A stretch of DNA of 64,000 nucleotides from assembly GCA_051867975.1 (NCBI GenBank), contig JBJDZM010000002.1, forward strand, positions 3,307 through 67,306, in the 5' to 3' direction. Below, in pieces: positions 1 through 64,000 of this stretch. The DNA comes from Eubacteriales bacterium. GTDB lineage: Bacteria > Bacillota > Clostridia > Oscillospirales > CAG-272. The notes beneath the pieces were generated by a model, which did not search any database, was not told where the DNA came from, and was given only the letters and a program-made list of their open reading frames with translations. The position numbers and the translations under genes are program-made. Every line of letters starts with the position of its first letter. Within the stretch, counting starts at the first letter, position 1.

Positions 1-772
1 CATTAAGGTTTTCGACGGTCGAGGTTCCGTGTTCAATATTACTCTGAAGTTTCTTATAGTTGTTAAGTGCGGTTTCGAGCGTCGGCGAAGAGCCGTTGAT
101 AAGGGATGCGCGGTGCTGAAGGTACGGAACGGTTTTTTCTGCCGGAGATTTATTGTACACGGCGTGTTTCCCTCGGCAGATTTCTCCGCTTTCAATCTGC
201 TTTAAAAGTGAGAAGTTCACCTCGCTGTACTCTCCGTCCGAAATGTCTTTTTCGGGAATAACCGCAATACTTTCGGTCTTATCGGCGATATTTGAAAAGG
301 GGCGGACAATGAATTCCCGAAGGAATCTCTTGTCGGGGGATCTGTCCAAAAACTCGACCTCGTCTTTCTTGATTCCGAATCCGTCAATTCCGCAAGCGAC
401 TTTCTCATTATCTGCCGCGTCAACATATGCTTTTGAGACAGACATCGCAAGCATCGGGTCTTCGGAGAGTGCCGTACGGTATGGATTTATCTTTGCCATG
501 GGACGGGGGATCTCAACGAAATTTACCCCATTCTGCTTTGCCCTTGCCGCAGATAGTCCTGCGACTTTTGAGATAAGCGGAATATTCCATGTATTTACCA
601 TCGCTGCGGGGGATGGAAGATCGTCATAGCAGAAGTCCTCTATATCTCCCACGCTGAGCTTCGGGATGCCAAGCTCATTTTGAAGCTCGTCCGGCAGGTT
701 TCCAATATCGGTCAGCAAGGTTATCTTGTCCCGCTCTGATAATTGGCTGATTATGTCATTATGTTTAAGCAT
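1..772 (-). CDS. Glycoside hydrolase family 3-like protein, N-terminal part (gene continues past the window start)
   Basis: Minus-strand frame runs off the left edge, so it is absent from the ORF track. ATG at comp(770-772) with GGAG 6 nt upstream. My translation MLKHNDIISQLSERDKITLLTD...EIPRPMAKINPYRTALSEDPMLAMSVSKAYVDAA resembles the GH3 N-terminal domain. The usual KHF position reads DGFG, so it may be non-catalytic. Confidence 0.45.
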   Translation of the reverse strand, partial: MLKHNDIISQLSERDKITLLTDIGNLPDELQNELGIPKLSVGDIEDFCYDDLPSPAAMVNTWNIPLISKVAGLSAARAKQNGVNFVEIPRPMAKINPYRTALSEDPMLAMSVSKAYVDAADNEKVACGIDGFGIKKDEVEFLDRSPDKRFLREFIVRPFSNIADKTESIAVIPEKDISDGEYSEVNFSLLKQIESGEICRGKHAVYNKSPAEKTVPYLQHRASLINGSSPTLETALNNYKKLQSNIEHGTSTVENLN

Positions 773-886
773 ATTTATCTCCATGCCGCCATTGGCGGCG
801 CAAATATTGTCGGTGTTTTGCCTTGGCAAAAAACTAATTTAAAAACGCATACTTATCTGCATGAAATCGGCAGACACAGCGCCTTA

Positions 887-1537
887 TTATATGATTTGCT
901 TGTAAATGCCCGGCTCTCTGTCTTCGTAGAGAGAGTAGTCTGTCTCAGCCTCTTGTTCAAGCTTTTCTCTCTCATCAAGAATTGCATCAATATACGTGTA
1001 TAATACATATGCAACGTTCAAAGCAAGCATCAATATGAGCATCACGGTTGCGAGAAAAATCGAAAGACGCGGTCTTTCAAAGCTTCTTCTTGTTACAGAG
1101 AAGGCTTTGTGTATCGATTTTTTTGCGGGAGTGCCTGAGATCAGAGCTTGCGGCGGAAGGTCAACGCGAACGGCAACTCTGCCGCCGCAAACCGTGTAGA
1201 TGTAGTTTTCCGAACGTACAGAGGTAAAAACGACCTTAAAGTCACTGCAGTACTCACTTACTACGATTCCATTGTCGTACGCATAGCTTTGCCCCGGTCT
1301 GATATCAAGCTTTGAGCAGTTTATCTCAATGTGGCCGAGATCCTCGCCTGAGGAGTTTATTTGTATCAATGTAAATGACATTGAATTAACGACGTAATCC
1401 GCATAATTTGTAAAGCGTAAAAACAAGCATTTTTTTCCTTGGCTGCGAGTGAATATGTAGTCTTTTACGGCTATAAAATCGTCAATTTGGGAGTAACCGT
1501 AATTGCCCTTTGAAATGATTTGATTTTCCTGTGTCAT
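887..1537 (-). CDS. Hypothetical single-pass membrane protein (beta-rich N-domain, one TM helix, acidic C-tail)
   Basis: 216-aa ORF with ATGA start/stop overlap to the upstream ORF 1534-2289. TM segment LSIFLATVMLILMLALNVAYVLYTYI. No family recognised. Confidence 0.5.
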   Translation of the reverse strand: MTQENQIISKGNYGYSQIDDFIAVKDYIFTRSQGKKCLFLRFTNYADYVVNSMSFTLIQINSSGEDLGHIEINCSKLDIRPGQSYAYDNGIVVSEYCSDFKVVFTSVRSENYIYTVCGGRVAVRVDLPPQALISGTPAKKSIHKAFSVTRRSFERPRLSIFLATVMLILMLALNVAYVLYTYIDAILDEREKLEQEAETDYSLYEDREPGIYKQII

Positions 1538-2289
1538 TTTATCCTCCGCACAGATTTCTTTGAAATCCTTTTAGAGTTGATGTGGGATTTTATGCTTGAT
1601 TCACCGTGAATGTAAAGAGCACACATAACAAAAGCATAAATTGCACCCAAACCTGCACCTATGATAAACGGTACAAAATTGTTTGGCTGTCTGTATAAGA
1701 ACGGCAGATTAACAAGTGAATCCCAAAGTATCATCGTTGCGTTTTTTATCACCAATGAAATTATGGCACTCAATATGGCAGAGCATGCGATGTATGTAAA
1801 TACGCTTGCTTTAGAGAAGATTACCTTGTCTCTGTCCTTTATCATGATGCCGTTTACCTCTTTAAGAATAAGGTTCACATATGATGTCTTCGAGGGGAGA
1901 ATGACGGCTTTGGTATATCCCGCATCGGTTATCATCTCCTCGACATCGATGATATCAAGTATTTTTTCATTTGCATCTATCGGAATTACGGTGTATCTTA
2001 CGCTTGTAACTCGGGTATTGAGCTTGCACTTGATAAATTTATCTCCGCTGTTCTCGGACAAAATATACTGTTGAAGATATTTTCTTATTTTTATTTGCGG
2101 CTCATATACTATCGCGCGGCCATTGTCGTATGTATATTTTTTTATTCCTCTGCTTCGCGGTTCGGCGTTTGCCTTGCTCGGACGCAGAAATATTTTGGGA
2201 AACGCACACGCTGACACAAAGATAAACAGCAGTATGCCGGATATTGCTATCAATGCAAGCGACAGATAACGTATAATGTCAATAATCAT
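1534..2289 (-). CDS. Hypothetical multi-pass membrane protein
   Basis: 251-aa ORF with an N-terminal TM helix, a ~120-aa beta-rich segment loosely similar to the 216-aa neighbour, and C-terminal TM helices. Translationally coupled to 887-1537. Confidence 0.5.
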   Translation of the reverse strand: MIIDIIRYLSLALIAISGILLFIFVSACAFPKIFLRPSKANAEPRSRGIKKYTYDNGRAIVYEPQIKIRKYLQQYILSENSGDKFIKCKLNTRVTSVRYTVIPIDANEKILDIIDVEEMITDAGYTKAVILPSKTSYVNLILKEVNGIMIKDRDKVIFSKASVFTYIACSAILSAIISLVIKNATMILWDSLVNLPFLYRQPNNFVPFIIGAGLGAIYAFVMCALYIHGESSIKSHINSKRISKKSVRRIK

Positions 2290-2331
2290 GTTTTCTCCTA
2301 TGATCGTTTATTTCGAAAGCATAAAGCGGAT

Positions 2332-3852
2332 TTAGTTTCTTGTGTTGTATCTGCTTATCAGCTCGCTTATATCCTGCGCGGTCACTTCTCCCGATTCGGA
2401 TGAATTGAGTTCATTCAAAAGTTCTTGTGCCACCGCCTCGGCAACCGAATCGGGGACGTCGATGTTATATTCGGATATGTATTTTTGTGCATATGTTGTC
2501 ATCACCGCGACTTTTTCCTCATTTGACCCATAGCCTCGGCTGTTTACCGTTTTAATGGCACTTGCAATGTTTGTCATAAGCGCATTGTAGTTTTCAATTC
2601 CTATTGTTTCAATCGAAATACTGTCTGCGATTGCCGACATGGCTATTGAAGAAACGTTTATTCCGCTCATGTACGGGTTTGCGGCAAGGACTGCGTTGAC
2701 CTTTTCGATTATTCTTGATTCATCGACAAATGCAACAAGCTCGGAATAATTTGAGACATCAACATCTGTGATGTCACTTTCAAGAATAATTGCGTAAAGA
2801 CTTATCAGCGTGTTCAAATTCATATTTATACTCTTCTCATCGGTTTGCGTGCATGCCGTCAGCACCCGGTCAATAGCACCGTCAACCACCGGGTGCACGT
2901 GCGGTTTTGAGAGCCCCATGAATATCTTGCCCTCAAGCCAAGCGTTTGAACATGTAGACAGAACATCCGCGGCAAAATAATGAACTATCTCCACATCCTG
3001 TATGTGGTCACCGAGCGCATAAAGTGCATCAACATCTTCCTTACCGAGAGTCCCGTTGTTTTGGATTGACTGAGATAAAGATGAAAAATCGTCCATAATA
3101 AGCTTTGCTGCATCAAGCTCATTTGAGATATATACCCTGTCATTGTTTACATCTGCACAAGCGCTTGCATGGTACAATTGCTTGCCGCCAAACTGATAGA
3201 AGGTGTTTCCGACAACATCTTTCGTAATGCTATCCGAATTCTTTATTAAATCCGAGATACGTTCGTCCCCTATGGCGTATTTCGACAATATGCCGGGCGA
3301 TGATGCCTCTGCAATGTTGGCGATCTTTACGGCGGTTTCGACGGTTCCCATAAGCGGAGATATCGCAAGCATGCATATCATGAATGAACTGAGTCCTCCG
3401 ATGACGCCTGATATAACCTTTTCGTATTTTCTGTACCATGATTCCTTTTCTTTTGCGTATCCGGGATCACTGCTGTTTTTCTTGATTATCGTTCTGCATG
3501 CTAAATTTATGACCATGCGACATAGTCTCCTGAATACGAAGAACATAATAACGAACAACAGCGTATTGAGCAATGCCGTGCATGCTATGATCAAAACCGT
3601 ACCGATGGACGGTAACTGTTTTGTCATGGAAATATAAGTCGGATTGTTTTCCGCAATCGCCGAGAAAACAGCGGTCACTATCGTTCCGGAGATTGCAGGT
3701 GAGATAACGATTGACAGTATTATGCTTATGATGCTTGAGCCGAAAGCCAAGAGCGATTTGTTGAGTCCCCTGTTGATATATCGGTATATTTCAATCGCAG
3801 TAATTGCTATGAAAAATATAATCAGTCCAATTGACAGCAATGAAAATGACAT
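2332..3852 (-). CDS. CvpA-like membrane protein with a large C-terminal soluble domain
   Basis: ORF 2332-3891. I prefer the start at M14 (MSFSLLSIGLIIFF...), which has GAAAGGA upstream. The N-terminal ~120 aa form four hydrophobic helices like the colicin V production (CvpA) family. The remaining ~380 aa are unrecognised. Confidence 0.5.
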   Translation of the reverse strand: MSFSLLSIGLIIFFIAITAIEIYRYINRGLNKSLLAFGSSIISIILSIVISPAISGTIVTAVFSAIAENNPTYISMTKQLPSIGTVLIIACTALLNTLLFVIMFFVFRRLCRMVINLACRTIIKKNSSDPGYAKEKESWYRKYEKVISGVIGGLSSFMICMLAISPLMGTVETAVKIANIAEASSPGILSKYAIGDERISDLIKNSDSITKDVVGNTFYQFGGKQLYHASACADVNNDRVYISNELDAAKLIMDDFSSLSQSIQNNGTLGKEDVDALYALGDHIQDVEIVHYFAADVLSTCSNAWLEGKIFMGLSKPHVHPVVDGAIDRVLTACTQTDEKSINMNLNTLISLYAIILESDITDVDVSNYSELVAFVDESRIIEKVNAVLAANPYMSGINVSSIAMSAIADSISIETIGIENYNALMTNIASAIKTVNSRGYGSNEEKVAVMTTYAQKYISEYNIDVPDSVAEAVAQELLNELNSSESGEVTAQDISELISRYNTRN

Positions 3853-4195
3853 GACTGCGTCCTTTCTCATTTTTAAAAGGTTTTTACACATATGATCTGC
3901 ATCTGTGTACCATTAATTACATTTAATTATATTCTACCACTTTGTCACGAGGATTTCAATTGTTTTTGGTAATTATGTGCTTGTTTTGTAAATATTTGGA
4001 ACAATGCACAACAAAATATATAAAAAATTGTATGAAAACACAAGTTATAAATAAAAATTCGGTGTTTATGGCAGTGTACGCAAACACACTGCAAAAACAC
4101 CGGGTTTTTTATAAATGTCATCTTTTTTGCCGATAATTTATTGAAAAATTAATAATTTGGTGGTAAAATAGTGTCATAACAGAAAGGAGAGTCCC

Positions 4196-5209
4196 ATGTT
4201 TTACTCAATTCCTCAAACAAAGATGCTTTCAGCAGCACAAAACAGCCTCTCGCCGTCCTCAAAGCCGAGAAGCATTTTCATGGAAATTTTAATTTTTTTG
4301 CTCGTCACGATGATAATATCCGTACCGCAGAGCATGATTACATCGGTAGTAATGTCGGTGATGATGTTTTTTGACGGGGAATATATGGCGGTCATGGAGT
4401 CTATGATAAACAGCGGCGTTATCGACTATAATGCGATAACCGAGCTGACTCTTGATTTTATGAACCGTATTCCTTCGGAGATATACATTATCATTCTTGC
4501 TTCGTCGGGACTTATGATAGTCGGCGGAATCATCTACTGCGTATGTATTGAAAAGCGTTCGCTTTTCTCAATGGGCTTTAATAAGCGCGCATTTTTGCCC
4601 GAATATCTCATCGGAGCGGCAGTCGGCGCCGTGATGATATCACTCCCTGCGCTCGTCAGTGTTTTGACGGGTGCGGCAACGCTTACGTTTAATGCGAATG
4701 TAAATCCCTTGATAATTATTCTTTTCTTCTTGGCATTTGTTCTTCAGGCGATGGGAGAAGAAGTGCTTTTCAGAGGATATCTTCTCAACACACTCTCGCG
4801 CAGGACTCATGTCTGGGTTGCAATAATTTTGAGTTCTCTCATGTTCGCATTAATGCATTTATCAAACGCCAACTTCGGAATAATTCCCTTCATCAATATC
4901 ACGCTCTTCGGCATCTTCGCGGCGGTGTATATGCTCAAACGCGGAAGCATATGGGGAGTTGCCGCAATTCATACCGTCTGGAACTTCATGCAGGGCAATA
5001 TCTTCGGCTTTAGTGTGAGCGGAAATCCTAAGCTTAACAGCGTTTTTGATGCAACGCTCGGAGAAGTCGGCTCGATTTTGAGCGGCGGAGAATTCGGACT
5101 TGAAGGCGGACTCGGAGCTACGGTAGTATTGCTTATCGCGCTCGTTGTTGTGCTTGCCATGCCCGCAAAGGAGAGCGAGCTCGACCTGCCCGAGACCGAG
5201 CAACCTTGA
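4196..5209 (+). CDS. CPBP family intramembrane glutamic endopeptidase (CAAX protease-like)
   Basis: Motifs EEVLFRGYL, FALMHL and HTVWNF in a polytopic membrane protein. AGGAGAG RBS before the ATG. Confidence 0.85.
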   Translation: MFYSIPQTKMLSAAQNSLSPSSKPRSIFMEILIFLLVTMIISVPQSMITSVVMSVMMFFDGEYMAVMESMINSGVIDYNAITELTLDFMNRIPSEIYIIILASSGLMIVGGIIYCVCIEKRSLFSMGFNKRAFLPEYLIGAAVGAVMISLPALVSVLTGAATLTFNANVNPLIIILFFLAFVLQAMGEEVLFRGYLLNTLSRRTHVWVAIILSSLMFALMHLSNANFGIIPFINITLFGIFAAVYMLKRGSIWGVAAIHTVWNFMQGNIFGFSVSGNPKLNSVFDATLGEVGSILSGGEFGLEGGLGATVVLLIALVVVLAMPAKESELDLPETEQP

Positions 5210-5333
5210 TATCAACGCCTCTCATCCCCGAGAAAGGCGGTCAGAATCGCTTATGGATACCCCATGAAAAGTCCTTGAAAAGAAAACAAAGGCTGCCGCG
5301 CTATTGCGCGACAGCCCCCTTTTTAAATTCAAA

Positions 5334-5525
5334 TTACTTTACAGAACCTGCACCGAGCGAATTCTCGTAAGATTCGATCATCTTCTTAACCATCTGACCG
5401 CCAATGCTGCCTGCCTGACGAGATGTGAGGTCACCGTTGTAACCCTGGTTGAGATTTACTCCAACTTCGCTTGCTGCCTGCATCTTGAACTGCTCAAGAG
5501 CCTTCTTAGCATTCTTGTTTGCCAT
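5334..5525 (-). CDS. Alpha/beta-type small acid-soluble spore protein
   Basis: 63 aa: MANKNAKKALEQFKMQAASEVGV...LTSRQAGSIGGQMVKKMIE is the typical SASP signature. AAGGAGAA RBS. Confidence 0.9.
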   Translation of the reverse strand: MANKNAKKALEQFKMQAASEVGVNLNQGYNGDLTSRQAGSIGGQMVKKMIESYENSLGAGSVK

Positions 5526-5804
5526 AATTGTTCTCCTTGAAGTCCGTACACATAAACGGAAATATCTGTCCGTCCCATGCGACGGCTGTTTTTCATAAAA
5601 TAATATCTATATTGAATCGAGCCTGCAACGCGGACATTTTGTAAGATAAAACACATGCCGCGCTGCAGAATTATCATTATCCTGCTCGCTTCGCCTGCGC
5701 TTTTTCTTTGTCTGAATTGCATCTCTGCTATTATTCTGCCGCGATGCTTTTTTTATATGTATGGAAAAATGAGGAAGAATTTTTATGACAATTTTTTTGT
5801 TGTT

Positions 5805-6026
5805 TTAATGCTTTGATGAACCCTCAACCTCCGGATACGGGACGAAGTCGTTTTTTACAACCTCACGAAAATATTTGTTCATCTCCGCCTTGCAGTCATC
5901 GGGTATCACGATTTTGTTTCTCAAATCTTCAACTGAATCATTATCAATCGTTCTTGCCAAAAACTCAATTATCAGTTGTTGAAAGATCTCCCGATCTGTT
6001 TCAATGTCTGTTTGCTTCTTTTTCAT
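5805..6026 (-). CDS. Hypothetical small acidic protein (73 aa)
   Basis: ORF 5805-6104. The internal start MKKKQTDIETD follows AAGGAGAAG. Divergent from the XRE regulator gene. Confidence 0.4.
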   Translation of the reverse strand: MKKKQTDIETDREIFQQLIIEFLARTIDNDSVEDLRNKIVIPDDCKAEMNKYFREVVKNDFVPYPEVEGSSKH

Positions 6027-6185
6027 TTCTACTTCTCCTTTTTGATATATTGATATCAGATTTAATGTGTTATTAATTTGATTATACCATATATTATATT
6101 GCATTGCAATAGATGAACAAGATTTTATGGTGCATTTTTTATATCGTGTAAGATAGAATATTATATAGAATGTGTTTGTCGGGGG

Positions 6186-6512
6186 ATGAATATGTACTAT
6201 ATGGATGAAAAAGATTTTGCATTGCGACTTTCGAGACTCAGAGAGAAAAAGGGTGTGTCGGCACGTGAAATGAGTCTGGACATTGGACAGAACGCCAATT
6301 ATATTAACAGTATTGAAATCGGAAAAGCCAATCCTTCACTTGAAGTGTTTTTCTACATCTGCGATTATTTACAGGTCACGCCGAGTCAATTCTTCGACCT
6401 TGAGAATAAAAATCCGACAAAGCTCGACTCAATAATAAGCGACCTCAAAAAGCTCGACGACCGCCAGCTTGATAACATCGCCATGCTCGTCAAAGGGCTT
6501 ATAAAAAAGTAA
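6186..6512 (+). CDS. XRE family helix-turn-helix transcriptional regulator
   Basis: LRLSRLREKKGVSAREMSLDIGQNANYINSIEIGKANPSLEVFFYICDYLQVTPSQFF is a Cro/C1-type HTH. The true start may be the 2nd or 3rd in-frame ATG (6192 or 6201). Confidence 0.8.
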   Translation: MNMYYMDEKDFALRLSRLREKKGVSAREMSLDIGQNANYINSIEIGKANPSLEVFFYICDYLQVTPSQFFDLENKNPTKLDSIISDLKKLDDRQLDNIAMLVKGLIKK

Positions 6513-6582
6513 GCAAACGCTCTCAGATTGATGACAAAGTTCATATTCAATAGAACATTGCATATTGGTAATCGATAGTCCG

Positions 6583-6710
6583 CTTTTTCTTTGACAGCGC
6601 AGGCGCAAAGAAAAAGCTTGGCAAAAAGAAGACGCCGTAAGGAAATTTCGCCGTTGCGACGGCGACAAGGGCTATGCGCCCTTGACTGCACCGCCTTTTG
6701 AAAAAGGCGG
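6583..6710. repeat. Cluster of four consecutive perfect hairpins/palindromes in an intergenic spacer
   Basis: CTTTTTCTTTG-N12-CAAAGAAAAAG (6583-6616); TCGCCGT-TGCG-ACGGCGA (6648-6665); CAAGGGC-N5-GCCCTTG (6666-6684); CCGCCTTTTGAAAAAGGCGG (6691-6710) followed by GCGAAAACTT. Confidence 0.7.
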
Positions 6711-6891
6711 GCGAAAACTTCCCTGAGACATCGCCGTGGGGTTTGTCAGCAGTCTGTAAGCAAAAGCTCTGATTTTAAACGATGGCATTACACGAAAAAA
6801 AGACAGCTTTCAAAGCCGCTGCGGCTTGATTACTGTCCTTTTTTACTTATATTTTTACAAAATTTTCAGTCGGAACCGGATATTTTCTCCC

Positions 6892-8274
6892 TCACACATC
6901 CGCGTCGTCATCACAGCAACAATCAAAGTCGAAATCCACATAATGTGCAATCAGCCTTGCTCTGAATCTTCTCTCGTTGCAGATTGAGGTCGTACTGCCC
7001 GACACGTCAAGGTCCTCGGGAAGCACGAACTTGATACAACGAACCAGCACGTCACGGCAACTGTCACTTGTGTGAGCCGGTATCGTCATGGTCTTCATGC
7101 CTCGCTTATGCTCCACGTCATACGTGTCAAGCTCGCTGAGCAACACAGCTAACGCCACGCGCCTGTTTGGGCAGACGTTCTGCAAGGTCACGTCTATCTG
7201 CACGATACGTCCAAGCGAATCCATCACAAGGTCGCCTGCGTCAAATTCAACGGTGTCCGAGCAACCGTCCACACTCAAATCAACCTCTACGGGGCAACCC
7301 TCGGGACACACGTCAACACCGCAGTCGACCTCAATGGTGGGAGATGGGAAGACAACACGGTTACATTCGGCATCGTGATATTCGATAGATTCGTTGACCT
7401 CGACCGTACCCTCGCAGGGACCTGAGTGCGTGACGGTAAACTCAAACGTCGCTCCCTCACTTGCCTTAACGCCAAGCTCGTCAATCTTCCATATTACCGT
7501 GTTGGTTCCCGACGTGCTTGCCGTTCCCTTGGAGGGCGACGTTATCTCGGTTATCTTGAAGCACGGAGCGACAGTATCCTTTATCACAATATCGGTAGCA
7601 CCCGGCTTTGCAATATTCTGCGCCAAATCTCTGAATAACTTTTCAAGTTCCTCGTCGTCGGGCGTGATTGCCACGTACGCCGAGTCGGGGTCTGAACTCC
7701 ATGCGTTCAGCGCATTTTCATCAAGACCTCCGTTGCCCGAAAGCCCGATGCAGTATATGACGACTCCCTGCGATTTTGCAAGAGTTGCCACCGCGTTTGC
7801 ATCTCCGCCGGTGGTAGTCTTGCCGTCGGTAAACATAACCATTACCTTTGCATTGGTCGACGAGGGGTCGAACAGGTCAAGTGCTTTTCGGAAGGCATCC
7901 TCATGGTTGGTAAAGCCTTCCGAGGACAGCGCATCAACCGCATTCTTCAAATCAGCAACCGAGGTGATGAGCTGTGTGTCTTGCGTTGCAGTCGTTGCAA
8001 AACTGACGATTCCGATACGGCTTCCGTGTCCTATATTGCCGTCCTTAGCGCTGTCGGTCGCCTCGTCGATAATGTCAATAAACGCCTTCGCACCGCTCTT
8101 CAGATTTGCGAGAGGTCTGCCCGACATACTTCCCGAGCGGTCGAGAATCAGGACGATATCGGTGGGGTTTGTTGTGATATCGGGAGTTGCCGTCAGCGAT
8201 AGTTTTACCTTGAAGGAGCCGCCGCACTCAATTTGCGTTGCGCTCAGCTCCTTATTGGAGTTTGTTACACCCAT
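6892..8274 (-). CDS. von Willebrand factor A domain protein with DUF11-like repeat and Cys/Asp-rich C-terminus
   Basis: ORF 6892-8370. Preferred start MGVTNSNK follows GGAAAGGAAG. MIDAS motif LILDRSGSMSG. Then a DUF11/CARDB-like segment (IVIKDTVAPCFKITEI...WKIDELG...FEFTVTH). The tail is rich in Cys and ends CCCDDDADV. Confidence 0.75.
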   Translation of the reverse strand: MGVTNSNKELSATQIECGGSFKVKLSLTATPDITTNPTDIVLILDRSGSMSGRPLANLKSGAKAFIDIIDEATDSAKDGNIGHGSRIGIVSFATTATQDTQLITSVADLKNAVDALSSEGFTNHEDAFRKALDLFDPSSTNAKVMVMFTDGKTTTGGDANAVATLAKSQGVVIYCIGLSGNGGLDENALNAWSSDPDSAYVAITPDDEELEKLFRDLAQNIAKPGATDIVIKDTVAPCFKITEITSPSKGTASTSGTNTVIWKIDELGVKASEGATFEFTVTHSGPCEGTVEVNESIEYHDAECNRVVFPSPTIEVDCGVDVCPEGCPVEVDLSVDGCSDTVEFDAGDLVMDSLGRIVQIDVTLQNVCPNRRVALAVLLSELDTYDVEHKRGMKTMTIPAHTSDSCRDVLVRCIKFVLPEDLDVSGSTTSICNERRFRARLIAHYVDFDFDCCCDDDADV

Positions 8275-8391
8275 ATAAATCTTCCTTTCCGAGTCACTTA
8301 TAAATATCAGACTCTTTACATTGTATGTCGGATTGGAACAGTCGGTGTATAAAAAAGCAGAAAGGGGCATCGTAAGCCCCTTTCAAAGTAT

Positions 8392-9336
8392 TCAGTTGTA
8401 AAACGCGTGATTTCCTATCGTAAACACATATTCCCTGTTGTTCACTACCCATGACCCCGAAGAATATTTCGGGTTGAGGAAATACAAAATGCTGTTCGAC
8501 ACGGAATATCCTTCAAGACATATCTTCGCCGCAATAATGCTCTCCGCTGTCGCCGCCTGATATATAGTTCCGTTTGCAACAGGCGTGAACTGCGTGCCGT
8601 TCTTTCTGTCAAATATTACACCGTATATCGTGTTCGGGAACTGCTTTGAGCGGACACGGTTCAATACAACATTTCCAACTGCAATTTTGCCCTGAAGGCT
8701 CTCGCCTCTCGCCTCGGCTGAGATTATCTTTGCAAGCCAATATACCTCGTCGTCACGGTAGACCTGCGAAGCACTCTTCAGCAGCCTCGTATCTCCCGAG
8801 CGAACACTGTACGCGCCCTGTGAATCACGGCTTGCGTAACAGTTGAGCGCCTTGACAAGCGGTTCTATCGGAACGTACATCTCGCCGTATATCTCCATAA
8901 CACGGCTCACCGTGTAAAAGTATCTGCCGTTTGCCGATATGTAAAGATTGTTTTCGACCGCCGTTATCTCAAGATTTTCGCCTGAAATCCTGCCCACGGT
9001 CAAATTTCCGCTTTCGTTCGTGGAATAAGTAAATACTCCGAGCCAATCGGCAAATCTGTTCATCGGAACGTATGTAACTCCGTTAATTACAAATACTCTT
9101 CCTTCAAGAACCCTTCTTCCGTTTACAACAACTCCGGTTCTTGACGCTCCTGCCGGCAGTGAGTACCCTATTGCCTCACCCGAGCGAGCCATGGTGTTTT
9201 CATAACACAATTCTCCGCTCTCATAAATCTCTGCCTGTGTCGCTCCGACTCCTACTGTCAGCAGAACGCTTAGCGACATTATCACTGCCGATCCGAATGC
9301 AGTGATCTTGACAATTCTCTTTCTGTTTCTTGTCAT
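8392..9336 (-). CDS. SleB-family cell wall hydrolase with copper amine oxidase-like N-terminal domain
   Basis: Signal/TM segment, then the stalk-like motif INGVTYVPMNRFADWLG. The C-terminal part WLAKIISAEARGESLQGKIAVGNVVLNRVRS...GVIFDRKNGTQFTP matches the Hydrolase_2/SleB signature. Confidence 0.8.
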   Translation of the reverse strand: MTRNRKRIVKITAFGSAVIMSLSVLLTVGVGATQAEIYESGELCYENTMARSGEAIGYSLPAGASRTGVVVNGRRVLEGRVFVINGVTYVPMNRFADWLGVFTYSTNESGNLTVGRISGENLEITAVENNLYISANGRYFYTVSRVMEIYGEMYVPIEPLVKALNCYASRDSQGAYSVRSGDTRLLKSASQVYRDDEVYWLAKIISAEARGESLQGKIAVGNVVLNRVRSKQFPNTIYGVIFDRKNGTQFTPVANGTIYQAATAESIIAAKICLEGYSVSNSILYFLNPKYSSGSWVVNNREYVFTIGNHAFYN

Positions 9337-9691
9337 TTTTTTCTCCTTTCTTTTCTGGCGATACGTTATTTTACCATATTTCCACTAACCTCTTCAACCC
9401 TCAAAATATTCCTATGAAGGAAATATATAGCAAAAAAGGTGCAAAACACGCCTTTTATGCATTGATTTTCCTTTATTTACATATTTTACATACATTTACA
9501 ATGCAAAAAATATGAAACGAAACTCAAAATAATATTGACACTTCAAGTTTTGCATTTTCTAATTCTTCTTTTAATAATAAAACGGTGAAGCCATGAAAAC
9601 TATAAAATATATTGCTCGCCGCGCACTTCCGCTTTTTCGATGGAAACGATGCCGTGTTCACCCCTTAGCGTTGGCGTGAGGCGAAATAATC

Positions 9692-9754
9692 GGGGAGAGG
9701 ACATTTTTCATAAGTCGCTCTCCCCTAAATCTACATACTCAAAAACTTTTAATA
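9692..9754 (+). repeat. Short copy of the hairpin + AAAAACTTTTAATA intergenic motif
   Basis: GGGGAGAGG...CTCTCCCC hairpin, a pyrimidine-rich spacer, then AAAAACTTTTAATA. The same architecture occurs at 11413-11488, 11755-11813 (inverted) and 48281-48340. Confidence 0.6.
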
Positions 9755-9760
9755 AAAGTG

Positions 9761-9789
9761 TTGACAATTTAATTTTCTTATGATATAAT
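9761..9789 (+). promoter_or_regulatory. Sigma-A type promoter of the tyrS leader
   Basis: TTGACA (9761-9766), a 17-nt spacer, then TATAAT (9784-9789). Confidence 0.7.
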
Positions 9790-9795
9790 CATCTA

Positions 9796-10055
9796 AACGC
9801 TATGACCGAAAGAAGTAGAAAGCCATACCCAAAAACAGAAAGTTGCCGGTTGATGAGAGGCGCATGACGGCGGTTTTCAAATACATTCGCGAGCGTTGCC
9901 CCCGAAGGAGTGCGAGTAGGCGGCAACGGGTTCGACCGTTATATCGACGGGACTTTATGAGTCTTTAAGGTGTTTGAAGCGATTTAGACACGAAACAAGG
10001 TGGTACCGCGGAGAAATTCGTCCTTGCTCATTTTGGGCAAGGACTTTATTTTTTG
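9796..10055 (+). promoter_or_regulatory. T-box riboswitch leader (tyrosine specifier) with intrinsic terminator
   Basis: Conserved T-box sequence AACAAGGTGGTACCGCGG (9994-10011). Candidate specifier UAC followed by A at 9882-9885. Terminator GTCCTTGC...GCAAGGAC plus T-run (10020-10055). Located directly upstream of tyrS. Confidence 0.85.
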
Positions 10056-10176
10056 TCCGTACCGCAAACGTAACCGGTTAAATAAGCTCCGCACAGAATG
10101 TTGAGCCTTGTATTTTTAAAGTTATTGGGCGACTTTTTTCAATAAACCGCAAAAAATCGAAAGGAAAACTTATTTT

Positions 10177-11397
10177 ATGAAAATTTACGAAGAACTCGTC
10201 GCGCGCGGGCTTATCGCGCAGGTGACAAACGAAGAAGAAATCAGAAATATGATCAACGAGGGCAAAGCGACCTTCTACATCGGCTTTGACCCAACCGCCG
10301 ACTCGCTTCACGTCGGTCACTTCATGGCACTCTGTCTTATGAAGAGACTTCAAATGGCAGGCAATAAGCCCGTCGTGCTTATCGGCGGCGGTACTGCCAT
10401 GGTCGGAGACCCCTCGGGGCGAACCGACATGAGACAGATGATGACTGCCGAGACGATTGCGCATAACTGCAACTGCTTCAAAAAGCAGATGGAAAGATTC
10501 ATCGACTTCGGTGAGGGCAAGGCAATTATGGTCAACAACGCCGATTGGTTGCTCGGACTCAACTACGTCGACGTTCTCCGCGACGTCGGAGCATGCTTCT
10601 CGGTAAACCGTATGCTCACCGCCGAATGTTACAAGCAGAGAATGGAAAAAGGCCTTTCCTTCCTTGAATTTAACTACATGATAATGCAGTCATACGACTT
10701 CTATCACCTCTTTAAGGAATACGGCTGTAATATGCAGTTCGGCGGCGATGACCAGTGGTCGAATATGCTCGGCGGCACCGAGCTTATCCGCCGTAAGCTC
10801 GGCAAGGACGCGCATGCCATGACCATCACCCTGCTGCTCAACTCCGAGGGCAAGAAGATGGGCAAGACCGCTTCGGGCGCAGTCTGGCTCGACCCCGAAA
10901 AAACCTCTCCCTACGATTTCTACCAATATTGGAGAAACGTCGCCGATGCCGACGTACTCAAATGTATCCGTATGCTGACCTTCCTTCCCCTCGAAGAGAT
11001 CAACGCCATGGATTCATGGGAAGGCGCAAAACTTAACACCGCCAAAGAAATTCTCGCATACGAGCTCACAAAACTCGTCCACGGCGAGGAAGAGGCAAAT
11101 AAAGCCCAAGCCCAGGCAAAAGCCCTGTTCGGCGCAGGCGGCGAAGCCGATGCCCCGACAGCGCAAATGCTCGACGAGGATTTCTACATCGAAGATAAAA
11201 CCGATATTCTCACAATGCTCGTCCGCTCCGGACTCTGTAAATCCAAATCCGAAGCCCGCCAGGCAGTGCAGCAGGGCGGCGTCTCGGTCGACGGCGAGAA
11301 AATCACCGATATCAAAACCTTCTACTCAAAATCCGACCTTTCGGACGGCAAACTCCTCCGCAAGGGCAAGAAGACTTATATGAAAGTTGTTTTTTAA
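10177..11397 (+). CDS. tyrS: Tyrosine--tRNA ligase
   Basis: HVGH (HIGH) and KMGKT (KMSKS) class I motifs, a C-terminal S4-like domain, and a T-box leader upstream. Confidence 0.95.
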
Positions 11398-11412
11398 GGG
11401 ATGGTGATTGCA

Positions 11413-11813
11413 GGGGGAGAGGGTGCCTTTTTGAAAAAAGGGCACCCTCTCCCCCTGCACCCCCTCTCCCTTCAAAAACTTTCAATAAATGGGCTGGTTT
11501 GTAAACAAAGTTTCTCTGCAAAACCGCAGGCTAATCTAACTTCAACTTGGAGAAACATCGACATCAAATGTCCTTCATCGGTTGGGTTTAACACGTCCCC
11601 AGCGCGAAAAACAATTGAAAAGGGACTCGGACTCCTCGCACAGCGAGGAGCGGTTTGCACCAAATTGACTTTGAGCAAGTTTAGCATTGCGGTGCATGTA
11701 GTGAGGGATTTTTCCGAAGGGAAAATCCTACGCCACCGCGATAAGGACCCAAAATATTGAAAGTTTTTGAAGAGGGGTATGGGGAGAAAACTTTTTTCAA
11801 AAAGTTTCTCCCC
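11413..11813 (-). repeat. Long copy 1 of a structured intergenic element, flanked by inverted hairpin + AAAAACTTTCAATA ends
   Basis: Fills the convergent tyrS/sigF spacer. Its reverse complement aligns block-wise with 48281-48590. Shared blocks include the head palindrome, ATGCACCG, TCAATTTGGTGCAAACCGCTCC-hairpin-GGAGTCCGAGTC, TTAAACCCA, CAAGTnGAAGT and ACTTTGTTTA. Palindrome ends lie at 11413-11488 (+) and 11755-11813 (-). Confidence 0.7.
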
Positions 11814-11834
11814 AAATCCATATCACAGTCTAAC

Positions 11835-12608
11835 TTACGCCAACTCACCTCTCAAAAAAGACATAATCTTCTTTTCCTCGCGAGAGACTTTAACCTGGGA
11901 GAGACCAAGTCTTGCGGCGACCTGTTGCTGTGTCATATCGCGGTAGTAGCGCAAGAGGACGATTTTCCGCCACTCGGGCGGCATTTTTTTTATTGCCTCT
12001 GCGAGGGACAGGCGGTCGGCGAGATTTTCAAATTCATCTGCCGACTCGCGGTCGGGAATTACGGAATCGAGGGTTTTTGAGTCCTCGCCGAAGACGTTGT
12101 CGGAGAGCGAGGTGACGGGAGACACGGCATCAACGGCTATTGCCGCTTCTTCAACGCTCACGCCTGCATACGCCGCCAGCTCGCTGATTCCCGCCTCTCT
12201 GCCTTCCTCGGTCATAATGCGGTTTTTCTCACGCATTATGGTAATTCCTATCTTTTTATAGCCTCGGCTTACGCGAATAAGCCCGTCGTCGCGCAAATGC
12301 CTGCGTATCTCGCCTACAATGAGCGGCACGGCATAGGTTGAAAAAGCGGTTCCGCGTTCAACCTGAAAGCTGTTTATAGCCTTCAGCATACCAATCGTTC
12401 CAATCTGCATCAGGTCCTCAAATTCGGTGCCTCGGTCACGGAATTTCAGCGCAAGACTCTTGACAAGCGCGGTGTTTTCGATTATAAGCGTTTCGGTTGC
12501 GGATTCGTCTCCGCTCTGCGCACGCAAAATCAGCTCGCGGTTGCGCAAATATCTTTCGTCGTGAATCTCCTGCGTGTTGTCAAGATTATTTTTGTTTTCG
12601 GTATCCAT
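11835..12608 (-). CDS. sigF: RNA polymerase sporulation sigma factor SigF
   Basis: Sigma-70 regions 2-4 (DLMQIGTIGMLKAINSF, YAVPLIVGEIRRHLRD, QQQVAARLGLSQVKVSREEKK). Third gene after spoIIAA and spoIIAB. Confidence 0.9.
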   Translation of the reverse strand: MDTENKNNLDNTQEIHDERYLRNRELILRAQSGDESATETLIIENTALVKSLALKFRDRGTEFEDLMQIGTIGMLKAINSFQVERGTAFSTYAVPLIVGEIRRHLRDDGLIRVSRGYKKIGITIMREKNRIMTEEGREAGISELAAYAGVSVEEAAIAVDAVSPVTSLSDNVFGEDSKTLDSVIPDRESADEFENLADRLSLAEAIKKMPPEWRKIVLLRYYRDMTQQQVAARLGLSQVKVSREEKKIMSFLRGELA

Positions 12609-12632
12609 AAAGATGCCCTCCTCGGGGATTAT

Positions 12633-13091
12633 TTATGTATCTCTGTCCTTGAATACCTTATACATCACAATCTTCGTACCGCCCTCAAGACGCGAGGAGA
12701 CAGTCATCTTATCGGTAAAGCTCTCCATGACGGTAAAGCCCATTCCGCTCCGCTCGCCTGCCGCATCGGTTGTAAAAAGCGGCTGACGGGCCTCTTTTAT
12801 GTCCTCGATTCCACAGCCCTTGTCGCGTATCTCAATCTTTGCCACTCTGCCTTCAAGGAGCGAGACGGTTATGTAAATCAGTCCGTCCGAATGGCGGTAG
12901 GCGTGAACTATGCAGTTCGTTACCGCCTCGCTGACCGCGCATTTTATGTCTGCAAGCTCGATTGCCGAGGGGTCAAGCTGTGCGCAGAACGCCGCAACCG
13001 CCGCGCGTGCCATTCCCTCGTTTGCTGACAGCGCAGGGAGCTTTAATTGCATTTTGTTTATCACTTTTCCCGATATTTTTGCCTTTTTCAT
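12633..13091 (-). CDS. spoIIAB: Anti-sigma F factor (serine kinase) SpoIIAB
   Basis: HATPase_c-type motifs AVSEAVTNCIVHAY, DKGCGIEDI and ERSGMGFTVM. ATGA overlap with spoIIAA. Confidence 0.9.
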   Translation of the reverse strand: MKKAKISGKVINKMQLKLPALSANEGMARAAVAAFCAQLDPSAIELADIKCAVSEAVTNCIVHAYRHSDGLIYITVSLLEGRVAKIEIRDKGCGIEDIKEARQPLFTTDAAGERSGMGFTVMESFTDKMTVSSRLEGGTKIVMYKVFKDRDT

Positions 13092-13585
13092 TTCTCATCT
13101 CTCCTTTGGTCACTCTCGACTGAATTTTGGTGGGAAATATCCCTTTTGGACATTACCGTCTCTCTCTCGCTCGTTCTGTGCCGTGCCGCACGCTTTTTTT
13201 GTTCCCTGCCGGCGTTCATATTCTGCTTTTCCGATGTGATATTCGCTACACGACTGCGTTTTATCTTGACCATCCGCTCCATTCCGGCAAGATTCATTAT
13301 TTTTTCGGTTGCTGGGCTGGGGTCAAGAACATACATCTCTCCGCCCGCCGATTGCATCAGTGAATAACGCCCCATTATAAGACCAAGCCCCGAGCTGTCC
13401 ATAAAATCGACCGCTGACATATCAAGTGAAAGAATCCTTGGGCAGCGCGAGCGGATAAGGTCGTCTATATTTACTCTTACGACCGCCGCGGTGTGGTGGT
13501 CTATTTCTCCCCTCAGCTTGATTTTCAGCGTGATTCCGTCAAATTCGCTGTCAAATCCCGGTTTTTTATCTCTTTTTGCACACAT
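13088..13585 (-). CDS. spoIIAA: Anti-sigma F factor antagonist SpoIIAA (STAS domain) with an unusual ~56-aa basic C-terminal extension
   Basis: STAS core includes the phospho-serine motif DFMDSSGLGLIMG. The ORF continues 56 codons past the usual end (RSRVANITSEKQ...DQRRDEK). Confidence 0.85.
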   Translation of the reverse strand: MCAKRDKKPGFDSEFDGITLKIKLRGEIDHHTAAVVRVNIDDLIRSRCPRILSLDMSAVDFMDSSGLGLIMGRYSLMQSAGGEMYVLDPSPATEKIMNLAGMERMVKIKRSRVANITSEKQNMNAGREQKKRAARHRTSERETVMSKRDISHQNSVESDQRRDEK

Positions 13586-13681
13586 TTTTGCGTCCTTTCT
13601 GTTTCTTGTGTTAATTCAATTGATTTTATCACTTTTTTCGTGCGGATTATGTCACATCCTGCCGCCGAAAAAAATATTTAC

Positions 13682-13714
13682 AAAAAAGGGCGAGAACCTT
13701 CGAGATCCTCGCCC
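13682..13714 (-). terminator. Intrinsic terminator after the EF-G paralogue
   Basis: Minus-strand GGGCGAGGATCTCGAAGGTTCTCGCCC followed by TTTTTTG. Confidence 0.7.
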
Positions 13715-13749
13715 ATAATATGAAATCTTTAATTTTTTCTAAGTGACGG

Positions 13750-15795
13750 TCACTTTTTCTCGATTATCTTCTGCGCCACGTTCTGAGGAACGGTATCATA
13801 TCCTGTTACGTTGTACTCAAAGGAGCCGCGTCCCTGTGTCATTGCACGGAGAACCGTCGGATAATCGGCAAGCTCTGCCTTGGGAGCAGACGCGTGAACA
13901 ATGGTGTATCCGGGCTTTTCCTCGCACGCATCCATACCCATAACCGCCGCACGGCGCTTGTTGAGGTCTCCCATAACGTCACCGACCATATACTCGGGGA
14001 CGAGAACGTCAAGGTCGCCAACAGGCTCAAGAAGCACGGGACCTGCCTGCTCAAGGCACTTCTTATATGCGAGCGATGCCGCGGTCTTAAAGGATATTTC
14101 ATCCGAGTCAACGGGGTGATACGAGCCGTCGTGAAGGTCAGCCGCAAGCCTTGTCATGGGGTAGCCGTAAGCACCCTTGAGCATTGCATCCTGAAGTCCC
14201 TTTTCAACCGCGGGGTTAAAGTTCTTCGGAACGACACCGCCGACAACGGATACGGTAAAGGTAAGTCCCTCTTCCTCTGCAGGCGAGAATTTGATCCAAA
14301 CGTGACCGAACTGTCCCGAGCCGCCGTTCTGCTTTTTGTGCTTTCCTTCAACGTCGACCGTCTTTGTAATCTTTTCACGGTAAGGAATCGCGGGGATCTC
14401 GTATCTTACGTTAACGCCAAAACGGTTCTTAAGATTTGCCGCCAGAATAGTCAGGTGCATATCTCCCATAGCGTAGATGAGCTGCTGATTTGTCTCGGCA
14501 TTGTTCTCATAACGAAGAGTTCTGTCTTCCTCGGTCATTCTTGCGATCGCCTGCGAGATCTTGCTCTCGTCCTTTGCGGTGAGCGGATACATGGCTCTGC
14601 AATAGTAGGGAGTTGCGTATTTAACGGGGCTGTATTCAAGCTTTCCGGATGCGGAAAGAGTATCATTTGTGTTTGTATCGGTCAGCTTTGATACCATTCC
14701 GATATCTCCGCATGCAAGCTCGTCGACCTCGATCTGCTTGTTGCCCTTCATTATGTATATGTGTGCCAATTTCTCATCAACGCCGCTTCTTGAATTCTTG
14801 AGTGCCATGTCTTTTTTAACAGTTCCGTTCATGACCTTAAAGAATGACATCTTACCTACGAACGGATCAGCGACCGTCTTGAATACGAAGAGCGCGGGAG
14901 AGCCGTCAAGCTCGATTGCCGCATCGCTTCCGTCGGCGTATTTTTCTACCTTCTTTGCGGTATGTCTCGGGAAGGACGCCGCGATAGAATCCATCATTGC
15001 GATAACGCCCCAAAGTCTTGTTGCCGCGCCGCAATATACGGGAGTGATGGTTCCGTCGATGATGCCCTGATGAAGTCCCTCAACACATTCTTCCTTCGTG
15101 AAGGGCTCACCCTCAAAGAACTTCTCCATAAGCTCCTCGCTCGTTCCCGCAACCGCCTCGTTGAGAACATCCTTGTACTGCTCAGCCGCCGCCTCAAGCT
15201 CGGGAGTCATATCGGTCGGGAATCTCTTTCCCGAATCGTCATAAACATACGCCTGCATATCAATAAGGTCTACCATCGTAATGTCCTTACCGTTCTTACC
15301 GACAGGGATAAATACGGGGCAGAGCGACTTGCCGAACTTCTCGCGAAGCTGAGCAAACGTCGCATTAAAGTGCGCGTCGTAGTTGTCGCACTTGTTTATA
15401 AAGAACGCTCTCGGTATGCCTGCAGAGACAGCCTTGTCCCATGCAAGCTCTGTTCCGACTTCCATTCCCGCCTTACCGTCAACGCAGATAACGCAAGAGT
15501 CCGCAACGCGAGTTCCCTGAACTACCTCGCCCTCAAAGTCGAGATATCCGGGAGTATCAATGATATTTATTTTAACATCCTTCCAAAATACATGTGCAAC
15601 CGATGCCGAAAGAGAAAACTTTCTTGCCTGTTCCTCAGCGTCATAGTCACAGACGGTATTTCCGTCCGGTACGTTACCGAGTCTGTCGGTGCCGCCGCTT
15701 ACGAAAAGCATAGCCTCGGCGAGGGAGGTTTTACCGCTTCCGCCGTGGCCCGCGAGGGCAATGTTACGAATTTGCTTTGTGCTGTACTGAGCCAT
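13750..15795 (-). CDS. Elongation factor G family GTPase (EF-G paralogue)
   Basis: 681 aa. G1 motif AGHGGSGKTS, then DTPGYLDF and NKCD, plus EF-G domains II-V by length and pattern. The G1 differs from the canonical AHIDAGKTT, which suggests a second-copy EF-G. Confidence 0.85.
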   Translation of the reverse strand: MAQYSTKQIRNIALAGHGGSGKTSLAEAMLFVSGGTDRLGNVPDGNTVCDYDAEEQARKFSLSASVAHVFWKDVKINIIDTPGYLDFEGEVVQGTRVADSCVICVDGKAGMEVGTELAWDKAVSAGIPRAFFINKCDNYDAHFNATFAQLREKFGKSLCPVFIPVGKNGKDITMVDLIDMQAYVYDDSGKRFPTDMTPELEAAAEQYKDVLNEAVAGTSEELMEKFFEGEPFTKEECVEGLHQGIIDGTITPVYCGAATRLWGVIAMMDSIAASFPRHTAKKVEKYADGSDAAIELDGSPALFVFKTVADPFVGKMSFFKVMNGTVKKDMALKNSRSGVDEKLAHIYIMKGNKQIEVDELACGDIGMVSKLTDTNTNDTLSASGKLEYSPVKYATPYYCRAMYPLTAKDESKISQAIARMTEEDRTLRYENNAETNQQLIYAMGDMHLTILAANLKNRFGVNVRYEIPAIPYREKITKTVDVEGKHKKQNGGSGQFGHVWIKFSPAEEEGLTFTVSVVGGVVPKNFNPAVEKGLQDAMLKGAYGYPMTRLAADLHDGSYHPVDSDEISFKTAASLAYKKCLEQAGPVLLEPVGDLDVLVPEYMVGDVMGDLNKRRAAVMGMDACEEKPGYTIVHASAPKAELADYPTVLRAMTQGRGSFEYNVTGYDTVPQNVAQKIIEKK

Positions 15796-16080
15796 TGTTT
15801 TTTTCCTTAAACCCGCAATATTTCACAGGTCCCTTTCAATTTATATAGGCTGAAATCACATTACCGATGGAACTATTTAATTATAATCCCCAAAATAACG
15901 CAATAGCATATAAATATTATACAACAAACGGACAAATTTTTCAATATTTTTTAGTCATCTTTTTCTGTTCTATTAGTAGAATTTCAAATAAAAAATTTGT
16001 GTATTTATCACAATTCGGGCGCATTTCGGCATGTAATCAAAGAAAAGCGGAAGCCCGTGTGAGCTTCCGTTTATGATTTT

Positions 16081-16722
16081 TTAAAGCTTTGAAAATCCGA
16101 AGCTGTTTACAAGAGCATCTATTTTCTCGCCTCTTTTGCACATCGGACATTCATGCGAGGGGTTCATCTCATACCCTTCAAGGTCATTCGGGTTGAATAC
16201 GGAGCAGACGGGAATACCCGCACATTCATCGACCGTTGCAAATATAGATGCTATTCCCACGACGTCTCCGCCGTAGTATCTTATCGCCTCCATTGCCGCC
16301 TTTACCGTGTAGCCCGTGTTGACCGATGCCGCTAAAATAAGCACGTGCTTGCCCGATATCATGGGTACAAGACTGTCTCTGAACAGAAGCTGATTTCCCG
16401 ACGTAGGCTCGGGTGTTACGATATATATTGTCTGATGCGCATTCATGTTCATAAAATCTTCGCGTGTAAGCTCTTCTGCCAGGCACGTGCCGACCACCTG
16501 CATTTCATCAAGGCAAAGAACCGTATCAATTATCGTATTCTTGTTGTAATATGCCGCTATCTCCTTTGCAAGCGCGACCGCTTCCGAAAGACGTGACTTC
16601 TGAACGGTTACGTCAATAAAGAAATTGCTGTGCGAGCGTCCGGTCGCAAAGTGACCTTTTGCAACACGCAAAATGAGGTTATTCCCCTTTGTTTTTACCT
16701 TGTATGTTGTAAGTGTAGGCAT
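16081..16722 (-). CDS. Phosphoribosyltransferase-fold protein (orotate PRTase-like)
   Basis: ORF 16081-16914. Preferred start MPTLTTYKV follows GGAGGGAA. The PRPP-loop-like segment KHVLILAASVNTGYT is present. The C-terminus carries CPMC. Confidence 0.6.
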   Translation of the reverse strand: MPTLTTYKVKTKGNNLILRVAKGHFATGRSHSNFFIDVTVQKSRLSEAVALAKEIAAYYNKNTIIDTVLCLDEMQVVGTCLAEELTREDFMNMNAHQTIYIVTPEPTSGNQLLFRDSLVPMISGKHVLILAASVNTGYTVKAAMEAIRYYGGDVVGIASIFATVDECAGIPVCSVFNPNDLEGYEMNPSHECPMCKRGEKIDALVNSFGFSKL

Positions 16723-16853
16723 ATGATTCCCTCCGAAAACAGTCTCGGAGCATTTTTGCGCTCCTGATACTATTATTTTACATAAAACAGAGAACTCTGT
16801 CAAGGCGGATTTTAACATTTTGTTAAAACTCACCAATTCAGAGTCCTCATTTT

Positions 16854-17660
16854 TTATAGTCCAAACAATTTTTCGGCGTTTTCGAACGTAATATTTGCAA
16901 CTTCGTCGTAGCACAAGCCATGTATCGCGGCGGCGGCAAGCGCGGTCTCGCGCATATATACCGAATTATTCATCATACCCCTGTACGGCACCGGCGCAAG
17001 ATAGGGCGCGTCGGTTTCGATCAATAGTCGGTCAAGAGGTACGGCGGCGCAAGCCTCACGCACTCGGTCGGCGTTTTTGAAGGTCAAGGTTCCCGAAAAA
17101 GACACGTACCAGCCCCGCTTGACGATCTCCTTTACCATCTCCGCACGCATGCTGCAGCTGTGTATCACTCCGCGCACGTCCTTATGCCTGCATATCATAT
17201 CAAACGTATCTCCGTGTGCATCGCGGTTATGGATAATAACAGGCAGGTCGTATTTTTTCGCCAAGGACATTTGCGCATCGAAATAGGCGTATTGTAGTTC
17301 TTTATTGACCGGTTGCCAATAATAATCGAAGCCAATCTCACCGACGGCAACGATTTTATTCTCTTTCCGTTTCTTTTCATCGTATATGAGGGCTTCGATA
17401 TCGGCTATCTCTTCTTCATACGGACGCTTGCATCTGTCCTGCGCATCCGACGGATGTATACCTACCGCCGCATACATGTTGTCGTACTTTTTCGCCATTT
17501 CGACAACGGTTTTTGAGTTTTCGGGGTCGGTTCCGACATTTACGACCGCTCCCACGGTCGCGCGAAAATCCTCGCTCGACAAAAGAGAGTCCGCTCCTCC
17601 CAAAAGCTCGTCAAACTTTTTGTCATAGTAATGCGCATGAGTATCAAATAGTTTTTCCAT
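16854..17660 (-). CDS. tatD: TatD family metal-dependent hydrolase
   Basis: Preferred start MEKLFDTHAHYY (HxH motif). TAATG overlap with the yigZ stop. Other motifs: GEIGFDYY, VIIHNRDAH, ETDAPYL. Confidence 0.85.
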   Translation of the reverse strand: MEKLFDTHAHYYDKKFDELLGGADSLLSSEDFRATVGAVVNVGTDPENSKTVVEMAKKYDNMYAAVGIHPSDAQDRCKRPYEEEIADIEALIYDEKKRKENKIVAVGEIGFDYYWQPVNKELQYAYFDAQMSLAKKYDLPVIIHNRDAHGDTFDMICRHKDVRGVIHSCSMRAEMVKEIVKRGWYVSFSGTLTFKNADRVREACAAVPLDRLLIETDAPYLAPVPYRGMMNNSVYMRETALAAAAIHGLCYDEVANITFENAEKLFGL

Positions 17661-18298
17661 TATCTGTAATCGTACCTTTCTCCTGTCCTCTGAACTCTGT
17701 CTTTTCCGCCGCTCATTTCGTTTATCCTTGCGCATAGCGGCGAGACTGCGGTCTCCTTTACCGCAAAGGAGACCTTGACCTTATCGGTAAACTCGGTGTC
17801 GTCAATTATCGCCGCAAAGGTCGGCAATATCACTGCGTATTTCTGATAATCCGAATATGAACACTCTAAGCTAAGCTCGGCATACTTCTCATACGTGACT
17901 ATCCCTGCCGCATCGAGCGCAATTTTTGCGCCGTGTGAATACGCGCGGACAAGTCCGCCCGCGCCGAGCAATATCCCGCCGAAATATCTCGTCACGACGA
18001 CAACGCAGTCGCACACACCGCTCTTGCGTATCGTCTCAAGCATAGGCACGCCTGCCGTTCCCTGAGGCTCACCGTCGTCCGAATAACGAGCCACAATTCC
18101 ACCCTTCAGAAGGTACGCCCAACAGTTGTGCGTTGCATCTCCGTATTCTTTTTTCTTTGCCCTGACGAACTCCATAGCTTCGTCTTCGCTTGTGATATGC
18201 TTTGCGTGACCGATGAAAAGAGACCTTCTTTCCTCAAATTCATCGCTTCCCTCGCCTGCAAGCGTGGTATAAAGTTCTGCCTTTTTCTCTTCGCTCAT
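17660..18298 (-). CDS. yigZ: YigZ / IMPACT family protein
   Basis: Motifs HNCWAY, DDGEPQGTAG and VVVTRYFGGILLGAGGLVRAY. Confidence 0.85.
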   Translation of the reverse strand: MSEEKKAELYTTLAGEGSDEFEERRSLFIGHAKHITSEDEAMEFVRAKKKEYGDATHNCWAYLLKGGIVARYSDDGEPQGTAGVPMLETIRKSGVCDCVVVVTRYFGGILLGAGGLVRAYSHGAKIALDAAGIVTYEKYAELSLECSYSDYQKYAVILPTFAAIIDDTEFTDKVKVSFAVKETAVSPLCARINEMSGGKDRVQRTGERYDYR

Positions 18299-18316
18299 AG
18301 TCTGTTACCTTAAAAC

Positions 18317-19609
18317 TCAATATTCCTCTTCTTTTTGCGGTTCGGTGTCGTATTTTTTCAACATTCCGCGCACCTTTGAATCGACCGTTGCCCTTACGGT
18401 GACATACTCTTCTCCGTATTCGACCTCCTCAACCACGGCATCCTTGTAAAGCCGATTAAGTGCGCCCTGCTCACAATTCGGTATCTTAAAGACAACGCTT
18501 GTCTTGCCGTCTCCGACTATTCTCACAAGCATTTCCGCCAACCTGTCGCACCCCTCGCCTGTCTTTGCAGAGATGTGAACGATATTTTCTCTCTCGCGCG
18601 TGCGGTCAATCACGGGGTCGTCAAAAGTCCCCCTGTCGCACTTATTAAAGACGTATATTGTCGGCTTGTCCCCTGCCCCAAGCTCTTCAAGCGTTTTCTC
18701 GGTACATTCAAGCTGTGAGAGATATTCGGGGTCGGACGCATCGGCGAGTATCATGATTATATCGGAATATACCGCCTCGTCAAGCGTTGAACGGAAGGCG
18801 TTTACCAGGTGGTGCGGCAGCTTGCGGATAAATCCGACTGTGTCGGTCAGGAGTACCGTCTCGCCGCTCGGAAGCTCAAACTTTCTCGTCGTAGGATCAA
18901 GCGTCGCAAAGAGCTTGTCCTCTGCCAAGATTCCGGCATCGGTGAGTCTGTTGAGAAGCGTCGATTTTCCCGCATTCGTATATCCTACAATGGCGATTTT
19001 CTTAAGTCCGCTGCGGTCTCGCGCCGAACGCATCGTTTTTCTTGTATTCGCCAGCTTTTCAAGCTCTTCTTCAAGCGCGACAATGCGGCGTTTGATATGT
19101 CTGCGGTCGCTCTCAAGCTTTGATTCACCCGGGCCTCGAGTTCCGATTCCTCCTCCGAGTCTCGACAGCTCCGCGCCCTTACCGATAAGTCTCGGTGCGG
19201 TGTATTTGAGCTGCGCAAGCTCGACCTGCAGCTTTCCCTCTCCGCTCGTCGCGTGTAGCGCGAAAATATCAAGAATCAGCATAGAGCGGTCGATGACGTT
19301 TACGTCGTTCCCGATATCCTCTTCAAGGTTTCTTATCTGCGCGGGAGACAGCTCCTCGTCGAAGATCACGAGCTTTACACCGTTATTTTCGCAAAGCTCG
19401 CTTATCTCGGCGACCTTTCCCTTTCCGATGAGAGTTCTCGGGTCGGGTGTGCTTTTGTTTTGCACTACGGTCGCAAACACCTCTCCGCCGGCAGTGTCAA
19501 GAAGCCTTGCAAGCTCCTGAAGCGATATTTCGACCTCGTCACTGTCGCGGTCGGTCACAATACCGACCAAAATTGCTTTTGACTTTATTTTTTCCTTTTC
19601 AAATTCCAT
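18317..19609 (-). CDS. hflX: GTPase HflX
   Basis: HflX N-domain plus G-domain motifs GYTNAGKSTLLNRLT, DTVGF and NKCD. Confidence 0.9.
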   Translation of the reverse strand: MEFEKEKIKSKAILVGIVTDRDSDEVEISLQELARLLDTAGGEVFATVVQNKSTPDPRTLIGKGKVAEISELCENNGVKLVIFDEELSPAQIRNLEEDIGNDVNVIDRSMLILDIFALHATSGEGKLQVELAQLKYTAPRLIGKGAELSRLGGGIGTRGPGESKLESDRRHIKRRIVALEEELEKLANTRKTMRSARDRSGLKKIAIVGYTNAGKSTLLNRLTDAGILAEDKLFATLDPTTRKFELPSGETVLLTDTVGFIRKLPHHLVNAFRSTLDEAVYSDIIMILADASDPEYLSQLECTEKTLEELGAGDKPTIYVFNKCDRGTFDDPVIDRTRERENIVHISAKTGEGCDRLAEMLVRIVGDGKTSVVFKIPNCEQGALNRLYKDAVVEEVEYGEEYVTVRATVDSKVRGMLKKYDTEPQKEEEY

Positions 19610-19666
19610 AAATCTACCCCCTTGTGTCTATTGTACGGTAAAAAGCAGTCTGATATCCGCTTTTCC

Positions 19667-19706
19667 TAAAAAACCAAAAGAGACCGCACGCCGTGCGATC
19701 TCTTCT
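19667..19706 (-). terminator. Intrinsic terminator after rpmE
   Basis: Minus-strand GAGATCGCACG-G-CGTGCGGTCTC followed by TTTTGGTTTTTT. Confidence 0.7.
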
Positions 19707-19750
19707 AATGCATGGGCGCAGTCGCCCAAACTATGCGCAAAATCCGAAAA

Positions 19751-19960
19751 TTACTTGCCGAGTCCTTCGAGTCTCTTCTTGAACTTATCAACACGTCCGC
19801 CTGCATCGACAAACTTCTGCTTGCCGGTGAAGAAGGGGTGGCACTTCGAGCAAACCTCGACTTTGATCTCTTCTCCCTTAGTGGACTTAGTAACAACGGT
19901 CTCGCCGCATGCGCACTTGATAACGCACTCTACGTATTTGGGCTGGATAGCTTCCTTCAT
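19751..19960 (-). CDS. rpmE: 50S ribosomal protein L31 (zinc-binding type)
   Basis: MKEAIQPKY...CACGE...[13 protein letters not shown]. Preferred start is the 6th codon of the ORF, preceded by GAGG. Confidence 0.9.
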
Positions 19961-20020
19961 TTCCTTGTACCTCACAAAATTATTTCGCTGTAATTTGGCA
20001 GCGATTTCACAAGTAGAGTT

Positions 20021-20049
20021 ATTTTATCACAAAAAATCTCTTTTGTCAA
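20021..20049 (-). promoter_or_regulatory. Sigma-A type promoter of rpmE
   Basis: Minus strand: TTGACA (comp 20044-20049), a 17-nt spacer, then TAAAAT (comp 20021-20026) preceded by TGA. Confidence 0.5.
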
Positions 20050-20086
20050 TAGTTTTTTGAAAGATTTTTCGACTCACGGTGAAAAA

Positions 20087-20590
20087 TCAGTTGTAGACGA
20101 GAAAATACGTTTCGCCATCAAAACCGATGCCTTTGATATTTGCGGCACTGCCTGATAACAGCTGACTGCATTTTTCAACATAGTCGATGCCATTGAGACC
20201 TATATATTTATTGGTTTGAGTGTCTTTGTCGGAAACAAGTTCTTTTCTTAATCGAATGATTCCTTCTGAATCTTGTTGCAGTACCAATTCTGCGATAAGC
20301 TTATCCTTTTGATAAAGCAGATGTAAAACATATTCACCTTCGTTACCGTCACCATTCAGCAAGGGAATAACTAAAAACCAATCGAAGTCAAACAGATATT
20401 GACAAGAGCTTACATTTACACCGGAAGAATATATATCTTCGTATCTGTATTGGTTAATGTAACCGTTGGGGTGTAGCGTGACATCCGTCCATTCATATAT
20501 TGGAATTTGAGAAATCTCATTTGCTCTAAAGTTCCAATAAGTATTGAATTTTTCTCGACCTTCCTCTAACGAGGTGAAAGAATTTACCAA
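20087..20590 (-). CDS. Hypothetical protein, last gene of the AT-rich island (TTG start; possibly orphan immunity gene or a truncated remnant)
   Basis: 167-aa ORF whose only start is TTG, with no clear RBS. No signal peptide and no recognised motif. Confidence 0.35.
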   Translation of the reverse strand: MVNSFTSLEEGREKFNTYWNFRANEISQIPIYEWTDVTLHPNGYINQYRYEDIYSSGVNVSSCQYLFDFDWFLVIPLLNGDGNEGEYVLHLLYQKDKLIAELVLQQDSEGIIRLRKELVSDKDTQTNKYIGLNGIDYVEKCSQLLSGSAANIKGIGFDGETYFLVYN

Positions 20591-20688
20591 ATTCCATTAA
20601 ATCGTAGCTTCGTGTCTGCTTGTTACAAGATTGCATTACCCCATACCTCAAGAGAGAATTCTACCCGATCACAAAGTCGAGAGGTGAA

Positions 20689-21138
20689 TCATTCACTCGC
20701 CCACATTTTGATTATTTCTCCGGTAGCTTTAGATATAGCAATATTATAGCAACTTCCGGGTATTTCGCTATCCTCGCCAAAGTACACAACCCATATGTTA
20801 TCTTCTGTGTCGTAAAAAACGCCTTGCAACACATATGATTGGCAAATGCCGCTTAGCTTCACTTCCTCAAATGCTTTGTCTGCAATTGAAATTGCAGTTT
20901 CTTTGTTAGGAACAATAGCATCACCTGAGGATGTATCAGGATTTTCAGAACCGGCAGTAACATCTGCCCAATCTTTACCGGGATAGATGCCTTCACTATA
21001 ACTATATGTTGTTGCTTCTTCTTTATTTGTCACGGATCCTTCTCCACTTTCTTTTGTTTCGCCATTATCAATGGTAGTACATCCGAATAACAAAAACAAT
21101 ACGATGAATGTAAATAATAAAAATACACTTCTTTTCAT
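20689..21138 (-). CDS. Lipoprotein with NTF2-fold immunity-protein-like domain
   Basis: Lipobox LLFGC with a GGAGGTG RBS. The C-terminal 75 aa (IVPNKETAISIADKAFEEV...WVVYFGED...YNIAISKATGEIIKMW) fit the pattern I recall for Imm-NTF2 immunity proteins of polymorphic toxin systems. Confidence 0.55.
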   Translation of the reverse strand: MKRSVFLLFTFIVLFLLFGCTTIDNGETKESGEGSVTNKEEATTYSYSEGIYPGKDWADVTAGSENPDTSSGDAIVPNKETAISIADKAFEEVKLSGICQSYVLQGVFYDTEDNIWVVYFGEDSEIPGSCYNIAISKATGEIIKMWASE

Positions 21139-21148
21139 AGTTCACCTC

Positions 21149-23827
21149 CTACGGCGTTGGCCAACTCATACTTCCACAACTAAACCCTTTAGAACAAACA
21201 CCGTTAACAATATGATCATGCCATGAATCATAAAACTCTGTTTGTAGTGCTTGTTTCTGTGCTGTAGTGAGCGGAGTAGGAGTAATAGTATCGACATACA
21301 ACGGATGCTGTCCAGAACTATAGTCATATTTGTTTACCTCAAGATTAGGACCATTGAAATATGCATCTATTTTATAGTGGTTTGCATAATTTATATCTGC
21401 TGATGAAAATGAATTACTGTTTGGATGTGTATGCGAATAAGCTACAGCTGTACCATTTGAAGGGATGCGCCCCATATTGATACCCGAGGCACTATGAGGA
21501 GAACCTGCTGCTGGTTCTGTATAGTAGTAAAGTGTACGACCATCCTCATTAACTTTGTATATTTCTGTAGAATATTCATGTCTAATATAGAGGCTTGCTG
21601 CATAAATCTCTGTGGCAAAAGCAAGGGCAGCTAAGTCGGCAGAAACATATCCATCTATGGTAACAGTCCACCACCATACCCAAGGGGCACCAGAATATGT
21701 CACACCGACCTTGAAAGTTCCAACCTTAAGAGCAGTTAATTCGCCAGTTGTTGAATTTATTGATGCAACATCTGTAGCAGCATAACTCGCCGTCCCTACT
21801 CTATATTTTACAGGTCCATTGTGTCCAATGCGTGTGCTTCTCATATACGCAACATACTGATGCGTATCACCAACCGCAAGCTGATAATCGAAATCCTCCG
21901 GTTCAACATCCTCATATACATTACCAGTATATTTGTGGAAACTCCATTTTGTCCCGACATCGCTGGCATTTGTGGTAAATATGAGTTTACTGTCATTTCC
22001 GGTTTTCGCTGATTGAATATAATATTTTGTTCCGTTCTTGGTATGTGTTATATAATAAAAACCGCCAGTGTATTCGATTTTCCACGTATAGCTCGTAGAA
22101 AGTTGTGAATCACTTTCATTTCGACGTCCTGCAATCGGAGCATTATTTCCTACACTTGGATAGATTACCAATGAACTATCAAGCATACTTCTGATAACAT
22201 AATCATCGTATTCTGGGCGATAGGTGATCTTAAAGAGATTTTCTAAATTTGAGGAACTAAGTGGGGGAGCTGAATAAGACGTTGTGTCCTGAAGGACCCA
22301 GGCTAAGTTCTCGGGAATATAAGACTTAAAATAATAGTTTGTTCCGCCTCTTCCGATTGCGTATACTCCTTCCGCCAAGTGTGTTCCTGTATAGTTAATT
22401 GTTAGTTGCGCGAATTTTTGCATCTTTTCTTTTGCGACAAATTTTACACTTAATGCTGTTCCGCCAGCTCGTTTTAATGCAAACCCACGATTAGCCGTAC
22501 CTGTGTACCAAGAACGAACATAGTCTGTAACTGTAAAAGATGCATACGAAGGATTGGAAACCGTTGCGCCGTTTGCATATAGGTCTCGTGTATCTAAACA
22601 GGTTGAGTTTATAGAGGGTTTGGTATTCCACGTAACGTAATCCTCATACCAATTAGATGTAATCTGATAGAGATTAACACTTATGTACGAATCACTTGTT
22701 ATATCAAAATAATACGGGAATTTAACTGTCGCCGAGGTGATATATGTTCCGTCTGGCAGGTTTGGAGTTGCAAATTTATAATATGTTTCTCTTGCGGACG
22801 AAACCCACAGCGTGTGTGTTCCTCCAAAATTTCCCGTAGTGTTTGAAGAAGTTACGTATGTATCATCAATTTGCCCAATATCTACCAATGACGGATCAAT
22901 GATAACTGGAAAACTGCGTTCTATTGAATTGATCCACTGTGCATCAGCACAAAGAGTAAATTCATACCTACCATTTTGGGAACTCGTCAAAGAATAATAA
23001 GCTTCAAAAGATTCATTTCCTTCCGAATCATACATATAGGGTGCGGGTATGCAATAGATTACTTCCTCCGAGGATGAATCGCAAAGCAAAATGTTCCCGT
23101 TTTCAAGTTTGGCTATGAGACCGTTAAGATCAAGCGTAAATGTATAACTGTAACCGTCAGACGGTTTCTTAACAATAATATTTTCTTTGATGCTATTAGA
23201 TACAACAAGATATTCCAAATCAACACCATCAAGAATATCACTGTATGTTACGCTTGATGCAATATTGTCAACATTGATCAACTTTTGAAGTTTAGTCATT
23301 CCCTCTTCCGAAATTGATTGATTAGCAACCACTCCTTCAGTTTTCTTTTGTGCTCCAACTAAGCCAACCGTTACTTTATAGTTTCCGTTGTGAAGTGTGT
23401 AAAGTGATTCATTTCCAGTAATCTTCTTTGCAAATTTAACACGAGAATCACCAGTTGCTATAGCACCGTCACTAACAGTAAGAGTGTTGTCAATTTCTTC
23501 CCACTCTCCGTCAGAGTTTAATTTGTGAACTGGTTCACCATACACTACCGCTTGATATGTTCCGTCCGGTAGGTGAAAATGTTTTACATTTTCACCACGT
23601 AGCGATATGATTTCAAATGTTAATTCGTCTAATTCTTGTTGTAATTCAGAAGGATCTTTAGGCTCTTTAATAACCTCTGCAGAGGATTCTTCGACTGTAT
23701 TACCACGTGGAACATAATCCTCGGGAATTTCCTGCTCAGTAGCGAAAACAGTTGTTGGCATCACGAAGTTTACCACCAACATAATTATAAGCATGAATGA
23801 CAATGTTTTAGTATTGTTCTTTTTCAT
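21149..23827 (-). CDS. Secreted multidomain protein: DNRLRE-like domain, ricin-B-like lectin, Big_2 Ig-like domain, C-terminal DUF4329-like module
   Basis: Signal peptide MKKNNTKTLSFMLIIMLVVNFVMPTTVFA. DNRLRE-like segment DDTYVTSS...YKFATPNLPDG...ATVKF...ITSNWYEDYVTWNTKP. Big_2-like segment SINSTTGELTALKVGTFKV. C-terminus EYSTEIYKVNEDGRTLYYYTEPAAG...AYSHTHPNSNSFSSADI resembles DUF4329. Confidence 0.6.
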   Translation of the reverse strand: MKKNNTKTLSFMLIIMLVVNFVMPTTVFATEQEIPEDYVPRGNTVEESSAEVIKEPKDPSELQQELDELTFEIISLRGENVKHFHLPDGTYQAVVYGEPVHKLNSDGEWEEIDNTLTVSDGAIATGDSRVKFAKKITGNESLYTLHNGNYKVTVGLVGAQKKTEGVVANQSISEEGMTKLQKLINVDNIASSVTYSDILDGVDLEYLVVSNSIKENIIVKKPSDGYSYTFTLDLNGLIAKLENGNILLCDSSSEEVIYCIPAPYMYDSEGNESFEAYYSLTSSQNGRYEFTLCADAQWINSIERSFPVIIDPSLVDIGQIDDTYVTSSNTTGNFGGTHTLWVSSARETYYKFATPNLPDGTYITSATVKFPYYFDITSDSYISVNLYQITSNWYEDYVTWNTKPSINSTCLDTRDLYANGATVSNPSYASFTVTDYVRSWYTGTANRGFALKRAGGTALSVKFVAKEKMQKFAQLTINYTGTHLAEGVYAIGRGGTNYYFKSYIPENLAWVLQDTTSYSAPPLSSSNLENLFKITYRPEYDDYVIRSMLDSSLVIYPSVGNNAPIAGRRNESDSQLSTSYTWKIEYTGGFYYITHTKNGTKYYIQSAKTGNDSKLIFTTNASDVGTKWSFHKYTGNVYEDVEPEDFDYQLAVGDTHQYVAYMRSTRIGHNGPVKYRVGTASYAATDVASINSTTGELTALKVGTFKVGVTYSGAPWVWWWTVTIDGYVSADLAALAFATEIYAASLYIRHEYSTEIYKVNEDGRTLYYYTEPAAGSPHSASGINMGRIPSNGTAVAYSHTHPNSNSFSSADINYANHYKIDAYFNGPNLEVNKYDYSSGQHPLYVDTITPTPLTTAQKQALQTEFYDSWHDHIVNGVCSKGFSCGSMSWPTP

Positions 23828-23854
23828 AAAATCTTCCTCTTTTGAAAATGATTT

Positions 23855-24496
23855 TTATTGTGATAGTTGAAATACTCCTTCACCGATTTGTATTTCGCTC
23901 TTTGGCAAAGAGATTGATTTCAGATTAGGGCAGTTGTGGAAAGCATAATCACCGATGTACTCAATGCTTTCAGGGATAACAACGGAAACAAGGTACTTAT
24001 ACTGCCTGAAGGCATTGCTCTGTATGCCTTTCACTGGAACACCGAATAATTCCGATGGAATAACGATGCTATCAAAGCATGACTTGTATATGCCCGCCAC
24101 CTCATAGTAAGAATTATCGACAAGATAGTAGCGGAAGATACCATCATCGTATATCTCGGGAACTCCTATCTTATCTTGTAAATCAGCAGCTGGAATTTTA
24201 GACGGTGATTCACCTTCTTGAATTATGGGTTCTTCCGGAGTGAGATTATCACAGTTGCTGTTGTTTGTTTGATTTGAATTGTGATTTTCTTCAAAAGCAA
24301 TCACTGCCTCTGTATTGTCGTTTCTTGTATTTATCTGTTCGTTGCTTCTCTTACAATCATTGTCTATATCAATCGCGTATGCAGAGGCAGAGATAAGACA
24401 AATTGAAAAAAGAATCAAAACAGATATAGAAAGTAAGAGTAGCGGTGTTTTGCGTGTGATTGATGGATGAGCTTTTCGACTGTGTCTGTTTAACAT
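23855..24496 (-). CDS. BspA-type leucine-rich repeat protein, membrane-anchored or secreted
   Basis: ORF 23855-24529. Preferred start MLNRHS follows GAAGGGGG. N-terminal TM/signal helix. LRR motifs IPSELFGVPVKGIQSNAF and VVIPESIEYIGDYAFHNCPNLKSISLP. Confidence 0.65.
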   Translation of the reverse strand: MLNRHSRKAHPSITRKTPLLLLSISVLILFSICLISASAYAIDIDNDCKRSNEQINTRNDNTEAVIAFEENHNSNQTNNSNCDNLTPEEPIIQEGESPSKIPAADLQDKIGVPEIYDDGIFRYYLVDNSYYEVAGIYKSCFDSIVIPSELFGVPVKGIQSNAFRQYKYLVSVVIPESIEYIGDYAFHNCPNLKSISLPKSEIQIGEGVFQLSQ

Positions 24497-24714
24497 GTGT
24501 AATGCCCCCTTCTCAATAATTATATTCAATAAAACAGCGCATAAAGACCAATGTACAGTACTCCCGACATCTTTATGCGCTTATCGTTATTAATGAAGCC
24601 AAATATCCTCGCATGGACTTCTCGCATCTATGCGAGCACAACTCGACAACAATAAAATCCTTTGCGCATTGTTGTTGGCGGGTTAGGTGCTTTTTCTTGC
24701 GGCTATTGTATTGT
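24497..24714 (-). promoter_or_regulatory. ~215-nt 5' leader with mutually exclusive helices and an intrinsic terminator (unclassified riboswitch or attenuator candidate)
   Basis: Minus-strand RNA contains ACAACAAT...ATTGTTGT, the triple CTCGCAT/ATGCGAG/ATGCGAG, and the terminator GCGCATAAAGA-N21-TCTTTATGCGC followed by TGTTTTATT. An upstream GCGCAAAGGA can pair with the terminator 3' arm. Confidence 0.5.
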
Positions 24715-24720
24715 ACTTAT

Positions 24721-24749
24721 ATTATAACGTATTTTGGACAATTTGTCAA
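24721..24749 (-). promoter_or_regulatory. Consensus sigma-A promoter of the island operon
   Basis: Minus strand: TTGACA (comp 24744-24749), a 17-nt spacer, then TATAAT (comp 24721-24726). Confidence 0.7.
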
Positions 24750-24908
24750 GCGATAATGACATTATTTAGGAATCTTTTAAAAAATGGAAAAGTCTTGCAG
24801 AAGTCACAAAAAGCGATCGTGGGCAGACTTGAAAAGCCAATTTAATCACCAAAACCGCTCTGACCTCATACCATGATACAGAGACAAAATCTAATTCGGA
24901 GGTCGGAA

Positions 24909-25361
24909 ATGAACAAAGATACAAATAAAAGCGTAGGCTATATGATAGTCCGCGTAACGACGGCGCGCGGCGCGATACCGCTTGAAGGAGCAATAGTCAC
25001 GGTGAGTGATTATTACGACGAGAGCGAGCCGGAGCGAGGAAATGCCATAGTATCCTCCACGACAAACTCCTCGGGGCTTACGGAAAGATTTGAACTGCCT
25101 GCACTCCCGCGCGAGCTTTCCATGTCGCCCGGCAACGGCAAAAGCTTCCTTACATATAACATAAGGGTGGCAAAGGACGGATATTATCAGCAAAACTATA
25201 TCAATGCGCCTGTCTTTGAGGGCATAACCTCAATTCAATCGGCGGATATGATTCCTCTTGCCGACAACGGGCAGACCGACAGATTTACACCGTACGGAAA
25301 CCTGTTTTTCGAGAACGAGAACCCGAATCTTGAAGGAAAGGCGGGTGACGGCAATGCCTGA
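24909..25361 (+). CDS. Carboxypeptidase-regulatory-like (beta-sandwich) domain protein
   Basis: ORF 24873-25361. Preferred start MNKDTNKSVGYMIVRVTTARGAIPLEGAIVTV follows GGAGG. 8-nt overlap with the next gene. Confidence 0.5.
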   Translation: MNKDTNKSVGYMIVRVTTARGAIPLEGAIVTVSDYYDESEPERGNAIVSSTTNSSGLTERFELPALPRELSMSPGNGKSFLTYNIRVAKDGYYQQNYINAPVFEGITSIQSADMIPLADNGQTDRFTPYGNLFFENENPNLEGKAGDGNA

Positions 25362-26757
25362 GGCAAACATACCGTACATTCCCGAGTTCATCACGGTGCA
25401 TCTCGGCGCGCCGAACTCCGATGCGCCAAACGTGACCGTCCCCTTTGCGGATTATATAGCGAACGTCGCATCGAGCGAGATATACCCGACGTGGCCCGAA
25501 AACGCCATCAGAGCAAACATATACGCCCAGACTTCGTTTGCGCTCAACCGCATCTACACCGAATATTACCGCACGCGGGGATATGATTTTGATATCACAA
25601 ACTCCATAGCCATAGACCAATCCTTCGTAAACGGGCGCGACATCTTCGAGAACGTAAACCGCCTTGTGCGTGCGCAATTTACGGACTATATTAGCCGACA
25701 GGGCTTTGTCGAGCCGCTCTATGCTCAGTACTGCGACGGAATTGAGATACAATGCAACGGACTGTCTCAGTGGGGTTCGGTCGAGCTTGCCGAGCAAGGA
25801 TATTCTCCCTATGAGATACTGACATACTATTACGGTGACAATATCGACATAGTCACCGATGCGCCCGTGCGCGGAATAACCGCCTCTCTGCCCCCGTACC
25901 CATTGCAGCTCGGAAGCGTCGGTGACGACGTGCGAACGCTCCAGATAAGGCTGAACCGTATATCCGACAACTACTCGGCAATACCTAAGATAAATCCGCC
26001 CTTCGGCACATTCTCATTCGACACCGAAGAGGCGGTCAAGGAATTTCAGCGCGCCTTCAATCTGACTCCCGACGGAATAGTCGGGCAACAGACATGGTAC
26101 ATGATACAGCAGGTCTACAACAGCGTAAAACGGTTAAACGACCTCAATTCCGAAGGCTTGTCGCTCTCCGAAGTTACACAGCAGTTCCCCGGCGTACTCA
26201 GAGAGGGCGACAACAATATCGGAGTCAGTGCCTTGCAATACTATCTCTCTTATCTCTCGGATTTTTACACGTCGATTCCCCGTGTATCGGTTGACGGCAT
26301 CTTCGGTCCCTCAACCGCCGATGCGGTAAGAGCTGCACAGAGAGAATTCGGACTCACCCCCGACGGCGTTGTCGGCGAGGCGACCTGGCGCGCGATATAC
26401 AATGCGTATATCGGAATAGTATCTACCATTCCTCTGCAATACACCGAGGGCAACACGGTGCCGTTCCCCGGAGTCTTTTTACGGCTTGGAGTTGAGGACG
26501 ATTCGGTCCGCCTTTTGCAGGAATATCTCGACTACATTTCAAGATACATTCCCGAAATTCCGGGAGTCAACCCGACGGGATACTTCGGCGCGCGGACGCA
26601 GGACGCGGTCATCGCCTTTCAGAATTATTACGGGGTGACTCCGTCGGGCATTGTAGGTCCTGTCGTTTGGGGAGGAATTACCGACCTTTATACCGATCTA
26701 TACAACGGAAACCGTCTCGGGAACGGTCAGTATCCCGGAGCGCCGATAGGCGCATGA
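25354..26757 (+). CDS. Peptidoglycan-binding protein: SpoIID/LytB-like N-domain plus three PG_binding_1 repeats
   Basis: Preferred start MPEANIPYIPEF. N-domain ADYIANVASSEIYPTWPENAIRANIYAQTSFALNR. Three repeats of the type LQ..LN.I......I..DGIFG..T..AV..FQ..F.L..DG.VG..TW. Confidence 0.65.
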   Translation: MPEANIPYIPEFITVHLGAPNSDAPNVTVPFADYIANVASSEIYPTWPENAIRANIYAQTSFALNRIYTEYYRTRGYDFDITNSIAIDQSFVNGRDIFENVNRLVRAQFTDYISRQGFVEPLYAQYCDGIEIQCNGLSQWGSVELAEQGYSPYEILTYYYGDNIDIVTDAPVRGITASLPPYPLQLGSVGDDVRTLQIRLNRISDNYSAIPKINPPFGTFSFDTEEAVKEFQRAFNLTPDGIVGQQTWYMIQQVYNSVKRLNDLNSEGLSLSEVTQQFPGVLREGDNNIGVSALQYYLSYLSDFYTSIPRVSVDGIFGPSTADAVRAAQREFGLTPDGVVGEATWRAIYNAYIGIVSTIPLQYTEGNTVPFPGVFLRLGVEDDSVRLLQEYLDYISRYIPEIPGVNPTGYFGARTQDAVIAFQNYYGVTPSGIVGPVVWGGITDLYTDLYNGNRLGNGQYPGAPIGA

Positions 26758-26771
26758 ATCGAGGTGACAAA

Positions 26772-27311
26772 ATGGAAACAAACATGAACGAAAATACTCC
26801 GAACGACTTTGAGAGAGATGCGATAAGGTCTATCCAGAACTATCTGCGTCACCTTTCATTTCACGATGCCCAAATACCGACCGTACCGCTTGACGGAATA
26901 TACGAGAGCGAGACACGAAAATCGGTAATTTCTTTTCAGAAAAAATACGGACTTGAGCCGACGGGGATCGTTGACAGAGCAACGTGGGACAAATTAAAGA
27001 GCGAATACGACCGTTCGGTTGCGCTGAACTCACCGCCCATACGCCTCGACGTCTTTCCGCGAAGCCCGAGCGGCTATGCGATCGGAGTCGGCGTGGAAAG
27101 TTATTTTGCGGCAATAATCCAACATATGCTTGACGAGCTTGAGAGCGTTTACCTCTTCCCCACTCTCTCGTCCTCGGGAACATACGACGAAATAACCGCC
27201 GCCAATATCCGCGAATTTCAGACGCGGAATCTTATTCCCATAACGGGTGAGGTCGACCGTGAGACATGGGACGCTTTGGCACTTCAATATAATTTTCTTG
27301 AAAAACAGTGA
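26772..27311 (+). CDS. Peptidoglycan-binding domain protein
   Basis: Preferred start METNMNEN follows GAGGTGA. Two PG_binding_1-like repeats (IQNYLRHL...DGIYESETRKSVISFQKKYGLEPTGIVDRATW and ...IREFQTRNLIPITGEVDRETW). Confidence 0.6.
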   Translation: METNMNENTPNDFERDAIRSIQNYLRHLSFHDAQIPTVPLDGIYESETRKSVISFQKKYGLEPTGIVDRATWDKLKSEYDRSVALNSPPIRLDVFPRSPSGYAIGVGVESYFAAIIQHMLDELESVYLFPTLSSSGTYDEITAANIREFQTRNLIPITGEVDRETWDALALQYNFLEKQ

Positions 27312-27320
27312 ATAGCTTTA

Positions 27321-27350
27321 AGGGACTGCTCGAAAACAGGAGCAGTCCCT
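27321..27350. terminator. Bidirectional hairpin terminator between convergent genes
   Basis: AGGGACTGCTC-GAAAACA-GGAGCAGTCCCT lies between the stops at 27311 (+) and 27356 (-). Confidence 0.6.
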
Positions 27351-27355
27351 CAATG

Positions 27356-29395
27356 CTATATTCTTCTCACCTCGCCGCTCGGGGCGCGGCGTGTTTTATA
27401 GGCTTCTATCACGCCGTCAATCTCACTTTGAGTCTCGGTCGTGAAAATAAAATGTCTGTCGGTAATTCCCGACTGCAAAAGCGCGTCCTGCCTGTCCGCC
27501 ATATATGTCGGCGTGCTGTTGAATATAAGGTTGCGATGCTCCGCCGTTCTCATTACGGGGAATACAAACCCGCGTCTGTCACGCATTTTCGCCTCACCCT
27601 TCTCGCAGATCTCACACCCGCGCTTGTCGCCGTAAAACTCTTTTATAACGCATTTTTCAAGCAGCATGAGCGGTATTCTTCCATATACTATCGCCGATTT
27701 TGCCCCGTCAAGGTCGCGCAGCTGCGGTAAAGTCAGCTCCGCCGAGGCAACGTAGCTCTCAAACCCGAGCTTTTCAAAAAAGAGAGCCGAGCGGCAGTTT
27801 CCTATGTTGAATCTGAAATCCGCAATCAATCTTGCACGGGGCAATATTTGTCTTACCTTTTCAATCTGTCCGAGGTTGGATACGACAATATATTCGGGGT
27901 GTCTTTCCGCCGATACCGAAAGCATTTTTTCTACCTTCGCCCACTCTCGGTCAAAGGTCACCTCGGGCATCCAGAATCCGTCCGCAATATTTGCTTTTTC
28001 GCAATATTTGTCAAGCGGGAGCAGAATAATATCGAAGAATTCCCTTGCCGCATCACTTATAGCATCGGGCGAGTAAAATCTGCCTACGTTTCGATTTTTC
28101 GGTGCATTTTGACATCTTTCCGAAGAGATTTTTCCGATTTTCGGCTCTTTGACTTCGCTGACAAGAGTCATCAATTTCTCGGCACCCTCACGTCTCAAAG
28201 CGTTGAGCGCGGATATCGGCATCATGACATTCTCTCCGAGCTTTATGTCAAGTTCACCGACCTTAAAGGGTGTATCTCCGAGTTTTGAGAGACATTTTTC
28301 AACGTTTTCGCGGCTTATCGGAGCATTTATCGCCCTCTGCGCCACAGCGCCGCAGACAGTGACCGATCTATCTTTGTGAGAAAGAGTCAGCTTTGAATTC
28401 TCGCCTTCAAATATCTCCGCCGAAATATCTATCGGCACTTTTCTCGTCATTTTATTGAATTTTGGGGTATTTCTCGATGCCTGCTTGTCCTCTTCACTGC
28501 GCACGCCGAGCATGCCGTGACCGACAGTTTTTTTATAATATGAATCGGTGAATCCGCCGCGTGAGAAGAAATCGGCGAGCCTTTGAATATCCGATTTCGT
28601 CGCATTTTTCCCTATGTCGAGCAATTCGCGAAAGATTGCCGTGACACCTCTGACATATTCGGGAGATTTCATTCTTCCCTCAATTTTGAGCGACGCAACG
28701 CCGCTCGCTATTATTTCTTCGATATGCTCCGCTAACGACAGGTCCTTCAGCGACAAGGGATATCTGTTCCCTGCCTTCTCCCCGCCGCACGCATAGGGCA
28801 ATCTGCACGGCTGTGCGCAAAGACCGCGGTTACCGCTCCTTCCTCCTACGAGCGAGGAGAAAAGGCACTGCCCCGAATGGCTGACGCAGAGCGCACCGTG
28901 TATAAACATTTCTATTTCAAGCGAGGTGTTATTCACCATGAAAGCGATGTCCTCACGCGACAGCTCTCGCGCAGGGACGACTCTCGTAAAGCCGTGTTTT
29001 TCAAGAAGCCGCGCTCCGAGGGCGTTATGTATGCTCATCTGCGTACTTGCGTGAAGCGGAATTTCGGGCAAATATTCATGTAAAAGCTCTGCCGCTCCGA
29101 GGTCGGAAACGATAAAAGCATCTATCCCGAGCCTTGCCGAGACTTCAGCCATACGCAAAAAATCCTCCCTCTCACGGTCGAATATCATCGTGTTTACGGT
29201 CTGATAGAGCTTGACACCGTACGCGTGGGCAAGTCTTATCGCCTCCCCCATGCTCTCTTGTCCGAAATTCTCGGCATTGATGCGCGCATTAAAGGAGGCA
29301 CCTCCCATGTATATCGCGTCGGCGCCTCCGTCTATTGCTGCCTTCAACGCTTCAAACGAGCCCGCAGGGCTTAAAAGTTCAGGCAATTTATTCAT
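27356..29395 (-). CDS. U32 family peptidase (long form)
   Basis: N-terminus ELLSPAGSFEALKAAIDGGADAIYMGG. Cys-rich core GALCVSHSGQCLFSS...GNRGLCAQPCR. 679 aa. Confidence 0.85.
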   Translation of the reverse strand: MNKLPELLSPAGSFEALKAAIDGGADAIYMGGASFNARINAENFGQESMGEAIRLAHAYGVKLYQTVNTMIFDREREDFLRMAEVSARLGIDAFIVSDLGAAELLHEYLPEIPLHASTQMSIHNALGARLLEKHGFTRVVPARELSREDIAFMVNNTSLEIEMFIHGALCVSHSGQCLFSSLVGGRSGNRGLCAQPCRLPYACGGEKAGNRYPLSLKDLSLAEHIEEIIASGVASLKIEGRMKSPEYVRGVTAIFRELLDIGKNATKSDIQRLADFFSRGGFTDSYYKKTVGHGMLGVRSEEDKQASRNTPKFNKMTRKVPIDISAEIFEGENSKLTLSHKDRSVTVCGAVAQRAINAPISRENVEKCLSKLGDTPFKVGELDIKLGENVMMPISALNALRREGAEKLMTLVSEVKEPKIGKISSERCQNAPKNRNVGRFYSPDAISDAAREFFDIILLPLDKYCEKANIADGFWMPEVTFDREWAKVEKMLSVSAERHPEYIVVSNLGQIEKVRQILPRARLIADFRFNIGNCRSALFFEKLGFESYVASAELTLPQLRDLDGAKSAIVYGRIPLMLLEKCVIKEFYGDKRGCEICEKGEAKMRDRRGFVFPVMRTAEHRNLIFNSTPTYMADRQDALLQSGITDRHFIFTTETQSEIDGVIEAYKTRRAPSGEVRRI

Positions 29396-29398
29396 TTT

Positions 29399-29932
29399 TC
29401 AGATGTCTCCGAACGTGAGTAGGTCAAACATGCTGCCGACACGGCTCTTGCCCTGCGGCTTTTTCGCTTCGGACTCCTCCGCCGTGTTTTCGGCAGGGGA
29501 AACTTTCTCGTCATCATCCGAGGATGCGATCGAAATATCAATGTCGGGAACGTTTCCCGTCTTCTTCGCCTCTTCAAGCGCGGCGCGGAGCTTCATATTC
29601 TCAATCTCGATTCTTGCCTTCTCTCGCTCAAGATTCGCGGTGAGCCGCTGGGTACGGGCATACTTATCATCCGATTCCTTGAGCTTTTCATTGAGAGTTG
29701 CTATCTCGTCGTTGAGGGCATCAATTTCTTCCTTTGCCTTGACCTTGTCCGCGCAGAGGTCGAGCGCGCAAAGAAGAGCCGCCTGGGTTTTCGGGCAGTA
29801 TTTGCTTTTAAGCAAAATGTCCCTCATCTTTCTGTCGATCACCCCGACTATGTACTCCACCTTCTCGGGAGCCTCGTCTACTGTGACATTAAGCTCAACG
29901 TCGGCTATTGAAAGTGTGTATTTTTGTTTCAT
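29399..29932 (-). CDS. zapA: Cell division protein ZapA with extended coiled-coil/acidic C-terminus
   Basis: ZapA-like N-terminus YTLSIADVELNVTVDEAPEKVEYIVGVIDRKMRDI...AALLCALDL followed by a coiled coil. Sits next to a U32 peptidase gene, a neighbourhood I recall as common in Firmicutes. Confidence 0.7.
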   Translation of the reverse strand: MKQKYTLSIADVELNVTVDEAPEKVEYIVGVIDRKMRDILLKSKYCPKTQAALLCALDLCADKVKAKEEIDALNDEIATLNEKLKESDDKYARTQRLTANLEREKARIEIENMKLRAALEEAKKTGNVPDIDISIASSDDDEKVSPAENTAEESEAKKPQGKSRVGSMFDLLTFGDI

Positions 29933-30109
29933 GTTTTTCCCTCCGAATCTATATACTGTATATTAATTTTTAAAATGTACTTGAAAATGGCGGCAAAGTG
30001 GTGTATAATGGACAAAAGATACAAAATTGCCCCTTTTTTATATTATAATACAAAACGCGGAATATTTAAAGGGCTTTTTGAAAAATTTTTTCGCGAAAGT
30101 GAGTTTTTT

Positions 30110-30919
30110 ATGGGCTTGTTTCAAAATTGCAAAAGAATAGTTATTAAGGTCGGCTCGTCCACTCTCACTCACGCGACGGGACAGCTTGACCTGCGCAGGA
30201 TAGAAAATCTTGCAAAAACGCTCTCAGACCTCAAAAACACGGGGAAAGAGGTCATTCTCGTCTCCTCCGGTGCAGTCAGTGCGGGTATTGCAAAATCCGC
30301 GCTCGGTCACAGACCCGTGTCTCTTGAAGAAAAGCAGGCGATGGCATCAATAGGTCAGAGCGAGCTTATGAAGATTTACGACAGATTCTTCTCGGATTGG
30401 GGGCACAAGGTCGCACAGATACTCATGACGCGTGACGTCATTGACAATCCCGTGCGTCGCACCGCCGCCGAGAATACCTTTAACACCTTATTGAAAATGG
30501 GATGCATCCCGATCGTCAACGAAAACGATGCCGTTTCAACCGACGAGCTGACCAAATTCGGAGGAAACGACATATTATCCGCTCACGTTGCCAACCTCTG
30601 CCGCGCCGACATTCTCATAAACCTCTCCGATATCGACGGTCTTTACGACAGCGATCCGAGGAAAAACGAAAATGCGAGATTTATTGACCGAGTCGACGAC
30701 ATCGATAAGATACTCGATTATGCAGGCGGAGCCGGAACCGACCGCGGCACCGGCGGCATGGAGGCAAAGCTCACCGCCGCAAAGATGGTGACGGAAAACG
30801 GAATACCGATGTTCATTATGAACGGAAAAGACCCCGAAATACTCTATAAGCTTCTTGACGGCGAACACGTCGGTACATATTTCACCGCAAAGGCGAAAAA
30901 GGAGGGAAAGAACCCTTGA
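30110..30919 (+). CDS. proB: Glutamate 5-kinase (short form, no PUA domain)
   Basis: Preferred start MGLFQNCKRIVIKVGSSTLT. Motifs VSSGAVSAG, IPIVNENDAVSTDE and GTGGMEAKL. Confidence 0.85.
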   Translation: MGLFQNCKRIVIKVGSSTLTHATGQLDLRRIENLAKTLSDLKNTGKEVILVSSGAVSAGIAKSALGHRPVSLEEKQAMASIGQSELMKIYDRFFSDWGHKVAQILMTRDVIDNPVRRTAAENTFNTLLKMGCIPIVNENDAVSTDELTKFGGNDILSAHVANLCRADILINLSDIDGLYDSDPRKNENARFIDRVDDIDKILDYAGGAGTDRGTGGMEAKLTAAKMVTENGIPMFIMNGKDPEILYKLLDGEHVGTYFTAKAKKEGKNP

Positions 30920-33459
30920 ACAAGCTTGAAAAGGACATTCTTGACAGTGAGATGGGTCTGTATTCAAATTTTCCCAAGACCGATGAATCGGAAAAAGAGG
31001 AGGACACTCCGAAATCCGATGCAGAGCCTGAGCAGGAGTCCGAGACACCGCCTGTATTCACAGAGGACGGAATTCAGCTCAAAATAGACGATATGTTTCT
31101 CGGAAAAGCCGACGATGACGAAGACAAATTCTTTGAATACGGATATCAGGATGAGCTTGACATCAGCAGTCTCGGTCATCTGTCAGAGGATGAAGAACCC
31201 CGGAAGGCAGACAAGAAATATGACGGAACGAGACTCTACCGCGAAACGGTGCTTCTCATAGAATCTGGAGAAGTTGACCTTGAACACGGCATCGCTCTGC
31301 TCAAGAAAAACGCCGCGGACGGACATTCTCTCTCCTGGATATACCTCGGACAAATCTATTCAAATAAAACGAGCGATATCTACAATCCCGCCTTGGCTTT
31401 TGATTGCTATAAAAAAGCGGCGGACCAAGGGTACGGCGAGGGATTTTACAATCTCGGGCTTGCATACTGCACAGGGTTTGGTTGCGACCGAGACGACGAA
31501 GCGGCGGTGGAATGTTTTTCGGACGGAGCGCGAATTTTTAACCCCGACTGCATATTTGCTCTCGGAAGCTGTTATGAGTTCGGTGTCGGTTGCGAAATAA
31601 ACTATGAGTTTGCATTCACCTTATACGAAAAGGCATGCGAGCTTGACCACGCGGACGGCGCAAACAACCTCGGAGGCTGTTATTTCCACGGCCACGGAGT
31701 CGAACAGGACAAAGAAAAAGCAATAGAGATATATGAGCATGCGGCAGATCTCGGAAGCTCGAATGCGCTCTGCCGACTCGGAATGATATACGAGACCGGA
31801 GACGGAACAGATGCTGATATCAAAAAAGCATTTGAATACTACAAGGCAGCTGCAAGCGCAAAGAACCCGATAGGTCTATATAGGCTGGCAAGATGCTACG
31901 ACCTCGGAGTCGGTACCGAACAGAACTTTAATAAAGCGTTTAAATATTACAGCCGCTCCGCTTCTCTCGGATATGACCCTGCAAAATATGAAGCGGGCAG
32001 GATGTGCATATCCGGACGCGGAACAAAGAAAAATTATGACGCGGCTTACGCCTACTTTATATCCGCCGCAAAGGACGGATACGCTCCGGCTGAATACGAG
32101 GCTGCAAACTGCTGCTTTGACGGCAAAGGGGCTTTGAAAGACCGCGAGAGCGCGTACATATATTACTGCCGCGCATACGAATCGGGCGGTGTCAATCGCG
32201 CAGACGCAGCATATAAAATCGGTCTTTGCCATCTTAAAGGACTCGGCGCGAAAAAGGACGAAAAGCTGGCGTTCGATTGGTTCTCGACGGGCGCAAAGCT
32301 CGGAAATCCTCGGGCTATGTACATGCTCGGTGAGTGCTATTACTTCGGTGTGGGAACAGACGCTGACAAGGTGACTGCCGTCGATTGCTTTACAAAGGCA
32401 GAAGAAAAAACAGACTCCTCGGATGATGATAACGGAGAGCGGGTCTCACTGCTCTTGGCGCTCGGTCATTGTTTTGAACTCGGAATCGGAACCGATGCAG
32501 ACCCTCGACGTGCAAGACTTTTGTATAAGGCGGCGGCGGACAGCGGAAGAGCCGATGCTCTTTATGCGCTTGGATGCGCAATACTTTACGGTGTCGGAAT
32601 GAAAGCCGAATATGCGGCGGCAAGACCGCCCTTCCTTCGCTCCGCGAGAAAAGGCTATGTCCCCGCAATGCTGATGGTGGGCAAATTCTCAGACGACGGA
32701 CGAGGAGTCCCCAAAAACACAGATGATGCGCAAAATTGGTATTTAAAGTCGGTTAAAAGCGAGGATGAGCCGCATATGTCCATATATGATTTCCCAAACC
32801 GTTTTTTCGAAAACGCGAAGTTATGCACTGAGTCAAAAATTGAGGCTCAGTTCCGTCTCGGAATGCTCGTTGCCGGAAACGAAAGAAATATTCAGGGATA
32901 TACGAAGGCATTTGAATATGTCTCTTTGTCGGCATCTATGGGTTACGCTCATGCCCAAACCGAAATAACGAGGATATATGTCAGCGGCGGAGATCTGACC
33001 GAATATTATGAGAGTCCCTTCTTTGCTCCGGAATCGGCTTTCCTGAAAGGCGGAGATGCTCCTCCGGACAAGAAAAAACTCGGGGACGCCATGAACAAAC
33101 TCGGAGATACCTTTTTTGACGGTAAACGTTCACTCAAAAAGAATGAGGAAGCCGCGGCAAGATGCTACCGCTATGCCGCAGAATTCGGAAATGTCGACGC
33201 GGCTTACAGCTACGGATGGTGCCTGCGACACGGTGTCGGTGTCAGGGAAAATGATACAGAGGCGGCAAAGTGGCTTAAAGCGGCGGCAGACAAAGGTAAT
33301 GCCAACGCCGCTTACAGCTATGGCCTCTGCTGTGAGGAAGGCGCAAGCACGGGCATTAAAAACAAGCGTGAGGCTCTCTATTATTATCGAATGGCGGCAA
33401 GCGCGGGACACGGCGAGGCGGCACTGAGATTTATCAAATTATCGGGAAGAGACGAATAA
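30916..33459 (+). CDS. Sel1-like repeat (SLR/TPR-family) protein, 847 aa
   Basis: TTG start overlaps the proB stop, after AAGGAGGGAAAG. The acidic N-terminus is followed by ~20 repeats of the type A..WY.KAA..G...A...LG.CY..G.G...D...A. Confidence 0.75.
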   Translation: MNKLEKDILDSEMGLYSNFPKTDESEKEEDTPKSDAEPEQESETPPVFTEDGIQLKIDDMFLGKADDDEDKFFEYGYQDELDISSLGHLSEDEEPRKADKKYDGTRLYRETVLLIESGEVDLEHGIALLKKNAADGHSLSWIYLGQIYSNKTSDIYNPALAFDCYKKAADQGYGEGFYNLGLAYCTGFGCDRDDEAAVECFSDGARIFNPDCIFALGSCYEFGVGCEINYEFAFTLYEKACELDHADGANNLGGCYFHGHGVEQDKEKAIEIYEHAADLGSSNALCRLGMIYETGDGTDADIKKAFEYYKAAASAKNPIGLYRLARCYDLGVGTEQNFNKAFKYYSRSASLGYDPAKYEAGRMCISGRGTKKNYDAAYAYFISAAKDGYAPAEYEAANCCFDGKGALKDRESAYIYYCRAYESGGVNRADAAYKIGLCHLKGLGAKKDEKLAFDWFSTGAKLGNPRAMYMLGECYYFGVGTDADKVTAVDCFTKAEEKTDSSDDDNGERVSLLLALGHCFELGIGTDADPRRARLLYKAAADSGRADALYALGCAILYGVGMKAEYAAARPPFLRSARKGYVPAMLMVGKFSDDGRGVPKNTDDAQNWYLKSVKSEDEPHMSIYDFPNRFFENAKLCTESKIEAQFRLGMLVAGNERNIQGYTKAFEYVSLSASMGYAHAQTEITRIYVSGGDLTEYYESPFFAPESAFLKGGDAPPDKKKLGDAMNKLGDTFFDGKRSLKKNEEAAARCYRYAAEFGNVDAAYSYGWCLRHGVGVRENDTEAAKWLKAAADKGNANAAYSYGLCCEEGASTGIKNKREALYYYRMAASAGHGEAALRFIKLSGRDE

Positions 33460-33566
33460 GCAGGTTTCTTGACAGATTTATTTCATATTTGTTTTATTTT
33501 TTGGTTTATACATTTTTCCGGGGGAAGCCTTTTCCCTCGGAATTTTTCAATTATCCTATAAAAGAT

Positions 33567-33619
33567 GTTGACAAATCAACTATATTGTGCTATAATGGCA
33601 ACATTGTTGATATGTCAAC
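33567..33619 (+). promoter_or_regulatory. marR promoter with two GTTGA-N4-TCAAC palindromes (putative autoregulatory operators)
   Basis: TTGACA (33568-33573), 17 nt, TATAAT (33591-33596). Palindromes GTTGACAAATCAAC (33567-33580) and GTTGATATGTCAAC (33606-33619). Confidence 0.6.
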
Positions 33620-33649
33620 AACATAAGGCTTTATAAGGAGTAAAAAATC

Positions 33650-34126
33650 ATGCAAAAAGAAATGATCGAGCGCTTTGAGCAATTTTCTTATTCTATCAAC
33701 GTAATTTACAGATATGTTTTGAAGATCGAGCGCGAGGAAATGGAAAAGTACGGATATCGCGGCTCGTATGCGCTGTATCTTGCAATAATGTACCACTTCC
33801 CCGACGGACTTACAGCCTCTAAACTGAGTGAAATCTCAGACCGCGACAAGGCAGGCATCTCACGAATCGTCGCCGAAATGGAGCAAAAGGGGCTTATCAC
33901 AAAACAGAGCAATCATGATAATTTCTACCGTGCCAAGCTCGTTTTGACACCCAAAGGCAGAGACGTTGCCGACTTGGTACGCAAAAAGGCGATTTATGCG
34001 GTAAGCAGGGCAGGCGACGGTATTTCAGATGAGGACAGAAAAATCTTTTACGACTGCCTTTTCTCGATTTCATCCAACCTGAAAAAAATAAGCAGTGAGG
34101 GTATTCCCGACTGCGAAAACGATTAA
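33650..34126 (+). CDS. MarR family transcriptional regulator
   Basis: Winged-HTH pattern LTASKLSEISDRDKAGISRIVAEMEQKGLITKQ...RAKLVLTPKG. Confidence 0.8.
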   Translation: MQKEMIERFEQFSYSINVIYRYVLKIEREEMEKYGYRGSYALYLAIMYHFPDGLTASKLSEISDRDKAGISRIVAEMEQKGLITKQSNHDNFYRAKLVLTPKGRDVADLVRKKAIYAVSRAGDGISDEDRKIFYDCLFSISSNLKKISSEGIPDCEND

Positions 34127-34137
34127 GAACAGCCTGT

Positions 34138-34380
34138 GCGGCAGATTGGAGGTTTGCGTGAAAGTTACTTCCGTCTAAAGGTGAAGCAATCTGTTTCACG
34201 CACGAATTTTGCTTTGCAAAATTCACTGGTTATCATTTGCCTGCCGCAAGCGGCAGAATGGAGGTTTGCGTGAAAGTTACTTCCGTCTAAAGGTGAAGCA
34301 ATCTGTTTCACGCACGAATTTTGCTTTGCAAAATTCACTGGTTATCATTTGCCTGCCGCAAAGCGGCAGAATGGAGGTTT
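34138..34380 (+). repeat. Tandem direct repeat, 2.15 copies of a 112/113-bp hairpin-rich unit, forming the degV 5' leader
   Basis: Units start at 34138, 34250 and 34363 (the last is partial) and are near-identical. Each contains GCGGCAGAaTGGAGG, GCGTGAAA...TTTCACGC, GAATTTTGC-TTT-GCAAAATTC and CTGCCG-CAAG-CGGCAG. Confidence 0.9.
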
Positions 34381-34382
34381 AT

Positions 34383-35228
34383 ATGAGTGTAAAAATTGTA
34401 ATCGATTCAACAGTTGACGTTTCTCCGAGAAACGAGAAGCAATTTATTATCGTGCCGATCACGGTTCGGTTCGGCAACGAAGAATACCTTGACCGAATTG
34501 AACTTTGCGCAACCGACTTCTACAAAAAACTCGTTGAGAGCGACGTTATGCCGACGACAAGTCAGGCAAATATTGCCGACTTTGACAAGGTCTTTCGGGA
34601 AGAGACCGAGAAAGGTAACGACGTAGTCGTAGTAACCATTTCTTCAAAGCTTTCGGGTACATATCACAGCGCGTGTGTTGCCGCAGAGGACTATGCGGGC
34701 AAGGTCTTCGTTGTTGACAGCCTATCGGTCACGATTGGAGCGGGATTGCTCGCAGAGCTTGCGCTGAAGCTCGCAAACGACGGTCTTCCTGCCGAGAGCA
34801 TTGCAAAACGCGTGAGAGTCGAGCGTGAAAATACAAAGCTTGTCGCAATGCTCGACACGCTTGAATATCTCAGGCGCGGCGGACGAATTTCGCCTACTGC
34901 CGCCTTTGCAGGCTCGCTTTTGTCGATAAAGCCGGTCATCTCGGTAAAGGGCGGCGAAATCGTGATACTCGGAAAGGCGCGCGGCTCACGTCAGTCAAAT
35001 AACTTTCTCATAAAGGAGATCGAGCAGAGCGGAGGAATCAATTTCAATATGCCCCTGCTCCTCGGATACACCGGATTTGACGACATTCTCTTGCAGAAAT
35101 ACATCGAGGACAGCGCGCATCTTTGGAAGGACATGACCGACGAGCTTGATGTTGCGTTAGTCGGAAGCAGTATCGGAACACATGCGGGGCCCGGTGCCAT
35201 CGCGGTGGCGTTTTTCATGAATAGGTAA
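34383..35228 (+). CDS. DegV family fatty-acid-binding protein
   Basis: The real start MSVKIVIDSTVD follows GGAGG. The ORF-track start at 34209 reads through the tandem repeat. Motifs TSQ, VVTISSKLSGTY, YLRRGGRI and HAGPG. Confidence 0.85.
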   Translation: MSVKIVIDSTVDVSPRNEKQFIIVPITVRFGNEEYLDRIELCATDFYKKLVESDVMPTTSQANIADFDKVFREETEKGNDVVVVTISSKLSGTYHSACVAAEDYAGKVFVVDSLSVTIGAGLLAELALKLANDGLPAESIAKRVRVERENTKLVAMLDTLEYLRRGGRISPTAAFAGSLLSIKPVISVKGGEIVILGKARGSRQSNNFLIKEIEQSGGINFNMPLLLGYTGFDDILLQKYIEDSAHLWKDMTDELDVALVGSSIGTHAGPGAIAVAFFMNR

Positions 35229-35235
35229 AGACATT

Positions 35236-35261
35236 CAGCCCCTCGCTTTGGCGAGGGGCTG
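35236..35261. terminator. Bidirectional hairpin terminator (degV / serine dehydratase)
   Basis: CAGCCCCTCGC-TTTG-GCGAGGGGCTG lies between convergent stops. Confidence 0.65.
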
Positions 35262-35292
35262 AAATCGTTAATTCAGTCTAAAAAACGACGTT

Positions 35293-36519
35293 TCAGTTCT
35301 TTTTATAAAGCTTGGCAAGTCCGCCTTCGCTCGTTTCGCGGTAGATGTTCGATAGGTCAACTCCCGTTTGATACATCGTCTCGACGACAAGGTCAAAGGA
35401 TATCTTTCGGCTGTCCGACAAAAAATTTGCAAGAGAGAGCGCATTTATAGCTCTCATCGCCGCAACCGCGTTTCGCTCAATGCACGGTATTTGAACTAAT
35501 CCGCAAACGGGGTCGCAGGTAAGTCCCAAATGATGCTCGAGCGATATCTCCGCCGCATACTCTATCTGGTCTATTCCCATATAGAAAAGCTCCGCGAGCG
35601 CTGCCGCCGCCATGGAACACGCCGTGCCGATCTCCGCCTGGCATCCGCATTCCGCACCGCTTATCGATGCATTTGTCGCAACGATGTTTCCGATAAGTCC
35701 CGCAACCGCCAAAGCGCGGAAAATATCATCCTCGGTAAAGGAATTTTTCTCCTCCATATATTTCAGCACCGCAGGCAGAACGCCGCAGGAGCCGCAGGTC
35801 GGTGCGGTCACGATCCGTCCGCAGTCGGCATTCTGCTCACTCACCGCAAAGGCATATGCGCAGACGAGTCGGTTCTCTCTTGTCTGTGGGCTTTCGTCTA
35901 TATGCCTTTGATTATAAAGCTTTTGAGCCTTTCTTTGAAGCTCAAGACCGCCCGGAAGCACTCCCGTGTGTATTAGTCCCTCGCGGATAGAATTTGACAT
36001 AGTATGCCAGACCTCTCCGAGAAAACTTCTAAAATCCGCATTCTCATGCTCAAAAACATAGTCGGAAAGGCGGATATTTCTCGCCTTACATATTGCCGCT
36101 ATCTCGCCAAAGCTCTTTTCGGCATAAACCTCGTCGTCGGGTATTCCGTCGCCGTCCTCGTCAATCATTTCGTCACCGACTATGACTATCTCACCGCCGC
36201 CGATAGACAAAACCGTCATTTCCGCAGTCTTCTCACCGCCGATATATCCCTCAAGCTTCATCGTGTTCGGATGCGCAAGTTCTATCCTGTCATCCATATT
36301 GAATATTATTTCGCAATCAATGCCGTGGAATTCTTCCCTGATTACCCGGTCGGTGCCGTGTCCCTCGCCGGTTTTCGCAAGCGAGCCGAAAAGCGTGACT
36401 GTGACGGAGTCACATTCGGGGTATCGCTCTCTGAACTTTTGAGCGGCAAACGCAGGTCCCATCGTGTGCGAGCTTGACGGACCTATCCCGATTTTAAAAA
36501 GATTGCGTACAGATTTCAT
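35293..36519 (-). CDS. sdaA: L-serine ammonia-lyase, iron-sulfur-dependent (single chain)
   Basis: N-terminus LFKIGIGPSSSHTMGP. Cys-containing motifs TAPTCGSCG and ECGCQAEIG. Confidence 0.85.
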   Translation of the reverse strand: MKSVRNLFKIGIGPSSSHTMGPAFAAQKFRERYPECDSVTVTLFGSLAKTGEGHGTDRVIREEFHGIDCEIIFNMDDRIELAHPNTMKLEGYIGGEKTAEMTVLSIGGGEIVIVGDEMIDEDGDGIPDDEVYAEKSFGEIAAICKARNIRLSDYVFEHENADFRSFLGEVWHTMSNSIREGLIHTGVLPGGLELQRKAQKLYNQRHIDESPQTRENRLVCAYAFAVSEQNADCGRIVTAPTCGSCGVLPAVLKYMEEKNSFTEDDIFRALAVAGLIGNIVATNASISGAECGCQAEIGTACSMAAAALAELFYMGIDQIEYAAEISLEHHLGLTCDPVCGLVQIPCIERNAVAAMRAINALSLANFLSDSRKISFDLVVETMYQTGVDLSNIYRETSEGGLAKLYKKN

Positions 36520-36647
36520 ATCTTGAAGTCCTTTTGAGTTATTATTGAACGGTTCACACCGCTATTACACTGTTAGTATACCATCTCTTTTTGAGCATTT
36601 TATGAACAAAACGAAAAATGGCTTTTTTGCCTTGTAGTATAGACCAA

Positions 36648-37001
36648 CTAAAGTGCGGCAAGACCGTCCTCGGACAACTCGGAAATAAAAGCGCAGATGG
36701 CGATGTCGGCAGTTTCGTCAACCGTGACATTCAAAAACAACTTGTCCTTGAGAAGTTTATGATAGATCTCAAACTCGTTTGCTTTTTTCATTCCGTGTTC
36801 GGTTAAATACACAAGACCGCCATGTTCTTTTTGAATATATTTTAAATCAAGAAAAGTATCCATCATATTGTGAACACTGACCTTGCTCAGCTTCAATTCT
36901 TTGGCAATGTCGATACTTCGGACTCCCGTTCCCTTATAAATCCGCTTGATTGCAAGCAGATAACGAATATGAGATCCTGTCAGGACCGTCTTGTCAATCA
37001 T
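36648..37001 (-). CDS. DtxR-like winged-helix regulator (N-terminal DNA-binding/dimerisation part only)
   Basis: 117 aa. HIRYLLAIKRIYKGTGVRSIDIAKELKLSKVSVHNMMDTFLDLKYI...LTEHG resembles the DtxR/MntR N-domain. Last gene of the feo operon. Confidence 0.55.
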   Translation of the reverse strand: MIDKTVLTGSHIRYLLAIKRIYKGTGVRSIDIAKELKLSKVSVHNMMDTFLDLKYIQKEHGGLVYLTEHGMKKANEFEIYHKLLKDKLFLNVTVDETADIAICAFISELSEDGLAAL

Positions 37002-37064
37002 TGCTGACTCCTCTCTTTGAAATAAGGGAATGCGAATGTTTCAACCGCATCCCCTCGTTTTTTG

Positions 37065-37241
37065 TTAGTTTTCCTTATGTTCTTGTTTACCGTGCTTGCC
37101 GCATCCGCCGCAATTGCCCGTGCAATGCTTTCCGTGAGGGCAACCGATACACTTAGCACCTTTCTTCTTTTCTCTGACAATGTAAAAAATGGCAGCACCG
37201 ATAATCAGTAAAAGAACACATGCAACAATAAAATTTTCCAT
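37065..37241 (-). CDS. FeoB-associated Cys-rich membrane protein (58 aa)
   Basis: Below the ORF-track size cut-off. My translation is MENFIVACVLLLIIGAAIFYIVREKKKGAKCIGCPHGKHCTGNCGGCGKHGKQEHKEN. TAATG overlap with the feoB stop. Confidence 0.75.
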   Translation of the reverse strand: MENFIVACVLLLIIGAAIFYIVREKKKGAKCIGCPHGKHCTGNCGGCGKHGKQEHKEN

Positions 37242-39289
37242 TATGCGTTACCGAGAGCGTATTCCGCCTTCATTTTCCTGTTCGTGTTAATAATGAGACC
37301 GGCAATAATACCTGCGAATACGAGAACTGCCGCAAGGCCTGCAATAGCCGCACCGATGTTCAGGGTAGCGGGAGCAGTAATCAAAGTGCCAATGGTGTAA
37401 ACGAGATATCCGACAGTAAAACCTACTCCGAGCTGAAGTCCTATTGCTGCCCATACCCATTTGCCGCTCTTCATTTCGGAATTCATCGCGCCGATTGCCG
37501 CGAAGCAAGGAGGAGTGTAAAGGTTGAACATCAAATATGCAAGAGCCGCAACCTTGGAAATGGCAATAATACCTGCAATCTCAGCCCCGGCACCCTCCAT
37601 CATGGCGAGTTCTTCGGTATCAATGAGGTTCTCAAGCCCTACAAAGCAAACAGCCAGTGTGCCTACGACATTCTCTTTTGCGATAAAGCCTGTCACTGCT
37701 GCCGCCGCAAGCTGCCAGGAGAGAACTCCGACAACGGGAACGAGAAGGTAAGCAAAAGGAGTTGCAATGGTTGCAAGAATGGAGTCGCTTGCATTTTCTG
37801 CAACGGTAAACTGCCATGTAAAGGTCTGCATAACTTGAACGACCGTGTTGCAGAGGAGAATAATGGTCGCCGCCTTTACTATGTACGCCCATCCTCTGCC
37901 GCACATGGTCTTGAATGCGCCCCACAGAGAAGGCTTTTTGTATTCGGGAAGCTCGATAATAAAGAAAGACCTTCTTGCCTTATAGCCTGCAATTTTATTC
38001 ACGATAAACGCGCCTACGAAAATCAGCACGATACCGAGCAGATATACAGTCGCACTTACCCAACCTGAATTGTCGAAAAACGCACCTGCAAAAAGTGCAA
38101 TGACGGGAATTTTTGCGCCGCAAGGCATAAAGGGAGCAAGCATTGCAGTTGCTCTTCGTTCACGCTCGTTGCGGATGGTACGGCTCGCCATAATACCGGG
38201 AACGGCACAACCGATTGTGATTACGAAGGGAATGACCGACTTACCCGAAAGACCGACCTTCTTGAATATCGGGTCAAGCACAACGGCAACACGGGACATA
38301 TAACCGCAATCCTCGAGAATGGCGATGAGAAAGTACATAACCATAACGAGGGGCAAAAATCCGACAACGGCAATTACACCGCCGATGACACCGTCAACGA
38401 GCAGTGCCGAGAGAAGCGGATTGGCGTTTTCTAAGAGTCCGCCTACCCGGCCTTGGAACATTTCAAGAAGTGTAACAAGTCCGGGGATCGCCCATTCGTT
38501 TTCCGCGCCTTCATTGAAAACAATACCCTCTGCGATCCAAGTACCAAGCCATGTCTGCGAAATTTGGAACACGAGGAACATGACGACCGCGAAAATCGGA
38601 ATACCGAGCCACTTGTTTGTGAGTACCTTGTCAATCTTATCGCTGATATTTTTGTCTTTGGTCAGAACCTTACGTGTTTCAACCTCTTTTACAATTTTGT
38701 TGACGAACTCAAAACGCTTTCTGTCTGCCGCTTCAACGACTGCTTTGTCGGTCAAATCGATATCACCCTGATGATATGGCGCGTTTTGCGTGGTGTTCGC
38801 AACCGATGCCGCCGTCTCCACGACGGTCTTCAATCCGTCTTGTGTGGTAGAGGTCGTTTCAACGACAGGGCAACCGAGTTTGACGGACAATTTTGCGACA
38901 TCAATTTTAGTGTCCTTTTTCTTGTTAATATCGCTTTTGTTAAGAGCAACGACTACGGGAATACCAAGCTCCAAGAGTTGTGTTGTAAAGAAAAGGCTGC
39001 GGCTCAAGTTAGTCGCGTCCACGATGTTGATGATAACATCGGGATTTTCCTTCTTTACGTAGGAGCTTGTGATACTTTCCTCGCTTGTGAAAGGAGACAT
39101 GGAATAGGCACCCGGAAGGTCAACGGCAATCAGCTGCTCGCTTCCCCCGTAGTATGCCTTTTTGATGGGGTGTTCTTTCTTTTCTACGGTAACACCTGCC
39201 CAGTTGCCGACTTTTTCATTTCGACCGGTGAGGGCATTATACATCGTGGTCTTACCGGAGTTCGGGTTTCCTGTTAAAGCAATTCTCAT
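37241..39289 (-). CDS. feoB: Ferrous iron transport protein B
   Basis: Preferred start MRIALTGNPNSGKTT follows AAGGAGGAAG. G-domain plus a polytopic gate/nucleoside-recognition membrane domain. Confidence 0.95.
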   Translation of the reverse strand: MRIALTGNPNSGKTTMYNALTGRNEKVGNWAGVTVEKKEHPIKKAYYGGSEQLIAVDLPGAYSMSPFTSEESITSSYVKKENPDVIINIVDATNLSRSLFFTTQLLELGIPVVVALNKSDINKKKDTKIDVAKLSVKLGCPVVETTSTTQDGLKTVVETAASVANTTQNAPYHQGDIDLTDKAVVEAADRKRFEFVNKIVKEVETRKVLTKDKNISDKIDKVLTNKWLGIPIFAVVMFLVFQISQTWLGTWIAEGIVFNEGAENEWAIPGLVTLLEMFQGRVGGLLENANPLLSALLVDGVIGGVIAVVGFLPLVMVMYFLIAILEDCGYMSRVAVVLDPIFKKVGLSGKSVIPFVITIGCAVPGIMASRTIRNERERRATAMLAPFMPCGAKIPVIALFAGAFFDNSGWVSATVYLLGIVLIFVGAFIVNKIAGYKARRSFFIIELPEYKKPSLWGAFKTMCGRGWAYIVKAATIILLCNTVVQVMQTFTWQFTVAENASDSILATIATPFAYLLVPVVGVLSWQLAAAAVTGFIAKENVVGTLAVCFVGLENLIDTEELAMMEGAGAEIAGIIAISKVAALAYLMFNLYTPPCFAAIGAMNSEMKSGKWVWAAIGLQLGVGFTVGYLVYTIGTLITAPATLNIGAAIAGLAAVLVFAGIIAGLIINTNRKMKAEYALGNA

Positions 39290-39359
39290 ATTTGCTTCCT
39301 CCTTAAATATGATAATGATATGGTCAATCAGTCCCGTGGGACTTGGTTGCAAATTTTAA

Positions 39360-39414
39360 GTTAGCAACTGCTAACTAACGGCTTTTATATAAGCCGATGT
39401 TAGCAATCGCTAAC
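39360..39414. promoter_or_regulatory. Pair of 16-bp palindromic operators in the feoA-feoB spacer
   Basis: GTTAGCAACTGCTAAC (39360-39375) and GTTAGCAATCGCTAAC (39399-39414), flanking the hairpin CGGCTTTTATATAAGCCG. Confidence 0.6.
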
Positions 39415-39465
39415 ACATCGGCAAAAATAAAACGCGCCCGTGGCAAGCGTAAACTTGCCCAATAT

Positions 39466-39678
39466 TCATACTCGAATCGCCTGCGCCAGGTGCATATCGA
39501 TATTGTATCTGCCGTCCTTAATCGAGACAACACAGCTTTTTTTGAGACGGGAAACGACCGTAACCGTCTCGCCGCTGTAACAACCGAGAGAGAACAGAAA
39601 GGCATTGAGTTCCTCATCATCGGTATCTATTTGATTGATGGTATATTCCCTTCCTTCTTCCGCTTCCCAAAGAGTCAT
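39466..39678 (-). CDS. feoA: FeoA family protein
   Basis: 70 aa, SH3-like FeoA pattern (L.....G....I..I......L...L...G...G..V.V). Confidence 0.85.
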   Translation of the reverse strand: MTLWEAEEGREYTINQIDTDDEELNAFLFSLGCYSGETVTVVSRLKKSCVVSIKDGRYNIDMHLAQAIRV

Positions 39679-39715
39679 CTTTCTTACCTCTTACAATTAG
39701 TTTTTCTTCACACCT

Positions 39716-39803
39716 GTTAGCAATTGCTAACAACCGTGCTTAAAAATTTGTTAGCAACTGCTAACACGCTTGTCATTATATCACGATTTTTTCATGATGT
39801 CAA
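39716..39803 (-). promoter_or_regulatory. feoA promoter with two downstream 16-bp palindromic operators
   Basis: Minus strand: TTGACA (comp 39798-39803), 17 nt, then TGATATAAT (-10 at comp 39775-39780). Operators GTTAGCAACTGCTAAC (39750-39765) and GTTAGCAATTGCTAAC (39716-39731) lie just downstream of the -10. Confidence 0.65.
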
Positions 39804-39838
39804 TAGTTTTTTCAAAAAAAATTATCAATTTTGAAATG

Positions 39839-39867
39839 TTGACTAATTAACCAATTTATGATATAAT
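39839..39867 (+). promoter_or_regulatory. Sigma-A promoter of the DtxR-family regulator gene
   Basis: TTGACT (39839-39844), 17 nt, then TGATATAAT with the -10 at 39862-39867. Confidence 0.6.
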
Positions 39868-39915
39868 TCTTATATATAGAATTATACGAAATCATTACTC
39901 ATTGAGGTAAATTTT

Positions 39916-40287
39916 ATGTCACTTAAAGAATCGGGCGAGATGTATCTCGAAACCATATATATTTTAAGCAAAAAGAGTTCTGCCGTGCGCTCCGTTGACA
40001 TTGCAGAATATATGAATTATACCAGAGCAAGTGTCAGCCGCGGCGTTGGACTTCTCAAAAAACACGGGCTTATAGATGTTGATAAAAACGGGTTTGTTAC
40101 GCTGACCGTGGAAGGTATGGTAGCGGCAAAAAAAATTATGGAACGTCACGAGGTTTTGACAGATATGCTGGTACGTCTCGGCATTGACGAGGCAACTGCT
40201 GCAAAAGATGCCTGCCGCATGGAACACGTCATCAGCGACGAGACATTTCACGGAATTAAAGAGCACTATGCAAAATATAACAAGTAG
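39916..40287 (+). CDS. DtxR family metal-dependent transcriptional regulator (short form)
   Basis: ESGEMYLETIYILSKK...VRSVDIAEYMNYTRASVSRGVGLLKKHGLI followed by a dimerisation helix with RHEVL and EH residues. Divergent from feoA. Confidence 0.8.
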   Translation: MSLKESGEMYLETIYILSKKSSAVRSVDIAEYMNYTRASVSRGVGLLKKHGLIDVDKNGFVTLTVEGMVAAKKIMERHEVLTDMLVRLGIDEATAAKDACRMEHVISDETFHGIKEHYAKYNK

Positions 40288-40375
40288 TATAAAAGCAAGG
40301 GCTTTTTCGCCCTTGCCTTTGCTTTCACTATACAAAAGTCGAATAACTCCTCGGGATTTTTCGACTTTTTCTTTT

Positions 40376-41026
40376 TTATTTCTCGTCAAGGAAAACAACT
40401 ATCTTTCTGTTGTTTTCGCTTCCGATAGAGTTTGTGGATACTCCCTCGATCTTCTGGATCTCGGAGTGAATTATCCTTCTCTCGTATGGGTTCATAGGCT
40501 CAAGCATAACGCTCTTTTTCTGCTTAAGCACTCTGTCTGCCATTCTTCTTGCAAGCGTGCGGAGCGTTTCCTCACGTCTTGCGCGGTAATTCTCCGCATC
40601 TACGGATATCTTTACGTAGGGAGGCTTTACACCGTCAACTCTCTTGTTCGCCGCAAGATTTGCAAGGTACTGAAGAGAATCAAGTGTATCTCCGTGATGA
40701 CCGATAAGCACGCCTGCTCCCTCGCCCTGAATGTCGATGAGCTTGCAGTCCTTGTCTCCGCCCTCAACGTCCTTCATCTCAACGGTTACGTCAAGTCCCA
40801 TATCCTGTACGAGCTGATTTATGAAATTGAGCGCGAATATCTCGCCTTTATATACTCTCTTTGCGCTGATCTTTGCGGGAGCGGCACCGATGCCGAAGAT
40901 TCCCTTTCGGGGCTCCTCAACAACCGTGTACTCGATCTCCTGTGCGCTCTTTACGCCAAACTCGGATACAGCGGCGGCAACGGCATCTTCAACCGTTTTG
41001 CCTGTTGTAATTATTTCGTTATTCAC
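40376..41026 (-). CDS. jag: RNA-binding protein Jag/KhpB (Jag_N, KH, R3H)
   Basis: N-terminus GKTVEDAVAAAVSEFG and R3H motif LEPMNPYERRIIHSEIQ. Downstream of yidC. Confidence 0.85.
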   Translation of the reverse strand: MNNEIITTGKTVEDAVAAAVSEFGVKSAQEIEYTVVEEPRKGIFGIGAAPAKISAKRVYKGEIFALNFINQLVQDMGLDVTVEMKDVEGGDKDCKLIDIQGEGAGVLIGHHGDTLDSLQYLANLAANKRVDGVKPPYVKISVDAENYRARREETLRTLARRMADRVLKQKKSVMLEPMNPYERRIIHSEIQKIEGVSTNSIGSENNRKIVVFLDEK

Positions 41027-41056
41027 TGTTTTTTCTCCTATTGATGCGTTGTTCGC

Positions 41057-42463
41057 TTATTCTTTTTTGTCTTCTTTTTCTTCTTTGCCTTTTTTGCCGA
41101 AAAGACGGGGCTTTTTCTCTTTCTTGTCGCTCTCGTCCTTAAGAGCCGCGCCCTCTGTCATTTTGTTATCGGCAACCTTTTCCTCGGCTTTTGTCTCAAA
41201 TACCTCTTCTTCGGGAGCCTTCGGACAGTAGTTTCCGTTTTCGTCGTAGTCCTCGTCATCAATGTGATGGAGCGAACGAACGGTTCCCGCTCTTTCGGAC
41301 TTGACGATCTTCTTAGGCGGCTGTTTGCCGAACATTTCTTTTTCCGCCGCCTTGTAATCCTCCTCCGTAAATGTGGGAAGGGGCATAACACGGCTCATAA
41401 TGAACTGCTTTAAGACTCCGATAATACTCTTGAACATCCAATATACACCGACTGCTCCGGGAACGATGAACGTCATCCATACGCTCATAAGCGGCATTGT
41501 GATGTCCATCATGTTGTTAGAGCAAGCCTGCTGACGGTCGTCAGCGCTTTGTGTGGGCTGGAAGGAGAGCTTTCTGTTTAACTTCATCGAGCCGAAGTAG
41601 ACGACGAATGTAAGCACGGGTATCACAAGCAGCCATCCGTTTACTGTTGAGAAATCAAACGAAGGCGTAAGTCCGAGGTTCAAGGGACCTACGTTGAAGT
41701 TTGCGGGGATCTCGCTTATTCTTCGTACCTCATCAAATACCTCTGCGCCGTTCGCACAGTAGTTCTGAATTCCGGCAAATGCATCCGCGCCAAGCTCTTT
41801 TATCTTACTGAATATCTCAATAGAGCCGTTTGTAGCCGTGAGCTTGAGTCCGAGCCCCCCGTCCGCTGCGGACGCGGTAATGTAGGAGTGAAGCACGCTG
41901 ATAAGCTCTCTTGAGCCTCCGCATACGTACTGTATCGGGTCAACTACGAGCCAATAAAGCACGATGATTATCGGGAACTGTATGAGAAGAGGAAGACAAC
42001 CGCCCATGGGGTTGAAGTTTTCCTTCTGGTAAAGCTCCTGGATCTCCTGCGTGAGCTTTTGTTTTGTTGCCTGGTCGTTTCTTCCGGCATACTTCTTTCT
42101 GATTGCCATCTCTTTGGGTCTGAGCATAGCCTGCTTTATCGAGTTCTTCTGCTGTTTTATTGCAAAAGGAAGCATGATTATCTCAAGCATTATCGCAAAG
42201 ACAAAGAGGGTCAGAATGTAGCTGTTTGCCGGCATAATGCTCGTGATCCAGTTGAGGAATATACCGATGTAGGAAAGGAGCTTATCGAGAAAGCCTGTCG
42301 AAGGGGCAATCTCAACCGTCTCGTCTTTCCAATCCGCAGGTTTCTTTGACGTATCGATGATAGTATTGCTTGCGCATCCCGTCATAACGACAGCCAATAC
42401 CGCCAAAAGTGCGAGAATAAGCGCAATTTTTGGCAACATTTTTCTGATTTTTTGCATGTTCAT
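41057..42463 (-). CDS. yidC: YidC/Oxa1 family membrane protein insertase (lipoprotein type) with long charged C-tail
   Basis: Preferred start MNMQKIRK follows AGAGGA. Lipobox VMTGC. Motifs MLRPKEMAIRKKY and NPMGGCLPLLIQFPI. ~110-aa Lys/Glu/Asp-rich tail. Confidence 0.85.
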   Translation of the reverse strand: MNMQKIRKMLPKIALILALLAVLAVVMTGCASNTIIDTSKKPADWKDETVEIAPSTGFLDKLLSYIGIFLNWITSIMPANSYILTLFVFAIMLEIIMLPFAIKQQKNSIKQAMLRPKEMAIRKKYAGRNDQATKQKLTQEIQELYQKENFNPMGGCLPLLIQFPIIIVLYWLVVDPIQYVCGGSRELISVLHSYITASAADGGLGLKLTATNGSIEIFSKIKELGADAFAGIQNYCANGAEVFDEVRRISEIPANFNVGPLNLGLTPSFDFSTVNGWLLVIPVLTFVVYFGSMKLNRKLSFQPTQSADDRQQACSNNMMDITMPLMSVWMTFIVPGAVGVYWMFKSIIGVLKQFIMSRVMPLPTFTEEDYKAAEKEMFGKQPPKKIVKSERAGTVRSLHHIDDEDYDENGNYCPKAPEEEVFETKAEEKVADNKMTEGAALKDESDKKEKKPRLFGKKGKEEKEDKKE

Positions 42464-42470
42464 TGCTAAT

Positions 42471-42827
42471 TTAGTCCTCTCGTTTTTTCTTTTTCTTTGG
42501 ACTCTTTTCGCGGTCGTCAAGCTCAAGTTCGTAGTTGAAAACGAACCTGTCGCCGTCACCGCTGCCATTTTGGAAAGTCTCATCATCCCCGCCCTTTTTA
42601 CTTCTGAGTCCCGTCAAGGGGACGGGATCATATCCGCCGGGACAAAACGGGTTGCAGCGAAAAATTCGCGTTACCATCAAATAAAACCCGACGAAAAAGC
42701 CTCGTTTCTCAAACGCCTCCAGGGCATAGGCTGAGCATGTAGGCGTGAACCTACAGCAGGGCTTCGATTTTAAGGGAGATAAAAATTTTCTGTAAAAGCG
42801 TATCAAAGCCATACAAATGTGCTTCAT
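42471..42827 (-). CDS. yidD: Membrane protein insertion efficiency factor YidD with a C-terminal extension
   Basis: [11 protein letters not shown]...[14 protein letters not shown]...RCNPF..GGYDPVP is the YidD signature. About 48 extra C-terminal residues. Confidence 0.8.
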
Positions 42828-42833
42828 CTGTAA

Positions 42834-43214
42834 TTATTCCCCATGTTTTTCAAGCATATCAAGCTTTTTGAACGCATATCTCAGTTCGCCTTGGATCTCG
42901 GGACTCTTTCTCCCTGCGATCTCGGGCTTTGCGCTGACCACAATGAGGTATCCTTTGCGCAATTTGTCCTCAAGCGGAGCGTATGCAGCTCTGATGATCC
43001 TTTTTGCTCTGTTCCTCTTGACTGCCGTGCCTATCTTCTTCGACACAGAGATGCCGAATCTGTTTACCATGACCTTAAGAGGGTGACTTTTCTGCAAAAG
43101 CCTCGCATGCGTGTCCTTCAGGACATACACACAGACGTATCTGCCGAAAAACCGTTTGCTTGACCGATATGTCTTGTTATAAAGATGGTGTTCCTTGATT
43201 GCGGGAAATTTCAT
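42834..43214 (-). CDS. rnpA: Ribonuclease P protein component
   Basis: AVKRNRAKRIIRAAY motif. Preferred start MKFPAIKE sits 8 nt after AGAGG. The ORF track begins at a GTG at 43223. Confidence 0.85.
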   Translation of the reverse strand: MKFPAIKEHHLYNKTYRSSKRFFGRYVCVYVLKDTHARLLQKSHPLKVMVNRFGISVSKKIGTAVKRNRAKRIIRAAYAPLEDKLRKGYLIVVSAKPEIAGRKSPEIQGELRYAFKKLDMLEKHGE

Positions 43215-43479
43215 GGGCATCACCTCTAAAAAATAGTCTTGCGCTTCCGTGTTTTTAATTTTAATAATGCATGTCAGTTTACATTATTCCCTCATTGTTC
43301 CGATATAGATGCCCGAGGGTAGGCTTTTTAACGATTATTTAAATACTGTTTTTTACAAATTTGTATTATTCTGTAAAAACTTTCAAACAGCAAAAACCCC
43401 GATGACTGCCGCATTTACGAAAAAAATCGAATCAGCACTTGTCATCGGCGTTTTTATGAATATTGGGGCAACTGAAAAA

Positions 43480-43614
43480 TCAGTGAGTAAGTCTCTTTCT
43501 GCCCTTTGCGCGGCGTCTCTTAAGAACTGCTCTGCCGTCTGCAGTTTTCATTCTCTTTCTGAAGCCATGCTCCTTTTTTCTCTGACGCTTTTTGGGTTGA
43601 TAAGTTCTGAGCAT
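43480..43614 (-). CDS. rpmH: 50S ribosomal protein L34
   Basis: [44 protein letters not shown], preceded by AAGGAGGTG. The ORF-track entry 43480-43689 is an upstream extension. Confidence 0.95.
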
Positions 43615-43812
43615 TAATCTGCACCTCCTTGAATAATAGATCGGAAGCGTTTTAGTCTGCGGTCGGCACGATCCCGACCGAAATAGCATCTGCTATTTAC
43701 GCTTTTACACAATGACATTCCATATTATACACGATGAGATATGCTTTTGTCAAGGGTTTTTTTGAATTTTTTTGGTTTTTTTGCTTTTATCGCATAGATC
43801 GAGGTATTATTT

Positions 43813-45231
43813 TCATTCGGGGATCCGTGCAATGATCTTCCTGTAAATGAAGATGAAGAACACAGAACTCACTATGACCGATGCTATCTCGGCTATCGGG
43901 AAGGACCACCAGACCGCTGCCGCATCTCCGAAGCTTGCCAAAAGATAGGCTACGGGTATCAGTACAAGCAGCTGGCGCGCGATAGAAACAAACATCGAAT
44001 AAACACTCTTTCCGAGTGCCTGGAATACCGAACCGATTATGATGCAGAATCCCGCAAAAACAAAGGAAAGCGAGATGATACGCAGGCAAGGCACCGCTAT
44101 GCTAAGAGTTGCGGGATCGGTCATGTTGAAAAATCCGAGCAAAATCTTGGGGAAAAACTGAAAGGCAACAGTGCCGAGCGCCATATATCCGACGGAATAA
44201 AGTATTCCGAGCTTGACGGTTCCCATCATTCTCTTTCTCTTCTGCGCCCCGAAGTTATACGCCACTATCGGAACGATTCCGTTATTGAGTCCGAATATCG
44301 GCATAAATATGAAGCTTTGAAGCTTAAAATAAACGCCGAAGGCATTTTGCGAAAGTTGTCCTACCGTCTGTCCTGTTCCCTCCGCTATCTCGTTAAATCC
44401 GTTGAGTATTCCGTTGAAGAGAACATTCATGACCGAGCCTATCGATGCCATGACGATCGACGGGATGCCGATAGCGTAGATCCTTCCGATTATTCTTGCA
44501 CTTGGTATGAATCCTTTTATCGAGAGATCTATCTCCCTGTTGAATTTGGCATTGAGTACGATTGCAAGAATAAATGCAACGACCTGACCGATAACCGTCG
44601 CTATCGCCGCTCCCTTGATGCCGAGTCCGAGTGTGAAAATGAATACGGGGTCGAGCAGGATATTGATTATCGCTCCGACACCCTGAGTTACCATGGCAAG
44701 GTGAGTTTTTCCGGTCGATATCATCAGTCTCTCCATGACGATCTGTCCGAAAATTCCGAACGAGAAGATATAACAGATTGAAAGATAATCGACGCCTGCC
44801 GAAATGACCTTTTCATTGCCTGTCATCCACGTCATGTAGGTTCTCATGCATGTAAAGCCGAGGAAGAGGAACACTATATAGCTGCACAAAGCCAAAAATA
44901 CGCCGTTTGAAGCGACACGGTTTGCGCCCTTTTGGTCCTTTTCGCCGAGGGCTTTTGAAAGCAGAGCGTTTATACCTACACCCGTACCCGTTGCAACGGC
45001 TATCATGAAGTTTTGCGCCGCGAACGCGAGCGATATTGCGGTAAGCTCGTTTTGCTCCGCCGATATCCTTGCGACATAGAGGCTGTCGACGATGTTATAG
45101 AGTGCCTGCACGAGCATTGATATAACCATGGGCAACGCCATGGTCAATAGCAGTTTATTTACGGGCATGGTGCCCATTTTGTTTTCCTTTGGCGGTTCCG
45201 TATGAATTGCCGCCGCATCATTTTGTGACAT
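43813..45231 (-). CDS. MATE family efflux transporter
   Basis: 12-TM protein with N-terminus PVNKLLLTMALPMVISMLVQALYNIVDSLYVARI. Confidence 0.85.
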   Translation of the reverse strand: MSQNDAAAIHTEPPKENKMGTMPVNKLLLTMALPMVISMLVQALYNIVDSLYVARISAEQNELTAISLAFAAQNFMIAVATGTGVGINALLSKALGEKDQKGANRVASNGVFLALCSYIVFLFLGFTCMRTYMTWMTGNEKVISAGVDYLSICYIFSFGIFGQIVMERLMISTGKTHLAMVTQGVGAIINILLDPVFIFTLGLGIKGAAIATVIGQVVAFILAIVLNAKFNREIDLSIKGFIPSARIIGRIYAIGIPSIVMASIGSVMNVLFNGILNGFNEIAEGTGQTVGQLSQNAFGVYFKLQSFIFMPIFGLNNGIVPIVAYNFGAQKRKRMMGTVKLGILYSVGYMALGTVAFQFFPKILLGFFNMTDPATLSIAVPCLRIISLSFVFAGFCIIIGSVFQALGKSVYSMFVSIARQLLVLIPVAYLLASFGDAAAVWWSFPIAEIASVIVSSVFFIFIYRKIIARIPE

Positions 45232-45337
45232 TTTTTTATCCTTTTTTTACAAATGCGCATTTTTTCCTAAAATGCGGAACAGAAATATGATAACATATTA
45301 TTTTGTACTTGTCAATAGCGAAATTTTGCCTTATCCC

Positions 45338-45366
45338 TTGACGTAAATAGCACTAAATGATATAAT
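45338..45366 (+). promoter_or_regulatory. Sigma-A promoter of holA
   Basis: TTGACG (45338-45343), 17 nt, TATAAT (45361-45366). Confidence 0.55.
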
Positions 45367-45399
45367 TATACTGTATTTTGGTGAGAGGAGGAATAAAAA

Positions 45400-46428
45400 A
45401 TGCACGCCATTATCAAAGAAGCTGATTTTCGCAAGGAGATAAAGAGTACTCCTGCGTCGGGATACCTTTTCTTCGGCGACGAGGATTACATGAAAAAGTT
45501 TGCGCTTGATACGGCTGTCTCGGCTCTCTCTCCCGAGCCTGCATTTTCGTTCTTCAACGAGATTCGCCTTGACTCATTTTCCTACTCGCCCGAGGCTCTT
45601 GTTGACGCACTGATGCCTGCTCCCATGATGGCTGATCGCAAGATAGTCATTCTCTCGGGGCTTGACTTCACGGCGATGAAGCAGGGGGAGCTTGACCTGC
45701 TTTGCAAGGCTCTCGAATCGCTTGGCGAATATGACTACAACACTCTAATAATCAACACGAGTGCCGACCGCTTTGATCCGGGATTATTGCCGAAAAAACC
45801 GTCAAATACTCTTCAGAAGCTCTCGGAGTATCTTGTCCCTGTTCAGTTTGAGAAAAACTCGCCCGCACGGCTTGCCTCTTGGGTTGAAAAGCATCTTGAA
45901 CACAACGGAGTGAACGCCTCTCCCGATGTCTGCTCGTTTATTATCGAGCGGTGCGGCAGGGATATGTTCAATCTCGCAAACGAGACGGACAAGTTATCGT
46001 TCTACGTCCTGTCCGAGGGGAGGCAGGAGGTCACCAGGAAGGATGTTCTGACAGTAGCAATACCCGTCGGCGAATACGATGCCTTTGCTTTCACAAATGC
46101 CATCGGTGCGAGAAGACGGGACGATGCGCTTGAAATCTTGCGCGACATGAAGGGGAGAAAGCTTGACCCGATAATCATTATCAGTGAGATAACACGAACT
46201 GTCTGCGAGATGCTAACGGTGGCAATTATGCGTGCCGACGGGTTTACTCAAAAAGAGATATCCGAAAAAACAAAGATACATGAATACCGCGTAGGTGTTA
46301 TCATGCGAACTCTCCCCGATGAGGAAATGTGCAAGCGGATGCTCAGCCGCTGCAGTGATGCCGACCTTGAAATAAAATCCTCGCGCGACGGCTACGCAGT
46401 GCTTGAAAGGCTTATTTGCACAATATAA
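45400..46428 (+). CDS. holA: DNA polymerase III subunit delta
   Basis: 342 aa. N-terminus YLFFGDEDYMKKFAL. Size and overall pattern fit HolA. Confidence 0.65.
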   Translation: MHAIIKEADFRKEIKSTPASGYLFFGDEDYMKKFALDTAVSALSPEPAFSFFNEIRLDSFSYSPEALVDALMPAPMMADRKIVILSGLDFTAMKQGELDLLCKALESLGEYDYNTLIINTSADRFDPGLLPKKPSNTLQKLSEYLVPVQFEKNSPARLASWVEKHLEHNGVNASPDVCSFIIERCGRDMFNLANETDKLSFYVLSEGRQEVTRKDVLTVAIPVGEYDAFAFTNAIGARRRDDALEILRDMKGRKLDPIIIISEITRTVCEMLTVAIMRADGFTQKEISEKTKIHEYRVGVIMRTLPDEEMCKRMLSRCSDADLEIKSSRDGYAVLERLICTI

Positions 46429-46443
46429 GTCGATAAAAAACTA

Positions 46444-46472
46444 TTGACAAATAAAAAAAGATAGTATATAAT
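46444..46472 (+). promoter_or_regulatory. Sigma-A promoter of the HPr-like gene
   Basis: TTGACA (46444-46449), 17 nt, TATAAT (46467-46472). Confidence 0.55.
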
Positions 46473-46526
46473 TATCTCGGTCATCTTCCATGGGAAGAAA
46501 TATATTAATTCGGAAAGGAAAAAATT

Positions 46527-46757
46527 ATGTCGTTCAACATTCAGCTTAAAGAAATCAATGACATTTACAAACTCGTTAACATTCTTGTAGGATTTGAAGG
46601 CGAGGTCGACCTTGAGTCGGGCAGATACAAGGTAGACGGCAAGTCTATTCTCGGTATCTTCTCTCTTGACCTTCGTCAGCCGATAAAGCTCACATACAAC
46701 CATGAGACCGGAGCCGAAAAGCTCCGTGAGCAGCTCGCTCCGTTTATTGTAGAATAA
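46527..46757 (+). CDS. HPr-fold protein lacking the catalytic His15
   Basis: 76 aa. VDGKSILGIFSLD matches the HPr Ser46 region. The His15 region (GIHARPA) is replaced by INDIYKLVN. Confidence 0.45.
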   Translation: MSFNIQLKEINDIYKLVNILVGFEGEVDLESGRYKVDGKSILGIFSLDLRQPIKLTYNHETGAEKLREQLAPFIVE

Positions 46758-46868
46758 AAGCACAAAGGGCGGTCTTCCGCCCTTTTAAAATATGAGAACA
46801 AAAATATATTTTGCCGCCTCAAGATGCACGGCTTTATGCAGAGACCAAGCGGCAGAATGGAGTTATAA

Positions 46869-48260
46869 ATGAATCTCCTTGACACGATCGCCGCCATAAG
46901 TACGCCTTACGGTAAGGGCGGTATTGCAGTGATAAGAATTTCAGGCTCGGATGCCGTCTCGATTGCCGAAAAAGTCTTTATCCCAAAAAATAAAAATCCG
47001 CTTTCATCCTTTGAGAGCAACCACGCTGTATACGGCTCGATTCTCTCAAATAAGAACGGTAAAAAAACTGAAATTGATGACGGTATAGCCGTAGTATTTC
47101 GCGCGCCTGCATCGTTTACGGGTGAGGATACGGTTGAGATATCCTGCCACGGCGGAGTCCTCCTTACGCAAAGGGTGCTTGAAGCCGTGCTTGCCTCCGG
47201 TGCGAGAGCGGCGACCGCCGGCGAGTTTACCCGACGCGCCTTCATAAACGGCAAAATGACGCTCACAAGTGCCGAATCTCTCGGAGAATTGCTCTCCGCT
47301 TCGACCGATGAGCAGATAAGTCTTGCGCGCTCGGGACTCTCGGGAAGACTGTCAAGCGAAATATCTCTGATCTACAATTCGCTTTGTGACATTTTGGCGG
47401 CAATATACGCACACATCGACTACCCCGACGAGGATCTTGCCGACATCAGCCGCGACGAAATGCTTAAGGTTGCGGAAAAAAATCTTTCAAAACTTCGTCA
47501 CCTCGCCGCGACCTATACAACGGGACATGCCGTCGGAGAAGGAATTGCCACGGCAATTGTCGGCAGGACAAACGCAGGAAAGAGTACGCTTTATAACCTG
47601 ATAGTCGGCAGAGATGCCGCTATCGTGACAGATATTGAAGGCACTACCCGTGATATTTTGACCGAGTCGGCAAAACTCGGCAAGGTAACCTTGCGCCTGT
47701 CCGACACCGCAGGTATTCGCTGCACCTCGGACAAGGTCGAATCTATCGGAATTGAGCGCGCGAGGCGCGAAGCGGAGTCCGCCGAGCTGATTTTAGCCGT
47801 ATTTGACGGCAGCCGAGCGCCCGACAGTGATGATGTCGACTTCTGCAACTACCTCGAAACACTCAGCGGAATTAAAATCGCTATAATCAACAAGAGCGAC
47901 CTCAAAACAGTACCCGAAATGCAGAGATTAGTCGAAAAATTCGACTTGTCTATTCCCTTCTCCGCCGAAACAGGCAAAGGCTTTGATGTCCTCTCTTCTG
48001 CGGTCGAAAAAATATACATCGACAACGACCTCGATATGGGGCAGAGCGCAATCATCGCAAATGCCCGTCAAAACGCGGCAATCATTCGCACTATCGATAC
48101 CCTTTCGGACGCAATTTTCTCTATCCGCCAAGAACTTCCCCTTGAGGTCTGCTGCGTTGAGGTCGAAAACGCCCTCTCCGCACTCGGCGAGCTTGACGGA
48201 AGAACCGTTTCCGATGACATTATCTCAAAAATTTTCGCAAATTTCTGCGTTGGAAAATAG
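46869..48260 (+). CDS. mnmE: tRNA modification GTPase MnmE
   Basis: DTIAAISTP.GKGGIAVIRISG, G-domain motifs GRTNAGKSTL and DTAGIR, C-terminal FCVGK. Confidence 0.95.
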   Translation: MNLLDTIAAISTPYGKGGIAVIRISGSDAVSIAEKVFIPKNKNPLSSFESNHAVYGSILSNKNGKKTEIDDGIAVVFRAPASFTGEDTVEISCHGGVLLTQRVLEAVLASGARAATAGEFTRRAFINGKMTLTSAESLGELLSASTDEQISLARSGLSGRLSSEISLIYNSLCDILAAIYAHIDYPDEDLADISRDEMLKVAEKNLSKLRHLAATYTTGHAVGEGIATAIVGRTNAGKSTLYNLIVGRDAAIVTDIEGTTRDILTESAKLGKVTLRLSDTAGIRCTSDKVESIGIERARREAESAELILAVFDGSRAPDSDDVDFCNYLETLSGIKIAIINKSDLKTVPEMQRLVEKFDLSIPFSAETGKGFDVLSSAVEKIYIDNDLDMGQSAIIANARQNAAIIRTIDTLSDAIFSIRQELPLEVCCVEVENALSALGELDGRTVSDDIISKIFANFCVGK

Positions 48261-48280
48261 ATAGATTGCGCTATGGATTT

Positions 48281-48590
48281 AGGGAAACCCTTTTTAGAAA
48301 AAAGGGTTTTCCCTATAACCCTTCCCAAAAACTTTTAATATGGGTTTCTAACTAAGGTGAAGTAGACGCAATATGCACCGTGAGGATAAACTGAATCAAA
48401 ATCAATTTGGTGCAAACCGCTCCCTGCAAGCAGGGAGTCCGAGTCACATTTCAAATTCAACCTACTGAGATATTGCGTATTGGAACAGTATTAAACCCAG
48501 CCGAGAAAGAAAAATTCAAGTCGAAGTAATCTTAAGTTGAAAATTGAGTTTGCTGAGAAGGTTTGTGTTAGAACTTTGTTTAACCCATCC
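48281..48590 (+). repeat. Long copy 2 of the structured intergenic element (fills the mnmE-ymdB spacer)
   Basis: Head palindrome AGGGAAACCCTTTTTAGAAAAAAGGGTTTTCCCT plus AAAAACTTTTAATA. Core TCAATTTGGTGCAAACCGCTCCCTGCAAGCAGGGAGTCCGAGTC (48402-48445). Collinear with the reverse complement of 11413-11813. Confidence 0.7.
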
Positions 48591-48601
48591 GAGGAGGAAC
48601 A

Positions 48602-49369
48602 ATGAAAATACTTGCAATTGGCGACATTGTGGGAACACGCGCCATTAAATATTTAAGAGAAAAGCTCTGGAAGCTTCGAGATGAGAAAAAGATTGACTTT
48701 GTAATTGCAAACGGGGAAAATGCGACCGAAATACACGGGCTATCCGCCGCCGACGCGCAGGCTATCCTCGACTGTGGCGTGGATTTTATAACGCTCGGAA
48801 ATCACACGTGGAATAAACGTGATATATACGCCTTTTTGGACTTAAACGGCGAGTGCATAATCCGCCCTGCAAACTACCCCGGCAGTGCTCCGGGCTACGG
48901 CTATTCAATAGTGGATATACAAGGCTACCGCACGCTTATTATGAATGTCCTCGGTCAGGTGTTTTTGGAGCCGGTCGGGGATCCGTTTGAAGCGGTTGAG
49001 TACATTTTGGCGCGTGAAGAAGGCAATTTTGACCTCTCAATACTTGATATTCACGCCGAGGCAACGAGCGAAAAATATGCAGTAGCGCATGTTTTCGACG
49101 GCAAAATCAACATGATCTTCGGCACTCACACCCATGTCCCGACTGCCGACACACAAATACTTCCGGGCGGCACTGCATACGTCACCGACCTCGGGATGAC
49201 GGGACCTCGAAACGGCGTACTCGGGGTCGATGCAGAAGCAACGATAACCAAAATGAGAATGCATATGCCCACCCGTTTCACGGTCGCGGACGGAGAAATC
49301 AGCGCCGACGCGATAATATTTGAGCTTGACGGCGACAAGGTGACAAGAATTGAAAGGATCGTTTTCTGA
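48602..49369 (+). CDS. ymdB: TIGR00282-type metallophosphoesterase (YmdB family)
   Basis: MKILAIGDIVG, NGENAT, GNHTWN, HAEATSEK and GTHTHV motifs. GAGGAGG RBS. Confidence 0.9.
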   Translation: MKILAIGDIVGTRAIKYLREKLWKLRDEKKIDFVIANGENATEIHGLSAADAQAILDCGVDFITLGNHTWNKRDIYAFLDLNGECIIRPANYPGSAPGYGYSIVDIQGYRTLIMNVLGQVFLEPVGDPFEAVEYILAREEGNFDLSILDIHAEATSEKYAVAHVFDGKINMIFGTHTHVPTADTQILPGGTAYVTDLGMTGPRNGVLGVDAEATITKMRMHMPTRFTVADGEISADAIIFELDGDKVTRIERIVF

Positions 49370-49380
49370 TAAGGATTTTT

Positions 49381-49908
49381 ATGGAGATTAGAAGAACAAA
49401 ATGCGAGGATTTGTCTGCGCTCATGCAAATTTTTGACGAGGCGCGGGGAACGATCGCTTCTCTCGGCATCGACCAGTGGCAAGACGGTTATCCTACGCGC
49501 GACATAATAGAAGAAGACGTAAAAAAAGCGCAGTCATACTGCGTTTTGTGTGAGTCGGACGACGGAGGCTGTGAGATCGTCGGAACGTTTGCGCTCATTG
49601 ACTACGGAGAGCCGACGTACGATAAAATTTTTGACGGCAAGTGGCTCACAGGTGACCTTAGCGACGGCTATTTCGCCATTCACCGTGTCGCGATATCGGT
49701 CAAAAACCGAGGAAGCGGAATTTCGACGCAAATAATTGATTTTTGCGCTGAGCAGGCAAGAAACGCAGGAAAAATCTCGCTTAGAATCGACACCCACCGA
49801 GGAAATCTTGTCATGCGCCGTATGCTCGAAAAACACGGTTTTGTCCACTGCGGGACCATATATCTTTCAGACGGAGCAGAGCGAGTCGCGTACGAAAAGA
49901 TGCTCTGA
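49381..49908 (+). CDS. GNAT family N-acetyltransferase
   Basis: Acetyl-CoA binding motif VAISVKNRGSGISTQI and typical length. Confidence 0.8.
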   Translation: MEIRRTKCEDLSALMQIFDEARGTIASLGIDQWQDGYPTRDIIEEDVKKAQSYCVLCESDDGGCEIVGTFALIDYGEPTYDKIFDGKWLTGDLSDGYFAIHRVAISVKNRGSGISTQIIDFCAEQARNAGKISLRIDTHRGNLVMRRMLEKHGFVHCGTIYLSDGAERVAYEKML

Positions 49909-50260
49909 TAATATTATTCTGAGAAGGGGCTGTTGCAAAACTCGCATAATGCACAAAAAACAAGGTTTCTCAACCGGAAAAAGCCTTGTTTTCTGTTTGT
50001 TTGATAAGGTATAATATTTTTCGCAAATTCAAAAAAGTTCGGGAAAAATTATTGACAGTACCTATAAAGCAATATTCGTATTTACCAAGCCTGAATGGTT
50101 ATTATAGACCACTCTGCATAATTCTCAAACCATAACGTACATCCGGTTCCTTTACCTACCCACGATCCCCCAACTAAACGAATCGCTTCTCTGTTCTTAG
50201 TCTCAGGTGATTCACACAACAATAGATTATTATTTCATAAGTAATAACAGAAAGTATGCA

Positions 50261-51583
50261 TCACTTGAGTTTAATAAAATCTTCTCTGCTGTAGAAATCT
50301 TCAATCACCTTACATATCGCATTCGAAATCTCTCGATTTATAGAACCTCTGTCTTTGCCCGTTTCGATTGCCTTCAAGAATGCCACAAGCTCATATCTGA
50401 TTCCTTCGCCGTCTAATTGATAGAAATATCTCTTATTCTCACTTTGATTCTCATATCGAATCTCGAAATATTCAGTTTTCCACCACGGAGCCGGAATGTA
50501 AATGTAACCTTTTGTTCCCGAAACAATCAGGTCTCCCTCTGATTTGACACCTTTACCGACTTTAACTGTCGCCACTGCATCTTCATATACGAAATCAATT
50601 TTTGTAAAAATGTCAAATGTTTCATTCAACATTTTTGATACTATTCTTTTTTCTTTATATTCTGTACCCAATAACTGAAAAATCGGAAGCATTACCGTTG
50701 GACCCCAAGCATTGATACTGTTCCAGGTATTGTCTATTTTGTTTTCTTCAATAAGTTCTATATCTCTAAGGCTTGTTGCTGTAGCATCTATGGAAACAAT
50801 TTTCCCGATTTTCCCGCCTTTTGCCAAGAGCAACATTCTTGAATATGCCGTTGAGTAGGCAGTTTTAATGGAATCCATTAAAATACAATTCTTTTGTTCT
50901 GCGAATTCATGTAATTCTTTGCTTTGCTCATTTGTTAATGCAACAGGAGCTTCACAAAGAACATGTTTGCCGCATTCAATAGCTTTTTTTATCTGTTCAT
51001 AGTGTAAACGAGGCTGAGAAAAAATGTATATAGCATCAACGCAAGAAAGCAGTTCTTCATATGAGGCGACTCTTCTTATTCCGATTTCTCTGTCACTATC
51101 GGTATAAATAGCTTCTGCAGCTAAACCGTTAACTAAACGCGACTCGTTTAAAAATTTATCTATTACAATTGATTCTCCAACAAATCCAAGTTTTACCTGT
51201 CTCTTCTCAGCTCTGATTTCGGAACTTGAAACTCCTTGTGTTCTGTCAAGATATACAACTTTGCAGTACTCATTCAGATAATCAAACTGACCAACCCAGT
51301 CAGACCCTACAGTAAAAATGTCTACATCGAGTCTTCGGATGTCATCAATTTTCTGCCCTTCATACTCTTCGATAATAATTTCATCAGCTATACCGGTAGC
51401 TCTGACCGCTTCAACACGCTCCATTAGTGACTGCTGCACATTAATCTTGCCGCGAGTCTTGTCAAAATCATCGGCAGTAACTCCGACAATTAAGTAATCT
51501 CCCAGCTCTTTCGCTCTCTCTAAAAGTCTGATATGACCATAGTGGAGCAAATCAAAAGTACCGTATGTAATTACTTTTGTCAT
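50261..51583 (-). CDS. Bifunctional TagD-like cytidylyltransferase / Gfo-Idh-MocA family oxidoreductase
   Basis: Preferred start MTKVITYGTFDLLHYGHIRLLERAKELGDYLIVGV follows GGAGGA. The N-domain is close to my memory of B. subtilis TagD, including RTQGVSSSEIR. The C-terminal ~310 aa carry the Rossmann start KLGFVG and the Gfo/Idh/MocA pattern (HVLCEAPVAL). Confidence 0.8.
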   Translation of the reverse strand: MTKVITYGTFDLLHYGHIRLLERAKELGDYLIVGVTADDFDKTRGKINVQQSLMERVEAVRATGIADEIIIEEYEGQKIDDIRRLDVDIFTVGSDWVGQFDYLNEYCKVVYLDRTQGVSSSEIRAEKRQVKLGFVGESIVIDKFLNESRLVNGLAAEAIYTDSDREIGIRRVASYEELLSCVDAIYIFSQPRLHYEQIKKAIECGKHVLCEAPVALTNEQSKELHEFAEQKNCILMDSIKTAYSTAYSRMLLLAKGGKIGKIVSIDATATSLRDIELIEENKIDNTWNSINAWGPTVMLPIFQLLGTEYKEKRIVSKMLNETFDIFTKIDFVYEDAVATVKVGKGVKSEGDLIVSGTKGYIYIPAPWWKTEYFEIRYENQSENKRYFYQLDGEGIRYELVAFLKAIETGKDRGSINREISNAICKVIEDFYSREDFIKLK

Positions 51584-51598
51584 ACCGACATCCTCCAA

Positions 51599-52672
51599 TT
51601 ACAAAAGATTCCTCTTTTGCATATCTTTTAAAGCATCGATAAGTGATGTATTATCTTCGTGTGTTAATGCGCCTATATGCCCAACTCTGAAAATAGTATC
51701 CTTCATATCCCCACCATTAGGACAAATCCAGATTCCATACTCGTCTTTTAATGTCAAGAAAACATCATAAGCATTAGCTGTTGTCGGATGGACAGATGTT
51801 ACTCCGTTGGCAGGGCTTTCCGAAACAAGCTCAAACGGGAGTTCCTTTATTTTTGCTCGAAAATCTTCCGCCTGTGCTGCAACACGTGCAACCTCAGCAT
51901 CAGCTCCCCCGTTTCTTTCAATCTCTTTGAGCCTTTCGTTTATCTGCAAAAGGATACCCACCGCAGGTGTAAAAGGAGTCTGACCTCTCTCTTGGTCTTT
52001 AAGTGCGTCTTTCAAATTGAAATACATACTTCTGACATTTGATGACTCAATTCTTTCAAGTCCATTTGGCGAGAGAACAATAATTGAAATACCGGGAGGG
52101 CATGCCAGAACCTTTTGAGATCCTGTAATCATTACATCTGCTCCGCACTCTGCCATATTAAAGGGGTCAGCCAAAAATGCAGATACGCAATCACAGACAA
52201 AGAACATGTTATTCTTTTTACAGAAGTCACCAATCATCATCGTGTCATAGAGAACAGCCGTTGACGTCTCATCAACATTGACAAGCAGTCCTGTAAATCC
52301 TTGATTGTCGTATTCGTATAATCTTTCCTTAGTGAGTTTTTTTCCGTGTTCCAGCTTCAAGACAACATGAGGGATCTCGTGTATCTCACAAAGCTCAACA
52401 AACCGCCGACCAAAACTACCGCCGTTGATTACAAGTACCTTATCGTCCTTTGAAAAACAGTTCATTACAACAGCTTCCATAGAGCCGGTGCTTGAGCATG
52501 TCATAAATACAGCTCTGGATCCTTCCGGTGCCTTTGAGTATTCAAGCATATATTTTTCGTTTTCAAGCATTACAGCAGAAAACTCAGCTGTTCTGAAATA
52601 TGGAACCTGTTCTGCTCCGATTGAACGAACTCCATCAGATGACATTACAGGACCAACAGTAAAATTAAGCAT
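51599..52672 (-). CDS. Class V (AGXT/serine-pyruvate type) pyridoxal-phosphate aminotransferase
   Basis: LNFTVGPV N-terminus and PLP-lysine motif [13 protein letters not shown]. 357 aa. Confidence 0.8.
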
Positions 52673-52685
52673 AGCATTCTTCTCC

Positions 52686-53471
52686 TTAATTTATCTCAGG
52701 CAATTGATAACTTTGATCATCATATGTGATGGTCGCAGCACCCCCGGAAATATAAACCAAGTCACCAACAATCATTCTTCCGCTAGTACCAACTAGTTGA
52801 ATTGCGAGACTGGCAACCTCTTCAGCTGTACAATACCGTTTTGAAGGGTTCTTTTCGTTATACAAGTCACTTCCATCTTTACCTAACATCTCCGTAGCTG
52901 TCGGTCCAGGCGCAATACCATTTACAACTATATCATATGGAATTAAAGCCTTTGCCAATCCACTGGTAAGCCCCCTAATGGCCCATTTGGACAGCATATA
53001 TGGATTAATTGCGGGTCTTGCTGAAGATGTGCTACCAACCATTAGGATATTGCCTTTTATTTCATTACGTATCATGTATTTAGAAAACAACTGCGACAGA
53101 AAAAAAACAGCTTTAATATTGGTGTTCATTACTCTATCAAACTCATCTTCCGTTATAACCGGAAATAATTGCTGGCACATCACACCGGCATTATTAACCA
53201 AAATGTCAATTTTGAAAGGAAGATTTGCTAAATACCCATCCATAACATTTAACATGCTCTCGGTATCCGAAATATCTAAGCTTAATGTCCTAATCTTTTC
53301 GTCATACTGGAGACCTAAACTTGCCTTGGCTCTTAGCAGCTTCTCACCATTTCTCCCTATCAGTACAACATTATCTATATTCCCAACTAATAGTTGTTTT
53401 GCTATTTCAAACCCGATTCCACTTCCACCACCGGTGATTATTGCATTTCTTCCTTTAAAATCGTTGACCAT
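52686..53471 (-). CDS. SDR family oxidoreductase
   Basis: Cofactor motif [13 protein letters not shown], and catalytic YMLSK (YxxxK). Confidence 0.85.
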
Positions 53472-55138
53472 TATAAATCACCCAACTGTTCTTCCAATTT
53501 TCGGTATACATTTAGCGTTACCTGACCATCAGATACAGTTTCTGTAAAGGCCTCTAAGACAATTGGCTTATCGCTAGTACCCACGAACGTCTTTAATTTG
53601 TCATCCAGTTCATCTTCAGCCCGCACTGAAAGGTACTTAAATCCCGCCGATATTGCCCAACCTTCCGCATTTATGGTATGTTTCGCTCCAATATGTAAAT
53701 CTATTGTCTTATTTTTGCTTGCTCCCGGTGAAATATAGAACTCACCACCGCCGAAGTTATTAACGACTAAAATCCTCACATTATTCTTTATATGCCTGAT
53801 TTGCAGAGCATTCATTGCATAGAAAAAACTTAGGTCGCCAACAACGATAAAAGATAAATCATCCGTACAGTATGCCTGTCCTAAAAATGTTGGTAAGTTT
53901 CCATCAATACCAAATGTATTTACGTTTGAATATACTCTAACCGATTCGTCGATTTCAAAAAACTGAGCAAGTCTAGTGGCATTTAAAATGCTTAGATGTA
54001 GTAGAGAGTTATTAGGTATTATTCTCAGAAAACTACCTATTACAGAGAAATTTGAGTATGGCAATTCAGGTAATACAGCATGCTCGTCCAGTTTCTTCCA
54101 CTTCTCATAGTACTTGGTGTCGTAAGCATCAACTTTGCTCATTATCTGATTGCAGAGGTCAGTAACCCTTGTATGTATGATTTTAGTTTGAGATTTAAAG
54201 CAATCTCTAATAACACCGTCTTCGCACACAGCCCAATGCTCAAACAATCTTGCATTTGCTTTTAGTAAATCTTTTGTTCTTTCCTGAAAATTCAGGCCAC
54301 AAGTAATTACAATATCAGGCAAGTATTTCTGAATTGTTTTTGAATTCAGCCCCTTAATCACTCTGGAAGCATTGATGTTCTTGCTTGATTTAAAATTCGA
54401 TAAAGAATCTGTAAGAACCGGTATATTATACTTTTCAACGAACTCTCTAATAATACTCTTTTCATCGTCACTCAGTACAATGTCTTGGCCAAACACAAAC
54501 AAGATATTTTTGCCTTTGAATGAGGCATATATATCCTCAAAGTCTGAGCGAATATCATAGTAATCAATAAATTTGATATCATTGATTCCGTACTTGTGCT
54601 GTCCATCTTCCATCATGTCATTTGCATCACCGATAAGCGGAACATTAATATGAATAGGACCTCCGCCATTGTTCTTTAATGCAATAAAGGCCTCATTTAG
54701 AATTCGCTGGCAATACCATACATCCTCTTCATCCTTGATTACAGGCAGATTTATATTCTTCTTAGTAATGGAATCAAACAATGACATTTGATCAATTTTT
54801 TGTGTTTCTAACTGGTTTAACACATACGGAGAACGATCAAACGTAATAACCACCAATGGTACATTGGAATAGAATGCCTCCGAAACACCACTGACATAAT
54901 TAGAAACCGCTGTTCCGCTTGTACATGCTATGGCAACAAGTTCTTTGCTCTCTTGTGCAAGCCCCATTCCAAAGAACGCCGCGTTTCTTTCATCGACTAC
55001 CGAGAAACATTCAAAATCTTCATCGACTTCAACAGCGGAGATAAACGGAATATTTCTTGAACCGGAAGACAGTACGATTTTCTTTATTCCATGCCTTTTC
55101 AAAAAAGCCACTAATATTTTGTTATTTATGTATTCCAT
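53471..55138 (-). CDS. Three-domain thiamine-diphosphate enzyme, MenD-like
   Basis: N-domain SSGSRNIPF...VDERNAAFFGMGLAQ...ACTSGTAVSNY...VVITFDRSPY. ThDP motif GDLSFFYAMNAL...ILVVNNFGGGEF. Both resemble my memory of MenD more than IlvB or phosphonopyruvate decarboxylase. TAATG overlap with the SDR gene. Confidence 0.7.
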   Translation of the reverse strand: MEYINNKILVAFLKRHGIKKIVLSSGSRNIPFISAVEVDEDFECFSVVDERNAAFFGMGLAQESKELVAIACTSGTAVSNYVSGVSEAFYSNVPLVVITFDRSPYVLNQLETQKIDQMSLFDSITKKNINLPVIKDEEDVWYCQRILNEAFIALKNNGGGPIHINVPLIGDANDMMEDGQHKYGINDIKFIDYYDIRSDFEDIYASFKGKNILFVFGQDIVLSDDEKSIIREFVEKYNIPVLTDSLSNFKSSKNINASRVIKGLNSKTIQKYLPDIVITCGLNFQERTKDLLKANARLFEHWAVCEDGVIRDCFKSQTKIIHTRVTDLCNQIMSKVDAYDTKYYEKWKKLDEHAVLPELPYSNFSVIGSFLRIIPNNSLLHLSILNATRLAQFFEIDESVRVYSNVNTFGIDGNLPTFLGQAYCTDDLSFIVVGDLSFFYAMNALQIRHIKNNVRILVVNNFGGGEFYISPGASKNKTIDLHIGAKHTINAEGWAISAGFKYLSVRAEDELDDKLKTFVGTSDKPIVLEAFTETVSDGQVTLNVYRKLEEQLGDL

Positions 55139-56264
55139 GTTTGTCCCCTTTACCTTCCAATAACTTAAGTTCTCTATTTAGATATTCAATGGATTCTGTT
55201 CTTGCCTTTGATATCCTTTCATGCACCAAGTCATAATTGATTTCATGATTAAATTCTTCTTTTCCGGTAACGAGCATATGGTCAGACAAACCGAAAAGTT
55301 GCAGAATCTCGTCAATCTTTGTATTACACTGTTCCCTGGAGAAGATCACAAATGGTCTTCTATACTGAACAGCGAAAATCATTCCGTGAAATGAATTCGT
55401 GACAACATACTCTGCGTGCTTAACAAGTGACAGAAATTCCTCTACTCCTGCCTGATAGAACATTCTATGACCTTTTTCGGCATTTGTTGCCCTTAAACTA
55501 ATCTCAACAATTTTCCAACCATTTTTCTTTGCCAGCCCCTCTGCATACTGTTCCATAACCGGAGAATATCTTCTGGAGTAATAAAGCAAATATTTGTCCT
55601 CTTCCAATCTTTCCCCAACAGCAATCTCATCATATTTTTCAGATGTATGGAGAAGTGTTGGATCTACTACCTTTTGTACGGGAACATCCACGTGTTCCGT
55701 TACATAAGGAACCATATGGTTCTCACGCAGTCCAAACGCCTTGAAGTTCTTAAGTCTTTCATTCAAGATTCGACAATTCTCTTCTGATAAGGTTGGATCA
55801 CCAAAGCTCGCAGCATACGCTACGGAGTTTCCTTTCATACAATCATAATTTGCATAGAAGCCATCGTCAAATCCGAATTCATCCATACAAAAGATTGTAT
55901 CACTTCCGCAAACAAATCCATCCAAGCGTTCATCCGTAACTACATCATTGAAATTCACAGAAGTATATTTGCGCGGTGTTCTTTTGAATCTTTCTGAGTA
56001 GAATTTATCAAACTTACAATAATTCTCTCGGATTGCAGGCATAGTAAGCTCGCACATTCTCTTTGATTCTGCATCCTTATCCCACATATTCTTGAACGGA
56101 TTAAGAGGGTCTTTATCAGCTAAAACATCCGGGCAATAATCCACAAGCACAGGCTGATACCCAAGCGAGGAAATTGCTTGATGTAATGCCCAAGATTGTA
56201 ACGCAGACCCATAATTTGTAAAGTTACCGTATATATTGTATGAAATAACACCTAAATTTTTCAT
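55122..56264 (-). CDS. Polysaccharide pyruvyl transferase family protein
   Basis: N-terminus NLGVISYNIYGNFTNYGSALQSWAL and C-terminal VVTNSFHGMIFA, typical of the CsaB/WcaK-type family. Confidence 0.75.
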   Translation of the reverse strand: MKNLGVISYNIYGNFTNYGSALQSWALHQAISSLGYQPVLVDYCPDVLADKDPLNPFKNMWDKDAESKRMCELTMPAIRENYCKFDKFYSERFKRTPRKYTSVNFNDVVTDERLDGFVCGSDTIFCMDEFGFDDGFYANYDCMKGNSVAYAASFGDPTLSEENCRILNERLKNFKAFGLRENHMVPYVTEHVDVPVQKVVDPTLLHTSEKYDEIAVGERLEEDKYLLYYSRRYSPVMEQYAEGLAKKNGWKIVEISLRATNAEKGHRMFYQAGVEEFLSLVKHAEYVVTNSFHGMIFAVQYRRPFVIFSREQCNTKIDEILQLFGLSDHMLVTGKEEFNHEINYDLVHERISKARTESIEYLNRELKLLEGKGDKHGIHK

Positions 56265-57094
56265 TGTTCTTCTCCGGGATTAACTCGATAAGCAGTAAAT
56301 GTGTGATGAGTGTGACGTTGTGATTCGGGGGGGAGTATCATATAATCACCATACAGTTTTCTAAGGTAGGCATCATATCCTCGCAAGGCTCTGACTTCTC
56401 TGCCCTCAAATACCACTTTGATACAGTCAAAATACTCCTCTCGCGGAAGAATCGTTTTCTCTCTGAATGAACCCGAAAGTGCTCCCGCATATTTAGATGA
56501 ATAGAAATCGTATTTCGCATTTGCCTTATCCAATTTTCGAGCAATTCTATTTGCAGAGACATTGCGCGTAATCAAAAACAAGGCAAATCTTATCGGCTCA
56601 TAAACAATCGAATGAGTTGTGCTTTTAGAATACTTTTTCATTCCTGCGCAGGTCATTAAAAGTTGTTTGAATTTTCCACGTTTAACATTCTTCTTTGCTT
56701 GTTTAACTGAATCTCCCAATCCATCTACCGGAAAAATATCAATGCTTACGCCCATATTTGCTCCATTAATGTTAGTGACTTGGTCTTCGATGACAGTCGA
56801 TGTATCGCACACTTTGGCAAAAACATCTTGATAATATGGATTATTATTGCAACACACTACTTTGAGTCCATCCTTGCCGTCACCAAAGTATTCTATCAGT
56901 TCACAATAATCCTTTCGCGGCATCATAATGTCAATATCGTCGTCCCAAGGAATGAATCCCTTATGTCGTATGGCACCTATAAGCGTTCCTGCTGTAATTG
57001 AGTAGTTCCAACCTTTTTGATTGCAAAGTTGGTCAATTTTCATCAAAATATCCAGTGCTATTTCTTTTATTTCGTTATCTTGAATTGGTTTCAT
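56261..57094 (-). CDS. LicD family phosphotransferase
   Basis: GTLIGAIRHKGFIPWDDDIDIMMPRKDY signature. Preferred start MKPIQDNE follows GGAGGA. Confidence 0.85.
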   Translation of the reverse strand: MKPIQDNEIKEIALDILMKIDQLCNQKGWNYSITAGTLIGAIRHKGFIPWDDDIDIMMPRKDYCELIEYFGDGKDGLKVVCCNNNPYYQDVFAKVCDTSTVIEDQVTNINGANMGVSIDIFPVDGLGDSVKQAKKNVKRGKFKQLLMTCAGMKKYSKSTTHSIVYEPIRFALFLITRNVSANRIARKLDKANAKYDFYSSKYAGALSGSFREKTILPREEYFDCIKVVFEGREVRALRGYDAYLRKLYGDYMILPPESQRHTHHTFTAYRVNPGEEQ

Positions 57095-57172
57095 TATGTC
57101 CTCCAAGTTAATCCTTTATAATCAAGAATACCTAATTCCCCTTGCTGCTAAAGATTCACACTTTTTAATAAA

Positions 57173-58642
57173 TCATCGTTTAATCATTTTTCTTAAGTGT
57201 TTCATATCATCTTTTGCAAAAATGAAGAACATCACGCAGTAGCACAGTACACAAATTAAAATTGAAACGATTTGCCAATAAAGAGAATCAAAAAGATTCT
57301 TTGTGAAAAAACCGACAACGTACATGCCCGCAGTCAGTAATGCAGGCTTCGCCAAATTTTTTATTACTCTTTTGATGGATATTTTAAAGACCTTAGAGAT
57401 AATTATCAAACTCGGAATTACAATATCCAATCTGGCAATACATCTGATTATAACGAATGTTTCCAAACCATATTTGACACCAATAACACAGCAAGGAATC
57501 AAAATCAGCATGTCCAGCAGTTGAAGATACACTGAAATTTTAGGTTTTCCTTTAGAAATATATATTGCGCTGTTTATACTGACCAGCAAAATTCTGAGGA
57601 TTGAAACAACCGACCACAACGCAATCACGAACTCGGCATCTTCCCATCCTGAACCAAACACGATTTTTACTGCTAATTCACGAAATAAAAATATGCCCAC
57701 ACCCATCGGCAATAAAATATAGGCTAAAATCCGTTGCATATTAAAAAATGTGTTGTTATACTCTTCGTCATCATCACATTTTGAAAGAGCAACAATTAAT
57801 ACATTTGTTATTCCGTACTGAGGGATGGAGAGCACACCGTTTACTACACTCTGTGAATTTTTATATATTCCGAGATTGTGAGAATTCATTCTATTCCCCA
57901 CTATGAATGAATCAAACCAGGATGTTGCCCAAACGGATATTCCTTCAACCATTATCCACATACTAAAGGAAAAGATGTTTTTCAACCTCCGGAAACTATA
58001 ATAGAAATGCGGTCTCCATACCGCACGAACCGACAGTATTAAAGAGCGAAGCAAATATCCCACTATATTACCAATGATTATTGCCCAATATCCAATTCCG
58101 CTAAAGGCTAAAGACAGGGTAACACCTAAAGTTACAATAGATGAAATCAGTTGGCTTACAAAAGGTCTTCTGAAGTTGTATTCCCTATGATAAACGGCTG
58201 TTTGAATACTGGAAAGCGCTGTTATCGGCAACTGCATACACGCAATAACCATAGCAAACTCTAATTCGGGATTTCCCAATACAAAACATATCGGCTCCCT
58301 GAAAAGCGAAATTATTGCCCATAATAATACTGATATGGAAAGGTGTGTCCAAAACGCAACATCGGAATCCTTAGATAATTCCGAAGAATCTTTGTAGTCC
58401 TTACTGACGATATACTTTTGAAATCCCGATTCACTTATTGTGTCTGCAAAGCTGGTTACCATTGTTATGGTAGCAATTGCTCCAAACACTTCAGGTGCAA
58501 ACAGACGCGCCAATATCATATTAGAAAGGGGCGGAATTATCTTCGCAATAATTTGGGTCAAAAAAGACCATGATGTAGCTTTTGCTATCTTTTTATCATT
58601 CATAACCAACTTACTTGCCCCTTTTGTTAAATATTCATACAA
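57173..58642 (-). CDS. Oligosaccharide flippase (Wzx, MOP superfamily)
   Basis: 489 aa, ~12-14 TM helices, N-terminal pattern of polysaccharide biosynthesis proteins. Start codon uncertain. Confidence 0.75.
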   Translation of the reverse strand: MYEYLTKGASKLVMNDKKIAKATSWSFLTQIIAKIIPPLSNMILARLFAPEVFGAIATITMVTSFADTISESGFQKYIVSKDYKDSSELSKDSDVAFWTHLSISVLLWAIISLFREPICFVLGNPELEFAMVIACMQLPITALSSIQTAVYHREYNFRRPFVSQLISSIVTLGVTLSLAFSGIGYWAIIIGNIVGYLLRSLILSVRAVWRPHFYYSFRRLKNIFSFSMWIMVEGISVWATSWFDSFIVGNRMNSHNLGIYKNSQSVVNGVLSIPQYGITNVLIVALSKCDDDEEYNNTFFNMQRILAYILLPMGVGIFLFRELAVKIVFGSGWEDAEFVIALWSVVSILRILLVSINSAIYISKGKPKISVYLQLLDMLILIPCCVIGVKYGLETFVIIRCIARLDIVIPSLIIISKVFKISIKRVIKNLAKPALLTAGMYVVGFFTKNLFDSLYWQIVSILICVLCYCVMFFIFAKDDMKHLRKMIKR

Positions 58643-58709
58643 ATTAATAGAGCTCTGTGCAAACTAATAACGAATTCTTAATAGACAGTCTAAAACGGTT
58701 CTTGCTCCA

Positions 58710-59405
58710 TTAGTTCAATTTTAATATTTTCCATATTTCCTTTCTTTTCAATCTCCATTCAGGAATATCATCAATAATTTGAGATGATTTTGCATAGAAA
58801 GGGATTACTACACTATTCTCTAACCCTTCATACCTTTGCTTTGTGAAAATGATTTTGTTTTTGTATGGCAATGAATTAAAGATATATAAATCCTCTTTTT
58901 CACATAAATTCATTTCAGAAAATTTAACAATTAAATTGTCTCGGTTAACTCTTGATAATCTTTTATTCCATTTTTCTTCTGCCACTTTAGGATCCTTGTA
59001 ATGTAAAAAAATAATTTCTATATCGTCCAACACTCCTACCGGCACATCTTGCTGACCTTTAAGAATAAGTATGTCTTTATATCTTGACTCATTATATGTA
59101 ATCATTTTTAATTTGCAAGATAAATAATACTCAATATTAGAAACGAATTTTATATAATCCTTCGCGAAAAAATACGAACCTACCGTTGGAGAGAGCTTAT
59201 TTAATCCGCAGTACTCATATACTGTTCCTCCCCAGCAGTTATTTGAAATGATAGTAAAGGTTTGACCTTTATATTGTTGAAATCTCTTCTTTTCTGTAAA
59301 TCTATCTGCCAATTTATAGAAACACCTCAGAATCTTAGTTCTAGCTCTTTTAACTAATCTCTTTTTTTCTCTTTGTTCGATTCTTATTTTTTCAATATCA
59401 TTCAT
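58710..59405 (-). CDS. DUF1919 family protein (exopolysaccharide-associated)
   Basis: TIISNNCWGGTVYEY motif typical of DUF1919. ATGA overlap with the upstream acyltransferase gene. Confidence 0.6.
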   Translation of the reverse strand: MNDIEKIRIEQREKKRLVKRARTKILRCFYKLADRFTEKKRFQQYKGQTFTIISNNCWGGTVYEYCGLNKLSPTVGSYFFAKDYIKFVSNIEYYLSCKLKMITYNESRYKDILILKGQQDVPVGVLDDIEIIFLHYKDPKVAEEKWNKRLSRVNRDNLIVKFSEMNLCEKEDLYIFNSLPYKNKIIFTKQRYEGLENSVVIPFYAKSSQIIDDIPEWRLKRKEIWKILKLN

Positions 59406-60427
59406 GGGGTTTTCTCCTGCTTTTTCTTACATATCGGATTTTCTATAAATTTATGCATTAGATATCCTAAAGTTATTAATACGATTATCGGCAATAAAAT
59501 AATCCATTCGCTCTTAAGACCTGCGCGATACAAATTAACAATCATGACATATCCAATATTTTGATGTATTAAATATAACGGATACGAAATGGATGCAATA
59601 AAAGTCAGCGGATACAACACTTTTCTCATCATACTCGGGGGTTCAACATTGGATTTTTCCATTAAGATGATCCCCACAAGCAGAACATTGGATAATAAAA
59701 AGAAAAAGCCATAATCCAAATTAAACATCCTGAATTGCGTGGCAATACATAGCAACCAACCCACAGTATTTACCACATACTCAAATGCTTTTTTACTGTT
59801 AAACAGAAAAAAGACAAATCCTCCTGCCAGAAACATGTGTGCATATTGAGCCATGAATAATTTGTTGGCTAAAGAATATACAATACCATAGCCTTCAAAG
59901 AAAGGAATTATGTTTGCAATAAGGAGCCATATGATTGCTATAAATGAGAACTTTGTTTTTTGCTTCAAAAACACCATGAAGAACGCCATAAAGAAATAAA
60001 AAATCAACTCGTTTGCTAACGTCCAATATGCGCCATCCACCGGCTCGACTCCCAAAAACGATTCGAGCATTGTCAGATTAATGAGGAACGATTTTAGCGA
60101 CACGGCTCTTTCAACCAAAAAAAATTTTGTAACGACAAAGGTCAAAATTACAGCACACCAATAACATGGAAATAGCCGAACCAACTTGCTTTTCACATAC
60201 GTCCAAACTGTTGTATCTTCTTTATAGTGCCTTAATGATAGGTATCCGCTTAGCAAAAAAAACACGCACACACCCATGTAACCAAACGGAATTTTAAAAG
60301 TCCATCTCTCACTGAGCTCGGGAAACAGCTCCACAATCCTGGTTGTGTAATGATATAACACGACCAACAAGCATGCTAACCCTCTCATATAATCAAAACC
60401 GTGTATTCTCTTTTTCTCAATACTCAT
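59402..60427 (-). CDS. Acyltransferase family 3 membrane protein (putative O-acetyltransferase)
   Basis: RIHGFDYMRGLACLLVVLYH N-terminus and ~10 TM helices. Confidence 0.8.
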   Translation of the reverse strand: MSIEKKRIHGFDYMRGLACLLVVLYHYTTRIVELFPELSERWTFKIPFGYMGVCVFFLLSGYLSLRHYKEDTTVWTYVKSKLVRLFPCYWCAVILTFVVTKFFLVERAVSLKSFLINLTMLESFLGVEPVDGAYWTLANELIFYFFMAFFMVFLKQKTKFSFIAIIWLLIANIIPFFEGYGIVYSLANKLFMAQYAHMFLAGGFVFFLFNSKKAFEYVVNTVGWLLCIATQFRMFNLDYGFFFLLSNVLLVGIILMEKSNVEPPSMMRKVLYPLTFIASISYPLYLIHQNIGYVMIVNLYRAGLKSEWIILLPIIVLITLGYLMHKFIENPICKKKQEKTP

Positions 60428-60444
60428 ATGGGCCCATATGTTCC

Positions 60445-61641
60445 TTAGTTCTCTTTTATTTTCGGTATAGAAGGTTTTTTATTTATGACATTCAGATAAG
60501 CATAAACAATAGCTATAAGAATTTGTGTATACGCAGAAATATACATGACCATCGTGATAAAGGAAAATAATAACACCGCGCAAATTATTATCATTGTATA
60601 ATCCAGCGTGGTTTTTTGTTTCACTTTAATGCCCTTGAACATTAGAGATATGGTTGGCCAATAATATAACAACGCAATTGGTATTCCGTAACTGCACATT
60701 ACTTCAAGATAGTCACAATGGCAATATACACCAATTCCGCTCTTTGATGCGAAATTTCCCAATCCAATTCCAAAAATCGGACTGCCCTTTACAAATTTCC
60801 AAGCCAATGCCATATATTTTTCTCTTAAATCAATGCTTGACGATTCGGATGCCCCATGAAAAAAAGCATTTATCATTGACTCGACTCGTCGTCCGATTGT
60901 CTGATATAGACTTTCGTTTGTCATGATAACTTGATAACCTACAAACAAGACAACCGCAAGACCCAAAACAGCAAATATCAGATTTTTCTTTTTTTCCAAG
61001 CCGATTGTGTATATCAGAACAGTGGCTAATACTAAGGCTAACAGGGCCTTCCTTGATCCTGAGAACAGTACAATTGCTGTCAGGAGAATGTACGAAACAG
61101 CATAAAACCATCTATGTTTTTCGGATTTGTTTCTAAATAAACAAATCGAAATAATTGCTGCAATCGCGGCTTTATTACCGACATCATTTGCGTTATATCC
61201 AATTGCTTCACCCAGTCTGTCAAAACTCATCCAAGCAGAGATCGGGGTGGAAATGAGCAACCTTATAAACAATATTAAACCGCCAATTGCAAAAAATTTT
61301 AAAAATTGTACTATCTGTTTTTTTTCGCGTAAATATGCGCTGAATGTGAAAGCAATTAAAAAACACTGTATTACATTGATTAAGGTATGTGTCGCCAGAC
61401 CGAGATCCCCCGCAATCAACGTTGCAAAAACCGATGCAACAATCATTAAAAAACACCATATTTGATATTTGTTAATGGCACCGCGCCTTACTATCAGCCA
61501 ATAATACCCATATACTAAAATAAATACTATTTTTATCGGATAAGTAATATATTTTTCTTCATTAAATGCCCATATTGAAATAATTAGCAAAAACCCCATT
61601 AATTGACACAACGAAGGAAGTTTTTTATATAAAAATTTCAT
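60445..61641 (-). CDS. O-antigen ligase/polymerase family membrane protein (Wzy-like)
   Basis: 398-aa polytopic protein within a Wzx-type locus, with a large loop containing GSRKALLAL. Confidence 0.6.
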   Translation of the reverse strand: MKFLYKKLPSLCQLMGFLLIISIWAFNEEKYITYPIKIVFILVYGYYWLIVRRGAINKYQIWCFLMIVASVFATLIAGDLGLATHTLINVIQCFLIAFTFSAYLREKKQIVQFLKFFAIGGLILFIRLLISTPISAWMSFDRLGEAIGYNANDVGNKAAIAAIISICLFRNKSEKHRWFYAVSYILLTAIVLFSGSRKALLALVLATVLIYTIGLEKKKNLIFAVLGLAVVLFVGYQVIMTNESLYQTIGRRVESMINAFFHGASESSSIDLREKYMALAWKFVKGSPIFGIGLGNFASKSGIGVYCHCDYLEVMCSYGIPIALLYYWPTISLMFKGIKVKQKTTLDYTMIIICAVLLFSFITMVMYISAYTQILIAIVYAYLNVINKKPSIPKIKEN

Positions 61642-61646
61642 AATGG

Positions 61647-62738
61647 TTATCTCCGTTGCATAAGAAGTTGTTCGTATTTCTCATGGGTATTTGAAGCGAT
61701 GGTATCCCAATCATATTGCTTTGACAGTTCCCACGCATTTATCTGTTTTCGGTCAAATTCGGGAATATCCTTCATCATTCTTGTCAACGCGTCCGAAATA
61801 CTGTTTGTATCCACCTTTGCTGTCCATCCTGCATCAAAGCGTTCGACAACATCTGTCATATTTGTTCCGTCTGTAATCAAACACGGAAGTCCGTAACTCA
61901 TTGCCTCGATGAGAGACATCGGCATGCCTTCGAATCTGGAGGTCATCACGAAAAAATCTGCATTTTCAAGGACAGACTGCTTTTCTATACCAAAAACTCC
62001 TTCTCGAATTATTATCAATTCTCCCATATCCTTTTGAAGTATCTGTTCTTGGTATTCTTCTCTGCAGTTGTATCTCTTTGGTCCGTACAGCTCAATTACA
62101 ACATTATTCTCTTGCATGTTTTTTTTGCACGATACACATGCATCAAGCAATAAATCCAGCCCTTTTTGAACAGGCTCGAACCTTCCGATGTAAACGCCCC
62201 TGATTACCGAGCCTCTTTCTTTGGTTTTAAACGGTTTTCTCTCTATACCGTTACCGATGACAAATGAATTTTTGCACCATGAGTTGCCTGAATCACTCAA
62301 TTCCTTTTCTGTCAGGTAATGTACCGCCAAGGCATGCTTTGTCATGGGCTTGAATAACAATATATTCGCCAAAAGCTTCTTGATTCTCTTCCGGCTCTGC
62401 CCCTGTTTTGTGAGTGCGCTCCTCGGTACTACGACATAAGGAATTTTTCTTCTTCTGCACTCACGTGAAAGGAGCGCATCATCTACATAGTAAAAGCTTT
62501 CGAAAACCACTAAATCGGGTTTGTCAAACGGTTTTGGCAAATCAGATATTTTTTTGCTCTGATATTCCTCTATTCCGTGAAACAGCCCCGTATCCAACCA
62601 ACTTTGCTGCTTTGCCGATGTCAGATTCCACCAAAAAACACTATCATACTTTGACTGGGCTTTTATCTGAGCAGGCACACTGTAATTAGGTCCTTCGGAA
62701 ATTGCATCCGTCAGGTGAGAAATATATAAAATATTCAT
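61647..62738 (-). CDS. Glycosyltransferase family 4 (GT-B, GT1-type)
   Basis: EGMPMSLIEAMSYGLPCLITD (E-x7-E region). Preferred start MNILYISHL follows AAAAGGAGAA. Confidence 0.8.
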   Translation of the reverse strand: MNILYISHLTDAISEGPNYSVPAQIKAQSKYDSVFWWNLTSAKQQSWLDTGLFHGIEEYQSKKISDLPKPFDKPDLVVFESFYYVDDALLSRECRRRKIPYVVVPRSALTKQGQSRKRIKKLLANILLFKPMTKHALAVHYLTEKELSDSGNSWCKNSFVIGNGIERKPFKTKERGSVIRGVYIGRFEPVQKGLDLLLDACVSCKKNMQENNVVIELYGPKRYNCREEYQEQILQKDMGELIIIREGVFGIEKQSVLENADFFVMTSRFEGMPMSLIEAMSYGLPCLITDGTNMTDVVERFDAGWTAKVDTNSISDALTRMMKDIPEFDRKQINAWELSKQYDWDTIASNTHEKYEQLLMQRR

Positions 62739-62813
62739 GTTTATATTCTCCTTTTCCAAAGCTCAATTTTTTCTTGTTAGTGACTCTATCGATGAATCTG
62801 CTGATTTTCACGT

Positions 62814-63638
62814 TCACTGTCTATGTAACAAGGTTTTAAAAATCAACCCTCTTAATTTGTTTGGCATCAATGCAACGATAAATTGTACAAGCAGAGTATA
62901 ACGGTAGTCCCACCAACCTATATATCCTGTTTGATATACCATCTTTCGTCCTTGCTTATACTTCTTATAATATTTCCAACCGCCGCGACGCTTAAACATA
63001 TCTTTTCCGACCCGGAAATAAAGCAGGAAATCATCTATGTTTTTTGCCTTTGCACCGTGCAAAAATAAATTTACCCACAGATATGTATCTTCCATCAGAG
63101 GGCAGCTTTGATAATTTCCTGCCTCTAATACTTTTGACTTTTTAAACATCACAGTAGGATGATTAAATCCGTCTCTCCTCTTCTGATATTTCTTTATTTC
63201 GGAATCGGTCAGCGGAACGGTTCTTTTTGCAACAATGTTGTCTATCGAATCTTCAAATTCCAAAATATGACTTCCGCATATATCCAATTCGGGATCTTTT
63301 TCAAACTCGGACAGCTGTCTCTCAAACCTGTCTTTCCTTGATATATCATCTGTGTCCATGCGAGCAATCAGATTGTTTGAGCAGTGCAAAACGCCTTCGC
63401 GAAGAGCCAAGCCAAGCCCTTGATTTTCTTTCAACGGAACCCGTTTGATCAACCCCGGGCATCTGCTCTCATATTCGTCGAGAAGAATGTATAATTCGTC
63501 GGTTAAGGGGCCGTCCTCGACAATCACCCATTCATCGGCTAATACTGTTTGATTCAACAAACTATCGAAACACGCTCTCGCATACTCGGGTTTTTCTTTT
63601 ATATAGAGCGACATTAATACTGAAAATTTTTCACTCAT
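62814..63638 (-). CDS. Glycosyltransferase family 2
   Basis: FSVLMSLYIKEKPEYARACFDSLLNQT and DTDD motifs. Confidence 0.8.
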   Translation of the reverse strand: MSEKFSVLMSLYIKEKPEYARACFDSLLNQTVLADEWVIVEDGPLTDELYILLDEYESRCPGLIKRVPLKENQGLGLALREGVLHCSNNLIARMDTDDISRKDRFERQLSEFEKDPELDICGSHILEFEDSIDNIVAKRTVPLTDSEIKKYQKRRDGFNHPTVMFKKSKVLEAGNYQSCPLMEDTYLWVNLFLHGAKAKNIDDFLLYFRVGKDMFKRRGGWKYYKKYKQGRKMVYQTGYIGWWDYRYTLLVQFIVALMPNKLRGLIFKTLLHRQ

Positions 63639-64000
63639 TTATTCGATGTCTCCTGTTCAGATACGGTTGCATTATCAACATAATCACCTTTATACTCTTT
63701 GCCCAATACTGCAAACACGGTTTTAAACATCGTACCAATATCACCGAAAAAACTGAATCTTTCAATGCTTTTCAGGTTGTAATACATTTTACCGGGCAAC
63801 ACCTTATTAACATAGACCTCGTCTATGTTTTCAGCACCATCCAGCAGTCTGTCCTCATCCTTGTAAAGAATACTCGCCTCAGATGTCACACCTGCCGGCA
63901 GAAGCAGTGTCGCCATCATAACAGGTGAGTATCGGTCCACATATTTCGCGACCTCGGGTCTTGTGCCGACAAATGTCATTGTTCCTTGGAAGACATCAAT
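63635..64000 (-). CDS. Bacterial sugar transferase (polyprenyl-phosphate hexose-1-phosphate transferase), C-terminal part; gene continues past the window end
   Basis: ...IDVFQGTMTFVGTRPEV...LLLPAGVTSEASILY matches the conserved catalytic C-domain of WbaP/EpsL-type priming enzymes. ATGA overlap with the GT2 gene. Confidence 0.75.
   Translation of the reverse strand: MDVFQGTMTFVGTRPEVAKYVDRYSPVMMATLLLPAGVTSEASILYKDEDRLLDGAENIDEVYVNKVLPGKMYYNLKSIERFSFFGDIGTMFKTVFAVLGKEYKGDYVDNATVSEQETSNK

Follow-up and report, generated by a model that had tools for sequence, protein, structure and literature searches.

The BOX elements of Streptococcus pneumoniae, assembled from boxA, boxB and boxC, have been read as parasitic elements and are fewer in the nearest relatives of their host (Croucher et al. 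2011, PMC3049150). REP, BIME and REPIN repeats go together with RAYT (TnpA-REP) transposases (Nunvar et al. 2010, PMC2817692), and Correia/NEMIS of Neisseria are described along with other bacterial MITEs (review PMC10969869; PMC3184786). The G/C-rich intrastrand triplex motif TMECO (boxC) of E. coli and other bacteria is 37 nt long and nearly invariant, lies without preference of strand or position with respect to genes, and forms the class II purine motif in vitro (Holder et al. 2015, PMC4666352). Here we describe two intergenic stretches that probably belong to a genus-restricted set of modular, nested, non-coding hairpin repeats, that is, to selfish or semi-selfish DNA of the REP/BIME/BOX/MITE kind. 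The repeats were found in one genus only; as a family they are apparently undescribed, but of a known general kind (REP/BIME/BOX-like).

The window, the whole stretch of 64,000 nt that was analysed, comes from an uncultured gut bacterium with a 90%-complete metagenome-assembled genome (MAG) in 120 contigs (G000), for which the gene calls are crude ORF calls. The original prediction held that its tyrS/sigF spacer (copy 1, read on the minus strand) and its mnmE/ymdB spacer (copy 2, plus strand) are collinear. A MAFFT alignment bore this out, with about 330 aligned columns, 74% column identity and the motifs named in the prediction in the same order. Copy 1 has the core hairpin CTCCTCG/CGAGGAG and copy 2 has CTCCCTG/CAGGGAG; the two changes per arm are compensatory, as had been claimed, and among 44 distinct copies of the genome no other alleles are as frequent as these two. 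The element is spacer-located and structured, as first proposed, but instead of a discrete 300-nt element with two long copies there is a mosaic built from three separable modules, called H, M and T, and found at about 107 loci. Each window copy is a composite insertion of the form H-(linker hairpin)-M-T(-T'). The parts of copy 1 and of its surroundings are as follows.

11729..11837, minus strand: module H of sigF (from the sequence and nhmmer)
11837-11835, minus strand: sigF stop codon TAA; the start of H, AGTTAGACTGTG, overlaps the last stop base
about 11814-11780, minus strand: hairpin of this H, TGGGGAGAAACTTTTT-GAA-AAAAGTTTTCTCCCCA
about 11779-11755, minus strand: mirror tail of this H, ACCCCTCTTCAAAAACTTTCAATA, then the 3' extension GGGTCCTTATCGCGGTGGCG
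11700..11728, minus strand: linker hairpin of B type, GGATTTTCCC-TTC-GGAAAAATCC
11622..11699, minus strand: module M (core), helix P1 TGCACCG...TGGTGCA; covariance-model match G000:C2:14928-15005
about 11651-11631, minus strand: helix P2 of M, GCTCCTCGC-TGT-GCGAGGAGT
11489..11621, minus strand: module T (GTGTTAAACCCAACCGATGAAGG ... CAAGTTGAAGT) and a partial second T (ACTTTGTTTACAAACCAGCCC)
11398..11488, plus strand: H element of the convergent gene tyrS, whose stop codon is at 11395-11397
11409-11459, plus strand: hairpin of the tyrS H, TGCAGGGGGAGAGGGTGCC...GGCACCCTCTCCCCCTGCA
11460-11488, plus strand: tail of the tyrS H, CCCCCTCTCCC-TTCAAAAACTTTCAATAA

Copy 2 is laid out as follows.

48258..48370, plus strand: module H of mnmE (from the sequence and nhmmer)
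48258-48260, plus strand: mnmE stop codon TAG, overlapping the start of H, (T)AGATAGATTGCG
48280-48315, plus strand: hairpin of this H, TAGGGAAACCCTTTTT-AGAA-AAAAGGGTTTTCCCTA
48316-48340, plus strand: tail of this H, TAACCCTTCCCAAAAACTTTTAATA, then the A-type extension GGGTTTCTAACTAAGGTGAAGTAGACGC
48371..48447, plus strand: module M, helix P1 TGCACCG...TGGTGCA; covariance-model match G000:C2:51677-51753
48419-48438, plus strand: helix P2 of M, GCTCCCTGC-AA-GCAGGGAGT, then CCGAGTC
48448..48601, plus strand: T region, with module T at 48456-48538 and a partial second T at 48551-48601

The B-type linker hairpin covaries in other copies (TTGAAATTTGC/GCAAATTTCAA and CTGATTTTCGC/GCGAAAATCAG), and the conserved unpaired motifs of M read CGCAAUG (family consensus CGUGARG), AUUUG, AAACC and CCGAGU in copy 1. 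At the end of copy 2, the CCGAG of the second T adjoins GAGGAGG, the ribosome-binding site of ymdB (ATG at 48602); no promoter or terminator was found within this copy between mnmE and ymdB. The ORFs overlapping copy 1 gave no Pfam match, in agreement with the predicted lack of coding potential, and a coding sequence was discarded on this basis. The stretches had also been called unannotated, and neither matches any Rfam family: at the gathering threshold of Rfam 15 only the tyrS T-box was detected in the window, and permissive scans of both copies returned nothing but chance microRNA-type hairpin matches; a known RNA family was rejected on these results.

The extent of the family was then established at the scale of the genome. 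BLAST detected 78 pieces of the element, far beyond two copies, and iterated nhmmer searches of the whole assembly yielded 111 H, 59 M and 64 T matches (T being a looser tail module) grouped in 107 clusters. These sum to about 17.5 kb, or about 1% of the 1.8-Mb assembly, with a mean ORF overlap of 0.11, and contig breaks are enriched in them (20 of 240 contig ends, 6.6 being expected). Their architectures are H-T (about 27), M alone (21), H alone (about 26), H-M-T (7) and M-H-T (5), plus tandem M. Of 24 congeners, 14 had BLAST matches, and the 16 genomes taken from the order's other families had none. With a covariance model of M, G000 gave 55 copies, 13 congeners gave 1-9 each, and a further two contained about 20 diverged copies arranged in tandem; among 148 genomes representing 96 other genera of this family, none carried a copy. 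The exact core pattern had no match in other species, while a looser P2 pattern matched only gut and rumen Clostridia MAGs besides chance sequences. Carriage by phages was rejected, copy 2 having no blastn match in 50,697 phage records.

The copies are insertions, as shown by empty sites in congeners. The mnmE-ymdB spacer measures 341 nt in G000 versus 13-65 nt in about 25 of 29 congeners; other lineages carry different inserts at this position. Likewise, the spacers C77:4617 and C77:7267 span 265 and 370 nt in G000 and 25-46 nt in relatives. After sigF, congeners possess H without M or T. Modules are also inserted into one another: G000 has M copies nested within H tops, as do G044 and G049 at loci orthologous to each other, and M is found in the P1 loop of another M within a 230-nt tandem unit. 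No constant flank marking a fixed insertion target of M was visible by eye, and the sequences just 5' of M and H vary between copies, with no PATE-type fixed target of 4-5 nt. The H-T and H-M-T composites show no target duplication at clean empty sites, and at some sites the entire ancestral spacer is replaced, not interrupted. Because there are no terminal repeats and no clear target duplication, and because spacers are replaced at some sites, the modules could have spread by recombination or gene conversion instead of transposition. A six-frame search of the 90%-complete assembly gave 0 matches for Y1/RAYT (PF01797), for which control genomes did match; TnpB (PF07282) had no match either.

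On the selfish-repeat reading that we favour, M is an independently inserting 78-nt unit, and a trans-acting activity would copy the modules by recognising them folded in one strand, by analogy with HUH or tyrosine enzymes acting on REP, on IS200/IS605 ends or on attC. New copies would land in A/T-rich or looped-out DNA, such as hairpin tops, -10 boxes or the few bases past a stop codon, and selection would retain only those insertions that spare coding sequences and ribosome-binding sites. In this compact genome, survivors would therefore lie just behind stop codons. Once inserted, copies would be co-transcribed as 3'-UTR or intercistronic RNA, and the hairpins of copy 2 may incidentally alter the stability of RNA 3' ends.

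Module H, the head palindrome of the prediction, forms a long hairpin whose 5' arm is rich in purines and whose top is rich in A and T; a C-rich tail and the fixed motif CAAAAACTTTYAA come after it. The tail echoes the purine arm in a 'triplex code' (G to C, A to T or A), as in GGGGGAGAGGG/CCCCCTCTCCC in the window, where the tail of the tyrS H mirrors the arm at 11 of 11 positions, or in GGGGAGAGGAGGGG/CCCCTCTCCTCCCC in a relative. Among 53 distinct stem/tail pairs, taken from G000 and its relatives, tails matched their own purine arm at 0.82, compared to 0.71 ± 0.013 for re-paired controls, and none of 300 shuffles exceeded the observed match; when A or T was allowed opposite A, the match was 0.88 versus 0.81 in controls. 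By triad rules, H thus carries an intrastrand triplex-type motif, the triplex itself being putative. Its placement is strongly tied to gene ends: a co-oriented stop codon ends between -13 and +13 of H position 1 in 28 of 39 full copies, 8 genes terminate inside the element, H sometimes provides the stop codon, and 32 of 42 hairpins start 7-108 nt past the stop codon of a co-oriented gene, in 29 cases by no more than 28 nt. Wobble pairs in 27 distinct H stems (16 G·T versus 8 A·C) were indecisive for the strand, and folding energy failed to separate the two strands (z = -2.6 and -3.2).

In module M, the 78-nt core, two helices are combined with four conserved unpaired motifs and with two closing pairs that are conserved as G·U (G·T). 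Across the 44 distinct copies of the genome the two-helix structure is 98.4% paired, 10 of its 16 pairs show changes on both sides, and none of 500 shuffles attained the observed covariation score. Pairing dropped to 31-49% when the 3' partner was slid and reached 98.9% in 23 distinct copies from other species. The paired substitutions are thus supported by further copies, and the claim that the structure is under selection stood, the helices being kept by compensatory change; the selected structure may be either RNA or single-stranded DNA. It had been set beforehand that a lack of further copies, or of copies supporting the pairing, would speak against the prediction, and the genome clearly contains both. 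Inspection of the copy alignments by eye revealed no consistent covariation indicative of pseudoknots or tertiary pairs.

Such a fold raises the question of whether M, alone or with H, is a host-functional structured RNA whose dispersal is secondary, be it a cis-acting 3'-UTR or leader element, a protein-bound small RNA or possibly even a catalytic one. We consider this explanation unlikely. It would account for the strong covariation of both helices and for the strand-specific wobble pairs, the two conserved G·U becoming C·A on the other strand. The diverged G054/G013 subfamily, in which P2 has a wholly different sequence, still keeps the four unpaired motifs, and orthologous M copies in the congeners G044 and G049 differ in their loops only. 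Perfect sigma-70 promoters precede tRNA-Ser, tRNA-Val and a SAM-I riboswitch, and some M copies begin where these promoters are predicted to start transcription; of 47 M loci, 36 have M in sense with one or more of the neighbouring genes. The unpaired motifs, the G·U pairs, the ortholog-stable stems and the sense loci, all of which also fit a host-useful RNA, are among the points against reading the family as selfish repeats. However, M is limited to one genus, its copy number varies from 0 to 55 among congeners, it has no Rfam match, and self-nested and tandem copies exist. Its sense relative to H-T is the same in G000, G044 and G049 but opposite at 8 loci in four species (G001, G008, G015 and G018), where M is antisense both to the surrounding H-T and to the gene. 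A conserved promoter-proximal leader (a put- or EAR-like antiterminator, a 5' stabiliser or a processing signal) was rejected as a general explanation: 5 relatives lack M between the -10 box and tRNA-Val, and 4 lack it between the SAM-I riboswitch and its promoter. The promoter-proximal copies, absent from the same promoters in 4-5 relatives, are therefore recent insertions and not conserved leaders.

M could also be more than folding junk, namely a self-contained structured nucleic-acid module whose G·U pairs and unpaired motifs are preserved between subfamilies with unrelated helix sequences. Its fold could then be the active part of a novel propagation mechanism, which would target hairpin tops and melted -10 boxes; together with the triplex-coded H, M would define a new class of structure-targeting, structure-nested mobile elements of gut Clostridia. 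We regard this as rather improbable. Candidates for such a mechanism are an enzyme recognising folded single-stranded DNA and an RNA-mediated or self-processing step.

Very improbable, in our view, is an immobile H, in which a gene-end signal proper to the genus would have evolved in place and been homogenised, only M and T being added later; H would then act as a terminator without U-tract, as an RNA 3'-end protector or as a DNA triplex. H-type hairpins with different and covarying stems do follow sigF in at least 13 of 25 congeners. The tail motif CAA[AG]AAC[CT]TT[CTA]AA occurs 43 times, about 0.9 being expected, nearly always past a gene-end hairpin, and the tail follows its own stem across species. 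Moreover, the convergent sigF and tyrS have no canonical terminator, a scan of 11300-11900 having detected no terminator-like site. The scan of 48200-48650 detected a single unrelated one, within mnmE on the opposite strand. A plain intrinsic terminator was nevertheless rejected for H, whose stem is not followed by a U-tract and whose T and A runs sit in the hairpin top. Canonical hairpin-plus-T-run terminators are as frequent in H-bearing spacers (10 of 57) as in the others (126 of 675), which argues against the gene-end signal. When counts were limited to 150 nt past the stop codon, 1 gene end carried both H and a terminator versus 8.9 expected; this near-exclusivity is an artefact because the search was restricted to 150 nt, and the whole-spacer scan abolishes it, so that H as a substitute for canonical terminators was discarded. 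Also against an immobile H, near-identical subtypes (93-97%) are found behind unrelated genes, H at mnmE-ymdB is a lineage-specific insertion in G000 that arose independently in G018 and G024, and H belongs to composites that are missing from relatives.

Direct repeats were observed around the promoter-proximal M: at 3-4 loci it is flanked by similar A/T-rich, -10-like sequences of 10-15 nt, with TATGATATAATATAC on both sides at C114 and diverged versions at C6, C81 and C105. Since this box also separates the units of M arrays, the repeats may instead mark where a truncated tandem unit begins. Despite these repeats and the presence of DDE_Tnp_1 (IS4-like), rve and IS110-type transposases in the assembly, the family can hardly consist of classical MITEs, which would stem from a DDE insertion sequence by deletion and show both terminal inverted repeats and target-site duplications: neither M nor H-T nor H-M-T is bounded by such repeats, their ends not being inverted copies of each other, H-T composites are not bordered by target duplications at clean empty sites, the transposase contigs C76, C83, C86 and C96 share no ends with H, M or T (only a 14-nt match to the tail motif), and the inverted second head (11413-11488), once taken for a MITE-like terminal repeat of copy 1, is a real hairpin but belongs to the H of the convergent tyrS gene, which has its own H in relatives too.

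If the reading as selfish hairpin repeats is right, uncultured Oscillospiraceae of gut and rumen harbour an undescribed and very active kind of small repeat. Gene boundaries would be reshaped by it, with stop codons supplied, operon partners split by hundreds of structured bases and -10 boxes duplicated ahead of tRNA genes and a riboswitch, and short-read assemblies would be broken by the repeats. The family would offer a natural data set on the folded-strand-specific spread of DNA without a recognisable transposase, and on the possible role of hairpin-plus-mirror-tail motifs at gene ends. For annotation, evidence is needed before such spacers are called ORFs, small RNAs or terminators.

Compared with known systems, H resembles intrinsic terminators as a GC-rich, gene-co-oriented hairpin within about 10-30 nt of a stop codon, but no U-tract follows its stem, and H-bearing spacers are neither depleted nor enriched in canonical terminators. 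The family differs from IS200/IS605-derived PATE by variable 5' flanks of M and H, in an assembly with neither PF01797 nor PF07282 matches. Like Correia elements and other MITEs, it consists of small non-autonomous repeats near genes, presumably co-transcribed, that can bring or duplicate promoter boxes, as with M at -10 boxes between flanking direct repeats; unlike them, it has no terminal inverted repeats, TA-type short duplication or cognate IS, and M is made of two independent helices instead of one long inverted-repeat hairpin. With REP, BIME and REPIN it shares extragenic hairpins mainly at gene 3' ends, mosaic clusters, compensatory stem variation and strand-specific recognition features. 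In contrast to these repeats, the H, M and T alignments show no GT[AG]G head, the H and M modules measure 78-110 nt versus 20-40 nt for REP, and no Y1/RAYT gene was found in the 90%-complete assembly. A separate GTAG-headed hairpin (CGTAGGGCGGGGG...CTCCCGCC) adjoins some T modules; it is a different repeat.

The likeness to TMECO lies in three consecutive blocks, two hairpin arms and a third block obeying triad rules, an organisation that H displays, and in intergenic, multi-copy occurrence at rearrangement-prone loci with loops less conserved than stems. The sense strand of H has A or T opposite A-T pairs and C opposite G-C pairs, which on the complementary strand is equivalent to G·G-C, A·A-T and T·A-T, the class II purine motif, as in TMECO. 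H differs by its length of 70-110 nt, its variable stems, and an orientation and position locked behind stop codons. BOX elements, compared here by description, resemble the H-M-T family in being modular composites with variable module number and order, restricted to a species group, extensively structured, co-transcribed with neighbouring genes (as we suppose for H-M-T), present at about 100 copies per genome of about 2 Mb and devoid of a known transposase. Homology to boxA, boxB or boxC is very unlikely because the H-M-T family is confined to one genus of Oscillospiraceae. To our knowledge BOX elements have no strict stop-codon placement, module nesting or mirror tail, whereas the H-M-T family sits no more than about 10 nt from the stop codon of a co-oriented gene, nests its modules and bears a mirror tail of triplex type.

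The spacers between sigF and tyrS and between mnmE and ymdB were aligned with MAFFT and proved 74% identical over about 330 columns, with the same order of motifs, confirming the two collinear structured spacers of the original prediction. Their modules, a head hairpin with a C-rich tail (H), a core (M) and a tail module (T), are laid out as follows.

Copy 1, 11837-11489, minus strand: sigF stop codon, long hairpin with an A/T-rich top, C-rich tail and then the motif CAAAAACTTTCAATA, small linker hairpin, 78-nt core, tail region.
Copy 2, 48258-48601, plus strand: same module order, behind the mnmE stop codon and up to the ymdB ribosome-binding site.

The core hairpins differ at two positions per arm, all compensated as had been claimed. 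The tyrS T-box (9793-10028) was the sole match to reach an Rfam threshold within the window and permissive scans of both stretches returned chance hairpin matches only, so that the element is indeed unannotated; the ORFs overlying copy 1 had no Pfam match, in line with the proposed lack of coding potential. Copy 2 carries a second partial T (48551-48601), whose terminal CCGAG is fused straight to GAGGAGGAACA-ATG of ymdB; the adjoining ribosome-binding site, GAGGAGG, looks native, and the conserved AACCCAGCCGAGNNAG of T is similar to the segment 5' of it, so that T might include a decayed ribosome-binding site. At 9690-9760 (~13000-13060 of contig C2 in the source assembly, G000), just 5' of the tyrS T-box leader, is an H-like hairpin that the H model failed to detect (CGGGGAGAGGAC...GTCGCTCTCCCCT; tail motif, CAAAAACTTTTAATAA), where the preceding gene presumably ends.

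The view that the element exists in two copies did not hold. The G000 assembly is a MAG (1.80 Mb in 120 contigs, 47% G+C, 89.9% completeness); its TyrS reaches no more than 82% identity, to sequences of uncultured gut MAGs (Oscillospiraceae and Eubacteriales). BLAST of copy 2 against it returned 78 pieces, grouped in three blocks of the query, and iterated nhmmer searches with these blocks gave 111 H, 59 M and 64 T matches. They group into 107 clusters, which together cover about 17.5 kb (about 1% of the assembly) and have the following architectures.

H-T: about 27 clusters.
H alone: about 26 clusters.
M alone: 21 clusters.
T alone: 7 clusters.
H-M-T: 7 clusters, both window copies among them.
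M-H-T: 5 clusters.
Tandem M arrays: several.

Contig ends were enriched near clusters (20 of 240 within 300 nt, 6.6 expected), which implies that the true copy number is higher than counted. A separate REP-like hairpin headed by GTAG (CGTAGGGCGGGGGYTTRTCTCCCGCCGC) recurs downstream of T modules on C12, C42, C77 (at 10004), C104 and others; no RAYT gene to go with it was found in the assembly.

The covariation first seen between two copies extended to the whole family. RNAalifold analysis of 44 distinct G000 copies of M gave a two-helix consensus (P1, 7 pairs; P2, 9 pairs), in which pairing reached 98.4% and 10 of the 16 pairs had changed on both sides. The covariation score was 0.387, compared to 0.136 ± 0.011 after shuffling (0 of 500 shuffles attained it), and shifting the 3' partner by 1-3 columns lowered pairing to 31-49%. 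The fold is strand-specific: two closing pairs, which the opposite strand would read as C·A, are G·U in 40 and 41 copies of the 44. Both G·U pairs were retained in 23 distinct copies from other species, 98.9% paired in an alignment that was fitted to the M model and is thus biased in its favour. Orthologous copies of two relatives, G044 and G049, differ in loops only. Conservation also covers four unpaired motifs (CGUGARG, AUUUG, AAACC and UCCGAGU). Two congeners, G054 and G013, have a diverged subfamily that keeps P1 and the unpaired motifs with an unrelated P2 (GCAGTTTTGC/GCAAAACTG).

Tandem array of this subfamily, L176 (G054:C3:119427-119757): 83-nt M-like unit in four copies (98% identity); G054 and G013 each have about 20 sites.

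M acts as an insertion unit in its own right. In H-M-T composites it takes the place of the linker hairpin's 5' half; elsewhere it lies within the top of an H hairpin, in G000 as well as at the orthologous loci in G044 and G049, and in one tandem array it is nested in the P1 loop of a second M. This array (G000:C105:18870-19215, L223) follows tRNA-Lys(CUU) directly and comprises 2.3 copies of a 230-nt unit at 97% identity; each unit contains a third hairpin module (AATGCACGCC...GGCGTGCAT and ATGGGTTCA...TGAACCCAT) and the M-in-M. Perfect sigma-70 promoters (TTGACA, 16-17 nt, TGnTATAAT) upstream of tRNA-Ser(GCU), tRNA-Val(GAC) and a SAM-I riboswitch have a subfamily with P1 = ACACAGC beginning at their predicted transcription start. 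The tRNA-Val promoter lacks M in five relatives and the riboswitch promoter in four, and there the tRNA or aptamer lies within about 15-25 nt of the -10 box. The G000 promoter copies have similar -10-like direct repeats of 10-15 nt on both flanks; these may stem from target duplication or may mark where a truncated tandem unit begins. In all G000 composites M has the orientation of H and T; at eight H-M-T loci of G001, G008, G015 and G018 it is reversed, which speaks against its strand-specific fold being tied to the host gene's sense transcript. A near-identical pair of solo M copies (G000:C2:69255-69332, about 2 kb past the window end, and C114:19385-19462) occurs in regions that also contain TGATATAAT promoter boxes, two or three in tandem, and another repeated unit (ACGCAGAAATCCTTGCTRACGCAAG...). 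Contig C2 ends near the first copy, and the region there might be a multi-promoter leader, such as that of an rRNA.

H is a module of gene ends. A co-oriented ORF was found near 30 of 39 full-length H copies; its stop codon ended between -13 and +13 of H position 1 in 28 of them, the ORF end fell inside the element in 8, and in four cases it coincided with the TAG of the conserved start AGTTAG. Similarly, 32 of 42 cleanly parsed hairpins started 7-108 nt 3' of a co-oriented stop, 29 of these within 28 nt. Stems vary among subtypes with pairing retained (e.g. GGGAAACCC, GGGGAGAAAC, GGGGGAAC, GCAGGGGGAGAGGGTGCC); the top is a T-run/A-run in every case, no U-tract follows the stem, and wobble mismatches in the stems do not indicate a functional strand. 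After the 3' arm, the tail repeats the purine-rich 5' arm, with G becoming C and A becoming T or A; the H of tyrS, with arm GGGGGAGAGGG and tail CCCCCTCTCCC, matches at 11/11 positions. Over 53 distinct pairs from G000 and relatives, the tail matched its own stem at 0.82 versus 0.71 ± 0.013 when tails of other stems were used, a value attained in 0 of 300 shuffles. The motif CAA[AG]AAC[CT]TT[CTA]AA follows the tail, with 43 occurrences (about 0.9 expected), nearly always at gene ends.

The inverted second head described in copy 1 (11413-11488) is present: the palindrome 11409-11459 and the tail up to 11488 form a plus-strand H element. It begins directly after the tyrS stop codon (11395-11397) and is of another subtype than that of sigF, and relatives also have one H behind each gene (L125, L139). 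It is tyrS's own H, not a terminal inverted repeat, and the MITE-like reading is very unlikely. In place of an H hairpin, the sigF-tyrS spacer of G018 (L124, G018:C7) contains an approximately 190-nt nested palindrome (GGGGACGCGAACAATCCCTCAG...CTGAGGGATTGTTCGCCTCCCC).

The sigF/tyrS spacer has no canonical terminator. The hint from a first count that H and canonical terminators are mutually exclusive was an artefact of searching no further than 150 nt; with whole spacers scanned, the rates were equal (17.5% with H, 18.7% for the others). Both strands gave folding energies below those of shuffles (z = -2.6 and -3.2). Between mnmE and ymdB no site resembling a promoter or a terminator was seen, suggesting that copy 2 is probably transcribed as intercistronic RNA.

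The family gave BLAST matches in 14 of 24 sampled congeners and in none of 16 genomes of the order's other families; the M model found no copies in 148 genomes of 96 other genera in the family.

M model, G000: 55 copies.
M model, 13 congeners: 1-9 copies each.
M model, two other congeners: weak tandem copies, about 20 per genome.

Short spacers were found in relatives at three junctions. The mnmE-ymdB spacer has 341 nt in G000 versus 13-65 nt in about 25 of 29 congeners (TAA GAGGAAACAAAAAGC ATG in G044); G018 and G024 carry a different H-type insert there and G006 another repeat. Two C77 junctions with H-T measure 265 and 370 nt in G000 versus 25-46 nt in G018, G044 and G049. At one H-T junction (G000:C77:7208-7583), G049 (L264, C19) and G018 (L262, C24) have unrelated inserts of 530-580 nt with a small ORF between long inverted repeats and G044 has a 25-nt empty spacer; this position, immediately 3' of a stop codon, looks like a hot spot for insertions. 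The sigF 3' flank of congeners often has H, and never M or T. No target duplication was visible for the composites at these sites, and at C77:4617 a small hairpin of relatives is absent from G000, indicating replacement and not clean insertion.

Copies of the family insert, nest within one another and keep their structure. They would have been spread by a trans-acting activity recognising the folded strand, with selection then favouring harmless positions. No Y1/RAYT gene and no TnpB were found in the G000 assembly (89.9% complete), and a search of a phage collection gave no match. Four short contigs encode IS4-like, rve and IS110-type transposases; apart from 14 nt that match the tail motif, located behind the terminator of the IS110 gene itself, these contigs share no ends with the modules. 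On the IS110 contig (G000:C86:1-1694; PF01548, E = 1.5e-39), the canonical terminator is followed by TGCTTCAAAAACTTTCTCAATTA, a near match to the H tail motif. Tests for defining features of known kinds found neither the GT[AG]G head nor the RAYT gene of a REP system, neither the terminal inverted repeats nor the parent IS of a MITE, no TnpA or TnpB gene and no fixed 5' flank as for an IS200/IS605 derivative, and no U-tract as in an intrinsic terminator.

Our literature searches returned no description of such repeats in Oscillospiraceae. By sequence alone, H fits the definition of the intrastrand triplex motifs found in E. coli (TMECO/boxC) and many other bacteria (PMC4666352), its arm/arm/tail order reproducing the TMECO/boxC block pattern; T or A opposite A-T pairs would fit an antiparallel purine motif on the complementary G-rich strand. 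In behaviour, the nearest analogues are REP/BIME mosaics (PMC2817692) and the pneumococcal BOX elements, which are modular, structured, co-transcribed, restricted to a species group and interpreted as parasitic (PMC3049150). We rate the family as a variant of this known kind of interspersed repeat, with an M module that is well resolved here.

Follow-up and report, generated by a model that had tools for sequence, protein, structure and literature searches.

What do the six tightly coupled minus-strand genes at the end of a Wzx/Wzy glycan locus make? A preliminary description had placed them in a single route to one CDP-linked product. Comparison with related loci led us to a different reading, to which we assign a probability of roughly 0.45, namely that the cassette is a fusion of two glycan-decoration modules, each of which also occurs alone, carrying the substituents proposed below.

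Gene content of the locus

All six open reading frames were found on the minus strand of the window (the whole 64,000-nucleotide stretch analysed) at the coordinates reported earlier. They encode a LicD-family phosphotransferase (56261-57094; Pfam PF04991 LicD, 172 bits) with a DDDID motif in its translation, a polysaccharide pyruvyl-transferase-like protein of the PEP-dependent family (PvT, 55122-56264; PF04230 PS_pyruv_trans, 110 bits), a MenD-paralogous three-domain ThDP enzyme of 555 amino acids (53471-55138; TPP_enzyme_N and TPP_enzyme_C), a classical SDR ketoreductase (52686-53471; Pfam adh_short, 150 bits), a class V aminotransferase of the AGXT/PhnW/SerC type (AT, 51599-52672; PF00266 Aminotran_5) and a TagD-type cytidylyltransferase (CT) followed by a degenerate Gfo/Idh/MocA-like domain (CT-Gfo, 50261-51583; PF01467 CTP_transf_like and PF01408 GFO_IDH_MocA). 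Pfam and NCBIfam searches confirm the domain calls of the preliminary description, and its three overlaps are all present in the sequence: ATGA between LicD and PvT (56261-56264), 17 nt between PvT and the ThDP gene (55122-55138) and TAATG between the ThDP and SDR genes (around 53471). For the LicD gene, called as 56261-57106, the most likely start is the ATG at 57094, in agreement with the earlier assignment. The CT-Gfo gene, called as 50261-51598, most likely starts at the ATG at 51583, which yields a protein of 440 amino acids, the length seen in homologues; both ATGs are preceded by GGAGGA.

The locus is AT-rich, with a GC content of 33-40% compared to 44-50% in its flanks. It ends at position 50261, beyond which lie housekeeping genes (GNAT, YmdB, MnmE, holA-like). 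The remainder of the glycan locus (57173-63979, minus strand) runs past the window edge and, according to Pfam, comprises a Wzx flippase (57173-58642), DUF1919 (58710-59405), Acyl_transf_3 (59402-60427), Wzy (60445-61641), GT4 (61647-62759), GT2 (62814-63638) and the C-terminal part of a Bac_transf initiating transferase (63635-63979). The cassette does co-occur in other genomes, as the gene set is repeated at 10 further distinct loci around ThDP orthologues of 48-93% identity; the arrangement is therefore not due to chance. The six genes are real and widespread in gut bacteria. We found no published assignment for the cassette in the literature.

Two separable modules

PvT, the ThDP enzyme and the SDR constitute module A, while LicD, AT and CT-Gfo constitute module B. 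Lacking LicD, AT and CT, the PvT-ThDP-reductase trio recurs in four phyla and at least eight loci; its carriers include Diplocloster modestus, Rubneribacter, Pseudobutyrivibrio, Labilibaculum mangrovi, Akkermansia and Phocaeicola as well as one human-gut species that is very common (cluster of 1767 sequences). At the loci L024-26 of Enterococcus cecorum and at L036/37, AT and CT-Gfo have a LicD or TagF-like transferase beside them but no ThDP gene. Another example of module B alone, L027, proved to be a degraded version of a window-like cassette in which an SDR fragment of 82% identity survives. R. albus 7 carries both modules at a distance of five genes. Between hosts that lack the ThDP gene or share it at only 50-60% identity, AT is 75-92% and CT-Gfo 73-81% identical; the window AT shares 92% and 75% identity with E. 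cecorum ATs that adjoin CT-Gfo and 77% with the AT of R. albus 7. The identity of AT thus follows CT-Gfo and not the ThDP enzyme.

These distributions bear directly on the single linear route, which we now regard as unlikely. In that route the ThDP enzyme would combine a 2-oxo acid with a phosphorylated acceptor such as PEP, GAP or phosphoglycolaldehyde into a phosphorylated acyloin or ketone, the SDR and/or AT would modify the carbonyl, CT would activate the product with CTP and LicD would transfer it; were PEP the Michael acceptor, a 2-phospho-4-oxo-, 4-hydroxy- or 4-amino-pentanoate would result. It is consistent with the three translational overlaps and with the lack of a kinase, which means that the phosphate must derive from a phosphorylated substrate. 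It also agrees with the core clade of paralogs, where in 11/11 loci the operon of the ThDP gene also contains AT, a CT and, as a rule, LicD, and with the compact LicD-ThDP-SDR-CT arrangement of L016, which has no AT and no detectable PvT. However, the trio exists without LicD, AT and CT, the AT and CT-Gfo pair exists without any ThDP gene, the identity of AT goes with that of CT-Gfo, and the route leaves without a role PvT, the most constant neighbour, although PvT and the ketoreductase are the constant partners of the ThDP enzyme. Given the co-occurrence in the core clade, modules A and B may act on one molecule there, for example if PvT acts on the free hydroxyl of CDP-serinol. At L016, where PvT is missing, a CDP-linked ThDP product fits better than a sugar ether.

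Proposed chemistry of the two modules

Of 23 distinct loci, 21 have the PvT gene adjoining the ThDP paralog or at most about three genes away from it. In 20 of the 23 the ThDP gene has a carbonyl reductase as its neighbour, be it a classical SDR, an extended SDR or an aldo-keto reductase; SDRs of 41-47% identity adjoin it in L012, L014, L015-L018, L022 and L041, and extended SDRs or aldo-keto reductases take their place elsewhere. Since non-homologous carbonyl reductases fill this slot, we infer a carbonyl group in the ThDP product. Known PS_pyruv_trans enzymes yield ketals and not stable enol ethers, which weighs against the enolpyruvyl group proposed below. The PvT-like protein is a confident member of PF04230, the family of the ketal-pyruvyl transferases CsaB, WcaK, EpsO and Pvg1, and is encoded within a polysaccharide locus beside the flippase; a PDB search gave no sequence relative. 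While the known enzymes act alone and leave a terminal pyruvate ketal, PvT is coupled here to a ThDP enzyme and a ketoreductase. At L036/37, an orthologue of 66% identity is partnered by a Fer4/FrhB-like redox protein where the ThDP gene is absent. Both pairings imply further processing of the PEP-derived group, and the latter counts in favour of the PvT product as a shared intermediate.

We propose that the ThDP enzyme is the carboligase of module A, a MenD paralog recruited for an uncharacterised step of carbon-carbon bond formation. Module A would build a second, acidic substituent from PEP. The PvT-like enzyme would install an enolpyruvyl (2-alkoxyacrylate) group, and the ThDP enzyme would then decarboxylate a small 2-oxo acid, probably pyruvate rather than 2-oxoglutarate, and add the acyl anion by a MenD-type conjugate (Stetter) addition to give a 4-oxo-2-O-substituted acid. 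Reduction by the SDR would lead to a 2,4-dihydroxypentanoate-type ether. The order of PvT before the ThDP enzyme, the donor acid and the nature of this substituent are our suggestion. As a chemical precedent, sugars of Providencia alcalifaciens O31 are known to carry 2-ethers of 2,4-dihydroxypentanoic acid (PMC10609480).

A different role for the same genes would follow the branched-sugar chemistry that the preliminary description had named as the nearest analogy. Here the ThDP enzyme would join an acyl anion to a keto- or aldehydo-sugar by 1,2-carboligation, the adjoining SDR, extended SDR or aldo-keto reductase could make the acceptor or reduce the product, and the new diol of the branched-chain or chain-extended sugar would be ketalised by the pyruvyl transferase. 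This accounts for a ketal-forming PvT downstream of diol formation, and the pairing of ThDP enzyme and reductase in a glycan locus is the logic of YerE/YerF in yersiniose synthesis, where the reductase acts after the ThDP carboligase; extended SDRs of the NDP-sugar 'Epimerase' type moreover flank the ThDP gene in many loci. However, YerE is an AHAS-like flavo-ThDP enzyme that acts on CDP-4-keto-3,6-dideoxyhexose, whereas the best PDB matches of the window enzyme are MenD (1.4e-45), with the AHAS/YerE lineage at 3e-13, and the genes of an NDP-ketosugar pathway are missing from the window locus, which has neither an NDP-sugar nucleotidyltransferase nor a 4,6-dehydratase. FabG-type SDRs or aldo-keto reductases can also take the reductase position, which is more in keeping with the reduction of a small carbonyl than with NDP-sugar chemistry, and the pairing of a PvT orthologue with an FrhB-like redox protein where the ThDP gene is absent likewise speaks against this scheme. 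The analogy is therefore weak, and we consider this chemistry quite improbable.

In module B, AT carries its PLP lysine within GSQK (residue 187), and its sequence is nearly that of PDB 3f0h. Against TagD (TIGR01518, cutoff 165) the CT domain reaches 116 bits; it matches the TagD structures 2b7l/1coz at about 1e-34 and retains HxGH, RTxGxSS and basic residues at the positions of TagD K44 and K46. Homologues of CT-Gfo with more than 70% identity are numerous, and elsewhere AT and CT-Gfo are accompanied by LicD or a TagF-like Glyphos_transf protein. The dehydrogenase step assumed earlier is doubtful, as the canonical EKP of the Gfo-like domain is replaced by E-A/S/L-P in 8/8 aligned family members, with loss of the lysine, and the Rossmann glycine motif is degenerate; the domain could be catalytic via other residues. 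HisC-type enzymes use substrates of the type R-CO-CH2-OPO3. HisC-like ATs lie alongside CT-Gfo at L036/37, and at L038 the class V AT is fragmented while an intact HisC-like AT adjoins CT-Gfo.

For module B we envisage that AT draws on central metabolism, taking a phosphorylated carbonyl compound and forming a phospho-amino-alcohol from it. Parsimony would favour the conversion of dihydroxyacetone phosphate (DHAP) to serinol phosphate, with an ethanolamine-phosphate-like product as the alternative. The cytidylyltransferase would activate this compound with CTP, and LicD would move it from the resulting CDP-amino-alcohol donor, such as that of serinol phosphate, onto the polysaccharide. A precedent for AT may be seen in Campylobacter jejuni, where PLP enzymes convert central metabolites to phospho-amino-alcohols for the capsule, DHAP to serinol phosphate by Cj1437 and serine phosphate to ethanolamine phosphate by Cj1436 (PMC11800397). 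There an ATP-grasp-type ligase joins the product to glucuronate as an amide, and dephosphorylation follows, whereas the product here would be CDP-activated and attached by a phosphodiester.

Cytidylyl activation of a phospho-alcohol followed by LicD/TagF-type transfer is shared with TagD/TarD and TagF (CDP-glycerol), TarIJ (CDP-ribitol), LicC and LicD (CDP-choline) and PntC and LicD (CMP-AEP), and the CT domain is TagD-like. Unlike these systems, module B has an aminotransferase, class V or in some loci HisC-like, as obligate partner, contains no kinase, reductase or PEP mutase, and has a CT that falls below the TagD equivalog cutoff and carries the Gfo-like domain. The earlier view that the cassette fits none of the CDP-glycerol, CDP-ribitol, CDP-choline and aminoethylphosphonate (AEP) routes holds. 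Known phosphonopyruvate decarboxylases (Ppd) are two-domain enzymes and not MenD-like. An AEP-type variant, in which the ThDP enzyme replaces Ppd, AT acts as AEP transaminase, CT makes CMP-AEP and LicD transfers it, is very unlikely in our view: PhnW-AepZ is the best NCBIfam match of AT and an NTP_transferase-type enzyme stands in place of the TagD-type one at L013, but AT scores only 162 against TIGR03301 (cutoff 360), AT and CT-Gfo exist without any ThDP decarboxylase and, as noted before, none of the 13 locus genes encodes a PEP mutase by Pfam. The tailoring logic of nucleotidyltransferase and LicD as such is established for AEP (PMC6697681).

The ThDP enzyme and MenD

The ThDP enzyme had been described as MenD-like but outside a menaquinone context, and both statements were upheld. 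It has the three-domain ThDP fold of MenD (SEPHCHC synthase, EC 2.2.1.9), its closest family by sequence; TIGR00173 menD is the top NCBIfam family with 233.4 bits against a cutoff of 244.2, followed by acetolactate synthase with 75.8, and identity to true MenDs is 24-34%. The cofactor Glu55 (E55), GDLS...NN, R395, Q118 and F475 are retained, as are R33 and R107 in the core clade. In contrast, S391, R413 and I474, which like L478 are present in 6/6 operon-verified MenDs, are replaced by L, V and E, respectively. R413 is kept in 0/20 paralogs, S391 is lost in 18/20 and Glu occupies position 474 in 18/20. In MenD, the carboxylate that comes from 2-oxoglutarate is held by R413/R428/R431 and S408 (PMC2914249, PMC12312563). 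At the level of the alignment, this carboxylate clamp (Arg413, Ser391) has been lost from the paralog.

The paralogs form a clade separate from the six operon-verified MenDs and always reside within Wzx/Wzy glycan loci, in most cases beside a PvT-like gene and a reductase. No men genes, that is menF, menH, menB, menC or menE, occur in the window or within 10 kb at any of 23 paralog loci, while the identical neighbour test does detect men genes around a true Prevotella MenD. Based on the TIGR00173 score below cutoff, the lack of men neighbours and the changes at R413, S391 and I474, the ThDP enzyme is, judged by sequence, a MenD paralog and not SEPHCHC synthase. That a canonical MenD merely sits in the glycan locus, as the NCBI annotation of P0001, P0059, P0088 and P0109 as MenD has it, is disfavoured to the point of being barely credible despite the retained R33, R107, Q118 and R395 and a score just 11 bits short of the cutoff, given also that the synteny with glycan genes is conserved in four phyla. 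N117 and L478 of MenD, which presumably contact the enolpyruvyl group of isochorismate, are not conserved among the paralogs either, so that enolpyruvyl recognition is not simply inherited from MenD, which counts against the Stetter proposal.

Locus organisation and two separable modules

A run of minus-strand open reading frames extends from position 50261 to the end of the window, with a GC content of 33-40% compared to 44-50% in the flanks. The last six genes, all on the minus strand, encode a LicD protein starting at ATG 57094 (PF04991, 172 bits, profile positions 1-227 of 227), a pyruvyl-transferase-like protein (PvT; PS_pyruv_trans, PF04230, 110.3 bits compared to a gathering score of 25.3), a ThDP enzyme of 555 amino acids (TPP_enzyme_N, PF02776, 76.5 bits; TPP_enzyme_C, PF02775, 27 bits), a classical SDR, a class V aminotransferase (51599-52672) and a 440-residue fusion of CTP_transf_like and GFO_IDH_MocA domains (CT-Gfo, 50261-51583), all assigned with Pfam. 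Upstream of these lie genes for Wzx, a DUF1919 protein, Acyl_transf_3, Wzy, GT4, GT2 and the end of a Bac_transf initiating transferase, and downstream of the locus follow housekeeping genes (GNAT, YmdB, MnmE, holA-like). The DUF1919 protein (58710-59405, 167 bits) is encoded inside the locus, between the Wzx and Acyl_transf_3 genes. The tight coupling reported in the preliminary description is borne out by the window sequence, which contains the ATGA overlap (56261-56264), the overlap of 17 nt (55122-55138) and the TAATG junction (53471). GGAGGA precedes both ATG 57094 of the LicD gene and ATG 51583 of the fusion, which are likely start codons; from the latter the fusion has the same length as its homologues.

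At E ≤ 1e-10 the ThDP enzyme has homologues in 2505 clusters, of which the best 120 are all at least 50% identical to it. We compared 23 distinct loci (designated L and a number) from contig look-ups and one GTDB genome scan, annotated with tblastn/phmmer and Pfam. Relatives of CT-Gfo were found by protein search and contig look-ups, and a tblastn search of a plasmid collection returned mostly true MenDs, which served as controls, together with pRUMAL01 of Ruminococcus albus 7. The 11 loci of the core clade (48-93% identity to the window ThDP enzyme) belong to Ligilactobacillus ruminis DSM 20403, to MAGs of Bacilli, Lachnospiraceae, Ruminococcus and Eubacteriaceae, and to a Verrucomicrobia MAG. 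All 11 carry PvT (immediately upstream in 10), a class V aminotransferase and a cytidylyl- or nucleotidyltransferase, and most carry LicD; the cassette thus does co-occur in other genomes, as had been proposed for checking. Clade 2 (37-40%, six loci from Diplocloster modestus, Rubneribacter, Pseudobutyrivibrio, Labilibaculum mangrovi and a human-gut cluster of 1767 sequences) has PvT-ThDP-SDR, with LicD, the aminotransferase and the cytidylyltransferase absent from five of six loci. Clade 3 (28-34%, six loci from Akkermansia, Phocaeicola, R. albus 7 and others) has PvT in five of six loci and a reductase. Of the 23 loci taken together, 21 pair the ThDP paralog with PvT and 20 with a carbonyl reductase, counts that are descriptive and not probabilities given the phylogenetic non-independence of the loci. 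The PvT-ThDP-reductase triad is widespread, with carriers in Bacillota, Bacteroidota, Actinomycetota and Verrucomicrobiota; among them is a very common human-gut species. In the Ruminococcus MAG locus L013 an NTP_transferase/MobA-like (LicC/IspD-type) nucleotidyltransferase (8140-8880) takes the place of the TagD-Gfo fusion in an otherwise similar set (LicD-PvT-AT...ThDP-reductase, AT being the aminotransferase).

The reductase slot is filled by non-homologous enzymes, namely a classical SDR (window, L012, L014, L015-18, L022, L041), an extended SDR (L005, L013, L019-21, L029, L034, L038) or an aldo-keto reductase (L010, L011, L023). This non-orthologous displacement next to the ThDP gene suggests a carbonyl in the ThDP product.

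CT-Gfo homologues comprise more than 120 clusters at no less than 71% identity, always with an aminotransferase alongside. The Enterococcus cecorum capsule loci L024-26 encode Wzx, a TagF-like Glyphos_transf protein, an OCD/mu-crystallin protein, the aminotransferase and CT-Gfo, and both the ThDP gene and PvT are absent from them. On pRUMAL01, LicD-AT-CT and PvT-Wzx-ThDP-reductase lie five genes apart. The window aminotransferase shares 92% identity with that of E. cecorum L027, 75% with that of L024 and 77% with that of R. albus, hosts in which the ThDP enzyme is absent or 29% identical. L027 (GCA_003319275.1) has kept only LicD, the aminotransferase and CT-Gfo; PvT and the ThDP gene are gone, HTH and choline-binding fragments are found instead, and a 96-residue fragment (8610-8897), 82% identical to the C terminus of the window SDR, lies directly upstream of the aminotransferase gene. 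This locus is a decayed window-like cassette in a chicken pathogen. The loci L036 and L037 (5093-7517) encode a PvT 66% identical to that of the window, followed by a Fer4 plus FrhB_FdhB_C (F420-dehydrogenase beta-like) protein; the ThDP enzyme is absent and the aminotransferase is a HisC paralog (TIGR01141, 225 bits compared to a cutoff of 276). In L038, class V aminotransferase fragments (7435-7888) lie beside an intact HisC-like aminotransferase gene (7921-8979) upstream of CT-Gfo, which looks like a non-orthologous aminotransferase replacement in progress.

Since each set is found without the other across the compared loci, the six genes appear to split into module A (PvT, ThDP enzyme, SDR) and module B (aminotransferase, CT-Gfo, LicD). 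The six genes had previously been taken as one linear route to a single CDP-linked product, and the independent occurrence of the modules contradicts such a pathway. It nevertheless stays alive as an alternative, as both modules co-occur constantly in the core clade and L016 has the arrangement LicD-ThDP-SDR-CT with no detectable PvT.

Module B and a candidate CDP-amino-alcohol donor

The LicD translation contains the acidic motif WDDDIDIMM, and a PDB sequence search with this protein gave only a marginal fukutin-related match. The cytidylyltransferase domain contains HYGH and RTQGVSSSEIR (HxGH and RTxGxSS motifs), matches TagD in the PDB at 5.6e-35 and has R49/K51 as basic residues in the positions of TagD K44/K46. 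Its score against TIGR01518 (TagD) is 116 bits, below the equivalog cutoff of 165. The domain thus shares the fold and chemistry of TagD, though not necessarily its substrate.

The Gfo-like domain (residues ~135-440 of the fusion) matches PF01408 with 57 bits and lacks both the GxGxxG motif and the EKP lysine, a conserved catalytic residue of the Gfo/Idh/MocA family. The EKP position reads EAP, ESP or DLP in all eight aligned CT-Gfo family members, compared to EKP in the four best PDB relatives (4had, 3e9m, 3evn, 2glx), and the Rossmann glycine motif is degenerate (GFVGES in the window; G-x-[VI]-G-x-[SAFG] across the eight members). Conservation of the domain is nevertheless above 70% over hundreds of clusters. 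The dehydrogenase step assigned to this protein earlier is thus doubtful, and the domain may serve only a structural or ligand-binding role, possibly as a pseudo-enzyme domain. An active Gfo domain could still pair with the aminotransferase in an oxidation and transamination of CDP-glycerol, although the missing EKP lysine weakens this explanation.

The window aminotransferase is nearly identical to PDB entry 3f0h (726 bits, full-length), a structural-genomics 'Aminotransferase' without assigned function, whose source we take to be Eubacterium rectale; a crystal structure of this module B enzyme therefore already exists. The class V slot is filled by a HisC-type enzyme in some loci, and HisC-type substrates have the form R-CO-CH2-OPO3. 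As no kinase is present, the phosphate of the module B product would come from a phosphorylated metabolite. Most economically, DHAP would be converted to serinol phosphate and then to CDP-serinol, from which LicD would transfer the group; an ethanolamine-phosphate-type product is the alternative. The conversions of DHAP to (S)-serinol phosphate by Cj1437 and of serine phosphate to ethanolamine phosphate by Cj1436 are established in capsule decoration (PMC11800397). The searched literature does not contain the term 'CDP-serinol', and the aminotransferase and CT-Gfo pair would imply an undescribed CDP-amino-alcohol donor.

Neighbours of the aminotransferase and CT-Gfo genes include an ornithine-cyclodeaminase/mu-crystallin protein (L024, 7964-8866, E. 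cecorum) and an Octopine_DH-family protein (L002, 1498-2517), which hint at an opine-type N-carboxyalkylation of the amino-alcohol. N-(1-carboxyethyl)ethanolamine phosphate is found in Proteus O-antigens.

A MenD paralog in the glycan locus

The best NCBIfam match of the window ThDP enzyme is TIGR00173 (menD) with 233.4 bits, short of the equivalog cutoff of 244.2, and acetolactate synthases follow with at most 76 bits. In a PDB sequence search the closest solved structures are MenDs (Listeria 9e9b, 1.4e-45), with AHAS at ~3e-13. The description of the enzyme as MenD-like is thus supported by both searches. PYR and PP domains are present, and the cofactor-activating E50 and GDLS...NN are invariant.

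We aligned 20 glycan-locus paralogs with six MenDs encoded within men operons (E. coli, Bacteroides finegoldii, Prevotella, a Bacillus-type record, Listeria and S. aureus; E. coli numbering) and calculated a neighbour-joining tree. All six operon MenDs retain S32, R33, E55, R107, Q118, K292, S391, R395, R413, I474, F475 and L478. The window enzyme retains S32/R33, E55, R107, Q118, R395 and F475 and carries the changes N117T, S391L, R413V, G414N, S416F, I474E and L478S. R413 is kept in none of the 20 paralogs, S391 is lost in 18 and Glu occupies position 474 in 18. The core clade retains R33, R107, Q118, R395 and F475, with Glu at 474 and Ser or a variable residue at 478; clades 2 and 3 have lost R33 and R107. 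In MenD, binding of the distal carboxylate from 2-oxoglutarate falls to R413 (B. subtilis R428, Listeria R431) and Ser, and R33 and R107 serve isochorismate (PMC2914249, PMC12312563). The tree places all paralogs in a single group, separate from the six MenDs.

With Men proteins of E. coli, Bacteroides and Listeria as tblastn queries, none of menF, menH, menB, menC and menE was found in the window or within ±10 kb of the 23 paralog loci, and the same search does recover men genes around the Prevotella MenD control. This agrees with the earlier remark that a MenD homologue lies here outside a menaquinone context. As the clamp residues R413/S391 are lost, the paralogs form a separate group and men neighbours are lacking, use of 2-oxoglutarate in the manner of MenD is very unlikely. 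On the sequence evidence the window enzyme is a MenD paralog and not MenD. In the record of the B. finegoldii MenD control (L028, 1-2886) the antiviral reverse transcriptases drt3a and drt3b are encoded ~5 kb upstream of the men operon, unrelated to the present finding.

Members of all paralog clades (the database homologues P0001, P0059, P0088, P0109, P0255 and others) are publicly named '2-succinyl-5-enolpyruvyl-6-hydroxy-3-cyclohexene-1-carboxylate synthase'. By the same comparison the NCBI name 'MenD' on family members is a mis-annotation, and since thousands of entries carry it, menaquinone capacity would be over-called in gut Clostridia and Bacilli.

A proposed Stetter-type extension by module A

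PvT is the only PEP-using enzyme of module A; a PDB sequence search with it gave no match. An enolpyruvyl ether is a 2-alkoxyacrylate and thus a Michael acceptor, and MenD and PigD are natural Stetter-type enzymes. In MenD the reaction is a conjugate (Stetter-type) addition (PMC2914249). We propose that PvT supplies a PEP-derived enolpyruvyl ether as the acceptor, that the ThDP enzyme adds an acetyl anion from pyruvate to give a 2-O-substituted 4-oxopentanoate, and that ketoreduction would yield a 2,4-dihydroxypentanoic acid 2-ether. Sugars of Providencia alcalifaciens O31 are known to bear ethers of this type (Shashkov et al. 2008, cited in PMC10609480). Our literature searches returned neither a biosynthetic route to them nor an assignment for Providencia O31 gene clusters. 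The MenD paralog would accordingly be a 'glycan Stetterase', a new natural enzyme beside MenD and PigD that performs acyl-anion conjugate addition to a PEP-derived enolpyruvyl ether carried by a sugar or phospho-amino-alcohol; it would provide the missing route to 2,4-dihydroxypentanoate-type ethers and, with a CDP-serinol-type module, a zwitterionic polysaccharide of gut Firmicutes. We give this reading as a whole a probability of about one in five. The pairing of PvT with an FrhB-like protein in L036/L037, where the ThDP enzyme is absent, fits a shared enolpyruvyl intermediate that is either reduced or extended, the Fer4/FrhB-like protein possibly representing the alternative, reductive processing of the same PEP-derived group.

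Three points weigh against the enolpyruvyl model. The known PF04230 enzymes form ketals. N117 and L478, near the enolpyruvyl group of isochorismate in MenD (PMC6618250), are unconserved in the paralogs. L016 lacks a detectable PvT, an arrangement that would be compatible with a CDP-linked product and with PEP itself acting as acceptor.

A rival to conjugate addition is a YerE-like carboligation onto a keto-sugar, in line with the YerE/YerF analogy drawn in the preliminary description. That system would call for an AHAS-like flavo-ThDP enzyme and NDP-4-ketohexose genes. The analogy does not hold up well, as the AHAS matches (3e-13) compare to 1e-45 for MenD and Pfam detects no NDP-sugar dehydratase or nucleotidyltransferase in the window locus. 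Three further candidates were rejected: a canonical MenD, on the score below the TIGR00173 cutoff, the lack of men genes in the window and within ±10 kb of the 23 loci, and the loss of the R413/S391 clamp; the 2-aminoethylphosphonate route (Ppm, Ppd, AEPT), which would call for a PEP mutase and a two-domain phosphonopyruvate decarboxylase in the cluster, as none of the 13 locus genes encodes a PEP mutase, in agreement with the earlier account, and the aminotransferase scores 162.5 bits against TIGR03301 (PhnW/AepZ; cutoff 360.8); and decarboxylation of phosphohydroxypyruvate to phosphoethanolamine, as E. cecorum has the aminotransferase but no ThDP enzyme and this route would leave PvT without a role.

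Literature searches gave no assignment for MenD with LicD and a cytidylyltransferase, or for a pyruvyl transferase with thiamine, and no published function for the PvT-ThDP-reductase triad; thiamine enzymes go unmentioned in a 2019 review of glycan pyruvylation, as does the ThDP gene in an Akkermansia capsule paper. All parts come from known families, in combinations that match no described system in the searched libraries: in one, a MenD-lineage enzyme is joined by a pyruvyl transferase and a ketoreductase, in the other, an aminotransferase by a TagD-Gfo fusion. The triad points to a new elaboration of PEP-derived groups on polysaccharides, and the cassette would provide a non-carbohydrate decoration of Wzx/Wzy glycans with potential for new enzymology. 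The product identities of both modules we infer. Zwitterionic surface glycans are known for immunomodulatory effects in the gut; if a carboxylate comes from module A and a free amine from module B, one could speculate that a single mobile cassette yields such a glycan.

Cultured carriers allow direct testing, among them Ligilactobacillus ruminis DSM 20403, Ruminococcus albus 7, Diplocloster modestus, Labilibaculum mangrovi and Enterococcus cecorum. The L. ruminis type (L001, 1-2008; L008, from DSM 20403) has the cassette just downstream of fliD, fliS and three unannotated ~500-residue proteins and not within a Wzx/Wzy locus, and a second aminotransferase paralog lies upstream. Given this placement, its target is possibly flagellin or another non-capsular glycan.
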